Below are positions 1-58,752 of a DNA stretch of 58,752 bases, in pieces (position 1 is the first letter of the stretch; the number at the start of each line of letters is the position of its first letter). Source of the stretch: a virus; IMG/VR virus record IMGVR_UViG_3300045988_036009; one strand, written 5' to 3'. A program made the translations under genes and the position numbers. Below the pieces are notes generated by a model, which did not search any database, was not told the DNA's origin, and saw only the letters and a list, made by a program, of their open reading frames with translations.

Positions 1-46
1 TTCTTAGGATCCTCTTTAGGTTTGTCCTCTGGTTTCTTAGGATCCT
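1..46. repeat. Terminal overlap: nt 1-46 are identical to nt 58707-58752 (circular closure / assembly overlap)
   Basis: Both ends read ttcttaggatcctctttaggtttgtcctctggtttcttaggatcct. Collapsing the overlap joins the two adhesin fragments in frame (1073+362-46 = 1389 nt = 463 codons). Confidence 0.9.
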
Positions 47-125
47 CTTTAGGTTCCTCTTTAGGAGTTTCTTCCTTAGGTTTAGGATCTTCTTTTGGTT
101 TTTCCTCTGGTTTCTTATCCTCTAC
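1..125 (-). repeat. 33-bp coding tandem repeat (Pro/Lys/Glu/Asp-rich 11-codon units), left part, degenerating inward
   Basis: ttcttaggatcctctttaggtttgtcctctggt repeated from nt 1, followed by diverged copies. Encodes KPEDKPKEDPK-type wall-spanning linker of the adhesin. Confidence 0.8.
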
Positions 126-1073
126 CTTAGGTTTGTTTTCTCCATCGGCTTTACCGCTGCCGGTTACAAATTGATAAGGAACATCACGATATTGCGAATT
201 GAAGTTATCTGCACTAAGAACAACGCTATTCAAATAACGCTCAGCTTGTTTGATAACCTTTGTACGATAGCTAATATATAACTGATCTGAGAGTTTATCA
301 GCAGACCAAGTGAAACCATTAGTATGGAATACCGGAGCAATCTTAGTTGCTTCAGATTCTTTTTCTTTCCAAGGGTTATTCGATTCGACAGCCACCATTT
401 TAAAGGAATCTTTAACATATTCTTGGTTTTCGTCCCAAGTGTCAGCCACTTTGACATTGACAAGGTCTTTCTTAGCGTAGTTAACGCGCATTGCCCATAC
501 AATTTCGCCTGGATGTTCTGCGTCCTCGCCTCCCCATTTCATAAGAGTTTCATCTTTACCAATAACACCAGTTTTACCAGTAGTAGTTTCAACCTTACGT
601 CCATTAAAATCAAGAGCTACTTGTTGATTCTCAGAAACCTTTTCGACATTCCATTGAGTTTTGATATCAAGAGAGAATGTTTTATTTAGAGGGTGCGATT
701 CAAAGTAGTCATTGAATACAGTTGTAACTTCATTGTTATCTTTGTTTGCGGTGGCTGTACCAACTTCTGTTCCTTCGTTATTATTAACTGGGAATGTGTA
801 GTTGTTTACTAATTTGAGCTCTTGAGGCAATCCAACAGTAATGCTGTCACCTTTGTTGATTGAAATATCATCTGGGATTTGGATATCATTTACTTTGACA
901 TCTACGTCAGCGTAAATAGTATCATCAGATGTAGTTACTTCAACCGAAGGATTTTGTACACGGATCGTTGTATCATCTTTTGTTACTACAGTATCAGCTT
1001 CATTAGCCAATACGCTTGGTGCAGTCAAAAGGGCAAGTGCAATAGTTCCAGTAAATACGATAGATTTTTTCAT
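1..1073 (-). CDS. Secreted LPXTG-anchored Cna/MSCRAMM-like surface adhesin, N-terminal part (ORF runs off the left edge; C-terminal part is 58391..58752)
   Basis: ATG at 1073 preceded by AAAGGAGA. Own translation: MKKSIVFTGTIALALLTAPSVLA/NEADT (Sec signal peptide), then ...LMKWGGEDAEHPGEIVWAMRVNYAKKDLVNVKVADTWDENQEYVKDSF (collagen-binding Cna-A-type motif), then KPEDKPKEDPK repeats. The frame stays open to nt 1. Absent from the ORF track because it is not stop-bounded inside the window. Confidence 0.8.
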   Translation of the reverse strand, partial: MKKSIVFTGTIALALLTAPSVLANEADTVVTKDDTTIRVQNPSVEVTTSDDTIYADVDVKVNDIQIPDDISINKGDSITVGLPQELKLVNNYTFPVNNNEGTEVGTATANKDNNEVTTVFNDYFESHPLNKTFSLDIKTQWNVEKVSENQQVALDFNGRKVETTTGKTGVIGKDETLMKWGGEDAEHPGEIVWAMRVNYAKKDLVNVKVADTWDENQEYVKDSFKMVAVESNNPWKEKESEATKIAPVFHTNGFTWSADKLSDQLYISYRTKVIKQAERYLNSVVLSADNFNSQYRDVPYQFVTGSGKADGENKPKVEDKKPEEKPKEDPKPKEETPKEEPKEDPKKPEDKPKEDPK

Positions 1074-1086
1074 GATAGTTTCTCCT

Positions 1087-1587
1087 TTAATTTAAATAGT
1101 TCGGGTCAACTACTTCCCGAATCCAGCTCAAAGTGTCATGACCTTTATCGATTCGGTCATACACAGTATCCAATACGTCTAAAAAATAACGAACCTTATG
1201 TTCGTCAACAACAGCATCTTTATGATGATTAAACGGTTCGAAATGGATCCTTTCTCCAATGACACTCTCCATCTCATCATAATAAAATCCCTCCGCGAGA
1301 GATATAATTAACTCATCGACGATCTTTCTGACAACGAACCACAATAAGAGATTGATATCTAATATTTGTACATTCTTAGGTACTGTGAGTAATCCTGCAA
1401 TATAATTGCGATACTCAGAATCCAGACTAGTCCGTCGCCAATTTGTAATCAGTCGATCGATATACCAATCGTCGATGAAAAATAACTCTTTGAGAGGAAG
1501 TTTACGAATACTCGTAACAATATAGTCATCGAATTCTACCTTAGTCAATACCAGGGTAGATTTTCGACAACCCTCCCTTTCACGCAT
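1087..1587 (-). CDS. Hypothetical protein, tandem paralog of 1580..2065
   Basis: 166-aa ORF. The ATG overlaps the upstream stop and GGAGG lies upstream. Block ILDINLLLWFVVRKIVDELIISLAEGFYY matches VLDMDLYYLRVARRIVDNILLSMLETSYY of the neighbour. Confidence 0.7.
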   Translation of the reverse strand: MREREGCRKSTLVLTKVEFDDYIVTSIRKLPLKELFFIDDWYIDRLITNWRRTSLDSEYRNYIAGLLTVPKNVQILDINLLLWFVVRKIVDELIISLAEGFYYDEMESVIGERIHFEPFNHHKDAVVDEHKVRYFLDVLDTVYDRIDKGHDTLSWIREVVDPNYLN

Positions 1588-2065
1588 CCTCTAGTACCTC
1601 CGAATAGTACTTCTCAAACTCCTCACGGAGCTGTTTGGTATTCTTAAATACGCGACTACCATCTTGATTTTCCTCAATTCGATCAAGGAGATCTGATGTA
1701 ACCTCGTAAATAAGATTGTATTGTTCTTTCTCTGCATCTGCGTATCCAAATACAGATTTGTAATATGACGTTTCCAACATAGACAGTAGAATATTATCTA
1801 CAATCCTACGAGCTACACGCAAGTAATATAGATCCATATCCAATACGTGCATCTCTGGTGGAATGGTCATGATGAATTGATAATAAGCTTTGTAATCCTC
1901 TTGTGCAGGACACTCACCTTTATCATTCTTACCGAGCCAGGAATTAATTCCCTCCTCGATATATTGTTTAGGTACGAGTAAGAACTCGTCCAAAGACATT
2001 GCTCGAATAATGGACGTGACTGTGTCTTTGAATTCGGCAGATGTCTTAACAATAGGTGTTGCCAT
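1580..2065 (-). CDS. Hypothetical protein, tandem paralog of 1087..1587
   Basis: 161-aa ORF, TAATG stop/start overlap with the upstream gene, AAGGAG RBS. Colinear similarity to the downstream ORF. Confidence 0.7.
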   Translation of the reverse strand: MATPIVKTSAEFKDTVTSIIRAMSLDEFLLVPKQYIEEGINSWLGKNDKGECPAQEDYKAYYQFIMTIPPEMHVLDMDLYYLRVARRIVDNILLSMLETSYYKSVFGYADAEKEQYNLIYEVTSDLLDRIEENQDGSRVFKNTKQLREEFEKYYSEVLEDA

Positions 2066-2391
2066 TATTTAGTCTCCTTGTATGTTGTTGCGATACCAGT
2101 AAGAGTATCAAATATAGATTTGTCGTTTGGTACTTCTACAGTGTAGGCTTTGAATTGATAAATATACTTTTTACCGACATCTAATTTATTTATTTCACCC
2201 ATGGAAATAATCAAGAATCGCGGTGTCTTGAAATCGTGTTTATCCATGATTGCGTTTGGATTAAAAGATTTACAGTTTTTCATCATGAATTCCCAACGTT
2301 TATATGTTGTTTCTAATAATTTTTCGTTGTCACTTGATACAACCAGAGAAAGGTCATCGTTTTGTACAATTTTGTATGTAGGTGTGGTCAT
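2065..2391 (-). CDS. Hypothetical protein
   Basis: 108-aa ORF with AAAGGAGA RBS 8 nt before the ATG. First gene after the terminator at 2408..2439. Confidence 0.65.
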   Translation of the reverse strand: MTTPTYKIVQNDDLSLVVSSDNEKLLETTYKRWEFMMKNCKSFNPNAIMDKHDFKTPRFLIISMGEINKLDVGKKYIYQFKAYTVEVPNDKSIFDTLTGIATTYKETK

Positions 2392-2407
2392 TATAAAATC
2401 TCCTTTG

Positions 2408-2439
2408 AAAAAAAAATGAAAGGGGCGGTAAACCCCTTT
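2408..2439 (-). terminator. Rho-independent terminator
   Basis: Minus strand reads AAAGGGG-TTTACCG-CCCCTTT followed by CATTTTTTTTT, 5 nt after the stop of 2445..2744. Confidence 0.75.
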
Positions 2440-2444
2440 AGTGA

Positions 2445-2744
2445 TTATTTAAAAATCGCTCGTTGAATCGGACTCCAGAGCTTGGATGCGATAATTCCAG
2501 TATGCTCTACGCCGAGCACAGCAATGCCAGCAGCTCCATTAATCACGGTGTTGAAAATGTCAATTGGCTTAACCTTATGTTTTAACTCCTCATTACGGAG
2601 CGCAATAAGTCGTGCCAACCGCTTTTCAACAGCGATTTGTTCTTCTTCTGTTTTTGCGTCTCGGAGTTTGAGCTTTTCCTTCTCAATCTCGCCTTCCAAG
2701 CTATCGAATGCGATAGCGTAAACAACTTTATCAATATCTTTCAT
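2445..2744 (-). CDS. Hypothetical protein with coiled-coil N-half and C-terminal hydrophobic segment
   Basis: 99-aa ORF, AAAGGAAGG RBS. C-terminal IDIFNTVINGAAGIAVLGVEHTGIIASKLW looks membrane-associated. Confidence 0.65.
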   Translation of the reverse strand: MKDIDKVVYAIAFDSLEGEIEKEKLKLRDAKTEEEQIAVEKRLARLIALRNEELKHKVKPIDIFNTVINGAAGIAVLGVEHTGIIASKLWSPIQRAIFK

Positions 2745-2764
2745 ATTGTTTTACCTTCCTTTCA

Positions 2765-3163
2765 TTATGGCCAATGTTTTTTCTGCGAGATTTGAGGAAC
2801 AGCAGCAAAATATCCACGTACGTTTCCTTCGAAATGTTTGTACTTCGGAGGATTATTAAGTGCAATATGTCCTTCCGGACGAGTTTCATCGACAATCAAA
2901 TCATTAGAATTCAATCTGAATGATACCTCGTATGTACCATATAGTTTACCAGCACTCAAATAACAATGAGTCTTTTTATTCCGATGGAACATATCCTTGA
3001 TCATCTCATAGAGATCTTGAGTAAATGGAATACGGAATTCTACATCATATCCTGGAACGTTATCCGCATACTCATAATCGAAGTTGATAATATTATCACT
3101 CAACAACAACGACATCACTTTCTCACCATTATCACAGATAAGTCTCACAATCCCTTTTGACAT
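2765..3163 (-). CDS. Hypothetical protein
   Basis: 132-aa ORF, TAGGAGGA RBS. Confidence 0.65.
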   Translation of the reverse strand: MSKGIVRLICDNGEKVMSLLLSDNIINFDYEYADNVPGYDVEFRIPFTQDLYEMIKDMFHRNKKTHCYLSAGKLYGTYEVSFRLNSNDLIVDETRPEGHIALNNPPKYKHFEGNVRGYFAAVPQISQKKHWP

Positions 3164-3175
3164 AATATTGTCCTC

Positions 3176-3496
3176 CTATTTGTCTTCTTTCAATAGTTCT
3201 TCAAATGCGCATTCTGGAGAATAATCCAGTTTATCTCCCTCAACATCTGCCAATACCTCCTTCATACATTCGTTCTTAAGGAAGCGTTCGTTGATTTCTT
3301 TGTTACGTTTATTTGTAGCACGTCGGATAACGGCATATGACGCAACCATAATACCGGCGCTTAAGACTGAAATATATGCGCTGTGAAGCTGCTCCTGATC
3401 AATACCATCGTATTTACCTTTAAGATATACAGCGTTAGTGAAATCATCACCAAAGTCAACAGCGTCTACTTTAACAAATTTACCAAAAAGTCCCAT
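3176..3496 (-). CDS. Small single-pass membrane protein, architectural paralog of 3499..3801
   Basis: 106-aa ORF, GGAGG RBS. Layout is GKYDGID...TM (AYISVLSAGIMVASYAVI)...basic/acidic tail, the same as its neighbour. Confidence 0.65.
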   Translation of the reverse strand: MGLFGKFVKVDAVDFGDDFTNAVYLKGKYDGIDQEQLHSAYISVLSAGIMVASYAVIRRATNKRNKEINERFLKNECMKEVLADVEGDKLDYSPECAFEELLKEDK

Positions 3497-3498
3497 AA

Positions 3499-3801
3499 TT
3501 ATTTACCTCCGAAAAACATTTCTTGAAATACATTTTGTGCGCGCTCGTCTCGATGAATCTCACGAAGAACTTCATCGGATGCTTCCTGACGCAATTTACC
3601 AACGTATTTGCTAACTCCGTAAACAATACCACCGGCGATTAATCCAGCTACGGCAATGTTTAATGCACCTTTCTTAGTTTCTTTCTCAAAGGATTCGAGA
3701 GTACTAATATCGTCGAATTTCCCTTGGTATTTGGAAACCACATAAGCCATGTCTTCTTTCTCGATAGACACTTCTAACCCTAGATTATTTTTAATAATCA
3801 T
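3499..3801 (-). CDS. Small single-pass membrane protein, architectural paralog of 3176..3496
   Basis: 100-aa ORF, AAAGGAG RBS. Layout is YQGKFDDIS...TM (ALNIAVAGLIAGGIVYGV)...charged tail. Confidence 0.65.
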   Translation of the reverse strand: MIIKNNLGLEVSIEKEDMAYVVSKYQGKFDDISTLESFEKETKKGALNIAVAGLIAGGIVYGVSKYVGKLRQEASDEVLREIHRDERAQNVFQEMFFGGK

Positions 3802-4091
3802 CGCAATACTCCTTTGTTTAAAATATAGAACTAATTGATAGCTCCTATAGACATATGACCAAATCTAAAAGGAGATTTTGTAAAGTTGTATCAAACGGTG
3901 AAATATGAAAAGATAAAAAATGCAATTAGAAAACGATCTGATCATATGCCCGTAGGAACTATCAATTGTTGAGTTTATAGCCGGCTTCAGACTACACAAT
4001 AGGATTTTTGTATGAAACACAGTGTAAAGAGAGTCTCCTTCTTTAATTATTTTGTACCTAATGTGCAGTATGAAACCGGCTATGCCGATTG
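3802..4091. promoter_or_regulatory. Largest non-coding gap (290 bp) with long-range inverted repeats; candidate regulatory / origin-like region
   Basis: 26-bp arms 3833..3858 (aattgatagctcctatagacatatga) and 3942..3967 are 22/26 complementary with an 83-bp spacer. A second 8-bp pair, atagccgg 3977..3984 / ccggctat 4076..4083. No ORF over 30 codons. Confidence 0.4.
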
Positions 4092-4400
4092 TTATTTAAT
4101 ATTGTAAATAGATTCTATATCACGAAGAGGAATATTTCTATACCCCATGACATAGTGTACTAAATCCATTTTTGTATGTATATCGTATATAGTATTCGGT
4201 GAAACGTCTAAATTATAAGCATTTGGAATTTGATTAGTCTTTGCTAATCCCGCAAAAGACACACCGCCCGCAATTACAAACTTGACATAAAAATCGCCTT
4301 TGATAGGATATGCGTATACCTTTGACAATCCTCCGTCTTTAGCAACAATAGGATTCTGTCTATTGATTTGAGTTGGTCGGGTGTGAAATTTGATTTCCAT
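4092..4400 (-). CDS. Hypothetical protein
   Basis: 102-aa ORF with AAGGAGGA RBS. Last gene before the 290-bp gap. Confidence 0.65.
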   Translation of the reverse strand: MEIKFHTRPTQINRQNPIVAKDGGLSKVYAYPIKGDFYVKFVIAGGVSFAGLAKTNQIPNAYNLDVSPNTIYDIHTKMDLVHYVMGYRNIPLRDIESIYNIK

Positions 4401-4614
4401 TCAAGTCCTCCTTGATTCTAATTAACTCGTTTTCAAGCGTATCTATTTCCTCCTGTTGTTTACCAATAGTACGCTCCAATCGTTGCATGCGAGTTTCCTC
4501 GATTTGGTGTTCACGGAATACTTGAGGTATCATATATGACACAACCAACAACACGCCAACAATTGTGATTGCGATAGACCATGCATATCCACGGTCACTT
4601 TTTGAGTGATCCAT
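4360..4614 (-). CDS. Small N-terminal-TM plus coiled-coil protein
   Basis: 84-aa ORF. TM segment YAWSIAITIVGVLLVVSYMI followed by heptad-like EETRMQRLERTIGKQQEEIDTLENELIRIKEDL. Weak RBS. Confidence 0.55.
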   Translation of the reverse strand: MDHSKSDRGYAWSIAITIVGVLLVVSYMIPQVFREHQIEETRMQRLERTIGKQQEEIDTLENELIRIKEDLNGNQISHPTNSNQ

Positions 4615-4858
4615 TCTTCGCTCTTTCTAACTCGAGTTGTTGCTTGTAATAAGTTGCCGCCTTGTCTCGAGTTTCCCAGCGGGCCTTATACATTTGTATT
4701 TGTTGATCTTTCGATAAGATCTTCTGCTCATATGTATGAGTGAAAGATATAAGAATACCAATAAAGCATAGCCAAGTAAGTCCTTGAATCAGCCATTTGA
4801 TTTTCTTCTCATCTCGCTCCATATCTCTCACAATAATCTCAATTGAAAATTCGTCCAT
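4595..4858 (-). CDS. Small TM plus coiled-coil protein
   Basis: Start moved to the internal ATG at 4858 (MDEFSIE...), which follows CAAAGGAGGTAGAC. TM segment WLIQGLTWLCFIGILISF, then a coiled coil. Confidence 0.6.
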   Translation of the reverse strand: MDEFSIEIIVRDMERDEKKIKWLIQGLTWLCFIGILISFTHTYEQKILSKDQQIQMYKARWETRDKAATYYKQQLELERAKNGSLKK

Positions 4859-4876
4859 GTCTACCTCCTTTGACAG

Positions 4877-4905
4877 AAAAAAGAAAGATACTAAATGTAC
4901 CTTTC
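4877..4905 (-). terminator. Rho-independent terminator directly abutting the RBS of 4595..4858
   Basis: Minus strand reads GAAAGGTAC-ATTTA-GTATCTTTC followed by TTTTTT, then CTGTCAAAGGAGGTA. The same 21-nt junction occurs at 6443..6463. Confidence 0.6.
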
Positions 4906-4999
4906 GCCATTTTATAGTGCTCGAATAATCCATAGCATAATCTTATAGAATATACCATAGAATACAAATTCAAACAACCATTTAATTGCTTTTAACATT

Positions 5000-5182
5000 T
5001 TAGTATCCTTCATTTCTAAGTTTCTTAAGTACTTTATGTACAGTATTTAAACGTTCACGGTGTGGTCCCTCGTCTGATACCATATATCCTTGCTTAACCA
5101 ATCTCTCAATATGAGATTCCTCAAGCACTGCGTATATAGATAAGCAGCGAAAACCAATTTCTCTAAACATTTTTCTGAACAT
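5000..5182 (-). CDS. Hypothetical small protein
   Basis: 60-aa ORF directly downstream of cassette copy P1 with its AAGGAGG RBS. Confidence 0.6.
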   Translation of the reverse strand: MFRKMFREIGFRCLSIYAVLEESHIERLVKQGYMVSDEGPHRERLNTVHKVLKKLRNEGY

Positions 5183-5210
5183 AATAAGTTCCTCCTTAAA
5201 TTATCTTTTC

Positions 5211-5235
5211 ATTATATAACGTGTAATTTCTGCGG
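5211..5235 (-). promoter_or_regulatory. Conserved promoter/leader cassette, copy P1
   Basis: Minus strand reads CCGCAGAAATTACA-CGTTA-TATAAT-GAAAAGATAATTTAAGGAGG-N9-ATG(5182). Overlaps the 3' end of 5212..5493. Confidence 0.65.
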
Positions 5236-5493
5236 AGGCATACCTTTCCAGCAGTCCTCTAAAGGAGCTCCTACAGGAACCGCTAGCAATTTATACTTCT
5301 TGCGAATATCGTTGATCTGTCTATAGATCTCACGAATACGCCATCTCGCCCAATCGCTTGGTCTAAATGTCCATCGTATACCATTCCACCGATGGATTGC
5401 ATCGCTAATAGTATCATAATATACATTAGTACTATCAAACAATAAATAAATCATATCTGTGTCGTTCAAATTAGTATACTTAATTGCTCCCAT
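5212..5493 (-). CDS. Hypothetical protein
   Basis: Start moved to the ATG at 5493 (MGAIKYTNL...), preceded by CAGGAGGGTAAT, 1 nt after the upstream stop. Confidence 0.6.
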   Translation of the reverse strand: MGAIKYTNLNDTDMIYLLFDSTNVYYDTISDAIHRWNGIRWTFRPSDWARWRIREIYRQINDIRKKYKLLAVPVGAPLEDCWKGMPPQKLHVI

Positions 5494-5494
5494 A

Positions 5495-5704
5495 TTACCC
5501 TCCTGGAAATTGTACTTTACGATTGATATTAACCAATACCTCATTATGATAGTCCAACAGCTTTTGCTGAGATTCTATCTTATACTCTAGTTTCTCTATT
5601 CGCTTGTCTTGGTCGGCAATTATACCGGCCATGATTAAATATAGTATGAAGAATCCCACTATACAAAATCCTATTAGTTTGAAATTACGATCTTCCAAAT
5701 CCAT
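5495..5704 (-). CDS. Small N-terminal-TM plus coiled-coil protein
   Basis: 69-aa ORF, GGAGG RBS. TM segment LIGFCIVGFFILYLIMAGII, then KRIEKLEYKIESQQKLLDYHNEVL. Confidence 0.6.
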   Translation of the reverse strand: MDLEDRNFKLIGFCIVGFFILYLIMAGIIADQDKRIEKLEYKIESQQKLLDYHNEVLVNINRKVQFPGG

Positions 5705-5720
5705 CTCTAACCTCCATTCT

Positions 5721-5754
5721 AAAAAAAATAAAGCTAGGTGTATAACCTAACTTT
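5721..5754 (-). terminator. Rho-independent terminator
   Basis: Minus strand reads AAAGTTAGG-TTATACA-CCTAGCTTT followed by ATTTTTTTT. Overlaps the stop codon of 5753..5950. Confidence 0.7.
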
Positions 5755-5950
5755 ATTTTTGATCTGTATTTGCAAATCGCAACACATTAACAGCAATAAT
5801 ACAAAGTCCTCCAACAATAACAGTTCCGTCTACCATCCCTTGAGCAAAACCTTTCATGCAACCTTTAACTAAGCTGTCTTCAGGTTTAACCTCAAGTTTA
5901 GTACCTTCGTAATTGTATAGTCCAAATAGACCTTTATTAATATTGAACAT
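5753..5950 (-). CDS. Small hydrophobic-C-terminus protein
   Basis: Start moved to the ATG at 5950 (MFNINKGLFG...), which carries the cassette RBS AAAGGAGGAACATATT. C-terminal GTVIVGGLCIIAVNVL is hydrophobic. Confidence 0.6.
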   Translation of the reverse strand: MFNINKGLFGLYNYEGTKLEVKPEDSLVKGCMKGFAQGMVDGTVIVGGLCIIAVNVLRFANTDQK

Positions 5951-5978
5951 AATATGTTCCTCCTTTAAATATCTTTTC

Positions 5979-6005
5979 ATTATAGTGTTTGTAATTTCTG
6001 CGAAA
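5979..6005 (-). promoter_or_regulatory. Conserved promoter/leader cassette, copy P2
   Basis: Minus strand reads TTTCGCAGAAATTACA-AACAC-TATAAT-GAAAAGATATTTAAAGGAGG-N8-ATG(5950). Starts right after the stop of 6006..6440. Confidence 0.65.
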
Positions 6006-6440
6006 CTAATATACTTTAGCAAAATCGTATAAGTCACTATCCGACATATACTCGCCTTTGTTGTTAACACTCAACCTAGGGAATTGCATCTCCCCAGAGT
6101 CGATAATATCGCCAAGAGTATCTACATACGCCCTAACCACCATTAGTAAGTTAGGTGCGTCTTTCTTAGATACAAACGCCGTCTGAGCTGTTAGATTCGG
6201 ATTAGGGTTCGGTGTGTGAATATAGATCCCATCGAAATATGATCGATCTGGATCCACGTAACCACGCAACACAATAAGTTGGTCATTAACCGTCATGTTG
6301 ATATATAACTCAATCCTATCTAACTTCTCGTTGTACTCACCCATAATATACTTATATTTAATTGAATATACTGTAGGGATTCTACGAATATTTCCTCTTG
6401 GCTTTCCTTTAGTCTTCTTTCTGACTTTGCTTACTGCCAT
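6006..6440 (-). CDS. Hypothetical basic-N-terminus protein
   Basis: Start moved to the ATG at 6440 (MAVSKVRKKTKGKPRG...), preceded by CAAAGGAGGTAAT. Confidence 0.6.
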   Translation of the reverse strand: MAVSKVRKKTKGKPRGNIRRIPTVYSIKYKYIMGEYNEKLDRIELYINMTVNDQLIVLRGYVDPDRSYFDGIYIHTPNPNPNLTAQTAFVSKKDAPNLLMVVRAYVDTLGDIIDSGEMQFPRLSVNNKGEYMSDSDLYDFAKVY

Positions 6441-6457
6441 ATTACCTCCTTTGACAG

Positions 6458-6481
6458 AAAAAAAAGAGGACAATTGTCCTC
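6458..6481 (-). terminator. Rho-independent terminator directly abutting the RBS of 6006..6440
   Basis: Minus strand reads GAGGACAATTGTCCTC followed by TTTTTTTT, then CTGTCAAAGGAGGTAAT-ATG. Lies 6 nt after the stop of 6488..6853. Confidence 0.75.
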
Positions 6482-6487
6482 GTAGAA

Positions 6488-6853
6488 TTATTTGTGCATA
6501 CTGAATAATTTAGCAGTCAATACCTCAACACCGATATACCAATGCCAATAAATTCGCCATACGGCCCAAATATCACCCGTGTCTTCATAGTGAAATACGT
6601 TTGCCATAATTCGGCTTACGTTGTATTCGATCTTAGAAAGAATCTTAAATTCCTTCTGACCCACAACATGCGCCTTATAAACAGACATTTCAATTTCCTG
6701 TGCAGTATCACGGATAAGTTCAATAGCCTTATCACGTTCCTTATTGTCAATTAGTTTTCGAATAAGTCCTGACCTTTTATTTACAATACGTTTAAGTAAT
6801 AAACCTACGCGTACATAATTGTCGTCTTTTGTGAAAGTTCGTGTATATAGCAT
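6488..6853 (-). CDS. Hypothetical protein
   Basis: 121-aa ORF served by cassette copy P3 and AAAGGAGG RBS. Confidence 0.65.
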   Translation of the reverse strand: MLYTRTFTKDDNYVRVGLLLKRIVNKRSGLIRKLIDNKERDKAIELIRDTAQEIEMSVYKAHVVGQKEFKILSKIEYNVSRIMANVFHYEDTGDIWAVWRIYWHWYIGVEVLTAKLFSMHK

Positions 6854-6879
6854 AATTGCTACCTCCTTTATATCTTTTC

Positions 6880-6909
6880 ATTATAGCACTTGTAAAGAGT
6901 GCGAAAAAA
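6880..6909 (-). promoter_or_regulatory. Conserved promoter/leader cassette, copy P3 (diverged upstream block)
   Basis: Minus strand reads TTTTTTCGCACTCTTTACA-AGTGC-TATAAT-GAAAAGATATAAAGGAGG-N8-ATG(6853). Confidence 0.6.
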
Positions 6910-6978
6910 GAAGAAGAGATGGAGTTGAACCATCGACAACCGTGGTGTTCGGTGCTCTCCCGCTGAGCTATCTTCTTC
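6910..6978 (-). ncRNA. Degenerate tRNA-like element (canonical acceptor, D and T arms; shortened anticodon arm)
   Basis: Minus strand reads (G)AAGAAGA-TA-GCTC-AGCGGGA-GAGC-ACCG-AACACCA-CGGT-TGTC-GATGG-TTCAACT-CCATC-TCTTCTT-(C), then TTTTTT. There is a perfect 7-8 bp acceptor helix and textbook TAGCTCAGCGGGAGAGC and GGTTCAACTCC boxes. Only 19 nt separate the D and T stems, where 22-23 are expected, so the anticodon stem is 3-4 bp and the loop AACACCA lacks U33. Confidence 0.5.
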
Positions 6979-7010
6979 ATTATAGTGTGTGTAATTTATG
7001 CGAAAAAAAA
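6979..7010 (-). promoter_or_regulatory. Conserved promoter/leader cassette, copy P4 (abuts the tRNA-like element)
   Basis: Minus strand reads TTTTTTTTCGCATAAATTACA-CACAC-TATAAT-G, followed immediately by AAGAAGATAGCTC. There is no RBS and no ORF. Confidence 0.55.
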
Positions 7011-7082
7011 GAATAGGCTATAAATTTAACCATCCGGAATCGAACCGGCATTTATATAAGCTTCCTCTCGCGGTACCTATCC
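7011..7082 (-). ncRNA. 72-nt stem-closed structured RNA candidate containing a tRNA T-arm-like hairpin
   Basis: Minus strand reads GGATAGG...TATAAAT-GCCGGTTCGATTCCGG-ATGGTTAA-ATTTATA-G-CCTATTC followed by TTTTTTTT. The outer 7-bp helix is GGATAGG/CCTATTC and the inner 7-bp helix is TATAAAT/ATTTATA. The GGTTCGATTCC box is present. It begins 5-6 nt after the -10 of P5 and has no ORF. Confidence 0.45.
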
Positions 7083-7087
7083 TCTTC

Positions 7088-7118
7088 ATTATAGTGTATG
7101 TAATTTCTGCGAAAAAAA
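7088..7118 (-). promoter_or_regulatory. Conserved promoter/leader cassette, copy P5
   Basis: Minus strand reads TTTTTTTCGCAGAAATTACA-TACAC-TATAAT-GAAGAGGATAGG. The T-run is shared with the terminator of 7143..7559. Confidence 0.6.
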
Positions 7119-7137
7119 GAAAGGGACTTGTGTCCCT
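7112..7137 (-). terminator. Rho-independent terminator
   Basis: Minus strand reads GGGAC-ACAA-GTCCC followed by TTTCTTTTTTT, 5 nt after the stop of 7143..7559. Confidence 0.7.
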
Positions 7138-7142
7138 CAACT

Positions 7143-7559
7143 CTATAGTGATTTATAGAAGTTAACTAATTCATCAGTATCTTTCTCAACTTCTTTAACT
7201 CGTTGATTAATTTGCTCACAAATTTCTTTTACTTCCTTTTCATCAATATCGTTGATTTTCACAAATCCCATTTCTAGATTAGTAGAAATATTTTCCATTG
7301 TGTTCCATGTATCATATACTTTGTAACTACGTGTAAACACTTCTTCATAAGTAACGCAATCCAATAAAGTTTTGAGTTCGCTTCTTATTCTTTTATAAAG
7401 ATTTCGATAATATTCTTTAATGTATAAACTAGCAGTACTATGCGCTAGTCCAATACTCATTAATTTCTCTAACATCTTTTCTAAGTCATAATCCTCGTAC
7501 ATCAAAGCTAATTTGATCATGTTTTCTTGATTTAGTGTAAGTTGTTGTTTTTCAGTCAT
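7143..7559 (-). CDS. Hypothetical protein
   Basis: 138-aa ORF served by cassette copy P6 (AAGGAGGG RBS). Confidence 0.7.
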   Translation of the reverse strand: MTEKQQLTLNQENMIKLALMYEDYDLEKMLEKLMSIGLAHSTASLYIKEYYRNLYKRIRSELKTLLDCVTYEEVFTRSYKVYDTWNTMENISTNLEMGFVKINDIDEKEVKEICEQINQRVKEVEKDTDELVNFYKSL

Positions 7560-7588
7560 GATAATGACCCTCCTTAAATTATCTTTTC

Positions 7589-7617
7589 ATTATCAACCCT
7601 GTAATTTCTGCGAAAAA
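7589..7617 (-). promoter_or_regulatory. Conserved promoter/leader cassette, copy P6
   Basis: Minus strand reads TTTTTCGCAGAAATTACA-GGGTT-GATAAT-GAAAAGATAATTTAAGGAGGG-N9-ATG(7559). Confidence 0.6.
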
Positions 7618-7638
7618 GAAGGGAGCCATGTAGGCCCC
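7613..7638 (-). terminator. Probable rho-independent terminator after the lysin operon
   Basis: Minus strand reads GGGGCCT-ACAT-GGCTCCC followed by TTCTTTTT, which merges into P6. Lies 6 nt after the stop of 7645..8184. Confidence 0.55.
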
Positions 7639-7644
7639 GCTTCA

Positions 7645-8184
7645 TTAGTAACGTAGAGGATCGATAGCTCTCTTATATTTGGTCTTAGCTTTGCTCTTTT
7701 CCAGTTTGGTGGTAGCGCTAGCTTTTTCCTTTTTATATTGAGCTTTAGCCGCTTTATTCTTTTCTAGGTTACGAACTTGCCGCTCGAGTAATCCGGTTGC
7801 GCTATTATTCTTCTTATAGTTGTCCTTAAGTTTCTTAAGCGCAGCATTACGAGATTCCCAGTTCTTATTCTCTAGTTTGGCAATCTTCTTATTATCGCCT
7901 TTCATACGACCAATACGATCTTCCTTATCCGCGTATTCAGCTTTCAATTTCTTCTTATCAGCCTTATACTTCTTCTTGTCACGCCAATATTGCAAATTGG
8001 TTTTTGTTTTTGCTTTTGATGATAGAAATGGGTGCGTGTAAGAATTAACATAAATCTTACCGACGTTACCAGCAGCTCGAACTGCTTTACGAACACCCCA
8101 CTTCATACCTTTTGTTCCGAAATGAAGTAATACATCATCCATATTATCAACGTGGACCAATTGACCTTCTTCAATCAGTTTCAT
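7645..8184 (-). CDS. Basic protein of the HxGxKGMKWG-motif family (member E)
   Basis: 179 aa. N-terminus ...DDVLLHFGTKGMKWGVRK followed by a Lys-rich (KKKYKADKKKLKAEY...) tail. The ATGA start overlaps the endolysin stop. Confidence 0.75.
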   Translation of the reverse strand: MKLIEEGQLVHVDNMDDVLLHFGTKGMKWGVRKAVRAAGNVGKIYVNSYTHPFLSSKAKTKTNLQYWRDKKKYKADKKKLKAEYADKEDRIGRMKGDNKKIAKLENKNWESRNAALKKLKDNYKKNNSATGLLERQVRNLEKNKAAKAQYKKEKASATTKLEKSKAKTKYKRAIDPLRY

Positions 8185-8918
8185 AGTTTACCTTCCATAT
8201 CTTCAGCATCATCAAGATAGTTGTCGTCAATCCATTGCGCAGATTGCGGTGAACCGATACGAGAATATCCGTCAACCTTCTCATAGACACGCACACGAGA
8301 ACCTTTCTTGAATAGTTCTTTTTCTTCAGCACCAGCGAATGGTTGAGCTTCAACCCAATAGTCCTCTGTGATAGTCGCTTCATAATATGGTTGTTCGCTT
8401 GATGGTAGATGTGTACCAACATTCAACTCATGCTCGAAGCTGTTTTCAGCCATCTCAAGTTGAGGAGGGTTAGGGACACGAGCTCCACCGTTGTAACGAT
8501 AGAAGTAGAAGTATGGTTGACCATTATAACCCCAGATTTCATCGTGGTTATTTCGAGTAATACCATTATATCCATAGTTACAGTGGATAATAGTTCCTTC
8601 TGAGTCTAGGAAAATACCTGTGTGACCAAATGCCCCAGCGGAATATCCTTTTTGTCCCCAGATGAAAATATCACCAGCTTGTACGTCAGCTTCCTCATTT
8701 TCTGCCAACAGTACCCAGCCATTTTGCAACAACCAGTCGTGCATTGTCTCAGTCGAACAAGGCCAAGGTAGAGTACTCATGCCACCGGCTACACCAGCAT
8801 AATACATTGATGATGAACAGTCAAATGAGTCTGGGCCTGTACGATGCAACATGGAATATGTCACTCGTCCTTCACGAGCGACCATCCATGCAATCATCAG
8901 TGCGGGATTTACTGTCAT
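8181..8918 (-). CDS. Endolysin: Pal-type (Amidase_5 family) N-acetylmuramoyl-L-alanine amidase with C-terminal SH3-like wall-binding domain
   Basis: The N-half ...GRVTYSMLHRTGPDSFDCSSSMYYAG...GDIFIWGQKGYSAGAFGHTGIF...IIHCNYGYNGI...GQPYFYFYRY is colinear with the pneumococcal phage Dp-1 Pal amidase module as I remember it. The C-terminal 80 aa look SH3b-like. GGAGGA RBS. Confidence 0.8.
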   Translation of the reverse strand: MTVNPALMIAWMVAREGRVTYSMLHRTGPDSFDCSSSMYYAGVAGGMSTLPWPCSTETMHDWLLQNGWVLLAENEEADVQAGDIFIWGQKGYSAGAFGHTGIFLDSEGTIIHCNYGYNGITRNNHDEIWGYNGQPYFYFYRYNGGARVPNPPQLEMAENSFEHELNVGTHLPSSEQPYYEATITEDYWVEAQPFAGAEEKELFKKGSRVRVYEKVDGYSRIGSPQSAQWIDDNYLDDAEDMEGKL

Positions 8919-8932
8919 ATTAAGTTCCTCCG

Positions 8933-9334
8933 TTAAATTTGTGGTTTGGTTTTCAATGATGACATCTTATTCACTTTGTTTGCTCGAGCTTTCCATTGAG
9001 CAACACGATCTTTTCTAGATTTTACTTTATCGTCAATCAATTTACCATAGGCGTTCTTTTGGAATTTTTCCATCATTTGACGAGTAACTTTATTTTTACC
9101 ATAAATCTTCTCAAGGGTCTTATAGTCTTCAGGGCCATTAAGAGCTTGAGTATCTTTGTATGATTTGATCATGGTTCTATCGCGCCAGTCATCTTTTCGT
9201 TCCTGATCGGTAGCTACGTCTAGGGGTAACATTTCCCGTCCTTCAATGTCCGCACGATTTTTACGCCATTTCATACCCTTTTTACCATAGTGTTGGATTA
9301 CGCTGCGTGAGTCGTCAATTGCTGTGTATGCCAT
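8933..9334 (-). CDS. Basic protein of the HxGxKGMKWG-motif family (member D, diverged)
   Basis: 133 aa. N-terminus ...SRSVIQHYGKKGMKWRKNR, with a Lys/Arg-rich remainder. GGAGGA RBS. Confidence 0.7.
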   Translation of the reverse strand: MAYTAIDDSRSVIQHYGKKGMKWRKNRADIEGREMLPLDVATDQERKDDWRDRTMIKSYKDTQALNGPEDYKTLEKIYGKNKVTRQMMEKFQKNAYGKLIDDKVKSRKDRVAQWKARANKVNKMSSLKTKPQI

Positions 9335-9336
9335 AT

Positions 9337-9858
9337 TTAGTTTCCTCCAGTTTCTGCTGCTTTCTTAAAGTCGTTCGGATTTAAGTGAACGACGTCTTGC
9401 CACTTTAAAATTTCTACGATGCCGTTCTTGTGGTAATCCGAGAACAGTTTGTAGATATCCGTAGTATCTTTAGGGATTGTGAGTGGCTTATTCATAGTAA
9501 CCATAGCATAGTCACCTTCCCAACCCTCAGCTTCGTAATTAGGGATACGAAGTTTGATTTGAGATCCTGGGAAATATGACTCACCAATCTCACCTTCTTT
9601 AAGGTATTGAATAAGCGTAGCAAATTGGTTGTCATAAATAAATGGAGAACGCAAGTTAACATCTAGCAAAGTAGACATTAACGTGTGTTCGTCACGGTGT
9701 TGAAGATCTTGAATAAGATATTTACCAATTTCTTCGTCGGTTTGTTGCTTCATATCTTCTGTTAAGACATAAGGATATTCGTAGCGGAAATATGGATTGT
9801 TATCCACAACCGCTACTTTAGTCCCTTCTTCATCTTCGAAGCGTTCTAGTTTAAACAT
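9337..9858 (-). CDS. Hypothetical protein (tail-fibre-associated by position)
   Basis: 173-aa ORF between the collagen-like fibre gene and the lysis region. No motif recognised. Confidence 0.65.
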   Translation of the reverse strand: MFKLERFEDEEGTKVAVVDNNPYFRYEYPYVLTEDMKQQTDEEIGKYLIQDLQHRDEHTLMSTLLDVNLRSPFIYDNQFATLIQYLKEGEIGESYFPGSQIKLRIPNYEAEGWEGDYAMVTMNKPLTIPKDTTDIYKLFSDYHKNGIVEILKWQDVVHLNPNDFKKAAETGGN

Positions 9859-9870
9859 AAATTAACCTCG

Positions 9871-12417
9871 TTATCTAGTAATTTGGTCTGGCCACGGATC
9901 GTCCGTGGTATAAGTCATAGTTGTAAATCGAATATCCCCAATATCACGATCTGTTGGTACGTCGTTCAGGAATTGCAAGCGCACTTGTCTAGAATCAGTA
10001 ACACCACCAACATAGAATGTACCGTAAGGAACACCTTTATCGTTTGTCATATTCCCAAGTTTAGATCCTGTAGGGATAAAGCCTTCTTTAAGACCTCCTT
10101 GAGGAATGATAGTTACAAATTTGTTACGGTCTGATGGGTGATCTGCATATCCAGCAGCGCCTCTTCGTTTAATACCGAACCAACCCCATGCCAATCCACC
10201 CCAAGTCAATTCAACAGTGGAATTGATACGCCGGAATGTCAATACTGCACCGTTTAGAGGAGAACCTGTCATCGGTAATATAACATTTCCAGTATCACCA
10301 TATAACACACGCCAACAATTTCGTGCCTGATTACGATCCGCATTCTCAGCATACATCTGAGTCTTGATCCATTTCAATGCACCGTTCTTACGAAGTCGGT
10401 CGACATATACAGATCCGATTGGAATATTCTTGAGAGTGGCAATATTATCACCATCATATGGGTAATTATTACCAAAGACGGTATCCACATCATTACCAGC
10501 AACAATGGTCGTACCCCCACCAGATCCACCGTTTACAGCTTTAATAGCCTCAGTCATCCGTGACGTGGTCACAAATGGATCTCCACCATTACGCAACTTA
10601 TCATCAACCACAGCATCGATACCAAGAGCTAAGTGTTGGGTCTTGATATTGGTTGTCATTTGGGTTAGAAGATTTTCGTATGTTGGGAAAATAGCATACA
10701 AGTCATTGAGCTTCTTGTATTCTGATGGGATTTCAACAGTTGGAGCGGGTTTGTTCTCAAGAGTTGTAACCCGTCCATCAACGTCACTAACTTGTGATTG
10801 GATACCAGTAACGTCAGATTTAACCTGATTGAGCTCTGGCTTAGTCGCAAAGTTAGTAGTATCGATAGTTGGAGATTCTCCGGGAGGACCGGCCGGTCCC
10901 GCTGGTCCCATAGGACCTGGTTGTCCATCTTCACCTTTAGGGCCACGCTCGCCAGGTTCTCCTTTATCCCCCTTAGGACCCGGAGGTCCAGGAGGGCCTT
11001 GGATACCTTGTTCACCTTGAGGGCCAGGAGTTCCTGAGCCACCACCGCCGTTTGTTTTGAGTTCTTTAAGGTTAATTTCGGCGGTACCAACTCGACCGTT
11101 TAGAAATTCCAAACTTGACCGAAGTTGATTAACCTCAGAAACACTAGGACCTGGCGCGGGAAGTTTTAACAGTACATTTGCACCATTGTATAAAGTTCCT
11201 CCTCCATCAATATCATCGACCATTCGCAAGTCAGAGTCTTTGACAAAGTCATCAAGCTTACCAGCAGTCTTAATATCGTTCCACAAAGTTGTAACATAAG
11301 AATCGTCCTTCTTAAGAATTGTAGTAATATCTTGAGAAGTAAGTTGATCCTTCAGTGTCTTTAAGATCGCCTCAGAAATACTTGCAGATAACTTCTGCTC
11401 AATACCTTCTAGTTTGGTGTTGATTCCAGTGATGTTTGATTCGTTAGTCTCGATCTTGGTAGTAAGTTCGGACTTAACCGTGTCAGCATATCCATGTGTA
11501 TCCACCCCAGCAATTGCCCGTTGGACAATCGGATCGATAAATTCATTTGATTGGAGTTTCTCGTTAATTGTGGAGGTCACACTATCCACAATAGCTTGTT
11601 TCTCCTCTGTGAATTTAGAGTTAACCAAAGCTGTCAAATCCAATTTAAGCTGAGGAATGTCGACGGCATTAACAATCTCCGCTTTAATTTGCTCTGTTTT
11701 GGTGTTGAACTCACTAAGGATATTTGTCTTAATTGTATCCACGTCAATACCAGCAACTTTAGATTCGACGGCTTGAATCTTACTGTCCTGATTTTGCATG
11801 GATTTTGATTGTTCTTCTTTGATTGCATCAACCTTAGCTGTTACAGCCGTAAGAACATCAGATTGGATCTTAGCGGTGTCGATAGACTTGATCACACGAT
11901 TGAAAATGTCATTCTTAAGAGCGACAGTATCAATTTCAACTCCATCTTTGTCCGATAGTCCAGATTTAGCAATAACTTTGTCAATGACACTACGCAAGAA
12001 ATCAGTGTTCACTACGTCGGATCCCACCTCGACATAGATCGGTGATTCGTTTGTGTTGAACTCACGGACAAATAAGTATTTATCAGCTCCAGTATAACCA
12101 CGGTCTGCCCCATCTTCATCTTTTGGTGAAAATACGTCAAACTTCATGGTAATTGAGTCTGATAAAAATGATGATTTTGGAATAACAATCTTGGCATATC
12201 CAGAATAACCAATTAGGTCGTTAGGAATATCCAAATTTAGGCATCCAGTAGTAGGTTCCCATTTTGCTTGTAATTCCGTTGATGTATCATGAGATGTCCG
12301 GAACAAAACACCGGAGATAACCTCTGTATCCCCGGCACTTGGTTCGGCAAATTTGATACTTAAGCTACGATCACTACCATCATCAACGATAGTGACCGGC
12401 GTGTCTAAGTACCGCAT
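9871..12417 (-). CDS. Collagen-like tail fibre / receptor-binding protein
   Basis: 848 aa, AAGGAGGA RBS. Long coiled-coil-like N-half, 18 uninterrupted Gly-X-Y triplets, then a globular C-terminal domain. Lies downstream of Tal. Confidence 0.75.
10873..11034 (-). repeat. Collagen triple-helix repeat (18 x Gly-X-Y)
   Basis: Translation [55 protein letters not shown] locally GC-rich patch in an AT-rich genome. Confidence 0.9.
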
Positions 12418-12433
12418 TTAAATCCTCCTTGGT

Positions 12434-13042
12434 TTATTGAGTAGGAGTGTTCTCCTTAGCGAATGGGTATGAAACAGCAATACCGTTTTGACCGAAATAT
12501 CCTGTTTCAGTGAATTCTGAAGCTGCTTGGCCAGAATATGTGAAGTCACGATTTGCTTGAGCAATGACAAGTTTACCTTCACCATCAACTTCTGTGTGGT
12601 TAGGATCTTTGATTGCGAAGATATCTCCAGCTTTGATAAGTTTACCTTCTTCGGCTAGAGGGATCTGTTCGGCAAATTGTTTGTAGACAACACCGTATTT
12701 GACACCCTCGCTCATTACTGTGTTGAGAACAACAGTATGAGTTAGCTTGTTGATTTTTGCGATAGCTTCTGCGTTACTGTCGGATTTCGTATTCGCATTA
12801 TCAATCTCCTTAACAATTTCTTGTTGCGCAAACTCTGAGAAATTCGTGTAGAATTCTTGTCGTTTGATTTGACGCAACAGATCATCGTGTTCTTTTGATG
12901 TTTGGTCACCGTTAAGAACATAATCCATCACAGCGAAATATGGATTTTCCTGTTTGATAGATACTACAGTTCCGACGACAGCGCCATCAGAGCCATAGCG
13001 AGGATATACGTTTGTTACTTTGTATTCACCATAAATACCCAT
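12434..13042 (-). CDS. Hypothetical structural protein (baseplate/fibre region)
   Basis: 202-aa ORF, TAATG overlap with the upstream gene. Confidence 0.65.
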   Translation of the reverse strand: MGIYGEYKVTNVYPRYGSDGAVVGTVVSIKQENPYFAVMDYVLNGDQTSKEHDDLLRQIKRQEFYTNFSEFAQQEIVKEIDNANTKSDSNAEAIAKINKLTHTVVLNTVMSEGVKYGVVYKQFAEQIPLAEEGKLIKAGDIFAIKDPNHTEVDGEGKLVIAQANRDFTYSGQAASEFTETGYFGQNGIAVSYPFAKENTPTQ

Positions 13043-13320
13043 TATTTATTTTCCTCCGTAGTGTGTGGATGAGGATCTGGTTCACCTTCTAGTTTACGCA
13101 GATCTTCCATAAGTTCGTTATTTTTATCGAGTAAAGCGTTGTACTCTTTTCTGAGTTCCTCTTTTTCATCGATAAGTTTTTTGTGTTCTTCTTGGAGTTT
13201 GTTATACTCCTCAAGGTAGAACTCGGCTTGAGCCTTTACCAATGCAACGTCACTCTCTGCGCGAGTTAATAGTGTTTGCATTTCTCCAAAAGCTCGTTTA
13301 TAAAGTTGTTCTTCGTTCAT
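13042..13320 (-). CDS. Small coiled-coil protein
   Basis: 92 aa, almost entirely heptad-like (LEEYNKLQEEHKKLIDEKEELRKEYNALLDKNNELMEDLRKLE). Start overlaps the Tal stop. Confidence 0.65.
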   Translation of the reverse strand: MNEEQLYKRAFGEMQTLLTRAESDVALVKAQAEFYLEEYNKLQEEHKKLIDEKEELRKEYNALLDKNNELMEDLRKLEGEPDPHPHTTEENK

Positions 13321-16300
13321 TATAGTCCACCTAATTGTGCGACTCCTTGGGAAATCGAAGCATTAACCGAAGCATTGTTCTTTTTACTGAGCATTGCGGG
13401 GGTCATTCCGTTTCGCCAATGGACCCATAGTTCACATAATCCTTTCAATATTCCGTATAAATCATAGTATGTTCCGAATGCTGTTGGACGAATTATCAGC
13501 CCTCTAGCAGATGTGAATGAGTCTGTAAATACCATTCTATCCCCGTATACTTCAATTTGGTCTATCTTGGCGTCGTGAGATGCGCCTCTAGCAGATTGAC
13601 GGAAACAACGAATTCCCGCAAATCGTCCTGAAGATTGTGAATTAATTCCATCGCCTGAAGAGGTTATACCGAACCCGGCATATAAGGAGCCTTTAAACTG
13701 ACCAGATCTTAACTCATCAAAATGCATAAACGCAGTATGTATTTTATCGGGGGTTTGACGAAAAATAGTATTAGAATCATTATAGAATTGAATTGATCCT
13801 CCGTTAAAGAAATTTAACTTCGATCCATTTAAATCAAACTTAACATCTCCATTAAGAGATGACAAAATCCCGCCTCTAATATGTGATGCGCTCATTGTAC
13901 CAGACACAATATTATTTGCGTTTAGGTTTATGACATCAACATTCGCAGCATTAATTTGTCCTGAAGTAATCTTAGACGCATTCAAATCTTCAATCCAACT
14001 CTCTTTGATAAAAGCTGTACCATTGGCTATGACGTCCCCATCAAGAACAATGCTTTTACCTTTAAGACGTAGTCCTGAGCGATCGGCATTGATAGCGGTG
14101 ATGACATCTTTAGGTCCTGAGAGAGTTAATGCCCAGGCATCATTCTTCTGAGATATGACAGTTGAGGATACACCGCCAGATGGTTTATACCGTCCAACAG
14201 TTTCTCCACGCACAAGCATAATCTCCTTAATACCAAATCGACCTTCTCCGGTTAATTTAATACGGAATGAGAATCGACCATTATATCCGTTGACATTATC
14301 GAATATATGCTGACCGACTACATCGAATGTATCTTTGGTGTAGGTTTGGTATTGATAGCCAGGTTGAGCTGTCAGTCTTTTAGTATATACCGGCGTTCCA
14401 TTGTTATCGATAATTTGCAATTCGACATTCATATCTTTATTGCCTCGATAAACTCCGGTTGCGTCCATGTGGTATTTACAATAGAAAGTGTACTTATCAC
14501 CATCTTCCATTTTGTCTATCACAAGAGGTAATGACACAAATGCGGAATTGTTTGAATATGTTCCGTCGTAACTTCCTTTAGAAAAATAGAAGTACTCAGC
14601 ACTTCCGTAATTTCCAGGTCTGGCAGATATGGTGTATCCATCAACTCCATTAGTGAAGCCACTTAATTTTGCAGATAAGAATGTATCAGTATCGACAATT
14701 AGGTTATCGGTGGATTGTGATGCATTAGTGATAACCGTTTTGATCTCATCACTTGATTGGATTAACTGAGAAATAGATGTGGTGATCCCATTTTGAGTAG
14801 TACCCAAAGTCCGTTTGTAAATATCAACGGTCTGTAGAACCTCTTGGAATTTCTCACTAGATTCTAAGTCAATGTCCTCATATGCCGGAGCATAGTCTGT
14901 CCACAAATCCCCATCCCACATCATTGCATCTTTGATGTCGACAGCAACGTTAGTTCCTGCTGGTTTACCACCTATGTCAATACGGAATCGGATTTGTGCG
15001 CCCTCATTAAGAGTCTTCTCGGTAATATCAAACCATCCGACTTTCGTTTTGTATTCGTTTGACGTGGAAATATCCCAGTTGTCTTTTTTATACTCAGATG
15101 GTAGACCAAATCTAGTTTCATGACCTACAATCCATTGAATATAACTTGTCGGGTTATAAACTTCACACGAGACTCGCATACTTGTGATACCGGGAGTGGT
15201 TGTACGAACTTTGTATTGGACATTCAGACGGTCACCAACCTTGTACCCAAGAGCCTTCAGTGTCTTCTTGTCAATAAACCAATATCCATTAATAACATCC
15301 CAGGCATTATTACCTTGTGCGTTTTTAATCGGTCCATTGAAATTGATTTCGGTCTTAGTCTTAGCGAGTAAGTTTCGACTACCATATTTCTTAGGAATCT
15401 TTTGGTCAATAACAGAAGATAACTCAGTCTTAATTCGACCAGCCTCCTGTGTAACACGAGTAGCTAGATCTGAAGTCCTAGCGTAATCAGTTAATCTGGT
15501 GTTGATTTGGGTTTGGATCTTGCCGTCAACCAAATTGAATTTGGTATCGGTATAGGACTTTGCTTCACTTGTAGCCGAGGGTAGGGCATTATACTTAACG
15601 TCGTTTATAGACTCCCTAACAGAAGCGACTGAGATCATGATATTGTCTTTGGCTTGTTCGATAGCCGACGATACAGCAGATGAGATCCTACCATCCACAT
15701 CTCGAGTAACGCTATTGACTGACGTTTGAATACCGTCGATCCTAGCGTTCAAGCTTGTCTCAACGGCAGTTACTTTCCCGCTAACTGTATCCAAATCAGT
15801 ACGAGATACCTTAGCGGAAATTGAGTCTTTGATGACCTTCAGTTCCGCGGCAGTGCTCGTCGCATTGCCATCAACCTTCTTCTCCAGGTTTTGTGCAGCG
15901 ATTTTGATTTCGTTCGCCTTCTGGTCAATAGAGGTTGACATCTTCGAGATCTCGCCATCAACCGTCGATTTGTATTGGCTTATGGCAGTGGAAATCTTGT
16001 TTGGAACTAGATTTAGTTCTGCTTTAGCACTTTCTATCTCACCGTCTAGATGGTTTACTGTCTCTTGATCGGCTTTAGCGGCCAATCCAGTATTAAGATG
16101 TTGGATCTCAGTGGAGTTGGTAGTAACTCGGCCCTCAGTGTCGGTAATCCGTCTCTTCATAGACGCCAAATCACCATCAACAGTGGATTTGTAGTTCTTC
16201 CACTTCTGCTCACCATCAGCGGCACTAGGTACCCAGCCAGTAGCTTTGTTGCCTTCTTCAACTTTCCACTTGTATGTGTATATGTTGGCGCCGTCGATAT

Positions 16301-18350
16301 ATGCAGTTTCCTTAATCGTCAACTGAGTTCGTCCATTAATTCTTGGATATGAGACGGTAATGTACTTCTCAGTACCACCAGACAACTCAAATATAGCTTC
16401 ACCATTAGTTGGAACCAAGTCCACACCATCCACAGTCACTTTGTCAGTAGCCGGGTCAAATGGTTCTAGCTTGATTTTAGAGTTCATACCTGTAGTATTC
16501 TTAACAAAGAATGACCAAGTATATGGTATACTGTAATTCTTGGACTCAAATGGCATCCAGAAAATATTTGAGTTCGGAGATGTCGAAATTTCATCAATTA
16601 ATAAATTTCGAGCACCAAGTAGTTGACCATTCTGCATTCCTCCGCCGCCTTGAACGACATTCCAAAGTAGACCGCCACCAGCATTCATCTCTAATGTACC
16701 GTCAAGTAAGTTGGGATTCCCTGGTTTGATTCGTTCTAGTTGAGAAGCTAGCTGATCCTTAATATCTCCGACCTTGACATTAATATCATCGTCGATTTTC
16801 TTAAGTTTCTCATCAAGCTCATTCTGAATCGGGGTAAGATCTGGTCTCCATCGCTTCTCAGCATCAGCAAGAGCAGCATTAACAGTAGCTTGCACATTGG
16901 CATTAATATCCTGTTTAGCTGAGTTAATAGCGTCATTAACTTTGTCAGTAACCTTCTGTCCGAAATTAGCGTCAATGACAAGAACCCATTGTTCTCCGTC
17001 GAAACGCCACATCTCAACTTCACCCTCACCACCAACAGGTTTAAACCACAAATCGTCTTTGGATACTTTCTCACGAGGAGGTTCCTCAGGACCATAGAAG
17101 TTTTTGTTTTTATTATTGGCGCTGGTTAGGATTGTATGGATTAATCCGTCCTTCTCCCCATAGATAGCATTGTTGACAATCTTGTTTGTCAAGTCTTGCC
17201 ATTGGGCTTTCTGTTGATCGGCCAAGCTAGCTCGACCAGAACCACTTGAACTTGCCTCGATTTTGATGATTCGCTCACGAAGAGCGTCATACACAATCTT
17301 ACGGACTTTGACAGTAACGTCGCAGTCAATCTTAGGCACATAGACATCAACAGTATCACAAAGTTGGATCTTCTCCAAAGCTTGAATGATTCGACGATCC
17401 CATTCGGTAGAGTCTTGGAGTGGAATCATCTCAACTTCAACACTCAAATCTGGTTTATCAGCATCTTTGTTCTTAGATGTGAAATATGATTGTGCTTTAG
17501 CTGTAACTTGAGCTGGTGTAGGAGCTTTCTTTTTGGCTTCTTCACCCTCTTTATGGGTAGAAGAGTCGTTGAACTCCGAGCTCAAATCAAGAGGCACAAT
17601 ACGTTTGACGAAATAATCGTCATAGTGTGGCGACTTGATAATATCCCCGTAGATTACTTGTTCTGGTTCATTCTCACCTTCAGGAGTGAATGTTACATAC
17701 GGTAAAATACGAGTGAATTTACCAGCCATAGATGATTTGACTTTCACATTCTTGAGGTTCTTACGAGGTCTGATCGTTGTAACATGATCTTTCCCACGTT
17801 TGGAATATAAGAAAATCGTATTGTTAGTACGTTTAATTTCTCCACCCCAAGTGTCAATAAATGATCCTTCTTCTCCGGCAATAGCATTCAACACATTACG
17901 GATATCCATGTTTGTGTCTTTTGCTGTTTGAATATCGGAGATGAAATTGTATTCAATTGGATCGACTGCAACACGTTTGAGTTGTTCCCAAGCAGCAGAC
18001 GGTGTAGCAGATTTAATAGATAAAGGCTTGATAATATTACCAGACAATTCATCGGTCTTAGTAACGGCCTTTACAGTGATTTGATTTGAATCAACCTCTT
18101 TCTCAACTTCGTAAATACGAAATGCGTGAGGTTCATCATAGTCATTTGGCTTAACCAAAATATAACGGTTTTGAGTGAGCGCGCTGGCCCACTCTCCACC
18201 GACAGGATATTTTAGTTCAAGCTCAAATTCTGCATTACGAACTTCAGTGACTTCAGCAGATATAGTATCGTGCAAGATACCCATACCATTAGTATCGAAG
18301 ACCCGTTCGTTCTGTTCATATAAAATTGGTCTCAAACTAATACCCTCCAA
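13320..18350 (-). CDS. Tail-associated lysin-like protein (Tal) / baseplate hub with long C-terminal extension
   Basis: 1676 aa. The N-terminus ...NGMGILHDTISAEVTEVRNAEFELELKYP...HAFRIYEVEK is typical of the siphovirus Tal / prophage-tail N-terminal domain. It follows Dit. TTG start overlapping the Dit end. Confidence 0.75.
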   Translation of the reverse strand: MEGISLRPILYEQNERVFDTNGMGILHDTISAEVTEVRNAEFELELKYPVGGEWASALTQNRYILVKPNDYDEPHAFRIYEVEKEVDSNQITVKAVTKTDELSGNIIKPLSIKSATPSAAWEQLKRVAVDPIEYNFISDIQTAKDTNMDIRNVLNAIAGEEGSFIDTWGGEIKRTNNTIFLYSKRGKDHVTTIRPRKNLKNVKVKSSMAGKFTRILPYVTFTPEGENEPEQVIYGDIIKSPHYDDYFVKRIVPLDLSSEFNDSSTHKEGEEAKKKAPTPAQVTAKAQSYFTSKNKDADKPDLSVEVEMIPLQDSTEWDRRIIQALEKIQLCDTVDVYVPKIDCDVTVKVRKIVYDALRERIIKIEASSSGSGRASLADQQKAQWQDLTNKIVNNAIYGEKDGLIHTILTSANNKNKNFYGPEEPPREKVSKDDLWFKPVGGEGEVEMWRFDGEQWVLVIDANFGQKVTDKVNDAINSAKQDINANVQATVNAALADAEKRWRPDLTPIQNELDEKLKKIDDDINVKVGDIKDQLASQLERIKPGNPNLLDGTLEMNAGGGLLWNVVQGGGGMQNGQLLGARNLLIDEISTSPNSNIFWMPFESKNYSIPYTWSFFVKNTTGMNSKIKLEPFDPATDKVTVDGVDLVPTNGEAIFELSGGTEKYITVSYPRINGRTQLTIKETAYIDGANIYTYKWKVEEGNKATGWVPSAADGEQKWKNYKSTVDGDLASMKRRITDTEGRVTTNSTEIQHLNTGLAAKADQETVNHLDGEIESAKAELNLVPNKISTAISQYKSTVDGEISKMSTSIDQKANEIKIAAQNLEKKVDGNATSTAAELKVIKDSISAKVSRTDLDTVSGKVTAVETSLNARIDGIQTSVNSVTRDVDGRISSAVSSAIEQAKDNIMISVASVRESINDVKYNALPSATSEAKSYTDTKFNLVDGKIQTQINTRLTDYARTSDLATRVTQEAGRIKTELSSVIDQKIPKKYGSRNLLAKTKTEINFNGPIKNAQGNNAWDVINGYWFIDKKTLKALGYKVGDRLNVQYKVRTTTPGITSMRVSCEVYNPTSYIQWIVGHETRFGLPSEYKKDNWDISTSNEYKTKVGWFDITEKTLNEGAQIRFRIDIGGKPAGTNVAVDIKDAMMWDGDLWTDYAPAYEDIDLESSEKFQEVLQTVDIYKRTLGTTQNGITTSISQLIQSSDEIKTVITNASQSTDNLIVDTDTFLSAKLSGFTNGVDGYTISARPGNYGSAEYFYFSKGSYDGTYSNNSAFVSLPLVIDKMEDGDKYTFYCKYHMDATGVYRGNKDMNVELQIIDNNGTPVYTKRLTAQPGYQYQTYTKDTFDVVGQHIFDNVNGYNGRFSFRIKLTGEGRFGIKEIMLVRGETVGRYKPSGGVSSTVISQKNDAWALTLSGPKDVITAINADRSGLRLKGKSIVLDGDVIANGTAFIKESWIEDLNASKITSGQINAANVDVINLNANNIVSGTMSASHIRGGILSSLNGDVKFDLNGSKLNFFNGGSIQFYNDSNTIFRQTPDKIHTAFMHFDELRSGQFKGSLYAGFGITSSGDGINSQSSGRFAGIRCFRQSARGASHDAKIDQIEVYGDRMVFTDSFTSARGLIIRPTAFGTYYDLYGILKGLCELWVHWRNGMTPAMLSKKNNASVNASISQGVAQLGGL

Positions 18351-19123
18351 TTAGGAGTTAGAGTTATTGTAGCTGGAGCAGTGCCCTTAGTGGCTGTGAA
18401 ATATACCCGGTTAGTCCGGAGATCATTTCCTGGCTCAAGTTTAAAGAACTCTTTCCCCACAGTATTGTTGTTTTTGTTTGTGATCGTGGATCCTGACTTA
18501 GAATATACAATGTATCGAGTACTATCAATGATGATTGTCTCATTTTGCATGTCCTTAATTGTCATAGCAGTGGATCCAATAGAAATTTTCAAGTTACCCG
18601 TAACACCAGAGAACTGTATTGTTGGTCTGGAGAAATATAGATTTGGATTATCAATCACTTCACCCGAAGTAACAACTCGAGGTTGATTGTCCACATTATA
18701 TTTAAACGGTTGACATTTTAGTTTCACTTTGAATGAAATACATCCTTGATAGAAGTATTTGTTTTCATAAGTGATTTCGGTCATGATAACTTTGTAAATA
18801 TGACTTTGATCAAAATATGGAATGAAGTCAATCCAGTTACCAACCCCATTGTTAAATAGAAAATTGATTCTATTACGGGCTAGTGAAATATCTCGATCTG
18901 AGTCATTATGACTTCGTCCGTCATAGAAACAGCTTAGCTCGAATTCGGTTGGCTCATAACCTTCATCGTCAAAAGCCAACTCTCCTTCGTAGCCATTTGG
19001 TGACTCGAAAGTCACACGTCGTTTAGGTGTTTCTATATCTGGGCGATCTTGGATAAATACATGATAATCTTCAGACTTGTATCCGTTGATCATGAAATAT
19101 CCAGGTTTTAAAGGCATCACCAT
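18332..19123 (-). CDS. Distal tail protein (Dit)
   Basis: 263 aa. The N-terminus ...FMINGYKSEDYHVFIQDRPDIETPKRRVTFESPNGYEGEL and its position between TMP and Tal fit the siphovirus tail-component family. Confidence 0.7.
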   Translation of the reverse strand: MVMPLKPGYFMINGYKSEDYHVFIQDRPDIETPKRRVTFESPNGYEGELAFDDEGYEPTEFELSCFYDGRSHNDSDRDISLARNRINFLFNNGVGNWIDFIPYFDQSHIYKVIMTEITYENKYFYQGCISFKVKLKCQPFKYNVDNQPRVVTSGEVIDNPNLYFSRPTIQFSGVTGNLKISIGSTAMTIKDMQNETIIIDSTRYIVYSKSGSTITNKNNNTVGKEFFKLEPGNDLRTNRVYFTATKGTAPATITLTPNWRVLV

Positions 19124-22100
19124 AATACTTCTTCACCTTTCCCTCGACGAGCTTGGTCGTCAAAGTCTTTAATATGTTGTTGGATTTCTCTAGCGAGTTG
19201 TTTACCATCAACAGGTTTACCACCATTATCCACTTTAACAGTAATAGAGTATTCTTTATTAGAGTTATCGTAGACATTAGTGTTGTTAGAATGTAATGAT
19301 CCAGGCGCTCCAGGATAAGCTGGGCGAGGAACATTAGTTGGGTCGACATTTAGTCCACTTAAAATGTTGCCATTTTGAAGTTTGTCTAGATTGGTTGTAT
19401 CGACTACAGGAGTGATTGTTGGACGGTAATCCATGTCTGCAAGAGAGTCATCGAGTAGCGTTCCAACAGTGTTCACAGCATCAGCTACAGCAGAAGCCAT
19501 ACCATTTGCGTGATCGACAGCAAGAGATGTGACATCGGAGAAGCCATTAGCAAAGGTTTTGCCCATTTGCTTAACGGTTCTAGGCATTTCTTTCGCAATA
19601 CCCATAGCCACCCCTTGAGGGATATACTTACCGACGTTGGCAGCAAATAACCGTGATGGTGATTTGATCTTGGCCTTAGCTCGAGCAGCACGTTCCGCTT
19701 GTGCGACAATCTCATTAGTTGCAGCGATAACAGAACCTAAGTGAGCTCTAATACCGGCAGCAACCCCTTGAGAAATCATCGAACCGACATATACACCACC
19801 AGCATGAGCTATACCAGCAGCAGATCTAACTCCATTTGCGGCTTGCATCATACCAGTCAAGATTGTGACATTAAGCAACGCCATAGCCATACGCATAGCA
19901 GATACCATTTGATTTCCAAGTTGGAACATGGTAGCTTGCATCATAGCGCTTGAGCTACGGATTTGGTTTGCCATTTGCATCATGGCAGTCATGATTGTCA
20001 TCTGCATGGTCATAAATGCCATTTGCATAGATACTCTCATCATGTTTAGAGACATGTTCATTTGAGCATTAATTTGTGACATTGATAAAGACATTGCTTG
20101 AGCAATTCTAGCCATAGATGATGTCATTGCTTGAGCTGCTTGGTTCATGGAGTTTTGGATAGACTGAACAATACCAAGCATACCCATAGTAACCGTTGTA
20201 CGAACCAATGCCATAGATGTGGATGCGCTAACGCCCATCATAGCAAATCCTCTAGCCATACCAGCAGCGGCTTGAGCCATACCTGTAGAAATAACAGTTG
20301 ATACTGATGCTATATTTGTACGAATAGCATTAACAACACTAATCATACCCATATTTACAGCCATAACCACAGATGTCATACTAGTTGCAGCAGACATTCC
20401 CATCATAGCAAAGCCTTGTTGCAATGCGGCACGAGCTTGGTTCATACCGTTATTAACAGCATTAACAACCAAAGTCATAGCCATAGTCATTGCAGTACCT
20501 AACACCGCAAATGATGTTGTAGATCCAGCGGCACTAGCACTAAATTGTGCAAGAGCAGTTTTCGCTTGGTTCATAGCATTGCCGAACGCGGTTGTACCAG
20601 TAGAAATAGATGTAAACGCAGTACTTAGATTTGCAACAGCAGATCCAGTTGTCGTAAATATCATTCCTAATGAAGACATTGAAGCGGCCAATGCTGTAAT
20701 ACGAGCAATAAACTGAGTTAATGTGTTGGCAACTTTCTCGAGACCTGCAGCCAATAATACGATACCAGGAGAAGCACCCATTGATGCTTGACTAATACCG
20801 GATAATGCACTAGCTACGCCCTTAATATTGCTTGCCATACCGCTAGCGGAGGATTTAATCTTCTCAGATGAAGATGCAAATTTCTCTAATGCAGAGGCAG
20901 CACTTGGCGCAGCACTTGAGGCAGTCTTAAGAGCCGAAGCAATATCTTTAATTGCTCCACCAGATCCCTTACGAGTACTCATCTTGTACATGACAGTATC
21001 AAGTTTGTCTAAGTCCTCACGGAATCCGTTCAAGTTACCAGTATATGATGCACCACCCAAGAGGGCGACCGCACCAGATACAGCGGTAATCGCAGCCGCA
21101 GCTTGGAATCCATGATCGGCAATAGGTTTCATACCTTTACCCATCAACTCGATACCTTTACCTACGTCTTTGAATGCTTTACCGACAGCTTCGATAATTC
21201 CTTTAATAGCATTACCAACAGAATCTACGATTTTGGCAACACCATTCATTACGTGCTCGATACCTTTACCGAATCCTTCAGCAAATTTACCAGCACCTTC
21301 GAATGCTTTACCTACTCCCTCAAGAGCAGATTTAATAGCTCCACCGATAGATTGAACTACCGATGCTACACCTTGAAGTGCAGATTGAATACCTTGTCCG
21401 ATACCTTGAGCAGCAGCTCCAATTCCTTCGAATGCTGCTTTAATTGCTCCACCAATCGATTGAACTACAGAAGCCACCCCTTGCAGCGCAGCTTGAATAC
21501 CTTGTCCAATACCGACGAATACGTTCTTGAGTGCTTCACCAACTGATCGAATAACATTAGCAAATCCATTAATTGCTCCGACAATACCTTGCATTACCGA
21601 GTTAACGATAGATGCAATACTCAAGAATATAACTTGAATAGTTTGTCCAAGAGTTTGAACAATAGTTACAAATCCTTCAATTGCAGCTCTGATCGTATCG
21701 ACCACAGCAATAATAACATCGGCAATGGATCTAATAATAGATCCAAGATTTTCCACAATAGCAATAACAGTATCAGCAATTGCTTGTACAACATTTGATA
21801 CTTCTTGAATTAACGTCTTGATAGCGTCAATTAAAGGTACTAAAATAGGTGCTAATGCTTGTGCAATACGCTCAATAACTTGTAGAATTACTTCGATAAT
21901 CGGTTCCATTATATGAAGAATTCCCTCAATAATAGGACCAACAAGCTCTTGAAGAACTTTCAAGATTATCTCTGAAATAACACTAAGTAATTGTGTCAAT
22001 GCAGGGATAAGACGATCTTTAACACCAATCAAAGCTTTACCAAATTCTTCAACGAATTTAGTAGCCATTTCCACAGCAGTCTGTACTAAAATACCCATAT

Positions 22101-25100
22101 TATCAATGATACCTTTTGAGAATTCAACTATAACTTGAACTCCGGAATCGACTAATTTATGAGCATTTTGTGCTAGACCATCTAACAATGCGATAATCAT
22201 TTGTACTGTGGCAGCGATTATTCGAGGAATACCTTGAGCCAAACCTTCTACAAATTGAACGATCAACTCAATACCGGCTTTCATCAACCTAGGACCGGCT
22301 TGGACAAGTGATTCGACAAATACAAGTAGCCCTTGGACAATGTTTGCAAATGCCGCAGGAGCGGTTTCTGCCAAATTCTTAATTGCCATACTGAATGCCA
22401 AGAATCCGATACCAGCAATAGCGATTGATGATGCGGCCATAATTGAGGACGCACCGAATGACAGTAACGTCTTAGACAATATAGCCATACCTCTAGCGGT
22501 ACCTTGAGCTAATTTAGCGGCACCGATCAAGAGAATCAAGTGACCCGCCAATGCACCCAAACTGATACCCACAGCAATCAAGTTAAGAGATGCTAATAAT
22601 GCAATTGGAACTGCTAATGCCATCAGAGCAACAGATAGAATAAGTAATTTACCGGCATCACCGACGCTTACTTTTTCTAGACTCTTAGACATAATTACCA
22701 ATCCACCCATCGCAGCACCCATAGCCACTGTAGCAGCTAGGATACTTTGCCATGGATAGTTAGCAACTTTGGATAAGGCATTACCTATTGTGTTAACGGC
22801 ATTTGATAATGCGATGATCGCAGCAATATCTCCAGCACTAGCATCGACTTTAGTCATTACTTTGGAAATATAAACGAATCCCGCTAATACAACACCAATA
22901 GCCACAGTAGCGACCGTTAGACTTTGCCATGGCACTTTAGCTACCTTCTCCAAAGCATTACCAATGGATCCGAGCAATCTTGAGAATTGTTCAAATATAG
23001 CGGCAGTGGCCAAAGTTTGTTGGATACTACCAGACATTCCACTAACTTGTTTAGCGGCAAATCCTAAGGCCACAATAACTGCACCAACTCCAGCACAGGC
23101 TGCAGCCAAATTCTTCCATGGAATCGTGGACAGTTTCTGAATGGTTTTACCAATAGAGTATATTGCTAAGGTAAACGCCATCAGAGCGAACATCGACTTG
23201 TAATTAATTTTAATGGATTTCAATAAGTGAGCTACACCTATCAATTCAGCCATAATGGTTGTGATTGTGCCGAGTGCTAATAACACACCGTCCAGACTTA
23301 AAGTAGATAATCCTTCCACAGTCTTACCTAAGATAAATACTGAACCAGCAAATGCAATCATACTGAAAATAGATTTGGAATCTGTTTTTATGCCTTGTAG
23401 AGCGTTCATCACAATAAGCATTTCGCTTAGTAATATACTTATTGTACCGATTGCTAGTAATAACTCATCCCACTTGAATTTAGCCAACTTCTCAACAGAT
23501 AATGCTAAAATATAAACTGATCCAGCAAATGCTATCATAGACATTATCATTTTGTTTTCGAATTTGACGTTACCCATACGTTTCATCGAATGGGTCATAA
23601 CTTCCATCAGACCGCCAACGGAAGCTACTGCAGGAATCATTGTATCAATTGGTAACTTAGCTAATTTCTGAACAGCCAATACGAGGATTCGCACAGATAT
23701 AGCGAAACCAATCATTGACGCCAGAGTTCTACCACCAACAACTGTGCCATTAAGCTGTTTCATACAAAGAACTAAAGCTTCCATTAAGGCAGCAGTTCCT
23801 AGCAATCCTTGTATTGCTGCTTCTGGTTGTAATTTAGCAATTGCTTTGACAGACATTACTAAAATACGTAAAGATATAGCAAAACCAATCATTGAGGCTA
23901 ATGTACGTCCACCTACAACAGTTCCGTTGAGTTGTTTCATACATTGAACTAAGGCTTCCATTAAAGCCACCGTTCCTAATAATCCTTGAAGAGCTGATTC
24001 TGGTTGGAGTTTGGCAATAGCCTTAATAGACATTACTAAAATACGAAGAGAGATCGCGAAACCGATCATAGATGCCATTGTTCGTCCTCCAACAACAACG
24101 CCATTCATTTTCTTCATACATCTAGCAAGCTCTTCCATCAATGCTCCAGCTCCGACCATACCAATAACGGCACCCTCAGGATCTAGTTTAGCGATTGCGG
24201 AAACAGAGCTTACAATTATTCGCAATGCAATAGCAAAGCCAATCATTGCTGTGGCTCCGCCTTTATTGTAGCTTACTTTATCCAGTTCTTTCATGCTATC
24301 AGTCATTGTTCGCATCAAAGCACGAACTCCGACCATAGCGACACCGATCTCAGCTACACCCATGCCTTTTAGTTTGGCAAGGGCGCCCACAATAATACGC
24401 ATCGCAAATGCGAAGGCAATCATCTTGGTAATACCGGCTTTAGATGTTTTCTCAACCTCAGAAAGTCGTTTCATAGACTTAACTAGACCGTTCATGACGA
24501 ATCGAATACCAGCGACAGCAGTTACCATGCTATCCATATCCATACCTTCGAGCTTCTTGAGAGCTCCAGCAAGAATACGAATTGCAATAGCTATACCGAT
24601 TAGAGTGAACCCAGCACCTTTAGGAATTCCGTCAATCGCACCAAGTGTCTTGACTATCTTCATCATTCCGGCCATAGCTGCGCCCATAGCAATCATTGCT
24701 TTAGATAGATCTTTCATATCGATCTTAGACAATTTGTCTAACGATACGGCAAGCATCAAGCAGGCTACAGAAATACCAATAAGGAGACCGACTTTAATAC
24801 CTTTAGAAAAGTCGTTTAGAGCTCCTTTGAAATCATCTAATACCTTCTTAACGAGAGGTACAGACTCTTTACCTTTATCGAGGAATTTGTCAAACATTCC
24901 TTCAAAGCGGTCTAAGAATTTAGTAACTAGAGAGTTATCTCCAGATTTGAATTTAAGCCACTTATCAAATGCAAATAATCCAATTAAGGCTTGAATAATA
25001 TCTGCTCCATGGAATGACTTGAAAATATCTTTCAATAAGTCATAACCCTGTTTCGCCATGTTAGCGATACCAGAGAATACTGATTTGATAGTTCCACCAA

Positions 25101-27417
25101 TTTGTCCAACAATATTGGATAATCCAGATTTGACAGACGATAGAGAATTCTTTAGTCCTTCTCCAATATTGCCAAAGGCTTTACCCACAACATCTTTTAC
25201 TTTACCAAAGTTATTCTTAACTCCAGATAAAATATTAGACATACCAGTATCCAATCCATCAATAAATGATCGCATACTTGGCGAAATAGCCTTAAGACCG
25301 TTCTTAATAGAATTTCCTATTTTGGCAAATATACCGTTATCGGAGAATGTCTTAGGAAATGCTTTGGCGATAGATTTGAATCCATCGACAAGTTTAGGAA
25401 CCATACCTTGGAATAATCCACTAAATGCTGTCAATATTCCTTTGAACACACCAAACTTCTGGATAGAAGATCGCAATCCTTCTACGAATTTTCGAATACC
25501 ATCCGTAATCTTAACCAACATGTCAGTGAATTTAAGCAATCCACCACCACTGTTAGTTCCGAAATTAAACAATGAGAAGAATCGTGATACGATATCTGCA
25601 GCGATTTTGAATAATGTCCCTAGAATGCTCAACATATTACCAATCACTTTACCAATGTTGACAAAGCTTTGCATAATGTTATGGTTCTGGCGCATAGTGT
25701 TTAAGAATTTAGTAATTCCGTCGGCAGCTCTTTTGAATACGAGAATAACCCCGTCCATAGATCCGACTGTTGAATTAAATCCTAAAGATAGTTTATGAAC
25801 AATCGTCCATACAGTGTTGAACACAGCACCAAACATTCTACCAAGAGAAATAAGTGTCTCTTGAATAGCAGCATTCTTCTTCAAGTTCTCAGTGAAGTTT
25901 CTGAAACCTTCGGTAACACTCAATAATCTTTTAGCAGACTCTTCGTACGTACCAATGGACTCACGGAAGCCCTCACGGAAATTAGTCATGGACTTGAATA
26001 CAAATTCAAAACCATTCTTGATTGAGTCAAAGAACGCTGTTTGTCCACCCATGTCTTTCCATGTTTTCAACATGGCATTTCGGTAGTTACCTAGACTACG
26101 CTCCATGTCAAGAACCGTGTCATGATAAGTTCCTTGAGAATCGTCGAAGAATTTGTTAACAATTTTTCCGACGTCGGTCCAAAGTGCCTTAGCCTCTTCA
26201 AATCCACCAAATAAGTATTCCCAAGAAGTGGCCCATCCAGAACCAATTGCTTCTTGTACGGTGTCTACCAGTTGTCCAAAGGATTTGATTTGAGTTGCGG
26301 CATTTAACATCGCCTCATCTACTGAGAATTCTTTCAAAGTATTAATCAATACTTCGGATGTTAACCAACCGCTTTTCAAAGACTCACGGAATGATTTAGT
26401 CATATCCCGAGCATTACCCATCTTCTCAGCCATTTGAGTCAATCGGTCTTGGAATAACTTACCACCCATACCGGCATTTACTACAGAGTTCCAGTCCTGA
26501 AGACCTACTTTACCTGAAGCCAATGCTTGAGACAATTGGTACATTGCCATAGAGGCTTGTTCTGTGTTTGACCCAGATGCTGCGGCCAAGTTGGAAATAC
26601 CTTTAATCGCAGTGGCTGAATCTTCTAGACCCACACCGGCTGCAGTAAATGTACCGATGTTTTTGGTCATATCTTTGAATGAGTAAATGGTTTTGTCGGC
26701 ATACTCATTCAAGTCCTCTAACACTTTAGAGGTTTTACGCATACGCATACTTTGATCCGGAATTTCCCACTCAGTATTCGTCATGATTGTTTGTACAGAT
26801 CCGAGTTTCTCTTTGTACTCGTTTAAACCATCAACTGGTCCAGCAAAGAATTTAGAACCGAAGTTGATAGCTTTCTGTAGCATGTTACCCATGACAATAC
26901 CCATAGCGACATCCATTGCATTAAGAGATCCTTTAACGGAATCTGCTGCTCTAGAAAATGCACCAGTAAGTGGGTTCAGATTGATACCAGATGCTTTTGT
27001 ATTTAAGCTGTCAATAGATTTGACAGAATTGGGAAATCCCTGGTGATTATCCGCCTTTTGAAATATACCTTTCAACCGGGAGAGAATACTAGATGTCTTA
27101 GACGTTCTGCTAGCAACATCAGTATTCATCTGCTCGATTGATTTAGCAGCACCGGTCATGTTAATTCCTTCGGTACTACGAGTAAACATTCCTTTAAGAC
27201 GAGATAATAGGCCTTGGGATTTTGACGTTGATTTTGAAATTGCGTCAGGGATTGCGTTCATCTCCTTGGCAATGTTCTTTGATGCGTTACCGCCATTGAT
27301 CTTAGCGAAGGCTTGCTTCATCTTCTCAAGAGCGGAGATTGTGTCAGTCGCGTTTTTGGTAAAGCCCTTATTATCCAGAGTTACCTTGGCGACTTTCTCA
27401 TCAACATATCCGGCCAT
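19117..27417 (-). CDS. Tape measure protein (2766 aa)
   Basis: Largest ORF, located between the chaperones and Dit. Helical low-complexity sequence, about 12 tandem 59-aa hydrophobic repeats, Gly/Ala/Ile-rich repeats and a Met-rich segment. Confidence 0.9.
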   Translation of the reverse strand: MAGYVDEKVAKVTLDNKGFTKNATDTISALEKMKQAFAKINGGNASKNIAKEMNAIPDAISKSTSKSQGLLSRLKGMFTRSTEGINMTGAAKSIEQMNTDVASRTSKTSSILSRLKGIFQKADNHQGFPNSVKSIDSLNTKASGINLNPLTGAFSRAADSVKGSLNAMDVAMGIVMGNMLQKAINFGSKFFAGPVDGLNEYKEKLGSVQTIMTNTEWEIPDQSMRMRKTSKVLEDLNEYADKTIYSFKDMTKNIGTFTAAGVGLEDSATAIKGISNLAAASGSNTEQASMAMYQLSQALASGKVGLQDWNSVVNAGMGGKLFQDRLTQMAEKMGNARDMTKSFRESLKSGWLTSEVLINTLKEFSVDEAMLNAATQIKSFGQLVDTVQEAIGSGWATSWEYLFGGFEEAKALWTDVGKIVNKFFDDSQGTYHDTVLDMERSLGNYRNAMLKTWKDMGGQTAFFDSIKNGFEFVFKSMTNFREGFRESIGTYEESAKRLLSVTEGFRNFTENLKKNAAIQETLISLGRMFGAVFNTVWTIVHKLSLGFNSTVGSMDGVILVFKRAADGITKFLNTMRQNHNIMQSFVNIGKVIGNMLSILGTLFKIAADIVSRFFSLFNFGTNSGGGLLKFTDMLVKITDGIRKFVEGLRSSIQKFGVFKGILTAFSGLFQGMVPKLVDGFKSIAKAFPKTFSDNGIFAKIGNSIKNGLKAISPSMRSFIDGLDTGMSNILSGVKNNFGKVKDVVGKAFGNIGEGLKNSLSSVKSGLSNIVGQIGGTIKSVFSGIANMAKQGYDLLKDIFKSFHGADIIQALIGLFAFDKWLKFKSGDNSLVTKFLDRFEGMFDKFLDKGKESVPLVKKVLDDFKGALNDFSKGIKVGLLIGISVACLMLAVSLDKLSKIDMKDLSKAMIAMGAAMAGMMKIVKTLGAIDGIPKGAGFTLIGIAIAIRILAGALKKLEGMDMDSMVTAVAGIRFVMNGLVKSMKRLSEVEKTSKAGITKMIAFAFAMRIIVGALAKLKGMGVAEIGVAMVGVRALMRTMTDSMKELDKVSYNKGGATAMIGFAIALRIIVSSVSAIAKLDPEGAVIGMVGAGALMEELARCMKKMNGVVVGGRTMASMIGFAISLRILVMSIKAIAKLQPESALQGLLGTVALMEALVQCMKQLNGTVVGGRTLASMIGFAISLRILVMSVKAIAKLQPEAAIQGLLGTAALMEALVLCMKQLNGTVVGGRTLASMIGFAISVRILVLAVQKLAKLPIDTMIPAVASVGGLMEVMTHSMKRMGNVKFENKMIMSMIAFAGSVYILALSVEKLAKFKWDELLLAIGTISILLSEMLIVMNALQGIKTDSKSIFSMIAFAGSVFILGKTVEGLSTLSLDGVLLALGTITTIMAELIGVAHLLKSIKINYKSMFALMAFTLAIYSIGKTIQKLSTIPWKNLAAACAGVGAVIVALGFAAKQVSGMSGSIQQTLATAAIFEQFSRLLGSIGNALEKVAKVPWQSLTVATVAIGVVLAGFVYISKVMTKVDASAGDIAAIIALSNAVNTIGNALSKVANYPWQSILAATVAMGAAMGGLVIMSKSLEKVSVGDAGKLLILSVALMALAVPIALLASLNLIAVGISLGALAGHLILLIGAAKLAQGTARGMAILSKTLLSFGASSIMAASSIAIAGIGFLAFSMAIKNLAETAPAAFANIVQGLLVFVESLVQAGPRLMKAGIELIVQFVEGLAQGIPRIIAATVQMIIALLDGLAQNAHKLVDSGVQVIVEFSKGIIDNMGILVQTAVEMATKFVEEFGKALIGVKDRLIPALTQLLSVISEIILKVLQELVGPIIEGILHIMEPIIEVILQVIERIAQALAPILVPLIDAIKTLIQEVSNVVQAIADTVIAIVENLGSIIRSIADVIIAVVDTIRAAIEGFVTIVQTLGQTIQVIFLSIASIVNSVMQGIVGAINGFANVIRSVGEALKNVFVGIGQGIQAALQGVASVVQSIGGAIKAAFEGIGAAAQGIGQGIQSALQGVASVVQSIGGAIKSALEGVGKAFEGAGKFAEGFGKGIEHVMNGVAKIVDSVGNAIKGIIEAVGKAFKDVGKGIELMGKGMKPIADHGFQAAAAITAVSGAVALLGGASYTGNLNGFREDLDKLDTVMYKMSTRKGSGGAIKDIASALKTASSAAPSAASALEKFASSSEKIKSSASGMASNIKGVASALSGISQASMGASPGIVLLAAGLEKVANTLTQFIARITALAASMSSLGMIFTTTGSAVANLSTAFTSISTGTTAFGNAMNQAKTALAQFSASAAGSTTSFAVLGTAMTMAMTLVVNAVNNGMNQARAALQQGFAMMGMSAATSMTSVVMAVNMGMISVVNAIRTNIASVSTVISTGMAQAAAGMARGFAMMGVSASTSMALVRTTVTMGMLGIVQSIQNSMNQAAQAMTSSMARIAQAMSLSMSQINAQMNMSLNMMRVSMQMAFMTMQMTIMTAMMQMANQIRSSSAMMQATMFQLGNQMVSAMRMAMALLNVTILTGMMQAANGVRSAAGIAHAGGVYVGSMISQGVAAGIRAHLGSVIAATNEIVAQAERAARAKAKIKSPSRLFAANVGKYIPQGVAMGIAKEMPRTVKQMGKTFANGFSDVTSLAVDHANGMASAVADAVNTVGTLLDDSLADMDYRPTITPVVDTTNLDKLQNGNILSGLNVDPTNVPRPAYPGAPGSLHSNNTNVYDNSNKEYSITVKVDNGGKPVDGKQLAREIQQHIKDFDDQARRGKGEEVLW
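21331..21513 (-). repeat. 108-bp (36-aa) tandem duplication inside the tape measure gene
   Basis: GIGQGIQ(A/S)ALQGVASVVQSIGGAIK(A/S)A(F/L)EG occurs twice. The DNA copies start at 21331 and 21439. Confidence 0.8.
22500..24621 (-). repeat. About 12 tandem 177-bp (59-aa) repeats inside the tape measure gene (outer copies diverged; the left boundary is approximate)
   Basis: Central copies are nearly identical, e.g. GGRT(M/L)ASMIGFAISLRILVMS(I/V)KAIAKLQPE(S/A)A(L/I)QGLLGT(V/A)ALMEALV(Q/L)CMKQLNGTVV. Equivalent ATG codons lie at 23763, 23940 and 24117, a period of 177. Confidence 0.85.
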
Positions 27418-27430
27418 TAATTACCTCCTA

Positions 27431-27958
27431 TTACCATGAAGTGTTTGTTACATCCTTAATATGACGGCCTGCGTTTCTAGAGCTAGACATGCTAGCGTCT
27501 AGATCTCTTAATAAGTCATTAAGTTTTTGGTGTCTATCGGCGATGTTTGTAAACGCTCCCCTTTTAGTATTTCCTAGATTAGAAAAGCTGTTGTTAATAG
27601 ATGAAGAACTTACTTTCTTAGCTTTTCTTAAAGTGGAAACATTATTCTTTAGGCTTTCAGAATTTACGTTAAATCCTTTTTTATACCCAACGGTCTTATT
27701 AAGAGGACGGCTACCGCCACTTCCATCGAATAAAGATGCATAATGTGAAGATAGTTCACGTATTAGTTTGTTTCTTTTATAGCTGTTATATCCTTTATAC
27801 CCAGCATATGCAGCGGCACCAGCAAGAGCTATTCCTCCACCGATCATTGCAGCCTTCTTCAGTTTTTTCTGGGTAGATCTTCTAATTCCCCATTTCATTC
27901 CTTTGGTTCCAAAGTGTTGGATTACGTCATCGGAGTGAATAATAAACGAAGCATCCAT
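27431..27958 (-). CDS. Basic protein of the HxGxKGMKWG-motif family (member C) with one TM-like segment
   Basis: 175 aa. N-terminus MDASFIIHSDDVIQHFGTKGMKWGIRR, then AAMIGGGIALAGAAAYAGY and a Ser/Asn/Lys-rich tail. Confidence 0.75.
   Translation of the reverse strand: MDASFIIHSDDVIQHFGTKGMKWGIRRSTQKKLKKAAMIGGGIALAGAAAYAGYKGYNSYKRNKLIRELSSHYASLFDGSGGSRPLNKTVGYKKGFNVNSESLKNNVSTLRKAKKVSSSSINNSFSNLGNTKRGAFTNIADRHQKLNDLLRDLDASMSSSRNAGRHIKDVTNTSW
27888..27934 (-). repeat. 47-nt perfect direct repeat with 28670..28716
   Basis: ccccatttcattcctttggttccaaagtgttggattacgtcatcgga is identical at both sites. It encodes SDDVIQHFGTKGMKWG. Confidence 0.9.
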
Positions 27959-27973
27959 AGTGCCCCCCCTTTT

Positions 27974-28333
27974 TTATTTTAGATAGTCTTTCAAGACTTT
28001 ATCGATTGCAGATTTGTAGGCCGAATCGATAGCTTTAATAATATATGGGTGTGGAGGAACATAGCCTCCCGTACCAGTTCCGTGACCATAGTGAATTATT
28101 ATAGCGATATTAACACCCTTATTAATATGAGTGTTAAATATCTCTAGTTCTTCACCACGACCAGTTTTGTTGATTTTATAACCCCACGAATTAGCTGTTT
28201 TACCAGATTTGTATGGAGTTGCGGCTTTTAGAGCCTCGACAATAGCTTTACCTAGTGCATCTAAAGAGACCCTTCGATCTCTCTTTAAATACTTTTCTAG
28301 ATTATTGAACGAACCGCTTGTTGTTATTCTCAT
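27974..28333 (-). CDS. HK97 gp10-like head-tail/tail-completion family protein
   Basis: 119 aa. ...ALKAATPYKSGKTANSWGYKI...IAIIIHYGHGTGTGGYVPPHPYIIKA matches the gp10-family pattern (TP..tG.l..sw ... yG ... PF/Y..A). Confidence 0.6.
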   Translation of the reverse strand: MRITTSGSFNNLEKYLKRDRRVSLDALGKAIVEALKAATPYKSGKTANSWGYKINKTGRGEELEIFNTHINKGVNIAIIIHYGHGTGTGGYVPPHPYIIKAIDSAYKSAIDKVLKDYLK

Positions 28334-28743
28334 TCACTTCGTTCCTTATAACTTTTCTTAAGATCTTTCTTAGCAGTCTTATATGCTTTCTTAAGAGCCT
28401 TATTACGTTTCTTGAACTTGTGTTTATACATATGACTGCCGTCCATAGATCTCATCGCAGCTTCGGCACCAATGCCCATTGCTCCGTATCGGGTCAATAA
28501 GTTGTTGCCTGTGAGAAGTCCACCATACATAGAAGCGATACTAGTTTTATAACCTAGTCGTCTCCAAAAATCGGGTTTCTTACCTTTGTATAGTTCTTTA
28601 GACTTTCTGAGTGATTGTTTGTAGTTCTTTTTAAGAGCATGCTTATCACTCATATAGTTTTTACGAACTCCCCATTTCATTCCTTTGGTTCCAAAGTGTT
28701 GGATTACGTCATCGGAATGAATTATAATGGTTGGATCGATCAT
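28330..28743 (-). CDS. Basic protein of the HxGxKGMKWG-motif family (member B)
   Basis: 137 aa. N-terminus MIDPTIIIHSDDVIQHFGTKGMKWGVRKN, with a Lys-rich remainder and a Gly-rich hydrophobic patch. Confidence 0.75.
   Translation of the reverse strand: MIDPTIIIHSDDVIQHFGTKGMKWGVRKNYMSDKHALKKNYKQSLRKSKELYKGKKPDFWRRLGYKTSIASMYGGLLTGNNLLTRYGAMGIGAEAAMRSMDGSHMYKHKFKKRNKALKKAYKTAKKDLKKSYKERSE
28670..28716 (-). repeat. 47-nt perfect direct repeat with 27888..27934
   Basis: Same 47-mer as at 27888..27934. The two copies bracket the gp10-like gene. Confidence 0.9.
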
Positions 28744-29306
28744 TTATTCTCCCTTCTTCTGCGTTCTTCCTCGCGTCGTTTCATGATAATAGCACGTTGC
28801 TCTTCCATGGCTTCAGCCCTAGTCATTTTCTTAGGAGGCTCTTGTAGTGAACCTACGCAATTCAGAAGCATAATTAATTTATTCAAATTTCGATTTTCCC
28901 AATCGAAAGGGATATGGTTCAAAGCCATCATAGCATAAATTATCTCAGACGTATATACCTTTTTACGTTGTGCAACTCCTCTAGCGCTACCTTTCTCTTT
29001 AGGAAAAACAGTTGCTGATGGGGTCTTTTTAATATACTCAACAATCTCTTTATAATTGTTAATCGAAAGCAAATTGGGATCAATGTCCTCATCACACATT
29101 GTAACTATGAAATCTAACATTTCAGCATCAGTAATATTATCAGAGTTATCTATGAATCTTTTAAGATGCTTTGATTCCCACTTATCTAGATTTTTTAGAG
29201 TGTATCGAAACGTGCACTTAACACCATCCTGGGTTACGAACTCCTCTTTTAAGTCGTCCCAATATTCTATATCGTCTAATTGTATAGTTAAAAACTCCGG
29301 ATCCAT
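28740..29306 (-). CDS. Tail assembly chaperone-like protein with basic C-terminal tail
   Basis: Start set at the ATG at 29306 (MDPEFLTIQL...), 8 nt after GAGGTG. Located just upstream of the TMP region. C-terminus KRREEERRRRENK. Confidence 0.5.
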   Translation of the reverse strand: MDPEFLTIQLDDIEYWDDLKEEFVTQDGVKCTFRYTLKNLDKWESKHLKRFIDNSDNITDAEMLDFIVTMCDEDIDPNLLSINNYKEIVEYIKKTPSATVFPKEKGSARGVAQRKKVYTSEIIYAMMALNHIPFDWENRNLNKLIMLLNCVGSLQEPPKKMTRAEAMEEQRAIIMKRREEERRRRENK

Positions 29307-29330
29307 GATATACACACCTCAAAAAATTTA

Positions 29331-29364
29331 AAATAAAAAGGAAGAGCGGTAAAAAATACCGCCC
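29331..29364 (-). terminator. Rho-independent terminator after the major-tail/chaperone pair
   Basis: Minus strand reads GGGCGGTA-TTTTT-TACCGCTC followed by TTCCTTTTTATTTT, 6 nt after the stop of 29371..29772. Confidence 0.7.
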
Positions 29365-29370
29365 ATTCCA

Positions 29371-29772
29371 TTATTGTGCTGCAGGAGCAGCCGCTGATTC
29401 TAATCCACGAATTGTTGAAGTGATACCTTGAACGAATTTGCCAAGAGTTTGACCTTCATCGTCGAAGAAGCTTTCTGTAAGAGCTTCATAAGCCAATGAT
29501 GTGCGGAACTCTTCTTTGAGTTCTTCACTCTTGATGAATCGTTTACCATCTTCAGATTTCTTACCGTATGCTGTAAGAATGATATCGTTAAGCAAGTCAT
29601 GAATTTTACCGAAGTCTTCTTCTTGTGTGATTCGTTCGATGTATTTAGCCATGTCATCTTTGCCATAGCGAGCCTGCATAGCGATCAATTCCATACGGTT
29701 GATATTGAAGTACAAAGTTTCTGTTTGTTCAACACCATCGAAGTCCAAATATTTAACGTTTTGTTTTAACAT
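29371..29772 (-). CDS. Tail assembly chaperone (gpG-like)
   Basis: 133-aa acidic protein immediately after the major tail gene, the typical position and size for a siphovirus chaperone. Confidence 0.55.
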   Translation of the reverse strand: MLKQNVKYLDFDGVEQTETLYFNINRMELIAMQARYGKDDMAKYIERITQEEDFGKIHDLLNDIILTAYGKKSEDGKRFIKSEELKEEFRTSLAYEALTESFFDDEGQTLGKFVQGITSTIRGLESAAAPAAQ

Positions 29773-29802
29773 ATGAGTAAATACCTCCTTTAATCAGTAC
29801 TA

Positions 29803-30453
29803 TTAGCCAAGCAATTCGATTACTTTTTCTGGTAATGGAAGATATGCATCAGCATCATCTGTACCATAGATAGCGTCAAGAACTTTTTGCAATTTAGTTG
29901 CTTCTACTTGAGTAGAATCAATTGTGATTACAGAAGTTGGTTTGTGGCCAGGTACAACTACTGGAGTTGAAGAAATTGACCATGATGGGTTTTGTGGTTC
30001 TGGGCTGTCGTTAACAGTTGCGTGTGAACGTTCTGATGGAGCAGCTTTACATCCGTACCACAAGTGAAGTTTGTATCCATATTCGTTACCTTTGGTATCG
30101 TTACCAAGGATTGATTTGAATGCGAAACCAAATGGACGGCGGTTTTGTTGGTGAGCAACAGCCCCTTTAACGATTTGTTTCATACCGTCACATTCGTCAA
30201 ATTCTGCTGGAGAGCTGAATGCTTCGATAGTACCTTCAAAGTTTTCAGCACCAGTAAGAGACAAGTATTTGATGTTGTCTGCATATTGGTCGTTTGCTTC
30301 AGCTCCTGATGGAGATTCGTTAGCAGCGGTGATACCATTCCAAGCTACACCGTGTGGATATGCACCAGACGCATCTTGTGGGAACAATACTGCTTCGGAT
30401 ACACCAGTTTCATAAAAACGTTTTCCAAGTTCGTCAAACTTAAGTTTAGCCAT
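29803..30453 (-). CDS. Major tail protein (phi13 family)
   Basis: 216 aa. MAKLKFDELGKRFYETGVSEAVLFPQD...GVAWNGITAANESPSGAEANDQYADNIKYLSL...FEGTIEAFSSPAEFDECDG matches the phi13-family signature. Confidence 0.8.
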   Translation of the reverse strand: MAKLKFDELGKRFYETGVSEAVLFPQDASGAYPHGVAWNGITAANESPSGAEANDQYADNIKYLSLTGAENFEGTIEAFSSPAEFDECDGMKQIVKGAVAHQQNRRPFGFAFKSILGNDTKGNEYGYKLHLWYGCKAAPSERSHATVNDSPEPQNPSWSISSTPVVVPGHKPTSVITIDSTQVEATKLQKVLDAIYGTDDADAYLPLPEKVIELLG

Positions 30454-30781
30454 TAGCTAATCCTCCTGTGTTAATCTTTAAAATTGTGTTATGCATGTTA
30501 TCGACTATGAACTCATTCTCGTAGACACAATATTGTTCCTCGAGAAGAATATCAATAACCGGTGACTCGACACGTTTGTCAATGACCGTAATCTGATAAC
30601 TCTCATGAGTATGATATCGGAGATTGTCTGCATGTCTTTGTCTTACAGCAGATCTCTTGTACAGAATACAAGGATAGCTGAGGTTTGTGTTACCAACGGG
30701 ATTATAAAAGAGTTTATAATCCTCTTTAGACTTCTGAATTGCTTTCGTCAGAATGTCCCGGATAAGCATTCTCTTGCTCAT
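30446..30781 (-). CDS. Head-tail joining / tail-completion protein (by position)
   Basis: 111-aa ORF between the capsid and major tail genes. Start overlaps the upstream ORF. Confidence 0.5.
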   Translation of the reverse strand: MSKRMLIRDILTKAIQKSKEDYKLFYNPVGNTNLSYPCILYKRSAVRQRHADNLRYHTHESYQITVIDKRVESPVIDILLEEQYCVYENEFIVDNMHNTILKINTGGLANG

Positions 30782-31097
30782 TATAAACTCCTCCTAAATC
30801 CACGATAACTCTAGGGGCTTTACCTACATCGAAACTTTCGACTTTCCATTTCACCCCTTGGTATTCCATATAAAGCAAATTCGAAATGTGCTTCATAAAG
30901 AATTGGTCAGCAACTAATGAAATTTGGTTGGTAATGCGGATATTGTCAATAGTAGATTTGTCGCCATTTTGATCGCGTCGGTATCTAGAACTGATCACAT
31001 CTCCGCGCACTCGTTTAACAACCAATTGTGGTTCATAAACATCTGGTTCGACTTCAACATCCTTTAATCGAAAACCAGCATTACCAAAGTATTTCAT
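30726..31097 (-). CDS. Head-tail connector / head-closure protein (by position)
   Basis: 123-aa ORF starting on the stop of the capsid gene. Confidence 0.5.
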   Translation of the reverse strand: MKYFGNAGFRLKDVEVEPDVYEPQLVVKRVRGDVISSRYRRDQNGDKSTIDNIRITNQISLVADQFFMKHISNLLYMEYQGVKWKVESFDVGKAPRVIVDLGGVYNEQENAYPGHSDESNSEV

Positions 31098-32995
31098 TAT
31101 CCACCTACTCGAGTAGCTTCTGTTCCGCTAGTTGCAGCATCTTCAGCACGAGCGCCTTTAGCTTTAGGTTTGAAGTAAACCGCAGCTTTAGCGCGAACAA
31201 GAGCACCTGAAAGACGAGTTTCAATCAAGTATTTCTGTTTGTTGTAGTCGATATCAAAGTGTTCGAATGTGTTAACTTCACCACCCTTGTTAGTACCGAT
31301 TTGGTAGTCAGCAAGGTTAACCATGATCATTTCGTCAGGTTTCAAGAAGTTAGTTTCAACGATTTCAGCAACACCAAACAATGAAGCAAGATATTCTTTA
31401 GTGGCAGGTTGTTGCCCACCGAATACCCATTGTTCGTTCTTGTTGCGGAGGAAACGAAGTTTAGTCAAGAACAAAGGATTCACGTAAAGTGATGGAGTTC
31501 CTGAACCAAGCATCTTAGTTTTCTCAGTTGCAACAGTTTCGAACAAGTCAAGAAGCATGTCTGGGTTGTAGTCAGCTTTGATTGTGTAGAAGTCTTCGTC
31601 CTTAGTAATAGGGCGGATCTTATCTTCTTTGATCTTAGCAGCGTCACCAGTAGCACGTCCGTCAGATACCAAGATTGCTTGCGCAATTTCGTCATTCAAC
31701 TTGATGCGCATTTCTTGGTTGAAGAATGCTGCAACGTTCAATTGTTGGCCGATATCGATAGCATCGTCACGGTCGATTGATTGTTTTTTATAGATCGTTT
31801 GAGGATCAGTTTTACGAGAAAGGAATGAAATGATTTGTTCTTTCTTTTCAGTTCCTTTGATGTAACCTTTAGCACGAAGTTGTTCGTCAGTAAGGTCAGA
31901 CAAGTCAGTCATGATAGACTTAACAAATGCTGTTGGCACTTTAGTTACACGAGACAAGATGTGTTCTGTCGCAGTGTTTGGTGAGTAGATTACTTGAACC
32001 CCACCTTGAAGTTGGTGATCCGGGAACAACTTGTCGATGTTGTTCATTGAGTGTTTAAGGACATCTCCACCATCAACTTCAGCAAGAATGTTACTTAGTT
32101 TGAGACCACGTTGTTGAGCAGTTTGCATTGCTTCTGTCAACGAATGACGGATCTCTTCGTTGTTGTTTGTGTTTTGTTCAAATGCGTTGTAGTGCATCAA
32201 AGTTCCTCCATTGTCAGATTGTTCGATTTCTTCATCGTCATCTTCTTCGTCAGCTTCTGCTGCGATTTCTTCAAGAATTTCGTCAACACGAGCATCAACT
32301 CGGTTATCGATTTCTTCGGCAATTGAAGCTTCATGTGCTTCGAGGGCGGCATTCGCTGCAGCTTCAGTCAAGATAGCTACTGCTTCTTGTTGATCTTCGT
32401 TCAAAGTTCCTAAAACTTCATCAAGAACTTCGCTCTCAGTTCCTTCGTCAGCGTGTTGGATACGGTCGAATAGACTTACACGATCATTACCAACCAAGAC
32501 GTCGCTCGCTGAGTGAATAAGTTCGTTACTTTCCATTAAAATAACTTCTCCTTCGTCTGGGTTCTCTGAGTGTTGTAACACTTCAGTGATGACTGCTCCA
32601 GGATTTGCTCCTGCAAGCACTAGCGATACTTCATAGATGTTACCATGAATTACATCATTTGCTGGAGTCCGCTTAATACGGTTAGCCCCAATAGACATAT
32701 GCATGATATCACCATGTTGTACAAGTTCCTTGGCGTTTTGGGCTTTTTGGGTATTATTGAAATATCCTCGGCCGTAAACACCTTCATCCGCATGTTGTAG
32801 CTCAACATGTCCAATGATGTTTTCTGGAGTGCTCGGGTCGTGTGACCAAACCAGAGGCACTCGCTTTCCATCATTTTCTTTGAAGGCTCCATGACGGATA
32901 GTGACACCGTCTGTACAACGCATGTCATTTCGGGTTACGTAACCCGCGAAATCATACTTAGGATGTTTTCCCATTATACGATTAACCTCCATCAA
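31097..32995 (-). CDS. Prohead protease (HK97/S78 family) fused to an acidic scaffold-like linker and an HK97-fold major capsid protein
   Basis: The N-terminal 150 aa (...DGVTIRHGAFKENDGKRVPLVWSHDPSTPENIIGHV...MSIGANRIKR) match the S78 protease pattern. aa 150-270 are acidic (DEEDDDEEIEQ). The C-terminal 350 aa (...FFNQEMRIKLNDEIAQAILVSDGR...KIKEDKIRPI...) are capsid-like. The start is ambiguous: TTG 32995, ATG 32992 or ATG 32974. Confidence 0.75.
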   Translation of the reverse strand: MMEVNRIMGKHPKYDFAGYVTRNDMRCTDGVTIRHGAFKENDGKRVPLVWSHDPSTPENIIGHVELQHADEGVYGRGYFNNTQKAQNAKELVQHGDIMHMSIGANRIKRTPANDVIHGNIYEVSLVLAGANPGAVITEVLQHSENPDEGEVILMESNELIHSASDVLVGNDRVSLFDRIQHADEGTESEVLDEVLGTLNEDQQEAVAILTEAAANAALEAHEASIAEEIDNRVDARVDEILEEIAAEADEEDDDEEIEQSDNGGTLMHYNAFEQNTNNNEEIRHSLTEAMQTAQQRGLKLSNILAEVDGGDVLKHSMNNIDKLFPDHQLQGGVQVIYSPNTATEHILSRVTKVPTAFVKSIMTDLSDLTDEQLRAKGYIKGTEKKEQIISFLSRKTDPQTIYKKQSIDRDDAIDIGQQLNVAAFFNQEMRIKLNDEIAQAILVSDGRATGDAAKIKEDKIRPITKDEDFYTIKADYNPDMLLDLFETVATEKTKMLGSGTPSLYVNPLFLTKLRFLRNKNEQWVFGGQQPATKEYLASLFGVAEIVETNFLKPDEMIMVNLADYQIGTNKGGEVNTFEHFDIDYNKQKYLIETRLSGALVRAKAAVYFKPKAKGARAEDAATSGTEATRVGG

Positions 32996-34327
32996 TTATT
33001 CGCCGCCATTTTGAAGGTAGTCTAGGTATTGTTGATAGCCGTCAGGATCCAGTTGTGAGGGATCCATACCTTGACCTTCTTCAGGGGACGCGACCGACCC
33101 AGGTACAGAAACATCTTGATTATTATCAGCAATGTTTGGATTATACAATTGATCGGCCATAGGATCCGAAATTGGACCATAACCGATAACCGCACGAAAC
33201 TCATTTGAGGTAAGAATACGGTTACGAAGCAATGAATCACCAATTGTCGCAAGTTGACTTGTCGGAACAAGTTTAAATGGATCGTTATAGGTAACAATCC
33301 GGTGTCCTTGCGTATATCCAGTCTTTGTGATAAATTTTCTTTGGAATTCTTCTTGAATACGCGTTACAATTGGATCAATTGTGCGTGTATAATAGTTTTG
33401 CATTTGTTCAGCATTGGCTGTACCATCAAATACGGCTTTGGTCAAACCGATTTGCGAAAGTAATTCCTCAGTTAGATATTTAATCTCCTCCATAAGATTA
33501 GTATTGATTGGTCTATTTAACTGAGTAATCTTTTCGTCGGCAGCAACATATGCAATACCAGTCGAAGATTTCGATAGCTGTTCTTCAATATCTTGAATAC
33601 GGGCGTCGGCTTCTTTACGCTTGATGTCATTACGGACAGGTACTGGTAATTGTAGAATCATGTTCCACTTATTAGCAATAGCCTCTCTGTCATGAGCATC
33701 TAAAACAGCTAACTTCTGTAATAAACGAGCCATCGTTGGGTTTTCAGAACCTACGATGTTTGCCAAAGGATTCTCGATAATCGCACACATTTTCTTAGGC
33801 ACGATAATCTCAGAGAAGTCTCCTTTTTCCTCGTTGTAAATTTTAACACGTACTTTCGTAGGATACCATTCCAAAATCTTACCGACCCGCATTGACTTGA
33901 TATCATACGAATCAGATTTAGACGGGTCTACAGTCGCTTCCAATGGGACTGCTGCGACTACTCCATCGTCAAATAGTGAATACACTAAATCGTGGAAGAA
34001 GTCGGTTGAAGATTGGTCAAGGTTCATCTCGACATCAAACAGTCTCTGTAACGCTGAGTTCTTTTGCACCTCTTGGTTTTCACCATCGGGAGCTAACTTG
34101 ACGTGTTGGAATTTAACCATAGCAGCATCCATAGCAATACGGTTAAAGATCATTGATGCAATCGACGAACGACTAAAGGAACGACCCGGAATAGAAGTGT
34201 TAGGACTCAATGCACGGGGTTCCAAAGACAATTGAAATGGTTCGTCAGTCTCAACAAGATTTGAGGAGGATTGTGTTCGTGAAAACATAGCCCAAGCATG
34301 AGTCAATCCATCGGTAAAAATACTCAT
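32996..34327 (-). CDS. Portal protein
   Basis: 443-aa ORF between large terminase and protease/capsid, with an acidic C-terminus. Assigned mainly by position and size. Confidence 0.7.
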   Translation of the reverse strand: MSIFTDGLTHAWAMFSRTQSSSNLVETDEPFQLSLEPRALSPNTSIPGRSFSRSSIASMIFNRIAMDAAMVKFQHVKLAPDGENQEVQKNSALQRLFDVEMNLDQSSTDFFHDLVYSLFDDGVVAAVPLEATVDPSKSDSYDIKSMRVGKILEWYPTKVRVKIYNEEKGDFSEIIVPKKMCAIIENPLANIVGSENPTMARLLQKLAVLDAHDREAIANKWNMILQLPVPVRNDIKRKEADARIQDIEEQLSKSSTGIAYVAADEKITQLNRPINTNLMEEIKYLTEELLSQIGLTKAVFDGTANAEQMQNYYTRTIDPIVTRIQEEFQRKFITKTGYTQGHRIVTYNDPFKLVPTSQLATIGDSLLRNRILTSNEFRAVIGYGPISDPMADQLYNPNIADNNQDVSVPGSVASPEEGQGMDPSQLDPDGYQQYLDYLQNGGE

Positions 34328-34337
34328 ATTGGCCTCT

Positions 34338-36068
34338 CTAAGCCGCGTATAGATCCATGTTGCGTTTAAACGCTACCCATGCGTCGATCAGTGCGGCTAC
34401 GTTATCGATCTTTTCATCAGATCTTCGTTTCGATAACTTGTAGTTACCGTTATTATCCTGAATAGCGACAGCATTACCCATCGCAAATTTCATTAGCTCT
34501 TCGTCAAATATTAATTGACGTTCCATAGCCAAGTTCTTCAACTCGCCCATAGGTACAGATTCTGTACGAGACCCTTGGATAATCTTTTCTACGCCATACT
34601 CACCGTTATCTCTAGACCAACGCTCAACAAATTCTCGAGCATTATATGGGTCGAAACCAAATGAGTAAACGACGTAGTTGTGTCTATAAATAAAGTTTGT
34701 TAGATCATCGTATACCTTATTCATATCTAATACAACGTCCGGCATGACAATAAGTGTACCTTCATCAATGAAAGTGTCATACTTATTGCGCATCGCAGAA
34801 GTCAATTTCTTAAGCTTAGACTCACATACATAAGATCTGGTCTTAACACCAAATCTACCACGGCCCAATGGGAATAAGAATGTAAATGCACAGAAGTCAT
34901 CACCTTGAGAAAGGTCTCCTCCCATTGCACATTCCAGTCCATCGAAGTTTTGAGGTCTATGAGGAATAGTCTCTTCGTAAACGAAGAAGTAAGTGTATCC
35001 CTCAACCGGTATTCCGAAACGTTTAGCCAGAGTATCAGCACGAGTTGATGGTTGAGTCTCTGCTCGTTCCACTTCTCGTCGATAAGTCTCGTAGCTAACA
35101 GTTGCTCCCAGGTTTGGATTGGCCTTAAGCCATGTTTCTGGGTGTGCTACCTCACGAACATCATCAAGTCTGTAGTACCAGATTGATACATGAGGGTTGA
35201 AATACCGACCTTCTAGTATGTCAGTTAGCTCCATTTTGATTGTATCACCAACACCGTCCCGGGCCGTACCTTCGGACGACGTGGCTATGATAAGGTAGTT
35301 GTCATTCTTAGATGCACCCTGTTCGATCGCGCCGATAACATTATCTCGAACTTCTCCGGATAGCCATTCGTCAACCGCTGCATACTTACAACGTAATCCT
35401 TGAAGTTTATCGACCGACATTGGGCGAATCTCTAACAAACTGTTTGTTGCGAAGTTCTCCACACCTTTCTTGGTTGATGCTAGCAACTGTTTCTGGGTAA
35501 GATTCCCAGTCATCTTAGATCCTTGGACCATATACCGAATCATTGGGCCTTTAGCTCGACTCAAAGCCGTTCTGAATGGACCCATAATTTCCTCGGCCTG
35601 TTTCATTGTAGGGGCACAGACGATTTGGTGTGTTGTAGCTGTATCTATCAGTAACATGTAAGCTTGCATGTACGTAGAATACATTGACTTCGCAGCTCCC
35701 CGTCCAACAATTAGAAATTGTTTATTGACAAGTCGCTTGAATTTTGATTTTATCTCCCATTTACCTAGTTTAGGATTGTAAACTTTGTCTTCTGAGACAT
35801 AAAACCATGCAAGGGCACATTCGGCCCAGAGTTTAAACGACGGCAGAAGAGTTACGTCACTACCGTCGGTGAGGGTCATTTCATTTTCGCAAAATCTTAC
35901 AAAGCCCTCAATCGCTTTACTATCATAGTAATAATCCGGCGACTCGATTAAGAAATCGATACGGTTCATTTCCAGTGATACCATCCGATTGACCGGAATT
36001 TCACCTCTAAGAACTTGCTCCTTAAACTTCATATACTCTTCCGGATATGCTTTGTTCGAAAGTACCAA
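34338..36068 (-). CDS. Terminase large subunit (Terminase_1-like)
   Basis: 576 aa, TTG start after AAGGGAG. Walker A FLIVGRGAAKSMY, N-terminus ...FVRFCENEMTLTDGS...LLPSFKLWAE typical of this family, plus a C-terminal nuclease-like half. Confidence 0.85.
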   Translation of the reverse strand: MVLSNKAYPEEYMKFKEQVLRGEIPVNRMVSLEMNRIDFLIESPDYYYDSKAIEGFVRFCENEMTLTDGSDVTLLPSFKLWAECALAWFYVSEDKVYNPKLGKWEIKSKFKRLVNKQFLIVGRGAAKSMYSTYMQAYMLLIDTATTHQIVCAPTMKQAEEIMGPFRTALSRAKGPMIRYMVQGSKMTGNLTQKQLLASTKKGVENFATNSLLEIRPMSVDKLQGLRCKYAAVDEWLSGEVRDNVIGAIEQGASKNDNYLIIATSSEGTARDGVGDTIKMELTDILEGRYFNPHVSIWYYRLDDVREVAHPETWLKANPNLGATVSYETYRREVERAETQPSTRADTLAKRFGIPVEGYTYFFVYEETIPHRPQNFDGLECAMGGDLSQGDDFCAFTFLFPLGRGRFGVKTRSYVCESKLKKLTSAMRNKYDTFIDEGTLIVMPDVVLDMNKVYDDLTNFIYRHNYVVYSFGFDPYNAREFVERWSRDNGEYGVEKIIQGSRTESVPMGELKNLAMERQLIFDEELMKFAMGNAVAIQDNNGNYKLSKRRSDEKIDNVAALIDAWVAFKRNMDLYAA

Positions 36069-36084
36069 AAATTAACTCCCTTAC

Positions 36085-36489
36085 TTAATTCTTCTTTTTA
36101 GATGCTGACCCAGCAACTGCATCGAAACCGGAGTTTACAGATTTCTTGACTACAGATCCTACCGCAGTACGGGCCATATCACGGAAGAAACTATCTTTAT
36201 TAGATGGTTTCATAGTAACTTGAGCATTACGTTTAATTTGTTCCGCGAAATCATTTTCCAATCTTAATCGTTCTGTTGCTCTACGTATGTCCTTATCGGT
36301 CATAGAAGCACGATTCTGATATTTCTTTTTCCACTTGGCAGTGGTTCTTGCAGAGTTTTTGGCTCTTCGTCGAGCCCGAACATTAGATGCTCGGTTCTTT
36401 CTAAAACCCCACTTCATGCCTTTGATACCAAAGTGTTCGATAAAATCGGAAGAAGAATCTACTGAAACCAACTCATTCTGGTTTTGCAT
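36085..36489 (-). CDS. Basic protein of the HxGxKGMKWG-motif family (member A)
   Basis: 134 aa. ...SSSDFIEHFGIKGMKWGFRKNR followed by an Arg/Lys-rich segment (RARRRAKNSARTTAKWKKKYQNR). Confidence 0.75.
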   Translation of the reverse strand: MQNQNELVSVDSSSDFIEHFGIKGMKWGFRKNRASNVRARRRAKNSARTTAKWKKKYQNRASMTDKDIRRATERLRLENDFAEQIKRNAQVTMKPSNKDSFFRDMARTAVGSVVKKSVNSGFDAVAGSASKKKN

Positions 36490-36823
36490 TGTATACCTCC
36501 TTCTGAATAATAATCCTATGCGACAAATTGTTTAAACTTGTCGTTAAGGTTGTTAATACAGAACCTGTAGGAGGATCGAATACAATTCTCACAGAGATGT
36601 AGATAAATTGCTTAACCAATCTCAATAAATGTTTGTCTGAAGAATGTAACAGTTGATCCCATGTGGTTTCTTTTGTTACTTCGACTTCGGGATGGACATT
36701 TGTAAGTTGTGATAATGTACCTAATGCTCCATCGATCTCTAGAAGTAATCTAGAGTCGAATCCTGTATCTTCTTCGGAGGCAAAATCCAATGTTGTTTTA
36801 ACATCGTCTAAAATTTTAGACAT
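36473..36823 (-). CDS. Hypothetical protein
   Basis: 116-aa ORF. The acidic N-terminus with ...DSRLLLEIDGALGTLSQL faintly resembles gp6-type head-tail connector proteins, which I could not verify. Confidence 0.6.
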   Translation of the reverse strand: MSKILDDVKTTLDFASEEDTGFDSRLLLEIDGALGTLSQLTNVHPEVEVTKETTWDQLLHSSDKHLLRLVKQFIYISVRIVFDPPTGSVLTTLTTSLNNLSHRIIIQKEVYNAKPE

Positions 36824-36832
36824 ATACTTACC

Positions 36833-37255
36833 TCACCATAATTTAGTATCTCCTGGTTGGCGTTCGACAAGTATGGATTGGGATCTATCACCGTAGTGGA
36901 TTATGTTATGAGTGTTTCTAGAAGTTGTTATTAGAAGGTCGGGATTAAGCAAGATGTCTTCTCGCCATTCCAATATGTCATCCTCTTCAAGAGGAATCAT
37001 ATGGTGAACGATAATATCTTGCTTATTAGGTATTTGAATACCGGGTACTCCAAGATCGTATCCTAGATCTCGTGCTATGATTTCTTCTCGTAGATCACGC
37101 CAAATCCGAGACTTGTAGAATGGATTTGACATGTGTCTTGGTGATCTATACCCACGTTTGAATAACGATAAGTAATTGAGTCGATCTCCAAAGCTGTCTA
37201 AGGTTAATAGTTTCTTGTAAGAAAGATCTTCAAACATACTTCTATCTCTCATCAC
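36833..37255 (-). CDS. HNH endonuclease
   Basis: 140 aa. ...DIIVHHMIPLEEDD...NPDLLITTSRNTHNIIHYG gives the H-N-H spacing. Located in the terminase neighbourhood, as in cos-type HNH-dependent packaging systems. Confidence 0.75.
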   Translation of the reverse strand: MMRDRSMFEDLSYKKLLTLDSFGDRLNYLSLFKRGYRSPRHMSNPFYKSRIWRDLREEIIARDLGYDLGVPGIQIPNKQDIIVHHMIPLEEDDILEWREDILLNPDLLITTSRNTHNIIHYGDRSQSILVERQPGDTKLW

Positions 37256-37566
37256 AATTCCTCTGACGGCATATAACCACGGATAGCGTTTATAACTTCC
37301 TGGCTATCACCCTTTCCTTTTACTTCGCTATCAATTAATGAGACACGAGAACTATCTAGTTTGTTCTTCGTTCTCAAACTCTCCAACTGGAGTTCATTCT
37401 CGACTGTTCCGTACTTGAGTAACGCGTTTAATGTACTTGGCGCGATAGTACCATTGTCGAGTTGTCTTTCTGCCAGATCGAATGCCTTTTTTGTTAGTTT
37501 TAGCATTCTTCCTTCTGGAGTTAAAGCTTGACGGATGTCGTCCGTTTCATTTCGTCTTCGGGGCAT
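37252..37566 (-). CDS. Hypothetical protein; possible small terminase subunit (position and size only)
   Basis: 104-aa ORF with a basic N-terminus (MPRRRNETDD), upstream of HNH and TerL. Confidence 0.55.
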   Translation of the reverse strand: MPRRRNETDDIRQALTPEGRMLKLTKKAFDLAERQLDNGTIAPSTLNALLKYGTVENELQLESLRTKNKLDSSRVSLIDSEVKGKGDSQEVINAIRGYMPSEEL

Positions 37567-37894
37567 TGTTAGATACCTCCGTATTCGGCTTCACTTCACC
37601 CTGAAGTCTGCGTAAAGCTTGGACAGCATGCTCGATATAATCTTCAGCTTGAGTAATTGATAAACGAATACCAACCTCGTTAGCAAAGCTTGTTAATTTC
37701 CCGAGAGCTTCTTGTTTCTTAGCTTCATTCGCGATACCTAAGGAATCAAGTGAAGAAACGATAATCATCGCACGTTCCGCAAGAGTCGAAACTTTCTTAT
37801 TGTTGGTTAATGCTCCGATGTATTTAATCAATTCAACAACGACTGGTAAAACTACACCAAGTGCAACCAACAAATTAACTACGTTTTCTAACAT
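37547..37894 (-). CDS. Holin, LL-H-family-like
   Basis: Start set at the ATG at 37894 (MLENVVNLLVALGVVLPVVVELIKYI...). One N-terminal TM segment, then a helical soluble part ...LSITQAEDYIEHAVQALRR, as in LL-H-type holins. Confidence 0.5.
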   Translation of the reverse strand: MLENVVNLLVALGVVLPVVVELIKYIGALTNNKKVSTLAERAMIIVSSLDSLGIANEAKKQEALGKLTSFANEVGIRLSITQAEDYIEHAVQALRRLQGEVKPNTEVSNNAPKTK

Positions 37895-38345
37895 TGCGTT
37901 TTCCTTCTTCCTTGATATTATTCTCGTCAACATAATCGTTAACTATACGACTGACATATGAATTACCACCCTTTTGTGAGTAGCTATCATACATATGCAG
38001 TATCTCGTTGTTGGATAAACGTCCAGAATGGATCCCTGTGATGATTTGTAATCGCAGAAAGTCCAGTTCTTGCGTCTTTCGCATCTCTTCAAAGCTTATA
38101 GCTAACGCTGTAATAGAATTTTTGATCGCTTCGATCTCTTGATTCTGCTTTTCCTCCAGTTTTGCCCATAGCTTCTTAAAGACTCTAGTGGCAAAACCAA
38201 TGATTGATGCTCCAATACCAAAGTATAGTCCAATCTGTGACAGAACTTCAGGAGATAGTAGCCACTTTAGTAGACCATGGATGTGGTCTTGTACTTCAGG
38301 GTGCATACTTATCTCGCTTTCTATAATAGTTACCCCATACTTCAA
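37875..38345 (-). CDS. Membrane protein (possible second holin/lysis regulator); start uncertain (TTG 38345 or ATG 38306)
   Basis: 156-aa ORF. TM segment VLSQIGLYFGIGASIIGFATRVF, followed by a coiled coil. First gene after the GC-rich island. Confidence 0.55.
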   Translation of the reverse strand: MKYGVTIIESEISMHPEVQDHIHGLLKWLLSPEVLSQIGLYFGIGASIIGFATRVFKKLWAKLEEKQNQEIEAIKNSITALAISFEEMRKTQELDFLRLQIITGIHSGRLSNNEILHMYDSYSQKGGNSYVSRIVNDYVDENNIKEEGKRNVRKRS

Positions 38346-38371
38346 ACCCAGTTTTAGGTTTGAAAACCACT

Positions 38372-38444
38372 CCGGGGAAATTTTGGAGAGGTGCGGCGAT
38401 GCAGGGGGGTGGGGAGTCTCTGCTACCCCTCCCCTTAGGGGGTG
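38372..38444. other. GC-rich structured island (candidate cos/packaging or processing site)
   Basis: ccggggaaattttggagaggtgcggcgatgcaggggggtggggagtctctgctacccctccccttagggggtg. GGGGTGGGG at 38406..38414 is complementary to CCCCTCCCC at 38427..38435. It has no T-run, contrasts sharply with the AT-rich surroundings, and lies just upstream of the holin/TerS/HNH/TerL block. Confidence 0.4.
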
Positions 38445-38466
38445 TCACTTGAAATGGTTTGATTTT

Positions 38467-38895
38467 TTATCCATTTTCAAATGTCACGATTCCGGACTGC
38501 GTTGTCGGAAGACGAATGGGCGTTGAAACGTTCTTCTTGATCGTTGTCCATACGCCTTCGATTGGACCTTCATCGATGATCCAGTTCATAGCCACAGCTG
38601 TTCGCTGAGCTTCCTCAACAGCATCGAGCGCGTCTGATGTGTCACCAATAGCCATTGCTAATAGTTCTGGTGTGTTGTAACCATTGTCTTTGTCCCATTG
38701 CCACCAAGCATCGTAGTTGTCGTAAGGGTTGTAAGGGTTGTCGTATGTAGTTAACATAGCATCAACAGTTGTCTCACGTTCATACTCAGCATCAGTTACT
38801 TGATCGTCTGTATGATCACTCATAGCATCAGGCATAGCATCGTGCATGAGCTCGTTAGAGTCTTCATGCTCTAGTGGTTGTGTAGTGTACGTCAT
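38467..38895 (-). CDS. Acidic hypothetical protein
   Basis: 142-aa ORF. Very acidic N-half, with ...TTYDNPYNPYDNYDAWWQWDKDNGYNT... aromatic-rich motif. Confidence 0.65.
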   Translation of the reverse strand: MTYTTQPLEHEDSNELMHDAMPDAMSDHTDDQVTDAEYERETTVDAMLTTYDNPYNPYDNYDAWWQWDKDNGYNTPELLAMAIGDTSDALDAVEEAQRTAVAMNWIIDEGPIEGVWTTIKKNVSTPIRLPTTQSGIVTFENG

Positions 38896-38909
38896 GCATG
38901 GCCTCCTTT

Positions 38910-41522
38910 CTATGATAGATCCTGTACAGTAGACACACTGATACCTAGTGCATCAGCTACTTCTGCATAGGTGTGACCGTTCTTAAGCATGGTCTTAGCA
39001 CGACTAGCAGTAGATAGGCTAATAGACTTCTCTGTACGTGGTGTAGCTAGCTGCTTAACACGATCACTATCAGCGAATCGTAGTACATCAGTTAGCATCT
39101 TACTAGAGACAGCCCCAGATTGAATAGCTTTCCACTCATCATCGTCAATAGAGATGCGTGTAGACTTACCATCAGCACCAGTCTTAACACGGGCTGCTGC
39201 AATAGCCTGTTGTTTAAGCTTCTTGAGCTGGTCTTTGCTCATGTCAGGAGTACGTTTTTCAGCAATAGTCTTGTTAGCCATGAGCTGAGCTTGACGTTCT
39301 CTAGGAGAGTTGTACAAAGCGTCGTTAAGCTTCTTCTGTAGAGACTCAACTTGTGTCTTGTACTTGACTTTAGCATCCTTAGACATGGTCATGTTAGGCG
39401 TCTTGCTAATGATAGACTCACCTTTTGTACGCATCTTACCAAGAGCATTAATGTAATTACCATACATGTTCTCAATAGCTGTACCAGAACCTAGTTTCTT
39501 AGCATCATCTACCATATCAACAATAGGTGTAAATGAAATGGTTTTAGTTTTCTTGATCTTAGGAGCTAATCTAGGATTAGCAGCTAGTTCTTCAGCAGTT
39601 CTTTCCTTATACCAATGCTCGGTCTCACGATAGTCGGTCTTCGATCTAGAAATAAGAGTTGATGCTCCGCTGGATATCTTTCCTGTTACAACATCATAGT
39701 GTTCTTGATATTTCTTTTTAAGCTGGTCTATATTATTCTCTCTTTCAGAACGTTTATAATCCAAGCTATGTTTTTCAGCATCAATAACAACCATTGAATG
39801 TTTAACAGCTCTAGCAATTTCAGATTGAGATGCGCCTTTAAGAGTCATATCAGTAATAAGATTCGATACAACTCCCATTTGTTTTTGCGTATCAATCTTC
39901 GGTGGCTTAGGAGTATAATAACTTTTCGAATCGAAGTTCTTTAATTCTTTTAAAGAACGACTAGTTTTAATTCCATTATTGTTGTTAGGAATAACCATAA
40001 CTGAGTCACCATCGAAATCAGCACCAGATAATTTAGATGCTACAGATGAATCAATACCGATTGCATCCTTTGCACCCTTCATAAATTTAGCCGGGCCTTT
40101 ATCAAGTTTATTATTAACAGTTAATTCTGGTAACTCGAAAATACCACCATGAGGATAACGAACAAGTACAACCTTTTCTCCATTCTTAAAGTTAGGAGCA
40201 TATACTTCATTAGCTTTAATACCAGATAAAGGTAATAATACTTGTCCTTTCATTCTGTCAAACCCAACCATTTTAAGATGTTGTCGTTTAACAGTGAGGC
40301 CATCAACAAAATCCTGCATCATAACTTTCTTGACTACTGGATTTGTTAAGGCATTGATCTCTTCAAACTCTTTCTTTAATTTATCGTATGTCTTTTCGAT
40401 ACGACCTTTAACCAAAGCTGGTGGTTGTTTAGATAAGAATTGTGAAGATAATGTTTTCGACCAAGAATTCCAATCGCCTTCCTCATTAACTTTATTAATA
40501 GCTCCAGCTTGTTTCTTGATCGTTGCACCAAATGGATTATCCGGATCATCTTTTAAAGGTTTGAGAACTTTTTCTTTAGGAGTTCCTTGTTTCTTGTTGG
40601 TGTTGAAAATAACATCGACACCTTTAGGGAAGTCTTTTGGATCTCCATAAATAGCCATACCTTTTAAATAATGAGTTCCGTTTACACCGATACGAACCTG
40701 AGCATATCTGGATTTACCTAAGTCCAAGTCTTTTACTCCTGGACGTAATTCCATTACACCATCTTTATCCGTACCGCCTTGCTCGTCATATCGAATACCT
40801 ACACGTTTCCAATCAATATGTTGAATAGGTTTCAATCCCAGTGAGGATTTACCTTCAGCATCTGTATGAATATGAGGAGGTGTGATTTCATGCTTGTGTT
40901 CCCTAACAACAGCAGGGTCTGCTTCTTTAGTTAACACTTTCATTTCAACCCAGTGATCATCATTTGTAGCATTCTTAACATATACTGTATGCCTGTGATA
41001 TCCTTCGGATTCCAATTGTTGTACAGCACGTTTAAGAGTACTTTCATTCACACCAAGTTGTTGTGCAGAACCTAAACCAACGTCAAGATATGGATTCTTT
41101 TCAATAAGACCTTTAATATCAGTCTTAATTTGTTCCATGCGATTTACATTGTTACGTACTTTCGCATCTAAATTCATACGAACAGTTGATTCAGGAATAC
41201 CCGTTCTACGAGATATCTCAATAGATCCTAAACCTTGATCGGCGAGCTCTTGAATTCGACTAATATTGTATAATCGAATTTCATGCTTAGCAATATTATT
41301 CCGTTTACGGAATTCAGTAGTTGTAATACCGAGCTTCATAGCAATTTGCGTATCAGATAATCCTGATCGCCTGTATTTAACAACTCTGTCGGACCATGAA
41401 GTAGCCCGCTGAAATGAATTCTCGCCAGATCCCCAAGCATATCGTCCACTATGTGGAATACTACCTTGGTGCGGGGTTCCTCTATGTTCGAGCATATCAC
41501 TATATGCTTCTTCCAAGTTCAT
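38910..41522 (-). CDS. Candidate single-subunit two-barrel RNA polymerase (YonO-like) with N- and C-terminal HTH modules
   Basis: 870 aa. aa 499-512 SGADFDGDSVMVIPN (nt 40005..40019 encode DFDGD) resemble the beta-prime loop NADFDGDQMAVH. aa about 455-475 KVVLVRYPHGGIFELPELTV resemble beta-prime LLNRAPTLHRLGIQAFEP. HTH-like segments: LSDTQIAMKLGITTTEFRKR, GSIEISRRTGIPESTVRMNL, LGVNESTLKRAVQQLESEG and C-terminal HTYAEVADALGISVSTVQDLS. Confidence 0.55.
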   Translation of the reverse strand: MNLEEAYSDMLEHRGTPHQGSIPHSGRYAWGSGENSFQRATSWSDRVVKYRRSGLSDTQIAMKLGITTTEFRKRNNIAKHEIRLYNISRIQELADQGLGSIEISRRTGIPESTVRMNLDAKVRNNVNRMEQIKTDIKGLIEKNPYLDVGLGSAQQLGVNESTLKRAVQQLESEGYHRHTVYVKNATNDDHWVEMKVLTKEADPAVVREHKHEITPPHIHTDAEGKSSLGLKPIQHIDWKRVGIRYDEQGGTDKDGVMELRPGVKDLDLGKSRYAQVRIGVNGTHYLKGMAIYGDPKDFPKGVDVIFNTNKKQGTPKEKVLKPLKDDPDNPFGATIKKQAGAINKVNEEGDWNSWSKTLSSQFLSKQPPALVKGRIEKTYDKLKKEFEEINALTNPVVKKVMMQDFVDGLTVKRQHLKMVGFDRMKGQVLLPLSGIKANEVYAPNFKNGEKVVLVRYPHGGIFELPELTVNNKLDKGPAKFMKGAKDAIGIDSSVASKLSGADFDGDSVMVIPNNNNGIKTSRSLKELKNFDSKSYYTPKPPKIDTQKQMGVVSNLITDMTLKGASQSEIARAVKHSMVVIDAEKHSLDYKRSERENNIDQLKKKYQEHYDVVTGKISSGASTLISRSKTDYRETEHWYKERTAEELAANPRLAPKIKKTKTISFTPIVDMVDDAKKLGSGTAIENMYGNYINALGKMRTKGESIISKTPNMTMSKDAKVKYKTQVESLQKKLNDALYNSPRERQAQLMANKTIAEKRTPDMSKDQLKKLKQQAIAAARVKTGADGKSTRISIDDDEWKAIQSGAVSSKMLTDVLRFADSDRVKQLATPRTEKSISLSTASRAKTMLKNGHTYAEVADALGISVSTVQDLS

Positions 41523-41536
41523 GAATATGATCCTTT

Positions 41537-42112
41537 CTATTTAGGTTTACTTTCAAGAATTCCCGAGAACTCTTTAATTGTATGATATACGTCATACACG
41601 TCTTCTGCTTCAGGAATATAAGTCTTGATGTCATTGCCTTGATAAATACGGAGTTCAAAATCCGTCTTCTCAGGCTTGACGCCATACTCCAAACAGAAAT
41701 AAGCAGCATAAACTAATAGCTGCTCCATTTTAGGTTTGGTAACACCTGTCTTCAAATCATGAATCCTAAGAAATCCACGAGGATTATCTTTCTTAGGAGG
41801 ATCATAACGAATAGCATCGGCAGTACCAAATGCATATGGACTGTAAAATAAGAGTACTTCACTATCCATACGATAACCAATGGCATCATTTACAAAATTA
41901 GCAACAGCCGGGTGAGTGTTACCTGGCAATAATTTAATTTTGTGGTGAATTGCTTCACTAGCAAATTCATGCAACTCAGTGCCTCGTTGTTTAGCTTGTT
42001 CGTTTTCGAATCTGGTAATTATCTTATCGGGTGTATAATTTAACCAGTGACACTGACTAGCGCTGAGAAATGAGTGACGACCCTCGTACTCTGGATGTCT
42101 GTTCCATTTCAT
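41537..42112 (-). CDS. PD-(D/E)XK (RecB/Cas4-like, DUF2800-type) nuclease
   Basis: Start set at the ATG at 42112 (MKWNRHPEYEG...) after AAGGAGG. Motifs ...GTELHEFASEAI..., FGTADAIRYD and LRIHDLKTG (D...D.K). Confidence 0.65.
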   Translation of the reverse strand: MKWNRHPEYEGRHSFLSASQCHWLNYTPDKIITRFENEQAKQRGTELHEFASEAIHHKIKLLPGNTHPAVANFVNDAIGYRMDSEVLLFYSPYAFGTADAIRYDPPKKDNPRGFLRIHDLKTGVTKPKMEQLLVYAAYFCLEYGVKPEKTDFELRIYQGNDIKTYIPEAEDVYDVYHTIKEFSGILESKPK

Positions 42113-42383
42113 TGAGTACTTCCTCCTTGTTCTCTGGATAAATGGTTCGGGCCCATCCACCATTTGTATTATAGTGATTTAAATAATACTCTTGGTTTGG
42201 TCGATATGGGGCCTTAGCCGATTTCTTAACTTCCAAATGATAGGAATATGGACCAACATCAACAGATAAATCAGGAATACCTTGAATATAGTTAGGATCG
42301 TTCTTCTTAACAATAGCTTCAGGGATTCTTGTCTTAATATCTTTAATCAATTGCTTTTGGAAATCTCGTTCCAATTTGGACAT
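42057..42383 (-). CDS. VRR-NUC domain nuclease
   Basis: Start set at the ATG at 42383 (MSKLERDFQKQLIKDIK...) after GGTGGAG. ...IQGIPDLSVDVGPYSYHLEVKKS...RPNQEYYL fits the VRR-NUC pattern (E.FQ, G.PDL, E.K, Q). Confidence 0.7.
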   Translation of the reverse strand: MSKLERDFQKQLIKDIKTRIPEAIVKKNDPNYIQGIPDLSVDVGPYSYHLEVKKSAKAPYRPNQEYYLNHYNTNGGWARTIYPENKEEVLNEMEQTSRVRGSSLISQR

Positions 42384-43519
42384 ATGTTCTCCACCCAATT
42401 CCTTTCATTAAATTTCTTTTTGCTTCGAATGGAGCGTTCGATAGCATCATCAATAGAAGCCGGGGATTTCAAGTAAACGTAGTACAAATCTTTAAAGGAG
42501 GTATTCACTCGATTAATTCGTCCTTCCGATTGCTCCATTATTCGGTAAGAATAGTTAAGCGAGTAGAATAAAATCGTATCAGTAGTAATGCAGTTCCATC
42601 CCTCGGCTCCGGCCGTATATTGCACAAGATATACCCAGGTTTCAGCGTCTGGGATAGCTTCATGCTTTTGACCATTCCATTGATAATATGCCCTATCTAA
42701 TTCTTGACAAATCTCTTTGAGAATATCAAGCTCGTAGGTGTAGTTATAAAAGACAATAACTCTATCTCGAGTCATGATCTCTTGTTTCGCATGAATTCTA
42801 CGGCGCTCACTTGTATTTACAATACGACGAAGCACTTGCGTGAATTCTGATGCGTTCATAATAGGTTCTTCAGTATATGGATTAAACCTACTCTTAACAA
42901 CAGACTGATATAGTTCTTTGTCAAAGTCGGTATTAATATACTTACGATGCAAATTGGTTGTCCTAAAATCTTGCATAGGAACAGCCAAATAACGTCGGAA
43001 CCTTTCTAGTTTATCGGTCTTGTGATATCGTCTGATCTGAGGAAACTTAGAATATGGATTGTACTCCACATGTTGATCCACAAAATCAGTTTTGTTTCGA
43101 TAGAAATTATTGGCTATGAAAATACACATCCAATCCATCCAAACATCACCAGGTGTGGCGGTTAACATAATCCAATTGTTCTTACGAGCAATATGTATAA
43201 ATGCTAAACCCCATTTACCATAACCGATTGCGCGTTGTTCGTCAAATATAAAGAATGCGTCTTTCACATCAGTATACTTTTCGATATTGTTCCAGGAATC
43301 AACAACGCCATCAATTCCTAAGGCTTCAAAATCTCTATGCCATTCTCGGTCATTCCTTTTCTTGGCGACCGTGATGATATAGAGAGGTTTATCTATATGG
43401 TTCTCCATATAATAAAATAGGCCGGTCAAGGATTTCCCTGAGCCGACCTTTCCGCACAATACAGAACCGTTATGAAGTCTATCAACCGCCTTTCGTTGAT
43501 AGTCATATAACTCAATCAT
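42347..43519 (-). CDS. SF2 (SNF2/DEAD-like) helicase
   Basis: 390 aa. YDYQRKAVDRL, motif I CGKVGSGKSLTG, motif II FIFDEQR, motif III MLTATPG, C-terminal ...QYTAGAEGWN...EQSEGRINR. Confidence 0.8.
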   Translation of the reverse strand: MIELYDYQRKAVDRLHNGSVLCGKVGSGKSLTGLFYYMENHIDKPLYIITVAKKRNDREWHRDFEALGIDGVVDSWNNIEKYTDVKDAFFIFDEQRAIGYGKWGLAFIHIARKNNWIMLTATPGDVWMDWMCIFIANNFYRNKTDFVDQHVEYNPYSKFPQIRRYHKTDKLERFRRYLAVPMQDFRTTNLHRKYINTDFDKELYQSVVKSRFNPYTEEPIMNASEFTQVLRRIVNTSERRRIHAKQEIMTRDRVIVFYNYTYELDILKEICQELDRAYYQWNGQKHEAIPDAETWVYLVQYTAGAEGWNCITTDTILFYSLNYSYRIMEQSEGRINRVNTSFKDLYYVYLKSPASIDDAIERSIRSKKKFNERNWVENICPNWNEISKSN

Positions 43520-44064
43520 TAATAACCATACTTACGTTCAAGTGGATTTGGAGCTACGTGAATATACGCATTCTTCAAATCAAGACGAGCGTAAGTCCCT
43601 TCATCACTTGGTTCGCGACGACGGATAGTCATATCAACGCATGACATTTCCATTTCATCAATCAATTGGAATTGATCTTCTGTCAAGAACTGACGATCTT
43701 GCGAACATACTGGATCATCAACATCACATACTTCGCCATCATTATCATAAATGAGTGCAATTGATGGAATTGAGAATTTAGTATACACTTTCACCTTGAA
43801 GTAGTAAAATGGTTGATACATGTCAGGGTTTTCAGCCATCTTTTTAGCCATCTCGTCATCTCGTGGTTTAGGCTCCCACAATTTAACGTTAACCCCATAC
43901 TGTTCGGCGAGGATTTGAGCGTCTTCTTCAGACACGACAACGTTAAAATAACGGTCTCCTGTACGATTGTATCGTTCTTCACGTCCTGCGAAGTTTGGTT
44001 TAAAGGCAAACTCAACATCTTCGAGGATAAGTTGATGGTTAGAAGCTTGTAATAATTTTGTCAT
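43519..44064 (-). CDS. Possible ssDNA-binding protein (DUF2815 / T7 gp2.5-like) by module context
   Basis: Start set at the ATG at 44064 (MTKLLQASNHQLILEDVEFAFKPNF...) after AAAGGGA. Sits in the DUF2800/VRR-NUC/SNF2/polymerase module where such SSBs usually occur. The motif match itself is weak. Confidence 0.4.
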   Translation of the reverse strand: MTKLLQASNHQLILEDVEFAFKPNFAGREERYNRTGDRYFNVVVSEEDAQILAEQYGVNVKLWEPKPRDDEMAKKMAENPDMYQPFYYFKVKVYTKFSIPSIALIYDNDGEVCDVDDPVCSQDRQFLTEDQFQLIDEMEMSCVDMTIRRREPSDEGTYARLDLKNAYIHVAPNPLERKYGY

Positions 44065-44155
44065 GATAATGTCCCTTTCTATTTTGACGTGATTGACAAA
44101 TTGCAACAAAAAATAAAAGAAGCGCGAAAATCGTTGAATTTTCTTGTTCCTTTCT

Positions 44156-44182
44156 ATTATGTGCCATGTAATTTCTGCGAAG
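44156..44182 (-). promoter_or_regulatory. Conserved promoter cassette, copy P7 (upstream block intact, leader diverged)
   Basis: Minus strand reads CTTCGCAGAAATTACA-TGGCA-CATAAT, followed by a 91-nt leader containing a T-rich tract before ATG(44064). Confidence 0.55.
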
Positions 44183-44214
44183 TTTTTTCAAACCCCGAGC
44201 GACTGCCCAAAAAG

Positions 44215-47200
44215 TTAGGCCGCCAATTCTTGAGGTTGTTCTTCGTTTAGTCCAAGTGGTTCGATATAATCTTTAGGTATTTCGTCGACAATCGCGTTGA
44301 TGTCTCCAACCTTCATGATTTTCTTCAAACCAGCGATAGCAATTTTATCATAGTAGTCGAAATCGATATCTTCATAATCAAATTCCGACGTTTGTTTGAA
44401 TTTGAATCCTTTTGTTCCAGTGACAGATTTGAAATTCTCATTATCTTCTGTCCATAGACACTCAGCTCCTGTCTTAGAAGCATAAATAGATCCAACCTTA
44501 CCTACGAATTCGTCTCCAAGATAAATATGACCTTTGGATTGCTTAGTAATGAAGAAATCTTGATCAGTCAATTCTTCTTTTGTCCAAACCCGTTTGAGTA
44601 AATATGGATTAGCGAACTCTGCTCCCGTCGGAGACCAACTGTCATCTTCCAATTGAGCAATATAAACAGCATTATTAATTAACGCCATACGTTTATATGT
44701 ATGCTCATGTTCGAATTTATAGTTGTATTCTGGACGCTTACCGAAATCTTCAATAAGTTTAACAACTTTCGCATCGCCATTTGGAACTTTAACTGAGTCA
44801 GTCTTAATATGACAAACTTGGTAACCTTGTTCTTCCAAATAGAATTTGAGGTCGACCATAAATAAAGCTCCACGTTTAGCAACAATATTGTCGATGTTGT
44901 CTTTATGCTTGAATTTATTATCAAATGATGCTGATGTCATTCCATAAACAGAGTTGATAGCAATCTTCAAAGCAGACACCAATGGTTTGCGGTATTCTGG
45001 GTTATCCACGAATGGCGCCAATTTACCTTCAAACATAGTTTTGACTTCGTCAATCTTATTATGTTTGAGTAATACGCGAACTTTAAGCAAGTCAGCATAT
45101 CGTTGAGTATATGGTCCGAAATAATTCATATTGATTAAACTATTCGGATGCATTGACTCAACGTCTTCAAGAACAATGTCTTTATACACACCCGGCTCCG
45201 CATATACAAATCCACCTTCACCAGTTTCAATCCCACGATATGTTGATTTACCGAATTTGTATTCGTATCCTGGGAATGTCTCGCTCAAGTCTACGTAATT
45301 GAATTTGTCTTGTGGACGAGGATCTTGTCCAAAGATAAATAAAGCTGTAAGCTGATTGTTGGTTGCGTTCATGGATCCTTCGGAAATAGTCGCCAGGATT
45401 TCACGAGCAACATAGTCAGCATATGTAGCATCAAATACTTTCTCAGTAGCCATTACGTCGTTGACACAGTATTCAACAACAGTGTCTACCAATTCGTCAG
45501 GTACTGGTTGATCCCAAGGGATTTCCATTTCGACGTGGTTAATTCCCAAATCGACTTCCCAACGCTTAAGCGACTGTTTCTTCTGTGCGTACTCATAAAT
45601 ATCAGCATAGCTCAATTCATAAGCTGCAGCATACATACCAGTCTTCGCATTCTTCTCGTTGATAATTCTTTGGGACTGTCGGAATAACTCCATGTTTGTC
45701 CCTCCGAGCAAACGAGCGTAGAGAATATGGTTATCGTATCGACGGTTGTTGAAACCGACTAATGGAAACGAACACAAATATTCAATTTGGTCTGCTGATG
45801 GATTTACCCAACGAACGAATTCGTCTTCACCATACTTCTTCCAGACAACGACAAATAGATTTGGATAGACCTCAATATCGAAGAATACGATTTCTTCTTT
45901 GGCAACAATCTTAGTTCCTGTTGTCAATTCGGTCTCAGTCTTTCCATCGTCATCGCGCATCGAAGACCAAGGGATCTTCATAAATACGTCCAAGCAATAA
46001 TCTTTGTTGTTCGTTGATTGTAACGCTCGAAGAAATACCGAATGCTTAAGATCGGACAAATCGTATTTCAATCCCATGTCATATGCTTTATGAATTTCAT
46101 GAGAAATCCAATCGATTGTTGGTTTAGTATTCGCATGACTCGGTTTCTCTCCTGGAATAAGTCCCAGTTGTTTCTTAACAAATTTACGGAGAGTCTTCTC
46201 GGTATAGGTAATATCTTTTACGTTTTCATACATCGTTGTCTCCTTCTTCTCTTTCATCGGCAGTCCCGACGAAATATGAGATACTTCAAGATTGTTCGAT
46301 GCATTATCAATCCGTCGCAAAGACGCCTTTCCCTTATAAACTTTAATTTCGACATTGTCTTCAACGACGTTGTCTAATAAATTCACATCACCATCATATA
46401 AATAATGCAGGTGAATACCTTTGCCGGATTTAGATACTTCAGCATATGTCGGGGGATACTTCGACGCAGCCTCTTTATTTAATTCCAGACTTTTCTCTCC
46501 GTTCTCATCCTTGATATCAAAGTCGAGAATAATATGTTGTAGTGGGACTTTAACCCAGTGTAATTTACGAGTATCAATTTCTTTTAGTGTTGTAATAACA
46601 TCATCCCATTTCTGAGATGGGTTTCCATTCTCCAAAGATGGTTGGGCAGGATAATCGGCAGCCAATTTATCGAACACCTCATTGTGATAACATAAATCAA
46701 GCCAATCCTTAACTTCGTCTTCAGGGATATCCATACCGACTACACCTTCAGGAAATGCTACAGACCATCTAAATCCTTTGAAATAATTACGAACACGAAC
46801 GCCATCGACTCGTTCCACGTTAACCATCGTATCGAAATATCGTAGGGCTTCGCGTTTGATCGTGGCTTTATATCCGTCTGTCTTCCATCCCATATCTTCC
46901 AAATAGTTTTTATACAATTCAGAAAGTTGTTTTAAACTAATACCATCTTTCATTTGCATTGCTTCACTTCGAATGAAATCAAAGATATGGTCAGTCTGCT
47001 CAGCCATACTAACATCGAAATAATCATCAAAGAAATCGGGTCCTAGTTCTTCGAATCTCTTAATGGCCATGTCAGCAATATAAGGCAACTCGTATTTGAT
47101 TTGGTTCATCAAAGAATCATATTCCCTATGAGTAACTTTTTCACCGCTTGGATTTACTACAACAGCACGTCGAGTAATACCAGAGTCGACGTTTCGGACT

Positions 47201-48042
47201 TTATATCGTTGGTTTGATGCAGTAATAAGTAAACCGCTAAATGTAACATCATACGGTTCTTTGTACTTTTGGTTGACAGAAATGGTTTCGTGACTTGTCA
47301 GTTTCAATAACGGAGTATCGTTATAAATATGACTGATGTCAGTATCCTCATCGATCAACAATGGAACTTCTTTAATTTGTCCGGTCGCGAATGGATCGCC
47401 ACTCGTTAACAATTTTAAATCGACAGTTCCACAATATTTCTCAAACAACCATCTGAATATCTTAAGTACAGTTCCTTTACCACTACCTTTCGATCCGTAC
47501 AAATACATGAACTTCTCGATCTTGTACATCTTGTTGGTAAATAAAGCTCCCATGAACCAAAGAATTTTGTCAAGTTCTGGTGGAGCATATAGAGTACCGA
47601 TCAATTTCTTAAAAGCTTCAGGTTCTCCCTTGGTTGGTGAATATGACAACTGAGTTGTAGCATAATCCTGTCGCTTCATTTGGTGATCCGCGAATAGTAC
47701 TTTCTGGTTGAATGGAATATCGTTTTGTTCGGTGGCTTTACAATAGTCTAGAAATAATCGGAACTTGCCACCAGAAGCTTTCCGAATTTCTTTCACTTCA
47801 ATCCGAACCCCTGGGCCCTCTTCTTGAAGCTCTTTCGCTTTATTCCACAACTGACTATCAATATCATAGAATAAATTTCGTTGTAATGTGTCCCATCTAT
47901 GTCCATTCCAATATGCATAGAACTTACCACCCTTTACAACTAAATCCTTGGCATCCCCAAAGATAAAGTCGGGCGCCACCTCATAATCACATGATCTGTT
48001 ATTAGAATGGAACTTTTTGACGGAAACGTCCAAAAAATCCAT
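44215..48042 (-). CDS. Fusion protein: SF3 (D5/VirE-like) helicase + AEP-type primase + family B DNA polymerase with 3'-5' exonuclease
   Basis: 1275 aa, AGGAGG RBS.
- Helicase: Walker A LYGSKGSGKGT (aa 181-191), Walker B PLLIDED (227-233), motif C ITASN.
- AEP primase: ILDFDIKD (505-512) and SKSGKGIHLHYLY (537-549).
- Exonuclease: Exo I FFDIEVYPN (720-728), Exo II GFNNRRYDNHIL, Exo III YCVNDVMATEKVF.
- Polymerase: motif A EDVESMHPNS, motif B KIAINSVYGM, motif C HIKTDSV. Confidence 0.85.
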   Translation of the reverse strand: MDFLDVSVKKFHSNNRSCDYEVAPDFIFGDAKDLVVKGGKFYAYWNGHRWDTLQRNLFYDIDSQLWNKAKELQEEGPGVRIEVKEIRKASGGKFRLFLDYCKATEQNDIPFNQKVLFADHQMKRQDYATTQLSYSPTKGEPEAFKKLIGTLYAPPELDKILWFMGALFTNKMYKIEKFMYLYGSKGSGKGTVLKIFRWLFEKYCGTVDLKLLTSGDPFATGQIKEVPLLIDEDTDISHIYNDTPLLKLTSHETISVNQKYKEPYDVTFSGLLITASNQRYKVRNVDSGITRRAVVVNPSGEKVTHREYDSLMNQIKYELPYIADMAIKRFEELGPDFFDDYFDVSMAEQTDHIFDFIRSEAMQMKDGISLKQLSELYKNYLEDMGWKTDGYKATIKREALRYFDTMVNVERVDGVRVRNYFKGFRWSVAFPEGVVGMDIPEDEVKDWLDLCYHNEVFDKLAADYPAQPSLENGNPSQKWDDVITTLKEIDTRKLHWVKVPLQHIILDFDIKDENGEKSLELNKEAASKYPPTYAEVSKSGKGIHLHYLYDGDVNLLDNVVEDNVEIKVYKGKASLRRIDNASNNLEVSHISSGLPMKEKKETTMYENVKDITYTEKTLRKFVKKQLGLIPGEKPSHANTKPTIDWISHEIHKAYDMGLKYDLSDLKHSVFLRALQSTNNKDYCLDVFMKIPWSSMRDDDGKTETELTTGTKIVAKEEIVFFDIEVYPNLFVVVWKKYGEDEFVRWVNPSADQIEYLCSFPLVGFNNRRYDNHILYARLLGGTNMELFRQSQRIINEKNAKTGMYAAAYELSYADIYEYAQKKQSLKRWEVDLGINHVEMEIPWDQPVPDELVDTVVEYCVNDVMATEKVFDATYADYVAREILATISEGSMNATNNQLTALFIFGQDPRPQDKFNYVDLSETFPGYEYKFGKSTYRGIETGEGGFVYAEPGVYKDIVLEDVESMHPNSLINMNYFGPYTQRYADLLKVRVLLKHNKIDEVKTMFEGKLAPFVDNPEYRKPLVSALKIAINSVYGMTSASFDNKFKHKDNIDNIVAKRGALFMVDLKFYLEEQGYQVCHIKTDSVKVPNGDAKVVKLIEDFGKRPEYNYKFEHEHTYKRMALINNAVYIAQLEDDSWSPTGAEFANPYLLKRVWTKEELTDQDFFITKQSKGHIYLGDEFVGKVGSIYASKTGAECLWTEDNENFKSVTGTKGFKFKQTSEFDYEDIDFDYYDKIAIAGLKKIMKVGDINAIVDEIPKDYIEPLGLNEEQPQELAA

Positions 48043-48292
48043 TTATACCTCCTGTGCACGTTTTTCACACTTTTTGGCCCATTTTGCCCATTGTTATATA
48101 TAATAGTTAAAATTTTAACTGCCTTCTACAACAATATACATTCTGAACGATTTTTCGTGTTTTTGTGCGCCACTTTTTGCCAATTTCACGATTTTACCCC
48201 GAAATAGGCCCAATATCAGGCTAAAAAGGCTATTTTTCGTGTTTTTCGAACACAAAGTGACACAAGAATTTTTGTGTCAAAATGTGCTGAAA
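48043..48292. promoter_or_regulatory. 250-bp intergenic control region upstream of the replication genes (repeats, palindrome, hairpin); candidate promoter/operator or origin
   Basis: - Perfect 16-bp palindrome AGTTAAAATTTTAACT at 48105..48120, next to TATATATAAT.
- 15-bp direct repeat atttttcgtgttttt at 48150..48164 and 48232..48246.
- Repeated CAC(N)TTTTTG(G/C)CC motifs at about 48066 and 48171.
- Hairpin gacacaa/ttgtgtc at 48259..48278. Confidence 0.45.
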
Positions 48293-48556
48293 TCACCAAA
48301 GAATACGAAATTCCAGCCCATATTCGCTAGTTTTTTCGTCCAAATCATGCCAAAAGTCCCTCTCAAATACCAAATCATACTCGAATCCAAGGACTTCTGC
48401 ACGGAAATATTGCCCTGGTTCATACGTATCTTTCAGCTTTTCAGGCCCTTTATACATGAATTTGAACCCATTAATCTGGCCAATACTATCTTTTCGATAG
48501 ATAATACCAACCCAATTATGATCTTTAAAGACCTTGAAATCAATGCTCTTTCCCAT
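48293..48556 (-). CDS. Hypothetical protein
   Basis: Start set at the ATG at 48556 (MGKSIDFKVF...) after GAGGAG-N7. Confidence 0.6.
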   Translation of the reverse strand: MGKSIDFKVFKDHNWVGIIYRKDSIGQINGFKFMYKGPEKLKDTYEPGQYFRAEVLGFEYDLVFERDFWHDLDEKTSEYGLEFRILW

Positions 48557-48959
48557 CGATTTGCTCCTCATCAATATGAACAATACGACCATCTGGCAAT
48601 TTCACAGCAACGGTTTCATTGTTCGCTTTAATGGTAGTAGTTACTTTATCAACTTTAGGTTTCTGGATACGAGTTGAATTAATAACAACATTAAATTCAC
48701 GGTCAAGACCACCAGTAATAGTGATAGTGTCACCTTCGTCCATATGTGTAATCAACTCATCAATAAGTTCATTGACACGCTTAACTCCCATAATATCATG
48801 AGTACCCAAACCATTATATTCTCTGTTCATCATCTTTTCTCCTATAGTCCCTTTACTAATTTTCGGAAATCCAGCAGCCTCTCTAGACCAATTTGGAATA
48901 ATCACATGATCTGGATTATGTGTAATTCCGTACAATGCTTCATCAATTTTATTGTCCAT
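48540..48959 (-). CDS. Hypothetical protein
   Basis: 139-aa ORF in the same-strand array. No motif recognised. Confidence 0.6.
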   Translation of the reverse strand: MDNKIDEALYGITHNPDHVIIPNWSREAAGFPKISKGTIGEKMMNREYNGLGTHDIMGVKRVNELIDELITHMDEGDTITITGGLDREFNVVINSTRIQKPKVDKVTTTIKANNETVAVKLPDGRIVHIDEEQIDGKEH

Positions 48960-49134
48960 CTTGTTCCTTCAATTCTTTCCGTCCAGGAAATTGAAAATCG
49001 GGGAATTTAATCAACTCCCCGGTCTCCGAATTAAATGCCCACCGTCGATCATGGCTTGTCCACCATTTGCTAACGGCTTCGCCAGTTATTCCACGGCTCT
49101 CAAGTTCCTTACAAACAGGATTTTTATTAGTCAT
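48949..49134 (-). CDS. Hypothetical small protein
   Basis: Start set at the ATG at 49134 (MTNKNPVCKELESRG...), overlapping the upstream stop. Confidence 0.5.
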   Translation of the reverse strand: MTNKNPVCKELESRGITGEAVSKWWTSHDRRWAFNSETGELIKFPDFQFPGRKELKEQDGQ

Positions 49135-50026
49135 CGTCCAATCCTTCTTTCTCAAAGAAAATGGTTTCACCTTCCTTATCCACAATTTTATCGAAAGGAC
49201 AATCAGTCTTCTCGAAATATGTAGTGAAAGATCCATCACCATTAGCCACAATACGAACAACCTCACCTTTCTCAATACGAGATAACATCATATCAAGCAT
49301 AACGCGATCGTTCTCTTTTTTAGCTTCTTCTTTTTGCATCTCACGAACGTAATACGAGATTGCGTCGATACCGTCGGGGAATTCATACACAGCCTTATGA
49401 CCGTAATCCACCTTAACAGATTTAGGCAATGTACTAGGATGCAGTGCGTTTGAGATTTCGAATAATTTATCCTGGTCAACTTCGAGATTTAACTCCAATT
49501 TCTCAGGGCCTTTTAAATGAATCCCAGAGAACTGAGGTTGGTATTTAATACCCTTATCCGCAAGGCCTTCTTCAATTGCTTTTTGGAGAGAACCGGTTTT
49601 ACCATCACGACGACCGGGAATAAAAACCATAGCTTTTGATTTGGTTTCATCGATAGATTTCACAACCGAAGTATTAGCCTTCTTAAGAATATCCTCAATG
49701 TTACCATCGAGCTCTTTTAGGCGTAATTCCTTCCATTCAGCCGCCTTTTTACCTTTCAACCAGCATGCAGCCATCGCAGCATAGTTGGACAGGTCTTCTA
49801 AGGTGTCTACAAGGCTCTCAGAGGCGATCTGAGCGTCTTTATTCGGATCATTGAGTGAAACTAAGCGCTCGAATTTGTCGCTCATACGGACGATGCCAGC
49901 CACCAATCCGAACGTGTCTAAACTCTTCTCAAATGAGTTCCCATAGTCGTGATTTTTACGTTTGAAGGTCTCAAGTTGGTGATTATATTGGTCTTCCATT
50001 GATTTAGGTGTTACTTTATCAGTCAT
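49127..50026 (-). CDS. Hypothetical protein with DUF1599-like N-terminal domain
   Basis: Start set at the ATG at 50026 (MTDKVTPKSMEDQ...) after GGAGGA. ...KRKNHDYGNSFEKSLDTFGLVAGIVRMSDKFERLVSL resembles the K..DYG...G..G...R..DK..RL signature as I remember it. Confidence 0.5.
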   Translation of the reverse strand: MTDKVTPKSMEDQYNHQLETFKRKNHDYGNSFEKSLDTFGLVAGIVRMSDKFERLVSLNDPNKDAQIASESLVDTLEDLSNYAAMAACWLKGKKAAEWKELRLKELDGNIEDILKKANTSVVKSIDETKSKAMVFIPGRRDGKTGSLQKAIEEGLADKGIKYQPQFSGIHLKGPEKLELNLEVDQDKLFEISNALHPSTLPKSVKVDYGHKAVYEFPDGIDAISYYVREMQKEEAKKENDRVMLDMMLSRIEKGEVVRIVANGDGSFTTYFEKTDCPFDKIVDKEGETIFFEKEGLDDD

Positions 50027-50582
50027 TGTCGTATTTTCCTCCATTAACATTTACTTTAATATCTTTTATTCCTGAACGTTCAATTAGTATCGACTTAATA
50101 TCATCTTCCGCAAACACATATATTGCATCAATACCACTCCAAACGAGACCCGCATCTTTGTGGACTGTATAAATAAGAATTTTATGACCACGCAGATCAT
50201 GATCCCACTTACGCTCCATCTTAAATACACGGTCGAAACGGAATTCTGTATGATCGATCTTTCTATGAGAAACAATTGTTACTCTACTAATATCGTTATT
50301 ATACGGGAAGAAGCGGATCTTTTCAAAATCAGTCCCAGCAGTACGCTCAGAAATAAACATCTTAGCTTTCTCAGCATCAAAATAATTCATATCATTAACC
50401 TGAATATTATCCACTTCATTCATAGTGATGATTTTAGTATCAAGACGATCCAAAGTCTCATGATAACGAAGTAAGATATAGTTCTCATGATACTCAATAT
50501 CGACCACCAAATCAATCCAATCCTTACGACGTGGAGCAATATAATCAATGGTTACGGTCTTATATTGTTGTTTGCCTCTCAT
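50019..50582 (-). CDS. Hypothetical protein
   Basis: Start set at the ATG at 50582 (MRGKQQYKTV...) after AAAGGGGAG, 1 nt after the upstream stop. Confidence 0.6.
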   Translation of the reverse strand: MRGKQQYKTVTIDYIAPRRKDWIDLVVDIEYHENYILLRYHETLDRLDTKIITMNEVDNIQVNDMNYFDAEKAKMFISERTAGTDFEKIRFFPYNNDISRVTIVSHRKIDHTEFRFDRVFKMERKWDHDLRGHKILIYTVHKDAGLVWSGIDAIYVFAEDDIKSILIERSGIKDIKVNVNGGKYDND

Positions 50583-50583
50583 C

Positions 50584-50979
50584 TTACTCCCCTTTCTCAT
50601 TAGCATATCGAAGAATGTTTGCAACGGCGTGAAGATGTGGGACGACGAAATCCAATGAATTATAGTCATCACCATCACCTAGATGGTTACAATCAAATCC
50701 TACGACAGTACAATCGTCTTCATTCTCAAGATATGTAATTCCACCATGGATGAAATCATCAACATCTTCAAGAGCGTCAATGTCCGCTCCATAGAATTTG
50801 TCGCCTTTTGGTATATATACGTATCCAGTATACCACCAAACACGCATAGACATGTCTTCGTTTCCTGGCATGGCAGAAATTAATCTGATGTTATGTATAT
50901 CAAATGAAATACGTTTAACCACACATTTATAGCCGTTACTAATGAATTGTTTTACAACATCAATACCTGCTTTACTCAT
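50584..50979 (-). CDS. Hypothetical protein
   Basis: Start set at the ATG at 50979 (MSKAGIDVVKQ...) after AAGGAG. Contains ...FIHGGITYLENEDDCTVVGFDCNHLGDGDD, function unknown. Confidence 0.6.
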   Translation of the reverse strand: MSKAGIDVVKQFISNGYKCVVKRISFDIHNIRLISAMPGNEDMSMRVWWYTGYVYIPKGDKFYGADIDALEDVDDFIHGGITYLENEDDCTVVGFDCNHLGDGDDYNSLDFVVPHLHAVANILRYANEKGE

Positions 50980-50992
50980 TACTCTATTCTCC

Positions 50993-51241
50993 TTAATCAT
51001 ATGGTCGAGGATAAATTTCTCTGAAATCTTCCTCAGTCTCAAAATATTCCACTAGTCCGATGTTGGATGTGGGAATATATACACACTTACGGGCATTATT
51101 AACCAATTCAATCTTTAAAAATCCAGCTTGATCTCTTAAGAAATAGTAATCGCTGACATCGAAAAAGATGTGAATAGGTAAACCCTTACCCGTCGTTGAC
51201 TTTTTATCGTCAATATAGTTGACGACCATAACACCGGCCAT
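50993..51241 (-). CDS. Hypothetical protein
   Basis: 82-aa ORF with TAGGAG RBS. Confidence 0.6.
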   Translation of the reverse strand: MAGVMVVNYIDDKKSTTGKGLPIHIFFDVSDYYFLRDQAGFLKIELVNNARKCVYIPTSNIGLVEYFETEEDFREIYPRPYD

Positions 51242-51250
51242 GATAAACTC

Positions 51251-51739
51251 CTATTTATTCAATATTAATTTCACAAATTCCTTGTTTACAGCACCAAGTT
51301 CCAACATGTCATTCAAATATGCTTCACCACGCGCAATTGTTTCTTTATCTACATGTGCGCTTTTAGCACTGATTGTGTCTAGACGCTTGAATGTGAAGAT
51401 ATCAGCGTTTGGTTCCATTAGTTGTTTACAGAAAATGAGCGGAAATTCAATAGTTTCGTCATCAGAAATCTTCAATTGTGACAATACATCAATATCCCAA
51501 CCAAAGAAATGGTCTTTAGCTTCAATTTTCTTACCTGCCATTTGGCGCAGCATAGCAACTGTGATTTTACCACCGTATTTAAGGTAGTCCATCATTGTGC
51601 TGAGGTTTAATTCAAGTTGGTCGTATTCACTAGACCCATAAGAACCTGGGTTGATTGCGTTAATGAATTCTGCTTGCTTTTTGAAGTGTTTAGTTTTCAA
51701 TACTGGAATGCGTGTAATATCCATTTTAATTGTAGTCAT
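51251..51739 (-). CDS. Hypothetical protein
   Basis: Start set at the ATG at 51739 (MTTIKMDITR...) after AAAGGAGAA. Confidence 0.6.
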   Translation of the reverse strand: MTTIKMDITRIPVLKTKHFKKQAEFINAINPGSYGSSEYDQLELNLSTMMDYLKYGGKITVAMLRQMAGKKIEAKDHFFGWDIDVLSQLKISDDETIEFPLIFCKQLMEPNADIFTFKRLDTISAKSAHVDKETIARGEAYLNDMLELGAVNKEFVKLILNK

Positions 51740-52457
51740 TATGTTCTCCTTTAACAATATCAATGCATGTGTTTAAAATGTCGTGCTCCATAAGTAATAA
51801 ATCCTTAGGAGTGTAGTGTAGACTGCTTTTTGTCTTAGAATATAACCCGTAGTGACTATTGTAGTCAATATCAGATACATCCGGCCAATTAAAGCGTCCG
51901 TCAATGCGTGAGTTAAATAACTCGTCTGTAATTTGTGAGTGAGGTGGAATTTTGTATCCACTAATATATGGGATCTTGTATCCGTGCTGAGGCACATAAC
52001 AATTATTCGAGCTGTCATGCTGCAAGCGAATAGATACGAAATATCCTTTACTAAGACCATCCGCAATGTAGTTATCGAATTTGGTTTTGGAGTTACGAAT
52101 ATCCATCAGGAATTGTTTCATAGCGGCAGCCTCAGAGAATATGAACATTCTCAAGTCGCGGTTACGCTCAGATAATAATAGATAAGGAAATGGGATTCGC
52201 CAAAGCTTGTTTGTGAAATATCCAACCATCACATCGCAATACCCAGGAACGTAAATGTTTACACCTGGAGAATTCCGAATTCGATGTAAAATCCCACCCC
52301 GGGCAATTTTTGATAAATCGATTTCCGGATCAAGTGGTTTAAAATAGATACACTCAGTCAGAGCCTGCATAAGAAAAGACCCACGGTATTTGAGGGCCTC
52401 TTCTGTGTAGTCAGGTTCACTAAATGGTTTGAGGATTCCAATGTTTTCAATACCCAT
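51726..52457 (-). CDS. Hypothetical protein
   Basis: 243-aa ORF with TAGGAGGA RBS. Confidence 0.65.
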   Translation of the reverse strand: MGIENIGILKPFSEPDYTEEALKYRGSFLMQALTECIYFKPLDPEIDLSKIARGGILHRIRNSPGVNIYVPGYCDVMVGYFTNKLWRIPFPYLLLSERNRDLRMFIFSEAAAMKQFLMDIRNSKTKFDNYIADGLSKGYFVSIRLQHDSSNNCYVPQHGYKIPYISGYKIPPHSQITDELFNSRIDGRFNWPDVSDIDYNSHYGLYSKTKSSLHYTPKDLLLMEHDILNTCIDIVKGEHNDYN

Positions 52458-52466
52458 ATCGTCCTC

Positions 52467-53117
52467 CTATTTAAACATCTTCTCAGGAATATATAATCCC
52501 AGTCCTTCAGTCACTGTGTTATTATCTCCAAAAGTATATACCGCAGGAGCATTAGTTTGTTCTTGACGATACATGGAGAAGATATCACAGTGTGAGTTGA
52601 TCCAATGAATAACTTTACTTTCATCAAGTACCATCAGGTTAACCAACTCATCAAAAGAATTATCACGGTCACGAATAACACAGATGACAGGATCTTTCAA
52701 TTCTGGAGTCTTAACGCAGAAGAATTTGTGCATGCTCATCATGTCCAACTTATCCTGTAGTACACCGGTAGCGTTATGTAAAATCACCATACCGTTGAAG
52801 TCAAAACGTTCCTCAGAGCCCATTAAATAGTGCAGCACACCATAGCATTCTGAGTAATATGACTTCATGCCAGGATCAAGACTGTTATCTGCTGGAATAT
52901 TATCCCACCAATGTCCACCTTTCTTAGGTTTAACCCATTGGTTGAGGATTAATTTGTTTTTCCAGACCCAGTTAACTGCCCATTTGCTTACTTTCTTTTT
53001 AGTATTCTCCGGCAATTTCTCATGCCACTTCTTACGAAGAATAAAGAGGGCAAAAGAAGTAATAATATTCTTAAACCCTCGCACGATACCAGAGACGATT
53101 TTATTCATCGTCGTCAT
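52467..53117 (-). CDS. Hypothetical protein with N-terminal TM segment
   Basis: Start set at the ATG at 53117 (MTTMNKIVSG...), 6 nt after GGAGGA. TM segment NIITSFALFILR. Confidence 0.6.
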   Translation of the reverse strand: MTTMNKIVSGIVRGFKNIITSFALFILRKKWHEKLPENTKKKVSKWAVNWVWKNKLILNQWVKPKKGGHWWDNIPADNSLDPGMKSYYSECYGVLHYLMGSEERFDFNGMVILHNATGVLQDKLDMMSMHKFFCVKTPELKDPVICVIRDRDNSFDELVNLMVLDESKVIHWINSHCDIFSMYRQEQTNAPAVYTFGDNNTVTEGLGLYIPEKMFK

Positions 53118-54204
53118 CTTCGTCCTCCATGTCGTACACATATAGTTCAGGTTCTAATTTACCTTCCAAGATATCACCAATAGCTACGCCGCATTCACGA
53201 TATAGTGATTCAGCTTTGTCGTAGTCTTCTTTGGAGATATGGAATAATCCATAAGTACCATCATCATTTGCTCGCTTGCTTCCACGGTCATGCTCAATAT
53301 ATGAGACAAGAGTATCGTGGATTACTGGATCAATATCAGACTCGAAGTCTAGACCAAGAGTCTCTACAATCCAACCTGCGAATTCTTGTACGGTACCGAT
53401 ATCACCAGTGTCTGTGGATAAGCGGTCAGCGTATTCGAGAATAGCCTCAGCGACAGATGCGAAGTCAATATATGTGTTACCGAATGTGAAGTACTCAATA
53501 CGACGAGCAATAATATCTTCACGACGTCCCCAGTCACCGACCTTAGTCTTGCTAGGAAGGAATTCCCATGAGAACAATGCAATAAGATCCCGACGGAGAT
53601 TCTTATCTGTGATACCGTATCGATCTAGGACGAGGGCTTTGTAGTAGTCATATGCATCTGATGTGTTTTTGTCGTAAATAAGACGATCGTGTTCCATATC
53701 TGCTCCTTTCAATGTGGCAATTTGACGTGCCATGTCTTCAACTGACTCAAGAATATCGCGGATAGGACGATCAGCCTCACGATAATTATAGAAACGAGTC
53801 TTGTCTACATCCAATTTCTGAACGTATTCGTTTGTCAATCCATCAAGATCCATTTCTTGGATAATTTCCTCAGTAAGAGGATCGTATTCAGGGCCAAAGT
53901 TGATCTCGTATGGGCTCAATGTACGACGAATAAATCCGTCTTCTGTCTTGAACCAATCTAGCCCGTCATCTGGAAGACCTTCTAATTCACGTAGGTGTTT
54001 CTCGTTTTCGATCATACGAGCCTCGCGCTCTTTAGCTTCTTCTTCCAATTGCTTAGCCTCGGCTGCAGCTACGAGTTCGTCATAAGATAACCCGTCCGCC
54101 TCAAGCTCTTCCTCTTCTTTCCACCATTTGTAAATGCGGTAGGCGCCGTAACCGACGCCAGCTGCACCTGCAACACCTAATAATACTTTGACCAATGCTT
54201 TCAT
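53101..54204 (-). CDS. Hypothetical membrane-anchored acidic protein
   Basis: 367 aa, AGGAGG RBS. N-terminal anchor MKALVKVLLGVAGAAGVGYGAY, a Glu-rich coiled coil and a poly-acidic C-terminus DMEDEDDDDE. Confidence 0.65.
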   Translation of the reverse strand: MKALVKVLLGVAGAAGVGYGAYRIYKWWKEEEELEADGLSYDELVAAAEAKQLEEEAKEREARMIENEKHLRELEGLPDDGLDWFKTEDGFIRRTLSPYEINFGPEYDPLTEEIIQEMDLDGLTNEYVQKLDVDKTRFYNYREADRPIRDILESVEDMARQIATLKGADMEHDRLIYDKNTSDAYDYYKALVLDRYGITDKNLRRDLIALFSWEFLPSKTKVGDWGRREDIIARRIEYFTFGNTYIDFASVAEAILEYADRLSTDTGDIGTVQEFAGWIVETLGLDFESDIDPVIHDTLVSYIEHDRGSKRANDDGTYGLFHISKEDYDKAESLYRECGVAIGDILEGKLEPELYVYDMEDEDDDDE

Positions 54205-54222
54205 TTTATAATACCTCCTGTA

Positions 54223-55083
54223 TTAAGCCAATTCTTTACGACCTGGAATAAGATCCCGGAAGTTTGTCGTAGCGTACAAGTTACGTGGGCACTTCCAGCG
54301 AACATAGATTTGTGGCTCATGCATTTGTTCTTCTGCATTCCACACTTCCATGATATCGTATTCAATATAGAATCCATCAGTATCTGTCCAACCAAATGGT
54401 AGAGCAGCCTTAGGTACATCGAATCCTAGTTGATCCAACATATCAGAGAAGTTCAATACACCTTTACGTGCAATCTTCTCTTCCAATGCCCGAGTGGATT
54501 CACGGATCCATTGTTCGTTGTATTCTGGACTATCTGATGCGTAGTTCGCAGAATATTTGAACCAGTTACCATACATCAATCCTTCCTTAGGAACGAATGA
54601 TTGTGCTTCTTTACCATCTTCTTCGATCGTCACTTGATCCATTGGTGTGTCGATCTTCTTAAATGTTTCTTCATCTAAGACTTCTTTACATTGTAGACGG
54701 TAGCGAGCGTGTTCTTCAGTAACTGCAGTAAGGGCAGCAGATACAGCTTTAAGACGGTTTGTTTGGATGGCAAATCCCAATCCAATAGCAGCAGTAGATG
54801 CGACAGCAATAGCAACTGGTACAGCAACGTCTTTAGTTACGTCTTTGATAACGTCCATACGAGTGTATTCTTCACCAGCAGCATCTTTAGCTTCGTATTT
54901 TGCTTTGGTTGCTTCGAGTTTCTTACCAGATTTGATACCTTGATATACGGCAATACCATATCCAACAAGTCCAGTAGTAACCAAAGCGATAGGTGCGTAC
55001 TTCTTGCCCAAGATTTTAGCTGTGTTGTATGTAGTTTTAGTAGCTGCTTTGATAGCTTTTGCATTAAATTTAGGTAATTTCAT
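54223..55083 (-). CDS. Hypothetical membrane protein (two TM segments)
   Basis: 286 aa, AAAGGAGAA RBS. TM segments APIALVTTGLVGYGIAVY and VAVPVAIAVASTAAIGLGFAI. Confidence 0.65.
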   Translation of the reverse strand: MKLPKFNAKAIKAATKTTYNTAKILGKKYAPIALVTTGLVGYGIAVYQGIKSGKKLEATKAKYEAKDAAGEEYTRMDVIKDVTKDVAVPVAIAVASTAAIGLGFAIQTNRLKAVSAALTAVTEEHARYRLQCKEVLDEETFKKIDTPMDQVTIEEDGKEAQSFVPKEGLMYGNWFKYSANYASDSPEYNEQWIRESTRALEEKIARKGVLNFSDMLDQLGFDVPKAALPFGWTDTDGFYIEYDIMEVWNAEEQMHEPQIYVRWKCPRNLYATTNFRDLIPGRKELA

Positions 55084-55101
55084 TTTGTTTCTCCTTTTCT
55101 C

Positions 55102-55353
55102 TTAACCACGATTGATTCTAACATTCTCTGAAAATGATTGATGATCTTCACTATTCTCATATAAGAATGTTAACCCTGAACTGTTGACACTTGAAAAATG
55201 ACTTGTGGCAACACACGATTTGTTTTTGTTGATATGATCAATATGATTGAATGTAATGCTCCAATCATGCTGATGAATATGTAGATCCACATTTGTTACT
55301 TTCTCAAATAACAATGGACGTTGATCACCTTTAGGATAAATTCTAAGTCGCAT
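55102..55353 (-). CDS. Hypothetical protein
   Basis: 83-aa ORF with GGAGGAA RBS. Confidence 0.6.
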   Translation of the reverse strand: MRLRIYPKGDQRPLLFEKVTNVDLHIHQHDWSITFNHIDHINKNKSCVATSHFSSVNSSGLTFLYENSEDHQSFSENVRINRG

Positions 55354-55609
55354 AAAGTTCCTCCATTAGCTTATCGACTGCGCTATCGATAGCCTTCTTT
55401 CTTTTACAACTAAATGTGAATTCAGGAATATCGTAAAACGGATAAACCTTGAATCCATCAGTAACTCTGAATATGTATTCGTGTCCGTCAACAGATATAG
55501 TATAAATACTATTATCCTCAGACAATGAGATATTATCTACGTCATGGAATGTATCGATGTACATGTTATCCATTAGTAATATAACATTAAGTTTTACTTC
55601 TACTTTCAT
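55343..55609 (-). CDS. Hypothetical protein
   Basis: 88-aa ORF with GGAGG RBS. Confidence 0.6.
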   Translation of the reverse strand: MKVEVKLNVILLMDNMYIDTFHDVDNISLSEDNSIYTISVDGHEYIFRVTDGFKVYPFYDIPEFTFSCKRKKAIDSAVDKLMEELYAT

Positions 55610-55787
55610 AAGCAGCCTCCAATACTAGTGCAGCTATTGTCAGCTCAAATAAGAAGAACACTCCACAAATAACCCACACTAATGTCCATGCTTCAAATGC
55701 TTTAAACCAAATGAATGCGTAAAACAAGAAGATATGAGTTAACATAATGGGTATGGAAAGTAGTAATGCTTTTAAAAACTTTACCAT
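55587..55787 (-). CDS. Small two-TM membrane protein
   Basis: 66 aa, almost entirely hydrophobic (LLLSIPIMLTHIFLFYAFIWF...TLVWVICGVFFLFELTIAALVL). Confidence 0.55.
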   Translation of the reverse strand: MVKFLKALLLSIPIMLTHIFLFYAFIWFKAFEAWTLVWVICGVFFLFELTIAALVLEAAYESRSKT

Positions 55788-55790
55788 TTA

Positions 55791-55880
55791 CTAATCCTCT
55801 CTTACCCAAAGATATGCCAGCACGAACCAACCGAATGGTGGTGTGCACAATAAAAACAAAGTTCCCAAACAACTACGCAT
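55791..55880 (-). CDS. Possible 29-aa hydrophobic peptide
   Basis: ATG at 55880, 6 nt after GAGGAGG (MRSCLGTLFLLCTPPFGWFVLAYLWVRED). Below the ORF-track cutoff and overlaps the end of 55873..56040. Confidence 0.35.
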   Translation of the reverse strand: MRSCLGTLFLLCTPPFGWFVLAYLWVRED

Positions 55881-56040
55881 CTTTGACCTCCTCAGCTGTA
55901 CCAGCCATGATATCGACCCAGAATCTTTTACCGGATTTAGAATCGTGATACATATCTCCATCCTGATCCCATCCACCTCTAAAGAAAACCTCTTTCAATT
56001 TTTCAAACGGTGGTAACTCTTTTGGCCATTCCTTTGTCAT
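55873..56040 (-). CDS. Possible 55-aa protein
   Basis: Own translation MTKEWPKELPPFEKLKEVFFRGGWDQDGDMYHDSKSGKRFWVDIMAGTAEEVKDA. The ATG lies 2 nt after the upstream stop with AAAGAGGA upstream. It fills an otherwise unexplained gap better than track ORF 55791..55976. Confidence 0.45.
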   Translation of the reverse strand: MTKEWPKELPPFEKLKEVFFRGGWDQDGDMYHDSKSGKRFWVDIMAGTAEEVKDA

Positions 56041-56042
56041 AC

Positions 56043-56303
56043 TCAGTCCTCTTTCTTCTTAAATTTGCAGCAGATTTCCCATTTAGATCCGTCAGCTAAC
56101 GGTCTAATATCAACTTTGGATTTGAGCCAAAGATAATCAAAGTCCCGTGGATCAAATCTGTCTTCTGGAAAATCCAGAAGTATTTTAAAATCACGTAATG
56201 TCATCTCATCAACTGTATCCATATGACCGACAATACGTTTAAGCTTGGCAATGTCAGAGGTTACTAGACCTTGTGACATTATCCTATTCCAATGATTGCC
56301 CAT
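56043..56303 (-). CDS. Hypothetical protein
   Basis: 86-aa ORF. The ATG overlaps the upstream stop. Confidence 0.6.
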   Translation of the reverse strand: MGNHWNRIMSQGLVTSDIAKLKRIVGHMDTVDEMTLRDFKILLDFPEDRFDPRDFDYLWLKSKVDIRPLADGSKWEICCKFKKKED

Positions 56304-56551
56304 TATTTCTTCTCTCGAAATCGCTCCTGCAATTTCTTAATCCTTCCTATTTCACAAATTTCTAGAAAAATGTAAAATGCGGCTACTAAAAAACCTAAAA
56401 ACCATAATGTTGCAAATTGAACTTGTAACCAAAGATGCTTTCCGCTTAAAACGATCGCACAATACATAAAGATTCCAAACAATATAAATACTATCGCATA
56501 GAATACTATGTTGGTTAACTGATTGAAATATGGTTTGATTTTATCCTTCAT
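56303..56551 (-). CDS. Small three-TM membrane protein
   Basis: Start set at the ATG at 56551 (MKDKIKPYFNQLTNIVFYAIVFILFGIFMYCAIVL...), adjacent to the upstream stop. Confidence 0.6.
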   Translation of the reverse strand: MKDKIKPYFNQLTNIVFYAIVFILFGIFMYCAIVLSGKHLWLQVQFATLWFLGFLVAAFYIFLEICEIGRIKKLQERFREKK

Positions 56552-56552
56552 C

Positions 56553-57206
56553 TTACACCTCCACTGGTTGTGGAAATTGGATTTTGTATCCCCCACCACG
56601 AGCCGCAACAATACGTGCTCCATTTAGACCACCGCTTGATACAGACCAGCCGTATGAGTGATCAGTAAATGACGCTGCGTTATCTGTGAGTTCGTAATAA
56701 TCCCCAACAGTAACTACATCATATTGGTTGAGATTTGCCAGAAGTACATTAAATACTTCCTGTGCCTCTTGTCGAGTCTCGAACGCAATATCATTCACAA
56801 TATTACTAGCTCGAGTATTCCGATGGGCAAAGCTCTTAGTGTAATCCGTTTGCTTTCCACGATATGTATCCATACGGGTTACGTTATTACCACGTCCCCA
56901 GAACGATCCTACATTTGCTCGACGGTGAATATAGTCATCACCAAAAATGGCTCTCTGCACAGCTGTGACCAATACGTCAGCCACGGTGTTTTGAATAGAT
57001 GGTACAATAACTTCTTGTACCATATGTGTAGCAGCTCCACGGAATCCTTCTTCACCAAATAACACATGACTAAACCATTTACCAACACCAGGCTTCTCAA
57101 TACGCCCTTTAGCTACTGGTTCGATGTGTTTCTCGGTGAGTTCATGGTCTCCGACATTAGCCGTACGTAATTTGACTTTATCATAGTCTGTCTTTTTATT
57201 ACTCAT
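56553..57206 (-). CDS. Hypothetical protein
   Basis: 217-aa ORF with CAGGAGAA RBS. No motif recognised. Confidence 0.65.
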   Translation of the reverse strand: MSNKKTDYDKVKLRTANVGDHELTEKHIEPVAKGRIEKPGVGKWFSHVLFGEEGFRGAATHMVQEVIVPSIQNTVADVLVTAVQRAIFGDDYIHRRANVGSFWGRGNNVTRMDTYRGKQTDYTKSFAHRNTRASNIVNDIAFETRQEAQEVFNVLLANLNQYDVVTVGDYYELTDNAASFTDHSYGWSVSSGGLNGARIVAARGGGYKIQFPQPVEV

Positions 57207-57453
57207 TAATTCTCCTGCTTTCTATAGTTGCGATCCATCGTGCATCATCCATTTCCATATGCTTCTGTACTCCGGATACTGCATAATATCGCTCACCCTT
57301 GAACATCATCATATTATGATAGACGTTCAACTCCGTCGCAATATCCGCTAATGCGATATCACGAGGGCCATCCAATGGGATGACAAATGTGAAATGATTT
57401 GGTAGATGGTTCTTAACCTGAACAACCCCATAATCTTCCAAAATAACTGCCAT
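57199..57453 (-). CDS. Hypothetical protein
   Basis: 84-aa ORF. Weak RBS, but it fits the array. Confidence 0.55.
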   Translation of the reverse strand: MAVILEDYGVVQVKNHLPNHFTFVIPLDGPRDIALADIATELNVYHNMMMFKGERYYAVSGVQKHMEMDDARWIATIESRRINE

Positions 57454-57458
57454 AAATA

Positions 57459-57644
57459 TTATTTACTAGCGCTATCTTTAGCCATGTATCCCCACATGAA
57501 CAATAGAATGCCCTGAATAGAGCCTGTGAAACATACGGCAAATCGTGGATCGAGTTCGAAAAATACAATAAACATTGTATAAATCATCGCGCTCAACAAT
57601 GCTCCAATAACTGCCAACATAACGGCTCCAGCTAAAACTCTCAT
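57459..57644 (-). CDS. Small two-TM membrane protein
   Basis: 61 aa, AAAGGAGAA RBS. MRVLAGAVMLAVIGALLSAMIYTMFIVFF...GILLFMWGYM. Confidence 0.6.
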   Translation of the reverse strand: MRVLAGAVMLAVIGALLSAMIYTMFIVFFELDPRFAVCFTGSIQGILLFMWGYMAKDSASK

Positions 57645-57672
57645 TCGCTAGATTCTCCTTTCTTTTTAAAAC

Positions 57673-57707
57673 AAAAAAAGAATGAGGAGTGTGTAAACCC
57701 CTCATTC
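57673..57707 (-). terminator. Rho-independent terminator
   Basis: Minus strand reads GAATGAGG-GGTTTACACACT-CCTCATTC followed by TTTTTTTG, 10 nt after the stop of 57718..58023. Confidence 0.75.
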
Positions 57708-57717
57708 AGTGAAACTT

Positions 57718-58023
57718 TTAGTCTTTGTCATCGAATGTTTCGAAGTCTCCTTCAATAACATCATCTTCGTCCTGCTGTTTCGATGCGTTGTAGATAGCGC
57801 AGACAACTGATCCAATAGCAACTCCTGTTAGGAATCGTAGTGCTGGTTTGCGGTATTTAGCGATGAAATCAGCGGTCTTTTCACCAAATGATTTCTTCAC
57901 CTCAATACTCTCAATTTTCACTTCGGGTTCCTTTTCGGTAGCTACTTCTGTAACTTCGTCCTTTACTTCCTCAACTGTATCAACAACAGTTTCCTCGATT
58001 TGTTTTGAAACTTCTTTTGACAT
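57718..58023 (-). CDS. Acidic protein with C-terminal TM segment; first gene after cassette P8
   Basis: 101 aa, AAAGGAGGA RBS. Glu/Val-rich N-half, TM segment LRFLTGVAIGSVVCAIY. Confidence 0.65.
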   Translation of the reverse strand: MSKEVSKQIEETVVDTVEEVKDEVTEVATEKEPEVKIESIEVKKSFGEKTADFIAKYRKPALRFLTGVAIGSVVCAIYNASKQQDEDDVIEGDFETFDDKD

Positions 58024-58050
58024 TTCTTTGTCCTCCTTTTATTTCGTTTC

Positions 58051-58075
58051 ATTATAGTATGTGTAATTCCTGCGG
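58051..58075 (-). promoter_or_regulatory. Conserved promoter/leader cassette, copy P8
   Basis: Minus strand reads CCGCAGGAATTACA-CATAC-TATAAT-GAAACGAAATAAAAGGAGG-N7-ATG(58023). Starts right after the stop of 58077..58391. Confidence 0.6.
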
Positions 58076-58076
58076 A

Positions 58077-58391
58077 TTATTGATCAAGTCGACTCAAATA
58101 TTCGATTCGTTCTTGAATCATTTCCGCATTGGACATAGCATTAATAAGATCATTTGCGATCTGAACTGGATTCGCTTGTACGAATTTATTCGTGATTTCC
58201 TCAATGTCTTCACTAACGCCATTATTTAATTTCATTTCACGCCAGTTAACCAAAATATATGTTATTACTGCTCGCTCAATAGGATCAAGATCAGCAAACA
58301 TATAATCATACACCATTGATTTAAATAATGATGTTAAATTTAAATCTTGTGGCGCATTCAGAATTTCAGGATCTTTAACCCAGCTTCTCAT
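58077..58391 (-). CDS. Hypothetical protein
   Basis: 104-aa ORF. Its ATG shares one base with the adhesin stop codon (TAATG). Confidence 0.65.
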   Translation of the reverse strand: MRSWVKDPEILNAPQDLNLTSLFKSMVYDYMFADLDPIERAVITYILVNWREMKLNNGVSEDIEEITNKFVQANPVQIANDLINAMSNAEMIQERIEYLSRLDQ

Positions 58392-58752
58392 TATTTAGTC
58401 TCCTTGCGTTTGATAACAACAGCAGCAGATGCCAAGAATACACCAGTAGTAATAAGAGCAAGCTCTAGGCTAGATCCAGTATTTGGCAAAGTATGAGTTT
58501 CAACTTGTTTGGTTGCTTCAATTACTTTAGCCGGGATATTACGCACAACAGGTTTCTTTTCTTCGTATTTACGAATAACAACTTGTTTAGGTGCAGGTGG
58601 TGTTTGAGGTTTAGGAGTTTCCTTAGGCTTATCTGCTGGTTTCTTAGGATCCTCTTTAGGCTTGTCTTCTGGCTTCTTAGGATCCTCTTTAGGTTTTTCC
58701 TCTGGTTTCTTAGGATCCTCTTTAGGTTTGTCCTCTGGTTTCTTAGGATCCT
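58391..58752 (-). CDS. LPXTG adhesin, C-terminal part (continues from 1..1073 across the window junction)
   Basis: Own translation ...KPEDKPKEDPKKPEEKPKEDPKKPEDKPKEDPKKPADKPKETPKPQTPPAPKQVVIRKYEEKKPVVRNIPAKVIEATKQVETHTLPNTGSSLELALITTGVFLASAAVVIKRKETK*. It has LPNTG (58475..58489), a hydrophobic helix and a basic tail, which together make a sortase sorting signal. Stop at 58391..58393. Confidence 0.85.
   Translation of the reverse strand, partial: DPKKPEDKPKEDPKKPEEKPKEDPKKPEDKPKEDPKKPADKPKETPKPQTPPAPKQVVIRKYEEKKPVVRNIPAKVIEATKQVETHTLPNTGSSLELALITTGVFLASAAVVIKRKETK
58641..58752 (-). repeat. 33-bp coding tandem repeat, right part (3.4 units; continues at nt 1)
   Basis: Units start at 58641, 58674, 58707 and 58740 (ttcttaggatcctctttagg(c/t)tt(g/t)t(c/t)(t/c)tctgg(c/t)). 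Confidence 0.85.

Follow-up and report, generated by a model that had tools for sequence, protein, structure and literature searches.

The 58,752-nt stretch of viral DNA analysed here (the window) encodes on its minus strand, at 38910..41522, an 870-aa RNA polymerase homologue of the PHROG 4291 family in which a two-barrel core is fused to helix-turn-helix (HTH) modules. We consider it probable that this protein is a DNA-dependent single-subunit two-barrel RNA polymerase (RNAP) of the "1706 / actinophage HTH-polymerase" family that has a promoter of its own. The reading of the protein as HTH-bearing, DxDGD-containing and similar to YonO or to RNA-dependent RNA polymerases (RdRPs) is not new, as it was published in silico for the same family. 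What is new is a strand-specific promoter-like motif and the start-site inference drawn from it, which we did not find in published descriptions of the family. The matching promoter-like sequence makes the idea of a self-promoting polymerase easy to test.

The open reading frame begins with ATG, and its product has a mass of 97.2 kDa and a pI of 9.6. The initial annotation had quoted a DFDGD catalytic loop and several further segments, and all were found where it had placed them: DFDGD is aa 502-506 (40005..40019, minus strand) within SGADFDGDSVMVIPN (aa 499-513), KVVLVRYPHGGIFELPELTV is aa 450-469, YAQVRIGVNGTHYLKGMAIYGD is aa 273-294 and HTYAEVADALGISVSTVQDLS is aa 850-870. The six-frame translation contains three D.DGD matches, of which this one alone has a long reading frame around it. 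The decisive point is conservation: because DFDGD is retained in 116 homologues (~45% identical overall), the match goes beyond chance. D254, R277, K287, R455, P457, D502, D504 and D506 are invariant in these sequences, as is the segment from S499 to D506. The eight residues appear to mirror the eight invariant residues defined for two-barrel RNAPs (PMC2919709), and the order of D254, R277, K287, R455 and P457 appears to be that of D709, R738, K743, R962 and P964 in QDE-1.

An AlphaFold model of the 870-aa protein (pLDDT 82.5, pTM 0.72) contains two six-stranded beta units. The first, predicted to be a beta-like barrel (aa 241-347; 40482..40802, minus strand), holds D254, R277 and K287 and has strands at 241-244, 256-259, 273-280, 284-292, 304-307 and 342-347. 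The second, predicted to be beta-prime-like (aa 425-512; 39987..40250, minus strand; strands 425-431, 439-441, 450-454, 466-469, 487-490 and 507-512), holds R455-x-P457-H458 and the metal loop D502-F-D504-G-D506. The order of the two units in the model agrees with the upstream position that had been suggested for a beta-like barrel. The superfamily is defined by two double-psi beta-barrels that form the catalytic cleft, to which the two units of the model probably correspond. When the model was compared with the PDB using Foldseek, all 16 matches at E<=0.001 were two-barrel polymerases (QDE-1, P74 gp62 and RDR2), with QDE-1 (2j7n) at E 8.4e-10 and P74 gp62 (8f5m) at 1.2e-8; together with the invariance of the catalytic-type residues, this bears out the proposal of a single-polypeptide two-barrel polymerase homologue. 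Weaker PDB matches, from E 5e-3 onward, were chains of Pol I, Pol II and African swine fever virus (ASFV) RNA polymerase complexes. The TM-scores were low (~0.3) because the superposition is limited to the core. In BFVD the best match was an uncharacterised 616-aa protein of Thermus phage P23-45 (A7XX94, E 1.1e-7), which we take to be the non-virion RNAP gp64 from its length and from the match to P74 gp62. The Pfam RdRP family (PF05183) matched aa 491-586 with 21.1 bits, below its curated gathering cut-off of 23.8, and matched 31 of 53 family members at E<=0.01 (best, 4.6e-5). Sequence-profile comparison with solved structures gave no significant match.

The proposal of three HTH-like segments at the N-terminus and one at the extreme C-terminus was borne out by Pfam and PHROG matches, which identify three N-terminal HTH or winged-helix modules and a C-terminal HTH resembling sigma region 4. 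Module 1 (aa 42-80; 41283..41399, minus strand) matches phrog_3855, "HTH DNA binding protein", and has modelled helices at 43-52, 57-64 and 68-95. Module 2 (aa 94-115; 41178..41243, minus strand; helices 100-107 and 111-118 in the model) matches Pfam HTH_IclR with E 3.4e-7. Module 3 is a winged helix (aa 153-198; 40929..41066, minus strand), where HTH_24 matches aa 153-175 (E 7.4e-9) and the model places helices at 152-156 and 160-172 and, after them, a beta hairpin at 176-198. The C-terminal HTH (aa 835-868; 38919..39020, minus strand) is matched over aa 844-868 by HTH_23 (E 4.1e-12) and Sigma70_r4_2 (E 5e-8), and these matches were seen in 53/53 and 49/53 of the scanned family members, respectively. 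A conserved motif with the family consensus HYGxxxxSGRYPWGSG lies near the N-terminus (aa 16-33; 41424..41477, minus strand), and H18, G20, S25, G26, R27, Y28, W30, G31, S32 and G33 are invariant in the 116 sequences. Since aa 1-40 have a pLDDT below 50, this motif is predicted to be disordered. It weakly resembles DUF7211, a tag that is present on five small proteins of the phage.

The match to PHROG 4291 is full-length (aa 4-868 on profile positions 5-903 of 909, E 4.8e-299). Full-length homologues are present in 250 phage records, 249 of which align over 80% or more of the query, and at E<=1e-30 the family forms 1171 clusters (50% identity) that agree in length and architecture. PHROG 4291 includes proteins of Lactococcus phage 1706, of Arthrobacter, Gordonia and Streptomyces phages, and of oral phages. 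The copy described here comes from an uncultured oral phage with 39.5% G+C; its nearest record is Caudovirus D_HF5_2C from saliva (78% identity). GenBank records are mostly named "helix-turn-helix DNA-binding domain protein" and some, like the PHROG itself, "RNA-dependent RNA polymerase". Ruprich-Robert & Thuriaux (2010) already proposed a separate family within the same polymerase superfamily (PMC2919709), and Koert et al. predicted HTHs at both ends, DxDGD and an HHpred match to RdRP for the same family (bioRxiv 10.1101/842583). We found no biochemistry on any PHROG 4291 family member in the literature searched.

The window was assembled as a circle, its two ends overlapping by 46 nt. A conserved small ORF (phrog_4303; 38467..38895, minus strand), recognisable by the motif MLTTxDNPYNPF..W..WD..GY, always lies 3' of the polymerase gene and follows it also in 1706, Arcadia, Moozy, Untouchable and D_HF5_2C. 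The arrangement of helicase, endonuclease, exonuclease, polymerase, one small ORF and right genome end is conserved between the window and its relatives. Because the polymerase gene is penultimate at the right end of relatives with defined ends, it is probably separated from the structural genes by a cos-type end, in a G+C-rich non-coding tract at 38346..38466 placed by synteny. Relatives' genomes end 55-450 nt past the small ORF, many IMG/VR contigs end 300-450 nt past the polymerase gene, and the cos overhangs of lactococcal relatives are 3' and G+C-rich (PMC4110766). The earlier remark that no other RNAP or sigma factor is visible held for the ~20 further proteins scanned, a partial set.

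The promoter-like motif reads CGCA-N3-AATTACA-N5-TATAAT-G or, written out, CGCAGAAATTACA-N5-TATAATG. The window has eight strong copies and one weaker copy, all of them intergenic and on the coding (minus) strand, and a degenerate version of the pattern was found seven times on the coding strand and never on the other, with 0.01 expected from shuffles. The copy at 44150..44182 (38.5 bits) is upstream of an operon for an ssDNA-binding protein, helicase, VRR-Nuc, exonuclease and polymerase, and from 44150 down to 36000 the minus strand showed no terminator-like site. Another copy, at 58045..58077 (42.7 bits), precedes the gene at 57718..58023. A cluster begins just past the tail and lysis genes with the copy at 7583..7615, before the gene at 7143..7559. 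The copy at 7082..7114 is preceded by a hairpin and a T-run and is followed by a structured non-coding RNA, and that at 6973..7005 stands directly before a tRNA-like gene, whose position 1 (6977) is 2 nt past TATAAT. The copies at 6874..6906 and 5205..5237 precede the genes at 6488..6853 and 5000..5182, respectively, and the one at 5973..6005 (48.8 bits) is followed by a ribosome-binding site (RBS) and ATG. The weaker ninth copy (2758..2790, 22.5 bits), before the gene at 2445..2744, has an AAAAACA variant that is also present in distant relatives. The spacing of 5 nt between TTACA and TATAAT is unlike the geometry of sigma-70 promoters. We detected no TTGACA-like hexamer 16-18 nt upstream of the TATAAT of the motif and no sigma-A-type promoter of at least 10/12 in any intergenic gap of the window, where sigma-70-like sites occur at background level. 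A weak match, TTTTCG-16-TATAAT (9/12), is seen at several copies, and because the motif holds a perfect TATAAT, a host sigma factor may also recognise it.

The same architecture with identical spacing was found in D_HF5_2C, Lactococcus phage 1706 (34% G+C), Streptomyces phage Moozy (61% G+C) and Arthrobacter phage Arcadia, so that the motif is conserved from Streptococcus-type to Streptomyces phages; it was absent from a 50-kb SPbeta control. The tRNA-like gene of D_HF5_2C begins 4 nt past TATAAT, and in phage 1706 an ATG lies 18-19 nt past TATAGT, with a Shine-Dalgarno sequence between them. When 80 polymerase-encoding IMG/VR loci (1.01 Mb) were searched with a position-weight matrix at >=14 bits, 52 matches were on the polymerase strand and none on the other. 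Many of these loci had no match within 10 kb, the motif being either too divergent there or placed elsewhere. Among 120 IMG/VR loci with the exact motif, 31 carry signature genes of the phage group within the short stretch around it. In the five genomes examined, copies cluster before small non-structural (early) genes and replication genes, and none precedes terminase or structural genes. The basis for pairing the motif with the polymerase homologue is their co-occurrence, from which we infer that it may be the cognate promoter.

We propose that the catalytic core occupies approximately aa 240-640, where a beta-like barrel would be followed by a beta-prime-like barrel, as in QDE-1 and YonO; the enzyme would be active and use a DNA template. 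The fused modules (N-terminally two HTHs and a winged helix, C-terminally the sigma-region-4-like HTH) would find promoters without a sigma factor. The proposed promoter is the compact bipartite CGCA-N3-AATTACA-N5-TATAAT, and the G or A immediately past TATAAT would be the first base transcribed; this argument presupposes that each tRNA-like RNA is transcribed from the copy next to it and that its 5' end has to be intact. Such promoters would drive the small early genes, the two small RNAs and the replication operon, including the polymerase gene. The structural genes, which have no copy of their own, would be transcribed by the host enzyme or be reached by transcription that runs on over the joined genome ends; our favoured explanation allows for late expression through such continued transcription from the last promoter.

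More tentatively, the first polymerase molecules may come with the virion, since their gene is itself preceded by a promoter of the type they would use. Phage RNAPs delivered in this way include N4 vRNAP, crAss-like phage gp66 and P23-45 gp96. In our family virion delivery is hinted at by sequence records: the GenBank record of phage 1706 labels the homologue orf75 "structural protein", and in the distant relative P0438 a Phage_portal domain (E 2.9e-29) is fused to the polymerase core. The P0438 portal-polymerase fusion could be a gene-calling artefact. The HYG..SGRYPWGSG motif might be a candidate signal for virion incorporation; in one fused relative it is swapped for the portal domain. A wholly self-contained system, in which a sigma-free, virion-borne RNAP and a compressed bipartite promoter are matched to each other across Firmicutes and Actinobacteria, is a rather doubtful extension of the proposal. 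If it were true, autonomy from the host sigma factor could let the phage lineage cross between phyla.

Other roles for the protein have to be weighed against this proposal. It might chiefly be a transcription factor whose HTH modules bind the CGCA..TTACA block and, as T4 MotA/AsiA do, recruit or retarget the host RNAP to promoters with a -10 element (TATAAT) and no -35 element, with its core inactive or otherwise used. The prevailing GenBank name points that way, TATAAT or TATAGT fits the primary-sigma -10 consensus, the upstream block is placed like the site of a class II activator or sigma appropriator, and several copies have the weak 9/12 match. However, the eight catalytic-type residues are invariant in the 1171 clusters as well as in the 116 sequences, and therefore a dead core is not expected. 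Moreover, the motif and its spacing are the same across two host phyla whose RNAPs and sigma factors differ, and the tRNA-like genes begin 2-4 nt past TATAAT, too close for a sigma-70-type start; we thus regard this role as unlikely. Very unlikely, in our view, is an RdRP that copies phage or host transcripts, for example into double-stranded or antisense RNA. Its appeal comes from the best structural matches, QDE-1 and plant RDR2, from the PF05183 matches in 31/53 members and from the name used by PHROG 4291 and several records, but the name stems solely from the Pfam family. The crAss-like phage enzyme gp66 is reportedly DNA-dependent. The characterised relatives YonO (PMC5467207) and P23-45 gp64 and gp96 (PMC10770324) are DNA-dependent, and QDE-1 itself accepts DNA templates too (PMC9508822). 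Four modules of the type that binds double-stranded DNA and a gene-linked promoter-like motif also fit DNA-templated initiation.

Two further possibilities concern which genes or processes the enzyme serves. A YonO-like late polymerase would be a product of early or middle transcripts that is then specific for the 30-kb block of structural and lysis genes. The circular map places the polymerase gene directly upstream of that block with all genes on one strand, the strand has no terminator-like site from 44150 to 36000, and YonO transcribes the late operon of SPbeta (PMC5467207). Nevertheless, such specificity is improbable, because 0/5 genomes have the motif before terminase or structural genes, and in relatives with defined ends a genome end separates the polymerase gene from the structural genes. 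The late, structural role suggested in the initial annotation finds no direct support in the copies, which precede early and replication genes. Participation in replication, through primer synthesis or activation of an origin by transcription, would suit the iteron-like repeat arrays that relatives have just upstream of the replication operon, but the phage has its own helicase-primase-polymerase replicase, of which a characterised homologue is GP55 of phage 1706 (PMC12205980), and the motif copies are followed, as promoters are, by an RBS and start codon or by small RNA genes; this seems to us the most improbable of the roles considered.

As a promoter-using two-barrel RNAP, the protein can be compared with several known systems. 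With phage 1706 orf75 and the actinophage "HTH DNA-binding domain protein" family it shares full-length homology (40-46% identity), the same domain order, common neighbours (helicase, endonuclease, exonuclease, polymerase, small ORF and genome end) and the promoter-like motif. YonO of SPbeta is likewise a single polypeptide of ~100 kDa with a beta-like and then a beta-prime-like barrel, both families appear to have the residue pattern DG..R..KG ... RxPH ... DxDGD, and some members of each match Pfam RdRP. The YonO-family invariants are D249, R266, K271, R492, P494, D535, D537 and D539; the distance from R to DxDGD is similar (47 aa here, ~43 aa in YonO), but the D-to-R (23 vs 17 aa) and R-to-K (10 vs 5 aa) spacings are longer here. 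In contrast, no HTH modules were detected in YonO, which has a Cys-rich segment at its end. Comparison of the 116-sequence profile with YonO by hhalign gave a probability of 2.8% on an irrelevant segment, and that with a 42-sequence YonO profile was not significant (probability 0.4%, E 0.16); a non-significant alignment pairs the RxPH and DxDGD segments with RSPH and DNDGD of YonO. Because the profile comparison was not significant, we place the protein in a separate family of the superfamily. The YonO assignment of the initial annotation thus stands at the level of the superfamily and fails for the YonO family in the strict sense (profile probability <1%), and the profile and structure searches it had suggested yielded, at E<=0.001, structural matches to two-barrel enzymes only, with QDE-1 first, and no significant YonO profile match.

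The Thermus phage enzymes P23-45 gp64, P74-26 gp62 and gp96 are also single-subunit two-barrel RNAPs, and P74-26 gp62 was the second-best structural match (E 1.2e-8; TM 0.43-0.47 when normalised to the target). They each have their own conserved promoter motif and one is virion-delivered (PMC10770324); they differ in sequence (~11% identity) and in having no HTH fusions. The virion enzyme gp96 is fused to the tape-measure protein, whereas among relatives of the protein described here a portal domain is the only fusion partner seen. QDE-1 and plant RDR2, the best structural matches (E 8.4e-10 to 5e-5), share the Pfam RdRP match at the DxDGD region but are only 10-14% identical; they work in eukaryotic gene silencing, on RNA or single-stranded DNA, and neither have HTH modules nor use promoters. 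T7-type RNAPs have an unrelated right-hand fold instead of two barrels, and the sequence suggests a purely functional analogy with them: their promoters are compact and contiguous, extend to the start site, have a TATA-like stretch directly ahead of a +1 purine, and are used without a sigma factor.

The minus-strand open reading frame at 38910..41522 encodes a protein of 870 aa (97.2 kDa, pI 9.6), in which the DFDGD motif lies at aa 502-506 (nt 40005..40019). D.DGD was found three times in a six-frame translation of the window, and the polymerase copy was the only one inside a long ORF. The further polymerase segments quoted in the initial annotation were located at aa 450-469, 273-294 and 850-870, confirming that observation, and the HTH segments claimed there were recovered as Pfam HTHs at aa 94-115, 153-175 and 844-868, with another detected by PHROGs at aa 42-80. 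In an alignment of 116 homologues, most of them ~45% identical to the window protein, the invariant residues were D254-G255, R277, K287-G288, R455-x-P457-H458 and S499-GADFDGD-506.

The AlphaFold model of the polymerase (mean pLDDT 82.5, pTM 0.72) predicts a disordered start followed by two tri-helical HTHs and a winged helix, then a core in which long helices lie between six-stranded beta units at aa 241-347 and aa 425-512. After the second beta unit, the model passes through a mixed and then a long helical region and ends in a tri-helical HTH. When the model was compared with the PDB by Foldseek, all 16 matches at E<=0.001 were two-barrel polymerases, including QDE-1 (E 8.4e-10), P74-26 gp62 (E 1.2e-8) and the maize and Arabidopsis RDR2; the next, weaker matches were chains of Pol I, Pol II and ASFV RNA polymerase complexes. 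The top match in the viral library was A7XX94 (E 1.1e-7), a 616-aa uncharacterised protein of Thermus phage P23-45, which we take to be the P23-45 non-virion RNAP gp64. The TM-scores were ~0.3, as expected where only the core is in common. The earlier guess of a beta-like barrel at aa 273-294 is plausible: the segment corresponds to two strands of the predicted first beta unit and holds R277 and K287.

Neither phmmer with the polymerase protein against the sequences of solved structures nor hmmsearch with the 116-sequence profile against PDB sequences detected a polymerase, only HTH repeats and chance matches. The Pfam RdRP model scored 21.1 bits on the window polymerase, below the cut-off of 23.8, and matched 31 of 53 family members at E<=0.01. 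With hhalign, the RxPH and DxDGD segments of the polymerase profile were paired in the right order with those of YonO and of a 42-sequence YonO profile; the alignment was significant neither with the single YonO nor with the profile (probability <1%, E 0.16 for the latter), and membership of the YonO family was rejected. The protein is therefore placed in a separate family within the two-barrel superfamily. The YonO-like polymerase proposed initially thus stands as to superfamily, and is not upheld by sequence as to the YonO family itself.

This family is widespread. PHROG 4291 (‘RNA-dependent RNA polymerase’) matches the polymerase end to end (E 4.8e-299), and tblastn found full-length homologues (39-46% identity) in 250 phage records, from phages of Arthrobacter, Gordonia, Streptomyces, Microbacterium, Rhodococcus, Curtobacterium and Faecalibacterium as well as oral siphoviruses and the Lactococcus phage 1706 group. 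The nearest record, at 78% protein identity, is Caudovirus D_HF5_2C, which comes from human saliva. A profile search of 1.84 billion representatives gave 1171 clusters at E<=1e-30, and length and architecture were the same in nearly all of the best 150. Annotations of the homologues conflict (‘helix-turn-helix DNA-binding domain protein’, ‘RNA-dependent RNA polymerase’, ‘tail fiber protein’, ‘transcription factor D5’), and the phage 1706 homologue, orf75, is labelled ‘structural protein’ in GenBank; the homologue in Arthrobacter phage Arcadia is gp96. The polymerase idea is itself already in the literature. Ruprich-Robert and Thuriaux (2010) placed the phage 1706 protein among five distantly related ‘YonO-like’ families having eight invariant residues in common with all two-barrel RNAPs (PMC2919709). 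In silico work by Koert et al. on the same family described the HTHs at both ends, the DxDGD loop and a 95.7% HHpred match to Pfam RdRP, suggested RNA polymerase activity, and reported the protein as a DNA-binding protein common to the whole supercluster (bioRxiv 10.1101/842583). The gene is therefore a further member of a known, already predicted and uncharacterised family and is not new by itself; our literature search found no biochemical or other experimental study of any member. The main addition of the present analysis is a promoter-like motif associated with the polymerase.

The window is a complete phage genome in circular assembly, its first and last 46 nt (1-46 and 58707-58752) being identical, and the minus strand holds essentially all genes. 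Upstream of the polymerase lie genes for a putative ssDNA-binding/annealing protein, a helicase, a VRR-Nuc-type endonuclease and a Cas4-like exonuclease. The 1275-aa product of 44215-48042 (minus strand) is the counterpart of phage 1706 GP55, a characterised ‘four-in-one’ helicase-primase-polymerase replicase (PMC12205980); the D_HF5_2C counterpart is annotated ‘DNA polymerase/primase’. In the Arthrobacter, Gordonia and oral relatives, the gap between helicase and endonuclease is filled with dense arrays of short direct repeats, GTGGCCAAA, TTGTCAAATC and TTTGCCAGTTTT (L003 1700-2150, L005 1160-1540 and L006 1560-2100), which look like replication-origin iterons; the window has no such gap at this place.

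Downstream of the polymerase in every relative examined, among phages of Firmicutes and Actinobacteria alike, is a small ORF of phrog_4303 (38467-38895, minus strand, in the window) with the motif MLTTxDNPYNPF..W..WD..GY; in the window it is longer by an acidic N-terminal stretch of ~45 aa. Its product may be a partner of the polymerase. Relatives with defined ends stop 55-450 nt past this ORF, as do many IMG/VR contigs, and the relatives from Lactococcus are of the cos type, their 3' overhangs being G+C-rich (PMC4110766). Near the polymerase gene, just one non-coding tract of any size is rich in G+C, 38346-38466 (containing CACCCCCTAAGGGGAGGGG and CCCCACCCCCCTGCATCGCCGCACC); by synteny it is probably the cos site or genome end. 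The placement of the polymerase between replication and structural modules, as first described, accordingly holds for the circular form only, with the probable genome end intervening.

Two repeat-bearing genes were also noted. The tape-measure-like gene at 19117-27417 (minus strand, 2766 aa) contains tandem internal repeats at 21311-21513 and 23652-24182, made of 54-nt units and three 177-nt units. Another gene, ~1086..1 joined to 58752..58391 (minus strand), crosses the assembly junction and encodes a secreted surface protein. This protein has MKKSIVFTGTIALALLTAPSVLA as its signal peptide, KPEDKPKEDPKK repeats that account for the 33-nt periodic repeat seen at the two window ends, and an LPNTG sortase anchor; it resembles a cell-wall adhesin carried by a phage and points to a Gram-positive host.

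In a repeat search of the window, an intergenic element of 33 nt came up eight times, each time in the direction of the genes; a ninth, weaker copy lies at 2758-2790. On the coding strand the motif reads tTTCGCAGAAATTACA-N5-TATAATGAAAAG and is usually followed by an AGGAGG ribosome-binding site and an ATG within 24-31 nt. The candidate promoter sequence was written as TTTCGCAGAAATTACAAACACTATAATGAAAAG, with CGCA, TTACA and TATAAT blocks and N5 spacing. A degenerate pattern of the motif matched the window seven times on the coding strand and never on the opposite strand (0.01 in shuffles). At least nine copies were present in D_HF5_2C, and unbiased repeat searches retrieved cACAtGTTTTACA-N5-TATAGTAGAAAG from Lactococcus phage 1706 (10-12 copies), TCGCAcGtTTTACa-N5-TATAgTGAGACCCCTAC from Streptomyces phage Moozy (61% G+C; 6-7 copies) and TCGCGTAAATTACA-N5-TATAAT(G/A) from Arthrobacter phage Arcadia (7 copies). 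The spacing is identical in all five genomes, and all copies but one are on the coding strand. Variants of the motif have AATTACA, TTTTACA or AAAAACA. The motif accompanies the polymerase gene across genomes of 34% to 61% G+C; none was found in the 50-kb SPbeta control.

We then scanned 80 polymerase-encoding IMG/VR loci (1.01 Mb) with a position-weight matrix from the five genomes. At >=14 bits there were 52 matches on the polymerase strand and none on the opposite strand, and at >=18 bits 32 matches in 29 loci, again with none opposite. In the reverse direction, 31 of 120 IMG/VR stretches with the exact motif carried signature genes of this phage group, the stretches examined being short. 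No copy was seen in the right-end 6-kb loci of Gordonia phage Untouchable and oral contig89, or within 10 kb in most IMG/VR loci of 43-45% identity; in these the motif either is divergent or lies in the central genome region outside the searched stretch. Our literature search found no description of the motif: the replicase paper on phage 1706 mentions neither the polymerase nor promoters (PMC12205980), and among the Microbacterium phages, for which other repeat motifs have been described, it is not listed for Cluster EL (PMC7302621).

In each genome most copies cluster just past the tail/lysis genes, where the small-gene region begins, and the replication module has one or two others. The motif stands before small genes of an early type, before two small RNAs and before the replication operon. 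Immediately before several copies there is a short G+C hairpin with a T-run (e.g., GGGACACAAGTCCC-TTTCTTTTTTT; 7115-7140 and 7616-7645, minus strand), and the small genes thus appear to be arranged in terminator-promoter cassettes. In Arcadia, Moozy and many metagenomic relatives, a copy ~0.9-1.1 kb upstream of the polymerase gene precedes an endonuclease-exonuclease-polymerase operon.

From its sequence and distribution, we infer that the motif is the polymerase's own promoter, which the sigma-free two-barrel enzyme would read through its fused DNA-binding modules. It contains a perfect TATAAT, which leaves room for the polymerase acting as a transcription factor and a host sigma taking part at these sites. 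The geometry is not that of a sigma-70 promoter: TTACA is 5 nt from TATAAT, not 17, no TTGACA-like hexamer lies 16-18 nt upstream of TATAAT in any host group, and the conserved block falls within what would be the unconstrained spacer of a sigma-70 promoter. In the intergenic gaps of the window, sigma-A-type promoters scored no higher than 9/12; sigma-70-like matches are at background and uninformative (74 vs 63.8 +/- 7.5). The motif is kept in hosts of two phyla with very different base composition, and the polymerase is ~45% identical between phages of the two.

The small RNAs bear on the start site. Directly behind one copy is a tRNA-like gene at 6910-6977 (minus strand; Rfam tRNA, 46.2 bits, E 1e-8). 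It begins at 6977, 2 nt after TATAAT, and its anticodon arm is shortened. A second structured RNA with a T-arm-like CCGGTTCGATTCCGG (~7010-7080, minus strand) follows the next copy. Comparable unusual tRNA-like elements are present in D_HF5_2C (L008 27879-27958; 28.9 bits, E 4e-4), starting 4 nt after TATAAT, and in phage 1706 (L011 31097-31163); they appear only with the Rfam covariance model, ARAGORN finding no tRNA in the window or four relatives. In phage 1706, the distance from TATAGT to ATG is 18-19 nt, with a Shine-Dalgarno sequence between. A sigma-70-type start ~7 nt past the hexamer would therefore truncate the RNAs or lose the ribosome-binding site, and a start at the purine directly after TATAAT would fit all cases. 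This layout resembles that of T7-type promoters, in which transcription starts at a purine right after a TATA-like stretch.

A main function as replication primase was rejected: a primase-polymerase is already encoded by the phage, and ribosome-binding sites follow the motif copies. The YonO-style late role suggested initially has no direct support, as no copy precedes the terminase/structural block in any of the five genomes. On the coding strand no terminator-like site was found from the copy at 44150-44182 to 36000, and read-through into late genes across the joined genome ends is therefore possible; these genes would be transcribed in this way or left to the host enzyme.

A polymerase gene behind its own promoter type poses a start-up problem, and delivery of the polymerase with the virion is no more than hinted at. 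One hint is the ‘structural protein’ label of the phage 1706 homologue. P0438, a distant representative of 1789 aa, carries a Phage_portal domain (PF04860, aa 76-389, E 2.9e-29) joined by a long linker to the polymerase core at aa 1050-1788, and lacks the N-terminal motif and the first two HTHs; the fusion could be real or a gene-calling artefact. P0438 and a second representative, P0465, are 1789-1809 aa long and apparently from G+C-rich genomes; in both, the core forms the C-terminal half and the linker includes a PRGFEGGGRFR-containing segment. Five small window proteins, mostly in the structural region (7645-8184, 8933-9334, 27431-27958, 28330-28743 and 36085-36489, minus strand), have the Pfam DUF7211 motif HFGxKGMKWG in their N-terminal part, four of them above the cut-off, and two of the five also match a PHROG named ‘virion structural protein’. 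A similar-looking sequence, HYG..SGRYPWGSG, is the invariant N-terminal motif of the polymerase family; we do not claim it as DUF7211, the matches being weak (E 0.02-0.05) in two of six homologues.

What makes the polymerase interesting is its testability: its DNA readers are fused to it, its candidate promoter is conserved across phyla, and relatives are in culture, among them Lactococcus phage 1706 and many SEA-PHAGES phages of Arthrobacter, Gordonia and Streptomyces. According to its authors, whether YonO can recognise promoters by itself is not known (PMC5467207). The invariants of the YonO family (D249-G250, R266, K271-G272, R492-x-P494-H495 and D535-x-D537-G-D539) follow the same sequence pattern as those of the polymerase. 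The PHROG 4291 family, with DNA-binding modules within the polypeptide and a candidate promoter of sharp definition, offers a clean test of how single-subunit two-barrel RNA polymerases find promoters. If confirmed, enzyme and promoter would form a compact pair independent of sigma, the enzyme being of the superfamily to which cellular RNAPs belong; such a pair would serve studies of minimal promoter recognition and possibly orthogonal expression in Gram-positive bacteria. Confirmation would also justify correcting the hundreds of database entries now named ‘HTH DNA-binding protein’, ‘RNA-dependent RNA polymerase’, ‘tail fiber’ or ‘transcription factor D5’.

Follow-up and report, generated by a model that had tools for sequence, protein, structure and literature searches.

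Fusions of helicase, primase and family-B polymerase (PolB) in a single phage protein, of exactly the kind considered here, were described by Kazlauskas et al. (2016; PMC4889955), and the group was later named HelPrimPolB (Kazlauskas et al., 2020; PMC7544198). The representative from Lactococcus phage 1706, GP55, has been characterised as a UTP/dTTP-dependent helicase, RNA primase, polymerase and exonuclease, a 'four-in-one' enzyme that copies ssDNA de novo (Zhang et al., NAR 2025; PMC12205980). Its archaeo-eukaryotic primase (AEP) domain is homologous to that of the NrS-1 primase-polymerase, NrSPol (PMC12205980). The other known helicase-primase-polymerase triple fusion is Pas55 of Actinoplanes phage phiAsp2, which combines an SF3 helicase, a DnaG primase and a PolA (PMC4889955).

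The window, that is, the whole 58,752-nucleotide stretch of viral DNA analysed here (IMG/VR record IMGVR_UViG_3300045988_036009), carries a complete gene of the GP55 type on the minus strand (44215..48042), recognised from the ORF listing, the PHROG 4210 profile and BLASTP against GP55. It runs from an ATG at 48042 to a stop at 44215 and encodes exactly 1275 aa, and a strong ribosome-binding site, AGGAGG (48048..48053, minus strand), can be read 5 nt 5' of the start codon. PHROG 4210 covers residues 1-1256 (1449 bits), and GP55 (YP_001828703) aligns over residues 1-1251 with 45% identity (1129 bits, E = 0). From the N- to the C-terminus the protein comprises a D5-type SF3 helicase, an AEP (PriS-like) primase, a four-helix domain and a family-B polymerase with 3'-5' exonuclease. 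The preliminary description had proposed the order helicase, primase, polymerase, and profile searches, AlphaFold models with fold searches, and hhalign together uphold both this order and the three assignments; every helicase, AEP, Exo I-III and motif A-C sequence that it quoted is present in the ORF. In an alignment of 12 diverse family members, reaching down to ~40% identity and used here to define invariance, the catalytic residues of all domains are invariant. Of eight positions mapped from GP55, the window protein has the same residue at seven (K189, D507, D509, Y655, D712, E714 and D949); mutation in GP55 showed all of these but D507 to be essential. With a probability of about 90%, the gene is the replicase of this phage, an orthologue of GP55 and a member of the HelPrimPolB group of family-B polymerases.

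The protein opens with a beta-rich domain (residues 1-105; 47728..48042, minus strand) in which the AlphaFold (AF2) model places strands between residues 4 and 45 and a helix over residues 54-75 (pLDDT 78-92). Profile searches returned no match for these residues, eight of which are invariant in the 12 members (D2, F3, P24, D33, G38, W45, W50 and D62), and the domain falls inside what has been called the helicase domain of GP55, GP55 residues 1-439 (PMC12205980). The D5-type SF3 helicase core follows (residues ~106-340; 47023..47727, minus strand), with Walker A GSKGSGKGT (K189/T191), Walker B D233, the TASN sensor-1 N277 and the arginine finger R291/R292 among its invariant residues. It is matched by Pfam DUF5906 (E = 1.5e-11) and by TIGR01613, the P4-family primase C-terminal domain (E = 3e-17), and a Foldseek search with the model of residues 1-700 retrieved the helicases of MPXV E5, vaccinia D5, NrS-1 and SaPI5 (E = 3e-8 to 5e-6); model confidence is low at residues 204-269. 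K189 corresponds to GP55 K189, mutation of which kills the GP55 helicase (PMC12205980). The Walker A variant GKGT is shared with GP55, and one speculative idea is that the GKGT of members from Firmicute phages, as opposed to the GKST of actinophage members, may underlie the UTP/dTTP dependence of GP55.

The helicase module ends in helices (344-399) followed by two strands (403-412 and 415-424) in the AF2 secondary structure (residues ~341-430; 46753..47022, minus strand), an arrangement that could represent a winged helix; coverage by TIGR01613 and phrog_1829 extends to ~386-405. D5/P4-type helicases use a winged helix at the C-terminus to bind origins (PMC4889955), and the 250-bp intergenic region upstream of the gene (48043..48292, minus strand) was proposed in the preliminary description to be repeat-rich and a possible origin. 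The 250-bp gap, one exact 15-mer pair (48150-48164 and 48232-48246, 82 bp apart), a 9-nt repeat in 2.2 copies and a hairpin are indeed present, and these are all the repeats that the region holds. The pair exceeds chance, being reached in 0 of 2000 mononucleotide and 2 of 2000 Markov shuffles, the 15-mer is unique to this region within the window, and the region is AT-rich (35% GC) and contains hairpins. Several findings speak against an origin to which the winged-helix-like end of the helicase module would bind: the 15-mers are not conserved in the closest relative, whose replicase is 80% identical, and conservation with that relative is confined to ~80 bp beside the start codon, as expected for a promoter and ribosome-binding site. 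The hairpin (48258-48279) immediately follows the preceding gene's stop codon and looks like a terminator, the window contains exact repeats of about this length at several further sites, and GC skew falls steadily over the whole window with no inflection at 48043-48292. A promoter scan of the region gave no enrichment over shuffles, the skew is uninformative, and the proposal is left with no specific support. An origin at this position is therefore considered unlikely.

The AEP domain (PriS-like; residues ~461-590; 46273..46662, minus strand) was assigned from PHROG and Pfam profiles, hhalign and the position of its motifs. Motif I (ILDFDIKD; D507/D509), motif II (SKSGKGIHLH; S539-G540-x-G542-x-H544-x-H546) and motif III (VEIK; E565) sit on strands predicted by AF2 at 503-508, 543-549 and 564-569. 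The N-terminal parts of the primase families phrog_695 and phrog_3022 were matched by all ten members tested (best E = 1e-5), and hhalign against the primase domain of the NrS-1-like protein of phage Sasha gave E = 3.5e-5 with DxD and SGxGxH aligned. Pfam Prim-Pol matched seven of the ten below threshold; in the full-length protein Pfam finds only DUF5906, the divergence of the AEP and PolB domains keeping both below its thresholds. In an attempt to build a reference Prim-Pol profile, the N-terminal domains of ordinary phage primase-helicases likewise lacked curated Pfam matches. A PDB sequence-profile search with the AEP region returned nothing relevant, hhalign produced no alignment with the Javan458 and NatCom primase domains, and the fold search of the N-terminal half was dominated by D5-type helicases, leaving the AEP domain without an independent structural test. 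D509 corresponds to GP55 D509, mutation of which kills the GP55 primase (PMC12205980).

Downstream of the AEP lies the primase accessory alpha-helix domain (aHD; residues ~613-690; 45973..46206, minus strand), recognised by mapping from GP55 and by four helices predicted by AF2 at 615-625, 639-655, 663-674 and 680-688. This agrees with the 'two pairs of parallel helices' published for GP55 (PMC12205980), and the region can be aligned throughout with GP55 and other family members. Y660 (GP55 Y655) is conserved, and the one mapped position that differs is Arg672, where GP55 has Phe667, a residue whose mutation abolishes priming (PMC12205980). Arginine occupies this position in the window protein and in each of nine close relatives compared, and phenylalanine in 19 more distant members. 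The aHD has been suggested to be a template- or initiation-site-reading element (PMC12205980). If so, the oral-phage subclade with R672 might be a natural specificity variant with a different recognition sequence or initiating nucleotide, which can be offered only tentatively. It is improbable that AEP and aHD have instead been weakened or retargeted in this subclade, with priming supplied from elsewhere (for instance by transcripts of the YonO/RdRP-like RNA polymerase, whose gene lies five genes downstream of the replicase) and the protein acting mainly as a helicase-polymerase. The exchange of a priming-essential residue across the close subclade would fit such a loss; however, D507, D509, H544, H546 and E565 as well as Y660 are strictly conserved there, which argues for selection on primase activity, and most of the subclade has a phenylalanine two residues earlier (VFLRA) that might compensate.

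The C-terminal part comprises the PolB 3'-5' exonuclease subdomain (residues ~715-900; 45343..45900, minus strand) and the polymerase subdomain (residues ~901-1260; 44263..45342, minus strand). Invariant columns place Exo I at D722/E724 (GP55 D712/E714), Exo II at N765..Y769-D770 and Exo III at Y858..D862, followed by motif A at D960 (DVESMHPNS; GP55 D949), motif B at K1026..N1030..Y1033-G1034 and motif C at KTDS (T1081-D1082-S1083). A Foldseek search with the model of residues 691-1275 retrieved the structures of the archaeal 9N, KOD and Tgo polymerases and of Pol alpha (E = 1e-17 to 1e-13), and the NCBIfam Pol II profile matched at E = 4e-6. Searched by sequence against the PDB, the full-length protein yielded no more than a marginal match to Pol II over motifs B-C (3k57, E = 0.11). 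Motif C of HelPrimPolB proteins is divergent and lacks the first Asp (PMC7544198), as in the KTDS of the window protein. A polymerase inactivated by this loss was considered and rejected: GP55, an efficient polymerase, has the same motif, and primer-independent PolBs likewise lack the first Asp.

A separate observation is that a His occupies the PolB steric-gate position family-wide; no discussion of it was found in the literature examined on the family.

At least 252 deposited phage genomes have matches over at least 80% of the replicase and carry the full-length fusion, in proteins mostly annotated as 'DNA primase/polymerase'. The helicase-primase half alone matches 247 representative clusters (50% identity) at E ≤ 1e-30, and ~128 of the best 150 cluster matches are 1200-1520 aa long. 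Reading of the ORF gave no frameshift or internal stop in 44215-48042, and the single unbroken ORF of the preliminary description is borne out by the ORF listing together with these homologues; because the ORF is collinear with full-length homologues in many independent genomes, an assembly artefact cannot account for the fusion. That separate helicase-primase and polymerase genes were falsely joined by a sequencing or assembly error is effectively refuted. A few relatives are short (573-1020 aa) and one contig has a helicase-primase ORF followed by a broken PolB, but the short relatives on inspection lie at contig ends or are frameshifted, the same unbroken architecture recurs in hundreds of independent genomes, and GP55 was made and purified as a single polypeptide (PMC12205980). 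For the same proteins, natural stand-alone helicase-primases without PolB were rejected, two of the short matches lying at a contig end or close to it and another having a frameshifted PolB remnant downstream.

Compared with the described systems, the GP55-type replicase of the window is closest to GP55 itself, with the same domain order, full-length collinearity, the same GKGT and KTDS variants, and identity at K189, D507/D509, D722/E724, D960 and Y660. GP55 is longer by 42 residues and carries a ~50-residue insertion near the C-terminus that the window protein lacks. It is on GP55 alone that all four activities, and synthesis de novo, were demonstrated (PMC12205980). Vaccinia D5, MPXV E5, the SaPI5 primase-helicase and phrog_1829-type proteins have a homologous D5-type SF3 core and an AEP domain in the reverse order and without a polymerase. 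The swap, which the preliminary description had pointed out, is visible in the match positions: phrog_1829 positions 47-123 (AEP) match residues ~475-545 of the window protein, and positions 449-739 (helicase) match residues 123-405. A canonical D5/P4-type primase-helicase can thus be rejected, since the domains come in reversed order and the C-terminal part is a fused PolB. NrSPol is also a single-polypeptide replicase with the same AEP subtype, and its C-terminal region (6k9c) matches the window helicase fold (E = 3e-7). However, one AEP active site both primes and polymerises in NrSPol, accompanied by a helix-bundle domain, whereas the window protein has a separate PolB and an unrelated aHD. 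The Pfam family NrS1-1_pol-like_HBD gave no match in the window protein at E ≤ 1 and was readily detected in the phage Sasha primase; with the separate PolB, this rejects an NrS-1-type PrimPol replicase. Pas55, with its DnaG-type primase and family-A polymerase in place of AEP and PolB, and N4 dns, in which an AEP also lies C-terminal to the helicase (PMC4889955), but whose helicase is of the SF6 type and which lacks a polymerase, are set apart by their published descriptions as analogous, not homologous, solutions.

The surroundings of the gene point in the same direction. It adjoins the gene of a phage ssDNA-binding protein, the counterpart of GP66 (43519..44109, minus strand; Pfam Phage_ssDNA_bind E = 5e-20; phrog_4787; 1706 gp66 E = 2e-10), which is likely to be the partner of the replicase. 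The module, comprising this protein, an SF2 helicase, a nuclease, an exonuclease and an RdRP-like RNA polymerase, is syntenic with that of phage 1706, where the same genes flank GP55. An actinophage supercluster with 1706-like phages has been described (bioRxiv 10.1101/842583), and the window has the genome context of these phages. A scan of 20 flanking ORFs outside the structural half of the window revealed no second primase, replicative helicase or polymerase. An oral Firmicute, and not Lactococcus, is the probable host, as judged only from the closest relative, which comes from human saliva.

By analogy with GP55, the window protein would share its activities, its preferred nucleotides and its oligomeric state, with 45% identity leaving room for functional differences. 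The N-terminal helicase (Walker A K189) would unwind the duplex and drive strand displacement, probably fuelled by UTP/dTTP and not ATP, the AEP and aHD would synthesise short RNA primers on the single strand laid bare, and the PolB would extend these with dNTPs and proofread through its 3'-5' exonuclease. The primase and polymerase centres would be separate and may cooperate in trans within an oligomer. SF3 helicases typically act as hexamers, as those matched in the fold search do, whereas GP55 is mainly a dimer in solution by SEC-MALS (PMC12205980), so that a GP55-like oligomeric state can be proposed for the window protein only tentatively. Among the ORFs scanned, only the adjacent ssDNA-binding protein was recognised as a further dedicated replication protein. 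The suggestion that one protein could unwind, prime and extend has experimental backing from the 45%-identical GP55 (PMC12205980).

To summarize, the window replicase is an ordinary member of an already described phage enzyme family. The novelty implied in the preliminary description does not hold, as papers of 2016, 2020 and 2025 already present the architecture, and the fusion, its odd domain order and the ability to unwind, prime and extend carry little weight as a discovery. The family has many members and occurs widely among phages of soil and phages associated with humans. Confident annotation of the gene as a GP55-like four-in-one replicase is possible, as is assignment of the phage to the 1706-like/actinophage supercluster. 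The difference between R672 and F667 of GP55 is a concrete one that could guide comparative enzymology of these replicases.

The replicase is encoded by a single ORF of 1275 codons on the minus strand (44215-48042), which starts with ATG and carries the ribosome-binding sequence AGGAGG 5 nt 5' of it. All large ORFs of the window lie on this same strand, and the GC content of ~38-39% is unremarkable. The ORF listing bears out the preliminary description of one uninterrupted 1275-aa polypeptide, as do full-length homologues found in hundreds of independent genomes: the ORF is collinear with them and shows no frame break, so that an artefact of sequencing can be set aside. Each of the motifs quoted in that description was also found in the replicase sequence.

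The SF3 helicase assignment is supported by Pfam DUF5906 (residues 181-292, E = 1.5e-11) and NCBIfam TIGR01613, the P4-family primase C-terminal domain (residues 120-386, E = 3e-17). Residues 1-700 were modelled with AlphaFold2 (mean pLDDT 73.6; poor model quality in the core at 204-269), and a fold search with this model returned D5-type helicases, namely MPXV E5, vaccinia D5, the SaPI5 primase-helicase and the C-terminal region of NrS-1 (E = 3e-8 to 5e-6). Similarly, the model of residues 691-1275 (pLDDT 80.2) matched the archaeal 9N, KOD and Tgo polymerases (E ~1e-17 to 1e-15) and Pol alpha (~1e-13), in agreement with a family-B polymerase (PolB). The archaeo-eukaryotic primase (AEP) was initially the weakest assignment, with E ~1e-3 to two PHROG primase families when the full protein was searched. 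Searches restricted to the AEP region of ten diverse family members matched both phrog_695 ("DNA polymerase/primase", best E = 1e-5) and phrog_3022 ("DNA primase", best E = 7e-5) in every case, always within the N-terminal part of those families; Pfam matches, all below threshold, were to Prim-Pol (7/10 members) and AEP-TOTE (5/10). Compared as profiles, the AEP region and phage Sasha's NrS-1-like primase domain matched at E = 3.5e-5 with DxD and SGxGxH aligned, and the three AEP motifs lie on consecutive strands in the AlphaFold2 model, as in AEP cores. Together, these PHROG and profile matches and the strand layout bear out the primase.

The claimed order of helicase, primase and polymerase, opposite to the ordinary primase-then-helicase arrangement, holds as well. 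It is directly visible because the match positions of phrog_1829, an ordinary primase-then-helicase family, are swapped: its positions 449-739 match residues 123-405 of the window protein, and its positions 47-123 match residues ~475-545. Four predicted helices at residues 615-688 fit the published alpha-helix domain (aHD) between primase and PolB.

Residue conservation was assessed in an alignment of 12 proteins (the window protein, GP55 of Lactococcus phage 1706, five actinophage and five metagenomic proteins), with identity to the window protein down to ~41%. Invariant across all 12 are G183, G186, G188, K189, T191, D233, N277, R291 and R292 in the helicase; D507, D509, S537-K-S-G540-x-G542-x-H544-L-H546, E565 and K567 in the primase; D722, E724, N765, N766, Y769, D770, Y858, N861 and D862 in the exonuclease; and D960, S963, H965, P966, K1026, N1030, Y1033, G1034, K1080, T1081, D1082 and S1083 in the polymerase. 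The Walker A motif is GKST in the actinophage members and GKGT in those from Firmicute phages, GP55 among them. PolB motif C is KTDS, lacking the usual first Asp, in 12/12 members, K1080 included; divergence of motif C and of KxY in this group has already been published (PMC7544198). Motif A reads DVESMHPNS, of which DVESMHPN resembles the Pol epsilon motif, and its His (H965; 45148-45150, minus strand) is likewise present in 12/12. Judging by the motif pattern, this His would occupy the place of the usual PolB steric-gate Tyr; no discussion of it was found in the text of the HelPrimPolB and GP55 literature.

The fusion is widespread, and the search for it in related phages returned 432 matching phage records, 252 of them matching over at least 80% of the protein. 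Among the hosts of these phages are Arthrobacter, Gordonia, Streptomyces, Lactococcus, Rhodococcus and Bifidobacterium. Of the deposited genomes, that of Caudovirus D_HF5_2C, which came from human saliva, is the closest; its protein is 80.5% identical and annotated "DNA polymerase/primase". A large protein database held 510 homologues at E <= 1e-10 (closest 91% identical), and the Hel-Prim half alone gave 247 clusters (50% identity) at E <= 1e-30, with lengths of 1200-1520 aa in ~128 of the best 150 Hel-Prim matches. Three short database hits were rejected as natural short proteins, being contig-end fragments or frameshifted genes. A contig of Logan SRR12177861 (6001-10000) carries a 767-aa Hel-Prim ORF followed by a separate ORF starting exactly at PolB motif A (MASMHP...), with the exonuclease region between them out of frame; a natural split was rejected in favour of a frameshifted or degraded copy. 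In Bifidobacterium phage BitterVaud1 (MT006236.1, 38402-42909) the homologue matches in two pieces, spanning 4508 nt for 1231 aligned residues, and is annotated as three hypothetical proteins; the extra sequence of about 800 nt is possibly an intein, intron or homing-endonuclease insertion.

The preliminary description had called the 250 bp upstream of the replicase (48043-48292, minus strand) repeat-rich and a possible origin. The repeats are real: an exact 15-mer, AAAAACACGAAAAAT, occurs twice (48150-48164 and 48232-48246, minus strand; 82 bp apart). This pair exceeds chance and is found nowhere else in the window. A small 9-nt repeat is also present. Nothing specific points to an origin, and in the closest relative the 15-mers are absent and only the promoter-proximal ~80 bp of the gap is conserved. 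A terminator-like hairpin lies just past the stop codon of the preceding gene. Replication origins are not addressed in the GP55 paper (PMC12205980).

Tandem repeats occur elsewhere in the window. A 33-nt unit, TTAGGCTTGTCCTCTGGTTTCTTAGGATCCTCT, runs off both ends (58623-58752 and 1-~100), which means that the contig closes into a circle and was cut within a coding repeat; read in one frame of the minus strand, this repeat is KPEDKPKEDPK-like. A 177-nt repeat (2.4 copies, 78% matches; 23695-24121) lies inside a 2766-aa ORF (19117-27417, minus strand) that is probably a tape-measure or tail protein.

The replicase neighbourhood is syntenic with phage 1706. It includes an ssDNA-binding protein (E = 2e-10 to 1706 gp66), an SF2 helicase (44% identity to gp67), a VRR-NUC-like endonuclease and a Cas4-like exonuclease. 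Furthermore, an 870-aa YonO/RdRP-like single-subunit RNA polymerase (38910-41522, minus strand; phrog_4291, E = 5e-299) retains the GADFDGD catalytic loop, is flanked by HTH domains and is 41% identical to gp75. This polymerase is a known signature gene of a phage supercluster (bioRxiv 10.1101/842583), in which the syntenic gene set places the present phage. No further primase, replicative helicase or polymerase was found among the 20 ORFs scanned around the replicase. The listed exonuclease (41537-42163) and endonuclease (42057-42398) ORFs, both on the minus strand, overlap by 107 nt; since the PHROG match to the exonuclease starts only at residue 18, its real start probably lies more downstream, and most of the overlap would be a product of ORF calling. 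DNA modification is hinted at by a 307-aa protein (49127-50050, minus strand) encoded ~1 kb upstream of the replicase gene, which matches DUF1599, "nucleotide modification associated domain 1", at E = 6e-7.

The observation of the fusion is thus confirmed and its interpretation supported; its implied novelty is not. Kazlauskas et al. had already reported this fusion in 2016 (PMC4889955). Their 2020 survey gave the group the name HelPrimPolB, assigned it to the EpsilonN-like clade as a divergent lineage and stated that it is prevalent in metagenomes (PMC7544198). GP55 has been purified and assayed by Zhang, Lu, Zhu and Huang (NAR 2025; PMC12205980). Its polymerase is abolished by D949A, its 3'-5' exonuclease by D712A/E714A, its UTP/dTTP-dependent helicase by K189A and its RNA primase, which prefers GTP initiation at 5'-CCAAC-3', by D509A. 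In the same study GP55 showed strand displacement, replicated ssM13 DNA completely and de novo, and was mainly a dimer in solution; its priming required a new alpha-helix domain and was abolished by Y655 and F667 mutations. The authors reported >1000 homologues, mostly in phages of human-associated bacteria.

Over its residues 1-1251 the window protein shares 45% identity with GP55, and PHROG 4210 matches its residues 1-1256. Eight GP55 positions were mapped (K189, D507, D509, Y655, F667, D712, E714 and D949; all except D507 shown essential by mutation), and seven are identical, F667 being the exception. The corresponding residue is R672, in the aHD (45973-46206, minus strand). Arg occupies this position in the window protein and 9/9 close relatives examined; Phe is kept in GP55, the five actinophages and thirteen members of a ~50%-identity clade. 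The family to which the window protein belongs, as a typical member, has been described, named and characterised biochemically; the sole novelty at residue level is the F-to-R change in the aHD that is specific to its subclade.

Follow-up and report, generated by a model that had tools for sequence, protein, structure and literature searches.

The characterised members of the MSCRAMM fold family (those with PDB entries) act as adhesins whose ligands are matrix or plasma proteins of animals. They include the collagen-binding Cna of Staphylococcus aureus (2f68/2f6a), Ace of Enterococcus faecalis (2z1p), Cnm of Streptococcus mutans (8jl8) and RspB of Erysipelothrix rhusiopathiae (3v10), which combine a signal peptide, a two-subdomain A-region and an LPXTG anchor, as well as the fibrinogen-type Clf/Sdr proteins (ClfA, 2vr3; SdrG, 1r17; SdrE, 5wtb; Bbp, 5cfa). 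Surface proteins carried by phages are usually discussed as cargo of lysogenic conversion. For example, SasX/SesI (phiSPbeta-like prophage of MRSA ST239 and S. epidermidis) is a phage-carried sortase substrate altering host surface and colonisation, and SasX, a prophage-borne LPXTG protein, has been implicated in transmission and colonisation (PMC7047976). Temperate Streptococcus phages commonly carry homologues (31-60% identity) of the protein described here, already annotated as LPXTG proteins, and a literature search found no published functional study of any phage-borne family member. Phage-encoded exclusion proteins provide a further comparison: T5 Llp and Ltp of the S. thermophilus phage TP-J34 are lipoproteins, and lactococcal Sie2009 is an exclusion protein too.

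The window (the whole stretch of DNA analysed, 58,752 nucleotides) holds the genome, about 58.7 kb, of an integrase-less siphovirus from the human mouth, and the adhesin gene closes this contig as a circle. The open reading frame runs on the minus strand from an ATG at 1073..1071 to base 1, and then from 58752 to a stop codon, TAA, at 58393..58391. Sequence matches and a predicted fold support the product as a complete MSCRAMM-like protein of the cell surface, exported by Sec and of the LPXTG type. The features of the locus, in the direction of transcription, are the following:

2419..2439, minus strand: terminator-like hairpin with T-run, directly upstream of g71-g72-g73-adhesin
1087..1587, minus strand: g73, upstream gene, 166 aa, no assigned function; conserved left border of the cassette slot
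1082..1088, minus strand: Shine-Dalgarno sequence AAAGGAG, 8 nt 5' of the ATG, overlapping the stop of the upstream gene
1..1073, minus strand: 5' part of the adhesin coding sequence (codons 1-357 plus 2 nt)
1005..1073, minus strand: predicted Sec signal peptide MKKSIVFTGTIALALLTAPSVLA, aa 1-23, read from the sequence and conserved in 120 homologues
624..887, minus strand: Big_8, first IgG-like A-region subdomain, aa 63-150 (Pfam PF17961, 3.5e-13)
192..551, minus strand: Collagen_bind, second IgG-like subdomain, aa 175-294 (Pfam PF05737, 2e-13)
1..128, minus strand: proximal half of the repeat stalk (Pro/Lys/Glu/Asp, 11 residues, 33 bp)
58391..58752, minus strand: 3' part of the adhesin coding sequence, including TAA 58391..58393; joins base 1 via the terminal overlap
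58604..58752, minus strand: distal half of the stalk (33-bp repeats); the contig breaks within this array
58490..58603, minus strand: Pro-rich non-repetitive segment TPPAPKQVVIRKYEEKKPVVRNIPAKVIEATKQVETHT, kept throughout the lineage; presumably the part that crosses the wall
58475..58489, minus strand: LPNTG sortase motif, present as LPNTG in 120/120 close homologues
58412-58474, minus strand: hydrophobic segment SSLELALITTGVFLASAAVVI, 21 residues
58394-58411, minus strand: charged tail KRKETK
58077..58391, minus strand: g2, downstream gene, 104 aa, its ATG overlapping the adhesin stop
58023-57718, minus strand: g3, following g2, with one TM segment
57680..57707, minus strand: terminator-like hairpin (11-bp stem and T7) after g3, closing the six-gene block
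57644-57459, minus strand: gene for a 61-aa membrane protein, after g3

The ends of the window overlap exactly by either 46 nt or 13 nt, and both joins keep the reading frame, giving products of 462 aa and 473 aa, respectively. Two independent contigs from oral metagenomes, L021 (4285 nt) and L022 (3118 nt, human), cross the junction and match the 13-nt join without a gap at 99.97-99.98% identity, whereas the 46-nt join requires one 33-nt gap; therefore, the adhesin is most likely 473 aa long. The 13-nt join also yields a product with an identical counterpart in the database, P0001 (473 aa). The original prediction of a 462-aa junction-spanning protein was therefore probably one 11-residue repeat too short. 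In more than 100 related assemblies (56-59 kb) the gene lies intact in mid-contig, flanked by the same genes, so the join at the window ends is no artefact; together with the junction-crossing contigs, these phage-sized assemblies also bear out the earlier view that the gene belongs to the phage genome and not to flanking host DNA.

The signal peptide, Cna A-type signature, Pro/Lys/Glu/Asp 11-residue repeat and complete sorting signal that had been proposed for the protein were all located. The predicted signal peptide (MKK, a 17-residue hydrophobic core and VLA-N, the hyphen marking the cut) shows neither a lipobox nor a YSIRK motif in aa 1-23. Alongside the A-type signature (KWGGEDAEHPGEIVWAMRVNYAKK), the Big_8 and Collagen_bind scores each exceed the Pfam gathering score, and the family name "Collagen_bind" is no proof of collagen binding. 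Within Big_8, VTTVFNDYFE aligns with ITYTFTDYVDK of SdrE and Bbp, i.e., a TYTFTDYVD-like motif is present. A candidate isopeptide triad in Collagen_bind (K179, 537-539; D211, 441-443; N282, 228-230) does not vary among 61 sequences, is 93-96% conserved among 46 diverse ones, and aligns to YKTGD, IKD and VNNS of Cna and to the matching residues of Ace. The intramolecular Lys-Asn isopeptide triad of Cna we take to be K176/D209/N293. TRF analysis of an identical independent contig gives the repeat array a period of 33 bp, 4.8 copies and 95% matches, and the sorting signal (LPNTG, hydrophobic segment and basic tail) is retained in 120/120 close homologues. As for the Pfam families that had been suggested as a check, Collagen_bind was recovered, Gram_pos_anchor stayed under its cut-off (16.2 against 20 bits) and Cna_B had no match in the adhesin. 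With no Cna_B and a 33-bp Pro/Lys/Glu stalk, the Cna subfamily in the narrow sense is excluded, but the MSCRAMM class is not.

A single-sequence phmmer search of the adhesin against the PDB returned no match, so a family profile was required; the profile matched Ace (2z1p, 1e-14) and Cna (2f68, 8e-12), and also SdrE and Bbp. The AlphaFold (AF2) model (pLDDT 90.4) consists of two domains and is all-beta, and nearly all of its top 50 Foldseek matches in the PDB are MSCRAMM A-regions (ClfA, SdrG, Cna, Cnm, Ace), with E-values of 5e-17 to 2e-11 and TM-scores of about 0.6-0.66 for the best ones. The adhesin-type fold expected of the N-terminal domain is therefore present in the model, and the domains, the Ace/Cna/SdrE profile homology and the model matches to ClfA/SdrG/Cna/Cnm agree with the proposed architecture of a bacterial cell-wall surface protein. 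The best structural matches are to the Clf/Sdr proteins (E 5e-17 to 1e-15), with which the phage adhesin has the TYTFTDYVD-like motif in common and, as modelled, a two-domain arrangement that would be compatible with dock-lock-latch binding; however, it lacks their Ser-Asp repeat region and N1 domain, and its second domain is of the Collagen_bind instead of the SdrG_C_C type. The collagen-binding MSCRAMMs Cna, Ace, Cnm and RspB match at E 2.6e-15 to 1.9e-13 and TM 0.59-0.66, with only about 15-20% identity, and the phage adhesin differs from them in being phage-encoded and in having the Pro/Lys/Glu 11-mer array as its stalk in place of Cna_B repeats. No sequence or fold relationship to SasX was detected; moreover, SasX is a prophage conversion gene expressed in lysogens, whereas the adhesin is a gene of an integrase-less phage.

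The nearest relatives of the adhesin are mostly phage-borne, and it belongs to a family of LPXTG adhesins in phages that has been annotated but not studied; the claim that such a gene is unexpected in a phage needs tempering, since homologues in temperate Streptococcus phages are common and carry the LPXTG annotation. Ssal_phage00024 of YMC-2011, gp23 of SA-TP2, Javan535_0035, the "WapA precursor" of Javan371 and Javan311_0032 have an A-region of the same family (35-44% identical), true prophages of S. salivarius, S. mitis, S. parasanguinis and S. sanguinis hold relatives at 31-60% identity, and the closest prophage copy (P0121) is 59% identical. Their overall architecture is alike (NCBI name "SIALI-17 repeat-containing surface protein"), with stalks of SIALI-17/PEPT-type repeats. 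The genes lie on the lytic strand amid early or replication genes, and in every temperate phage or prophage examined the homologue sits in an early, lytic-direction operon and not at the usual toxin/moron site. These temperate carriers have an integrase and a repressor, whereas neither was found in the 58.7-kb phage. Homologue copies from the temperate relatives occur on Mb-scale chromosomal contigs (up to 2.3 Mb), whereas the contigs with copies of the adhesin's own lineage reach about 60 kb at most, apart from two that are roughly twice as long as the genome. A 113,754-bp scaffold measures about 1.94 genome lengths and ends within phage genes, and was read as a concatemer or scaffolded pair and not as an integrated prophage.

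The phage encodes terminase, portal, capsid, tape-measure protein, DNA polymerase and endolysin, along with its own primase, helicase and an RNA-polymerase-like gene. All plausible phage genes, the adhesin among them, lie on one strand (minus), as had been stated. Searches of the non-structural genes with PHROGs and Pfam found no integrase, repressor, partition, plasmid-replication or sortase gene, in keeping with the earlier remark on integrase and repressor, and a tRNA scan of the phage found none; the term "virulent" would rest on negative evidence only. The host is probably a Streptococcus of the mitis/parasanguinis group, as suggested by the endolysin, whose full-length identity to lysins of Streptococcus phages is 58-60%, and by the fibre head, which matches only phages of S. 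parasanguinis, S. mitis, S. infantis and S. pneumoniae. Two assemblies had binned phage-sized contigs as Granulicatella adiacens and Solobacterium sp., and as host evidence these bin names are outweighed by the Streptococcus-only lysin and fibre-head matches. A megablast of the locus against GenBank phages gave no match, and a scan of species-representative genomes, which reaches close relatives only, gave a single match, a phage-sized MAG contig, and neither a prophage nor an isolate host.

The adhesin follows its upstream gene after 13 nt, and its stop shares one base with the next ATG (58391..58389; TAATG), as originally described. It lies within a six-gene block bounded by the two terminator-like hairpins, with no space for a promoter of its own, and the block of small genes is placed between the lysis and replication modules. 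An open reading frame called g4 (57705-57478) overlaps the terminator hairpin and is spurious, the real gene being that at 57644-57459. In a promoter scan of the locus, sigma-70-like matches were no commoner than in shuffled sequence, and hence no transcription start is claimed.

The original prediction had called the adhesin a fixed phage gene; instead, it is an accessory cassette, present in 14/47 related IMG/VR genomes and absent from 33/47, with presence/absence boundaries that coincide exactly with the ends of the ORF. Absence from so many relatives indicates that the gene is dispensable for the lytic cycle. It is optional and sits between conserved phage genes, as a "moron" does, and it lacks the promoter and terminator that would give a moron self-contained expression from a prophage. 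The A-domain is under strong purifying selection (dN/dS 0.034 at dS 0.35), being constrained like the endolysin (0.06) and far more than the neighbour g3 (0.37). Between two sub-lineages the A-domain retains 88-89% nucleotide and 95-96% amino acid identity, as against only 63-75% nucleotide identity in the flanking genes; the cassette is exchanged between diverged sub-lineages. The evolutionary depth of the adhesin is common to the fibre/lysis module and not to its neighbour genes.

As the best explanation of the whole, we propose an anchored adhesin that is expressed in productive infection and retains the infected cell, and consider the chances of this reading to be about even. The gene would be transcribed together with the small-gene block, as gene order and the temperate-phage homologues suggest, and such co-transcription would imply expression during productive infection. 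Following established sortase biology, the adhesin made in the infected cell would be exported by Sec with cleavage of the signal peptide after Ala23, retained in the membrane by its hydrophobic segment plus KRKETK tail, and cut between T and G of LPNTG by the housekeeping sortase of the host, which would link it to peptidoglycan. The Pro/Lys/Glu stalk (about 120 residues) would lift the two-domain IgG-like A-region past the wall, where, by analogy with Cna, Ace and SdrG, it may bind a ligand by dock-lock-latch or "hug". Least certain is the role itself: the infected cell may be kept on a host-derived or biofilm ligand, altering what it sticks to, and retention could place the burst where new hosts are dense, not in swallowed saliva. 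A cell that lyses within an hour or so gains little from an adhesin unless biofilm retention matters, and early expression suits an exclusion function at least as well as adhesion.

Superinfection exclusion or receptor shielding, by which the A-region would coat the cell directly or via recruited salivary or serum proteins, thereby keeping later phages from adsorbing and sparing progeny from loss on cell debris, is an alternative, though on balance a rather unlikely one. The place of the adhesin among early-type small genes, with small membrane proteins as neighbours, fits this role, as does the constant early, lytic-direction placement of the temperate-phage homologues, away from the toxin/moron site. 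The same fibre-head type occurs in the window and in all ten adhesin-plus loci with the fibre head in range, but in only one of nine adhesin-minus loci; this link is real, yet it is confounded by phylogeny, and L030 has the same fibre head without the adhesin. The shared evolutionary depth of adhesin and fibre/lysis module points the same way, and a precedent exists in M protein, an LPXTG protein that binds human serum proteins and blocks adsorption of phage A25 (bioRxiv 10.1101/2024.02.07.579182). However, the very low dN/dS is unlike that of an arms-race gene, and searches of the adhesin and its neighbours against PHROGs, PADLOC and NCBIfam gave nothing usable, with no described Sie or defence family matched, which lowers the chance of its being a known Sie protein and not that of its acting as one. 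In this role the protein would be an LPXTG, Gram-positive counterpart of T5 Llp or TP-J34 Ltp. To our knowledge, the Gram-positive exclusion proteins described so far are all small membrane proteins or lipoproteins. Llp, Ltp and Sie2009, as phage-encoded, envelope-anchored proteins made early or from a prophage, would be comparable by functional analogy only: they are small, held by a lipid or membrane segment and not by sortase, and have neither the IgG-like adhesin fold nor any homology to the phage adhesin.

A conversion-type colonisation factor, aiding surviving hosts in the manner of SasX while the phage persists (as a carrier state, pseudolysogeny or an unrecognised episomal prophage), appears improbable. 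The SasX precedent, the relatives in true prophages of four Streptococcus species and the phage-sized contigs deposited as Granulicatella adiacens and Solobacterium sp. speak for it; nevertheless, the missing integrase, repressor, partition and plasmid-replication genes, the phage's own replication and RNA-polymerase-like genes, the single-strand layout, the lone MAG-contig match among species representatives and the lack of a promoter or terminator of the adhesin's own argue otherwise. We regard as very improbable that the A-region has as its ligand the collagen-like triple helix in the tail fibre of the phage itself (g52), trapping incoming sister phages or tethering progeny. This fibre contains 19 G-X-Y triplets (Pfam Collagen repeat, aa 459-515), and within the lineage a collagen-like fibre was found in 11/11 readable adhesin-plus genomes (7/7 by G-X-Y scan, three loci by a Pfam Collagen match, and the window itself) but in only 1/6 adhesin-minus genomes. 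Against this, phylogeny confounds the lineage association, the fibre of L028 is collagen-like although the adhesin is absent there, tethering of progeny would be costly to the phage, and a G-X-Y run is present in only three of six independent homologue-bearing temperate phages (SA-TP2, YMC-2011 and CJLB-5, not Javan535, Javan371 or Javan311). Scarcely credible, finally, is an artefact, whether a chimera joining unrelated contig ends, contamination with host DNA or a pseudogene in decay; it could be suspected from the contig break within a tandem repeat, where alternative overlaps give different lengths, and from an internally deleted 282-aa version in one relative (L037), but it is contradicted by the independent contigs spanning the junction (99.98% identity), the intact mid-contig copies, the low dN/dS and the sorting signal retained in all 120 close homologues.

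Returning to the preferred reading of an adhesin active in productive infection, what sets this locus apart is a complete sortase substrate in a phage in which no lysogeny genes were found. More broadly, and only tentatively, these sortase-anchored MSCRAMM-like proteins may make up a clade specific to phages, encoded in the early operons of Streptococcus phages, temperate and integrase-less alike, and acting during lytic growth. If true, they would be the first LPXTG-type proteins with which a phage remodels the surface of a cell it is about to lyse, either shutting out rival phages (directly or via salivary proteins) or keeping the infected cell fixed in the oral biofilm up to the burst. Phages would then reshape the adhesive surface of oral streptococci within a single infection, with a bearing on plaque ecology and phage-phage competition, and anti-streptococcal use of such phages would be affected, since an MSCRAMM-type adhesin would come with them. 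Natural adhesin-minus relatives exist and make the system easy to test; in two of these (L023 and L028), the RBS that precedes the adhesin in the window serves the next gene.

An intact, selected, phage-borne gene, whose product has all the sequence features of a sortase-anchored MSCRAMM, spans the junction of the window ends; 58391-58752, the interval in which it was first reported, is its 3' end, and it reads on the minus strand. Two exact end overlaps exist, one of 46 nt and one of 13 nt, since the contig break falls within a 33-bp tandem repeat, and the predicted junction-spanning frame is continuous across both joins (462 versus 473 residues). The junction is bridged by L021 (4285 nt) and by L022 (3118 nt), the latter labelled human oral metagenome; these independent contigs match the 13-nt join gap-free at 99.97-99.98%, while the 46-nt join requires a 33-nt gap. 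Translation of the 13-nt join also gives exactly the sequence of a 473-aa database protein. These matches argue for a circular genome of about 58,739 bp and a protein most likely of 473 aa, i.e., one 11-residue repeat above the 462 aa of the original prediction. In more than 100 clusters, 79-99% identical proteins are encoded mid-contig with the same neighbours in assemblies of 56-59 kb; therefore, the end-to-end join is biological.

Features of the adhesin
ATG 1073..1071 to base 1, then 58752 to TAA 58393..58391, minus strand: coding sequence, read from the sequence
Residues 1-23: signal peptide (MKK, hydrophobic core, VLA/N), read from the sequence
Residues 63-150: Big_8 (Pfam, 3.5e-13)
Residues 175-294: Collagen_bind (Pfam, 2e-13)
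Stalk: Pro/Lys/Glu/Asp 11-residue repeats (33-bp period, 4.8 copies, 95% matches)
N-terminal side of the anchor: conserved Pro-rich segment
C-terminus: sorting signal (LPNTG, 21 hydrophobic residues, KRKETK), read from the sequence

The architecture claimed originally (signal peptide, Cna-type A-region, repeat linker and sorting signal) is correct. A PDB search with the single adhesin sequence gave no match; a profile of 46 diverse relatives matched Ace (1e-14) and Cna (8e-12), as well as SdrE, Bbp, SdrG, ClfB and RspB. The AlphaFold2 model of residues 24-318 has a mean pLDDT of 90.4 and its 50 best PDB matches are nearly all MSCRAMM A-regions (ClfA at 5e-17, followed by SdrE, SdrG, RspB, Cnm, Cna and Ace). 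Among the viral models of BFVD, one is similar; its name is 'Clumping factor [Siphoviridae sp.]'. The segment VTTVFNDYFE is the counterpart of the MSCRAMM TYTFTDYVD motif. K179, D211 and N282, a candidate isopeptide triad that is invariant or nearly so among the aligned relatives, align with the isopeptide triad of Cna. The LPNTG motif, hydrophobic segment and basic tail are kept in 120 of 120 close homologues. The adhesin belongs to the MSCRAMM class by its signal peptide, its pair of IgG-like subdomains, its TYTFTDYVD-like motif and its sorting signal; lacking a Cna_B stalk, it lies outside the narrowly defined Cna subfamily.

The stalk is exchanged freely among close homologues, between a PKEDPKKPEDK type and a PEPTFEIP... 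type. These are unrelated, though both Pro-rich (PKEDPKKPEDK 11-mers versus PEPTFEIPKESP...VLDKPYLPIEDIP), and in the database proteins P0090-P0096 and other close homologues the stalk is replaced wholesale while the A-domain and anchor are still 93-99% identical. In P0416 and P0121, which are prophage relatives, the stalk position is taken by NCBIfam SIALI-17 repeats. A 282-aa in-frame deletion variant at ~10666-11514 of IMGVR_UViG_3300045988_049810 (L037) is without the stalk and the final part of the A-domain but still has a signal peptide and LPNTG; this copy is either decaying or mis-assembled.

The gene originally looked like a fixed one of the phage. Of 47 lineage loci recovered from IMG/VR by a search seeded with the upstream gene g73, only 14 carry the adhesin, which is hence an accessory cassette. 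Two close relatives without the adhesin (L023 and L028) have the same ribosome-binding site followed directly by the g2 homologue, whereas a third locus (L030) has a 49-aa ORF at that position. The slot order is constant: g73, cassette or nothing, a g2-like gene, a g3-like gene with a single TM segment, the gene of a 61-aa membrane protein, then g5. Despite its cassette status, the A-domain is strongly constrained, with a dN/dS of 0.034 at dS 0.35 (endolysin, 0.06; g73, 0.07; g12, 0.15; g3, 0.37). Two sub-lineages with flanking genes of just 63-75% nt identity have A-domain copies that match it at 88-89% (nt) and 95-96% (aa). Only the lysin and g53 follow the same pattern there; the cassette therefore shares the history of host-interaction genes and not that of its neighbours. 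An 18-nt gene-boundary sequence, CAAGGAGACTAAATAATG, occurs in two identical minus-strand copies, at 58386-58403 (last adhesin codons with the g2 ribosome-binding site and ATG) and at 2060-2077 (preceding g72); it could provide short homology for cassette exchange. The small predicted membrane proteins after the adhesin (57459-58023 and 55587-55787, minus strand) comprise g3 (one TM), the 61-aa hydrophobic protein and a very hydrophobic one of 66 aa; the g3 homologue and the small membrane protein are conserved through nearly the whole lineage, whether the adhesin is present or absent.

A 13-nt gap separates the adhesin from the upstream gene, its stop overlaps the next ATG, and two of the three hairpins listed here flank its six-gene block.

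2439-2419, minus strand: terminator-like hairpin, one flank of the six-gene block of the adhesin
57707-57680, minus strand: terminator-like hairpin, other flank of this block
7638-7622: strong hairpin after the lysis genes

This arrangement suggests that, in productive infection, the adhesin is expressed along with the early block of small genes. Similar positions are seen elsewhere. At E <= 1e-3, 319 clusters (50% identity) match the adhesin, seven of the ten nearest being phage-sized or labelled Caudoviricetes, and the members examined, P0121 (59% identity) and P0416 (42%, S. salivarius chromosome), lie in integrated prophages. In Javan535, SA-TP2, YMC-2011, Javan371, Javan311, CJLB-5 and the P0121 and P0416 prophages, the homologue is always on the lytic strand, following switch, anti-repressor or excisionase genes and beside or within replication genes, and never in the lysogeny module or the usual cargo site beyond the lysin. 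The homologue of 'Campylobacter phage CJLB-5' (MW057932.1) is an LPXTG adhesin with 34% identity; the host label is questionable, since the lysogeny/replication layout of this siphovirus resembles that of the examined streptococcal prophages and such a homologue fits a Campylobacter host poorly. PHROGs holds no family for the adhesin.

All plausible window genes lie on the minus strand. PHROGs and Pfam identified terminase, portal, an apparent protease-capsid fusion, the tape-measure protein (2766 aa), a Tal-like protein (1676 aa) and a fibre that includes a collagen-like stretch, along with an Amidase_5 endolysin, DNA polymerase/primase, helicase, exonuclease, ssDNA-annealing protein and an 870-aa RdRP-like/HTH protein; they detected no integrase, repressor, partition protein or sortase among the non-structural genes. 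In GenBank, just one phage is closely related (terminase 91% aa), Caudovirus D_HF5_2C from human saliva, which is syntenic but lacks the adhesin; the study describing it predicted that its host belongs to the Bacillota (PMC10537320). Full-length comparison of the endolysin with Streptococcus phage lysins gives 58-60% identity, fibre-head matches are limited to phages of S. parasanguinis, mitis, infantis and pneumoniae, and the GC content is 39.5%; all these clues point to Streptococcus as the probable host. Contigs with adhesin copies of this lineage end at ~60 kb, apart from two of about twice the genome length, whereas those of temperate relatives reach 2.3 Mb; a non-integrating lifestyle is supported, contig sizes being negative evidence and not proof.

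Based on established sortase biology, the adhesin would be exported by Sec, retained by its sorting signal, cut by host sortase A at LPNT/G and linked to peptidoglycan, displaying the A-region on a stalk of ~120 residues; from the gene position, this would occur with early-block synthesis in productive infection. The benefit to the phage, the least certain step, may be that the infected cell adheres differently or is retained. This is favoured because characterised proteins of this fold bind animal matrix or plasma proteins as adhesins, and the extreme conservation of the A-domain suggests an invariant ligand; the explanation as a whole is about as likely as not. Superinfection exclusion or shielding of the infected cell, the main rival, is rather unlikely, though it fits both the early-operon position and the link of the adhesin with fibre type, and has a documented analogue in the M-protein-mediated protection from phage A25 in serum (bioRxiv 10.1101/2024.02.07.579182). 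A hidden persistent lifestyle of the phage is improbable, and binding to its own collagen-like fibre is more so, as the association, when tested, was not general; an artefact deserves hardly any credence.

The adhesin is a further member of a family annotated in temperate streptococcal phages, for whose phage-borne members no functional study was found in the literature. New here are its occurrence in a phage that lacks lysogeny genes, the quantification of its selection and cassette behaviour, and an early-operon position constant across phage types. A previously undescribed lytic-cycle role of the family is possible, albeit tentative.

The tail fibre (g52; 9871-12417, minus strand, 848 aa) has 19 unbroken G-X-Y triplets (aa 459-515, Pfam Collagen; ~10873-11043), and substantial matches of its C-terminal head to S. 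parasanguinis, mitis, infantis and pneumoniae prophage 'tail fiber' genes are 41-49% identical; in Javan371 and Javan311 the matching gene is found past the lysin. Genes for packaging and replication are actinobacteriophage-like (terminase, 34338-36068, minus strand, 63% to Rhodococcus/Gordonia phages), unlike the streptococcal lysin, fibre head and GC content, and modules appear to be common to phages across phyla. The 870-aa protein (38910-41522, minus strand), with a weak RdRP (PF05183) match and several HTH/sigma-region-4-like segments (phrog_4291), is a possible YonO-like single-subunit RNA polymerase; among cultured phages, its nearest counterparts (~44%) are those of Arthrobacter, Streptomyces and Gordonia phages, annotated there only as HTH proteins. 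A single 632-aa ORF (31097-32995, minus strand) aligns for most of its length with a head-maturation protease and, in its C-terminal part, with a major head protein; it looks like a protease-capsid fusion similar to the D_HF5_2C 'capsid protein' (1896 nt). The tape-measure protein (19117-27417, minus strand, 2766 aa) is very long for a ~58.7-kb genome; that of D_HF5_2C has ~2480 aa and is 45% identical over the aligned part (~1,450 residues). Five small paralogues with an N-terminal H[FY]GxKGMKW motif (Pfam DUF7211) are dispersed over the head, tail and lysis regions.

36085-36489, minus strand: DUF7211 paralogue
28330-28743, minus strand: DUF7211 paralogue
27431-27958, minus strand: DUF7211 paralogue
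8933-9334, minus strand: DUF7211 paralogue
7645-8184, minus strand: DUF7211 paralogue
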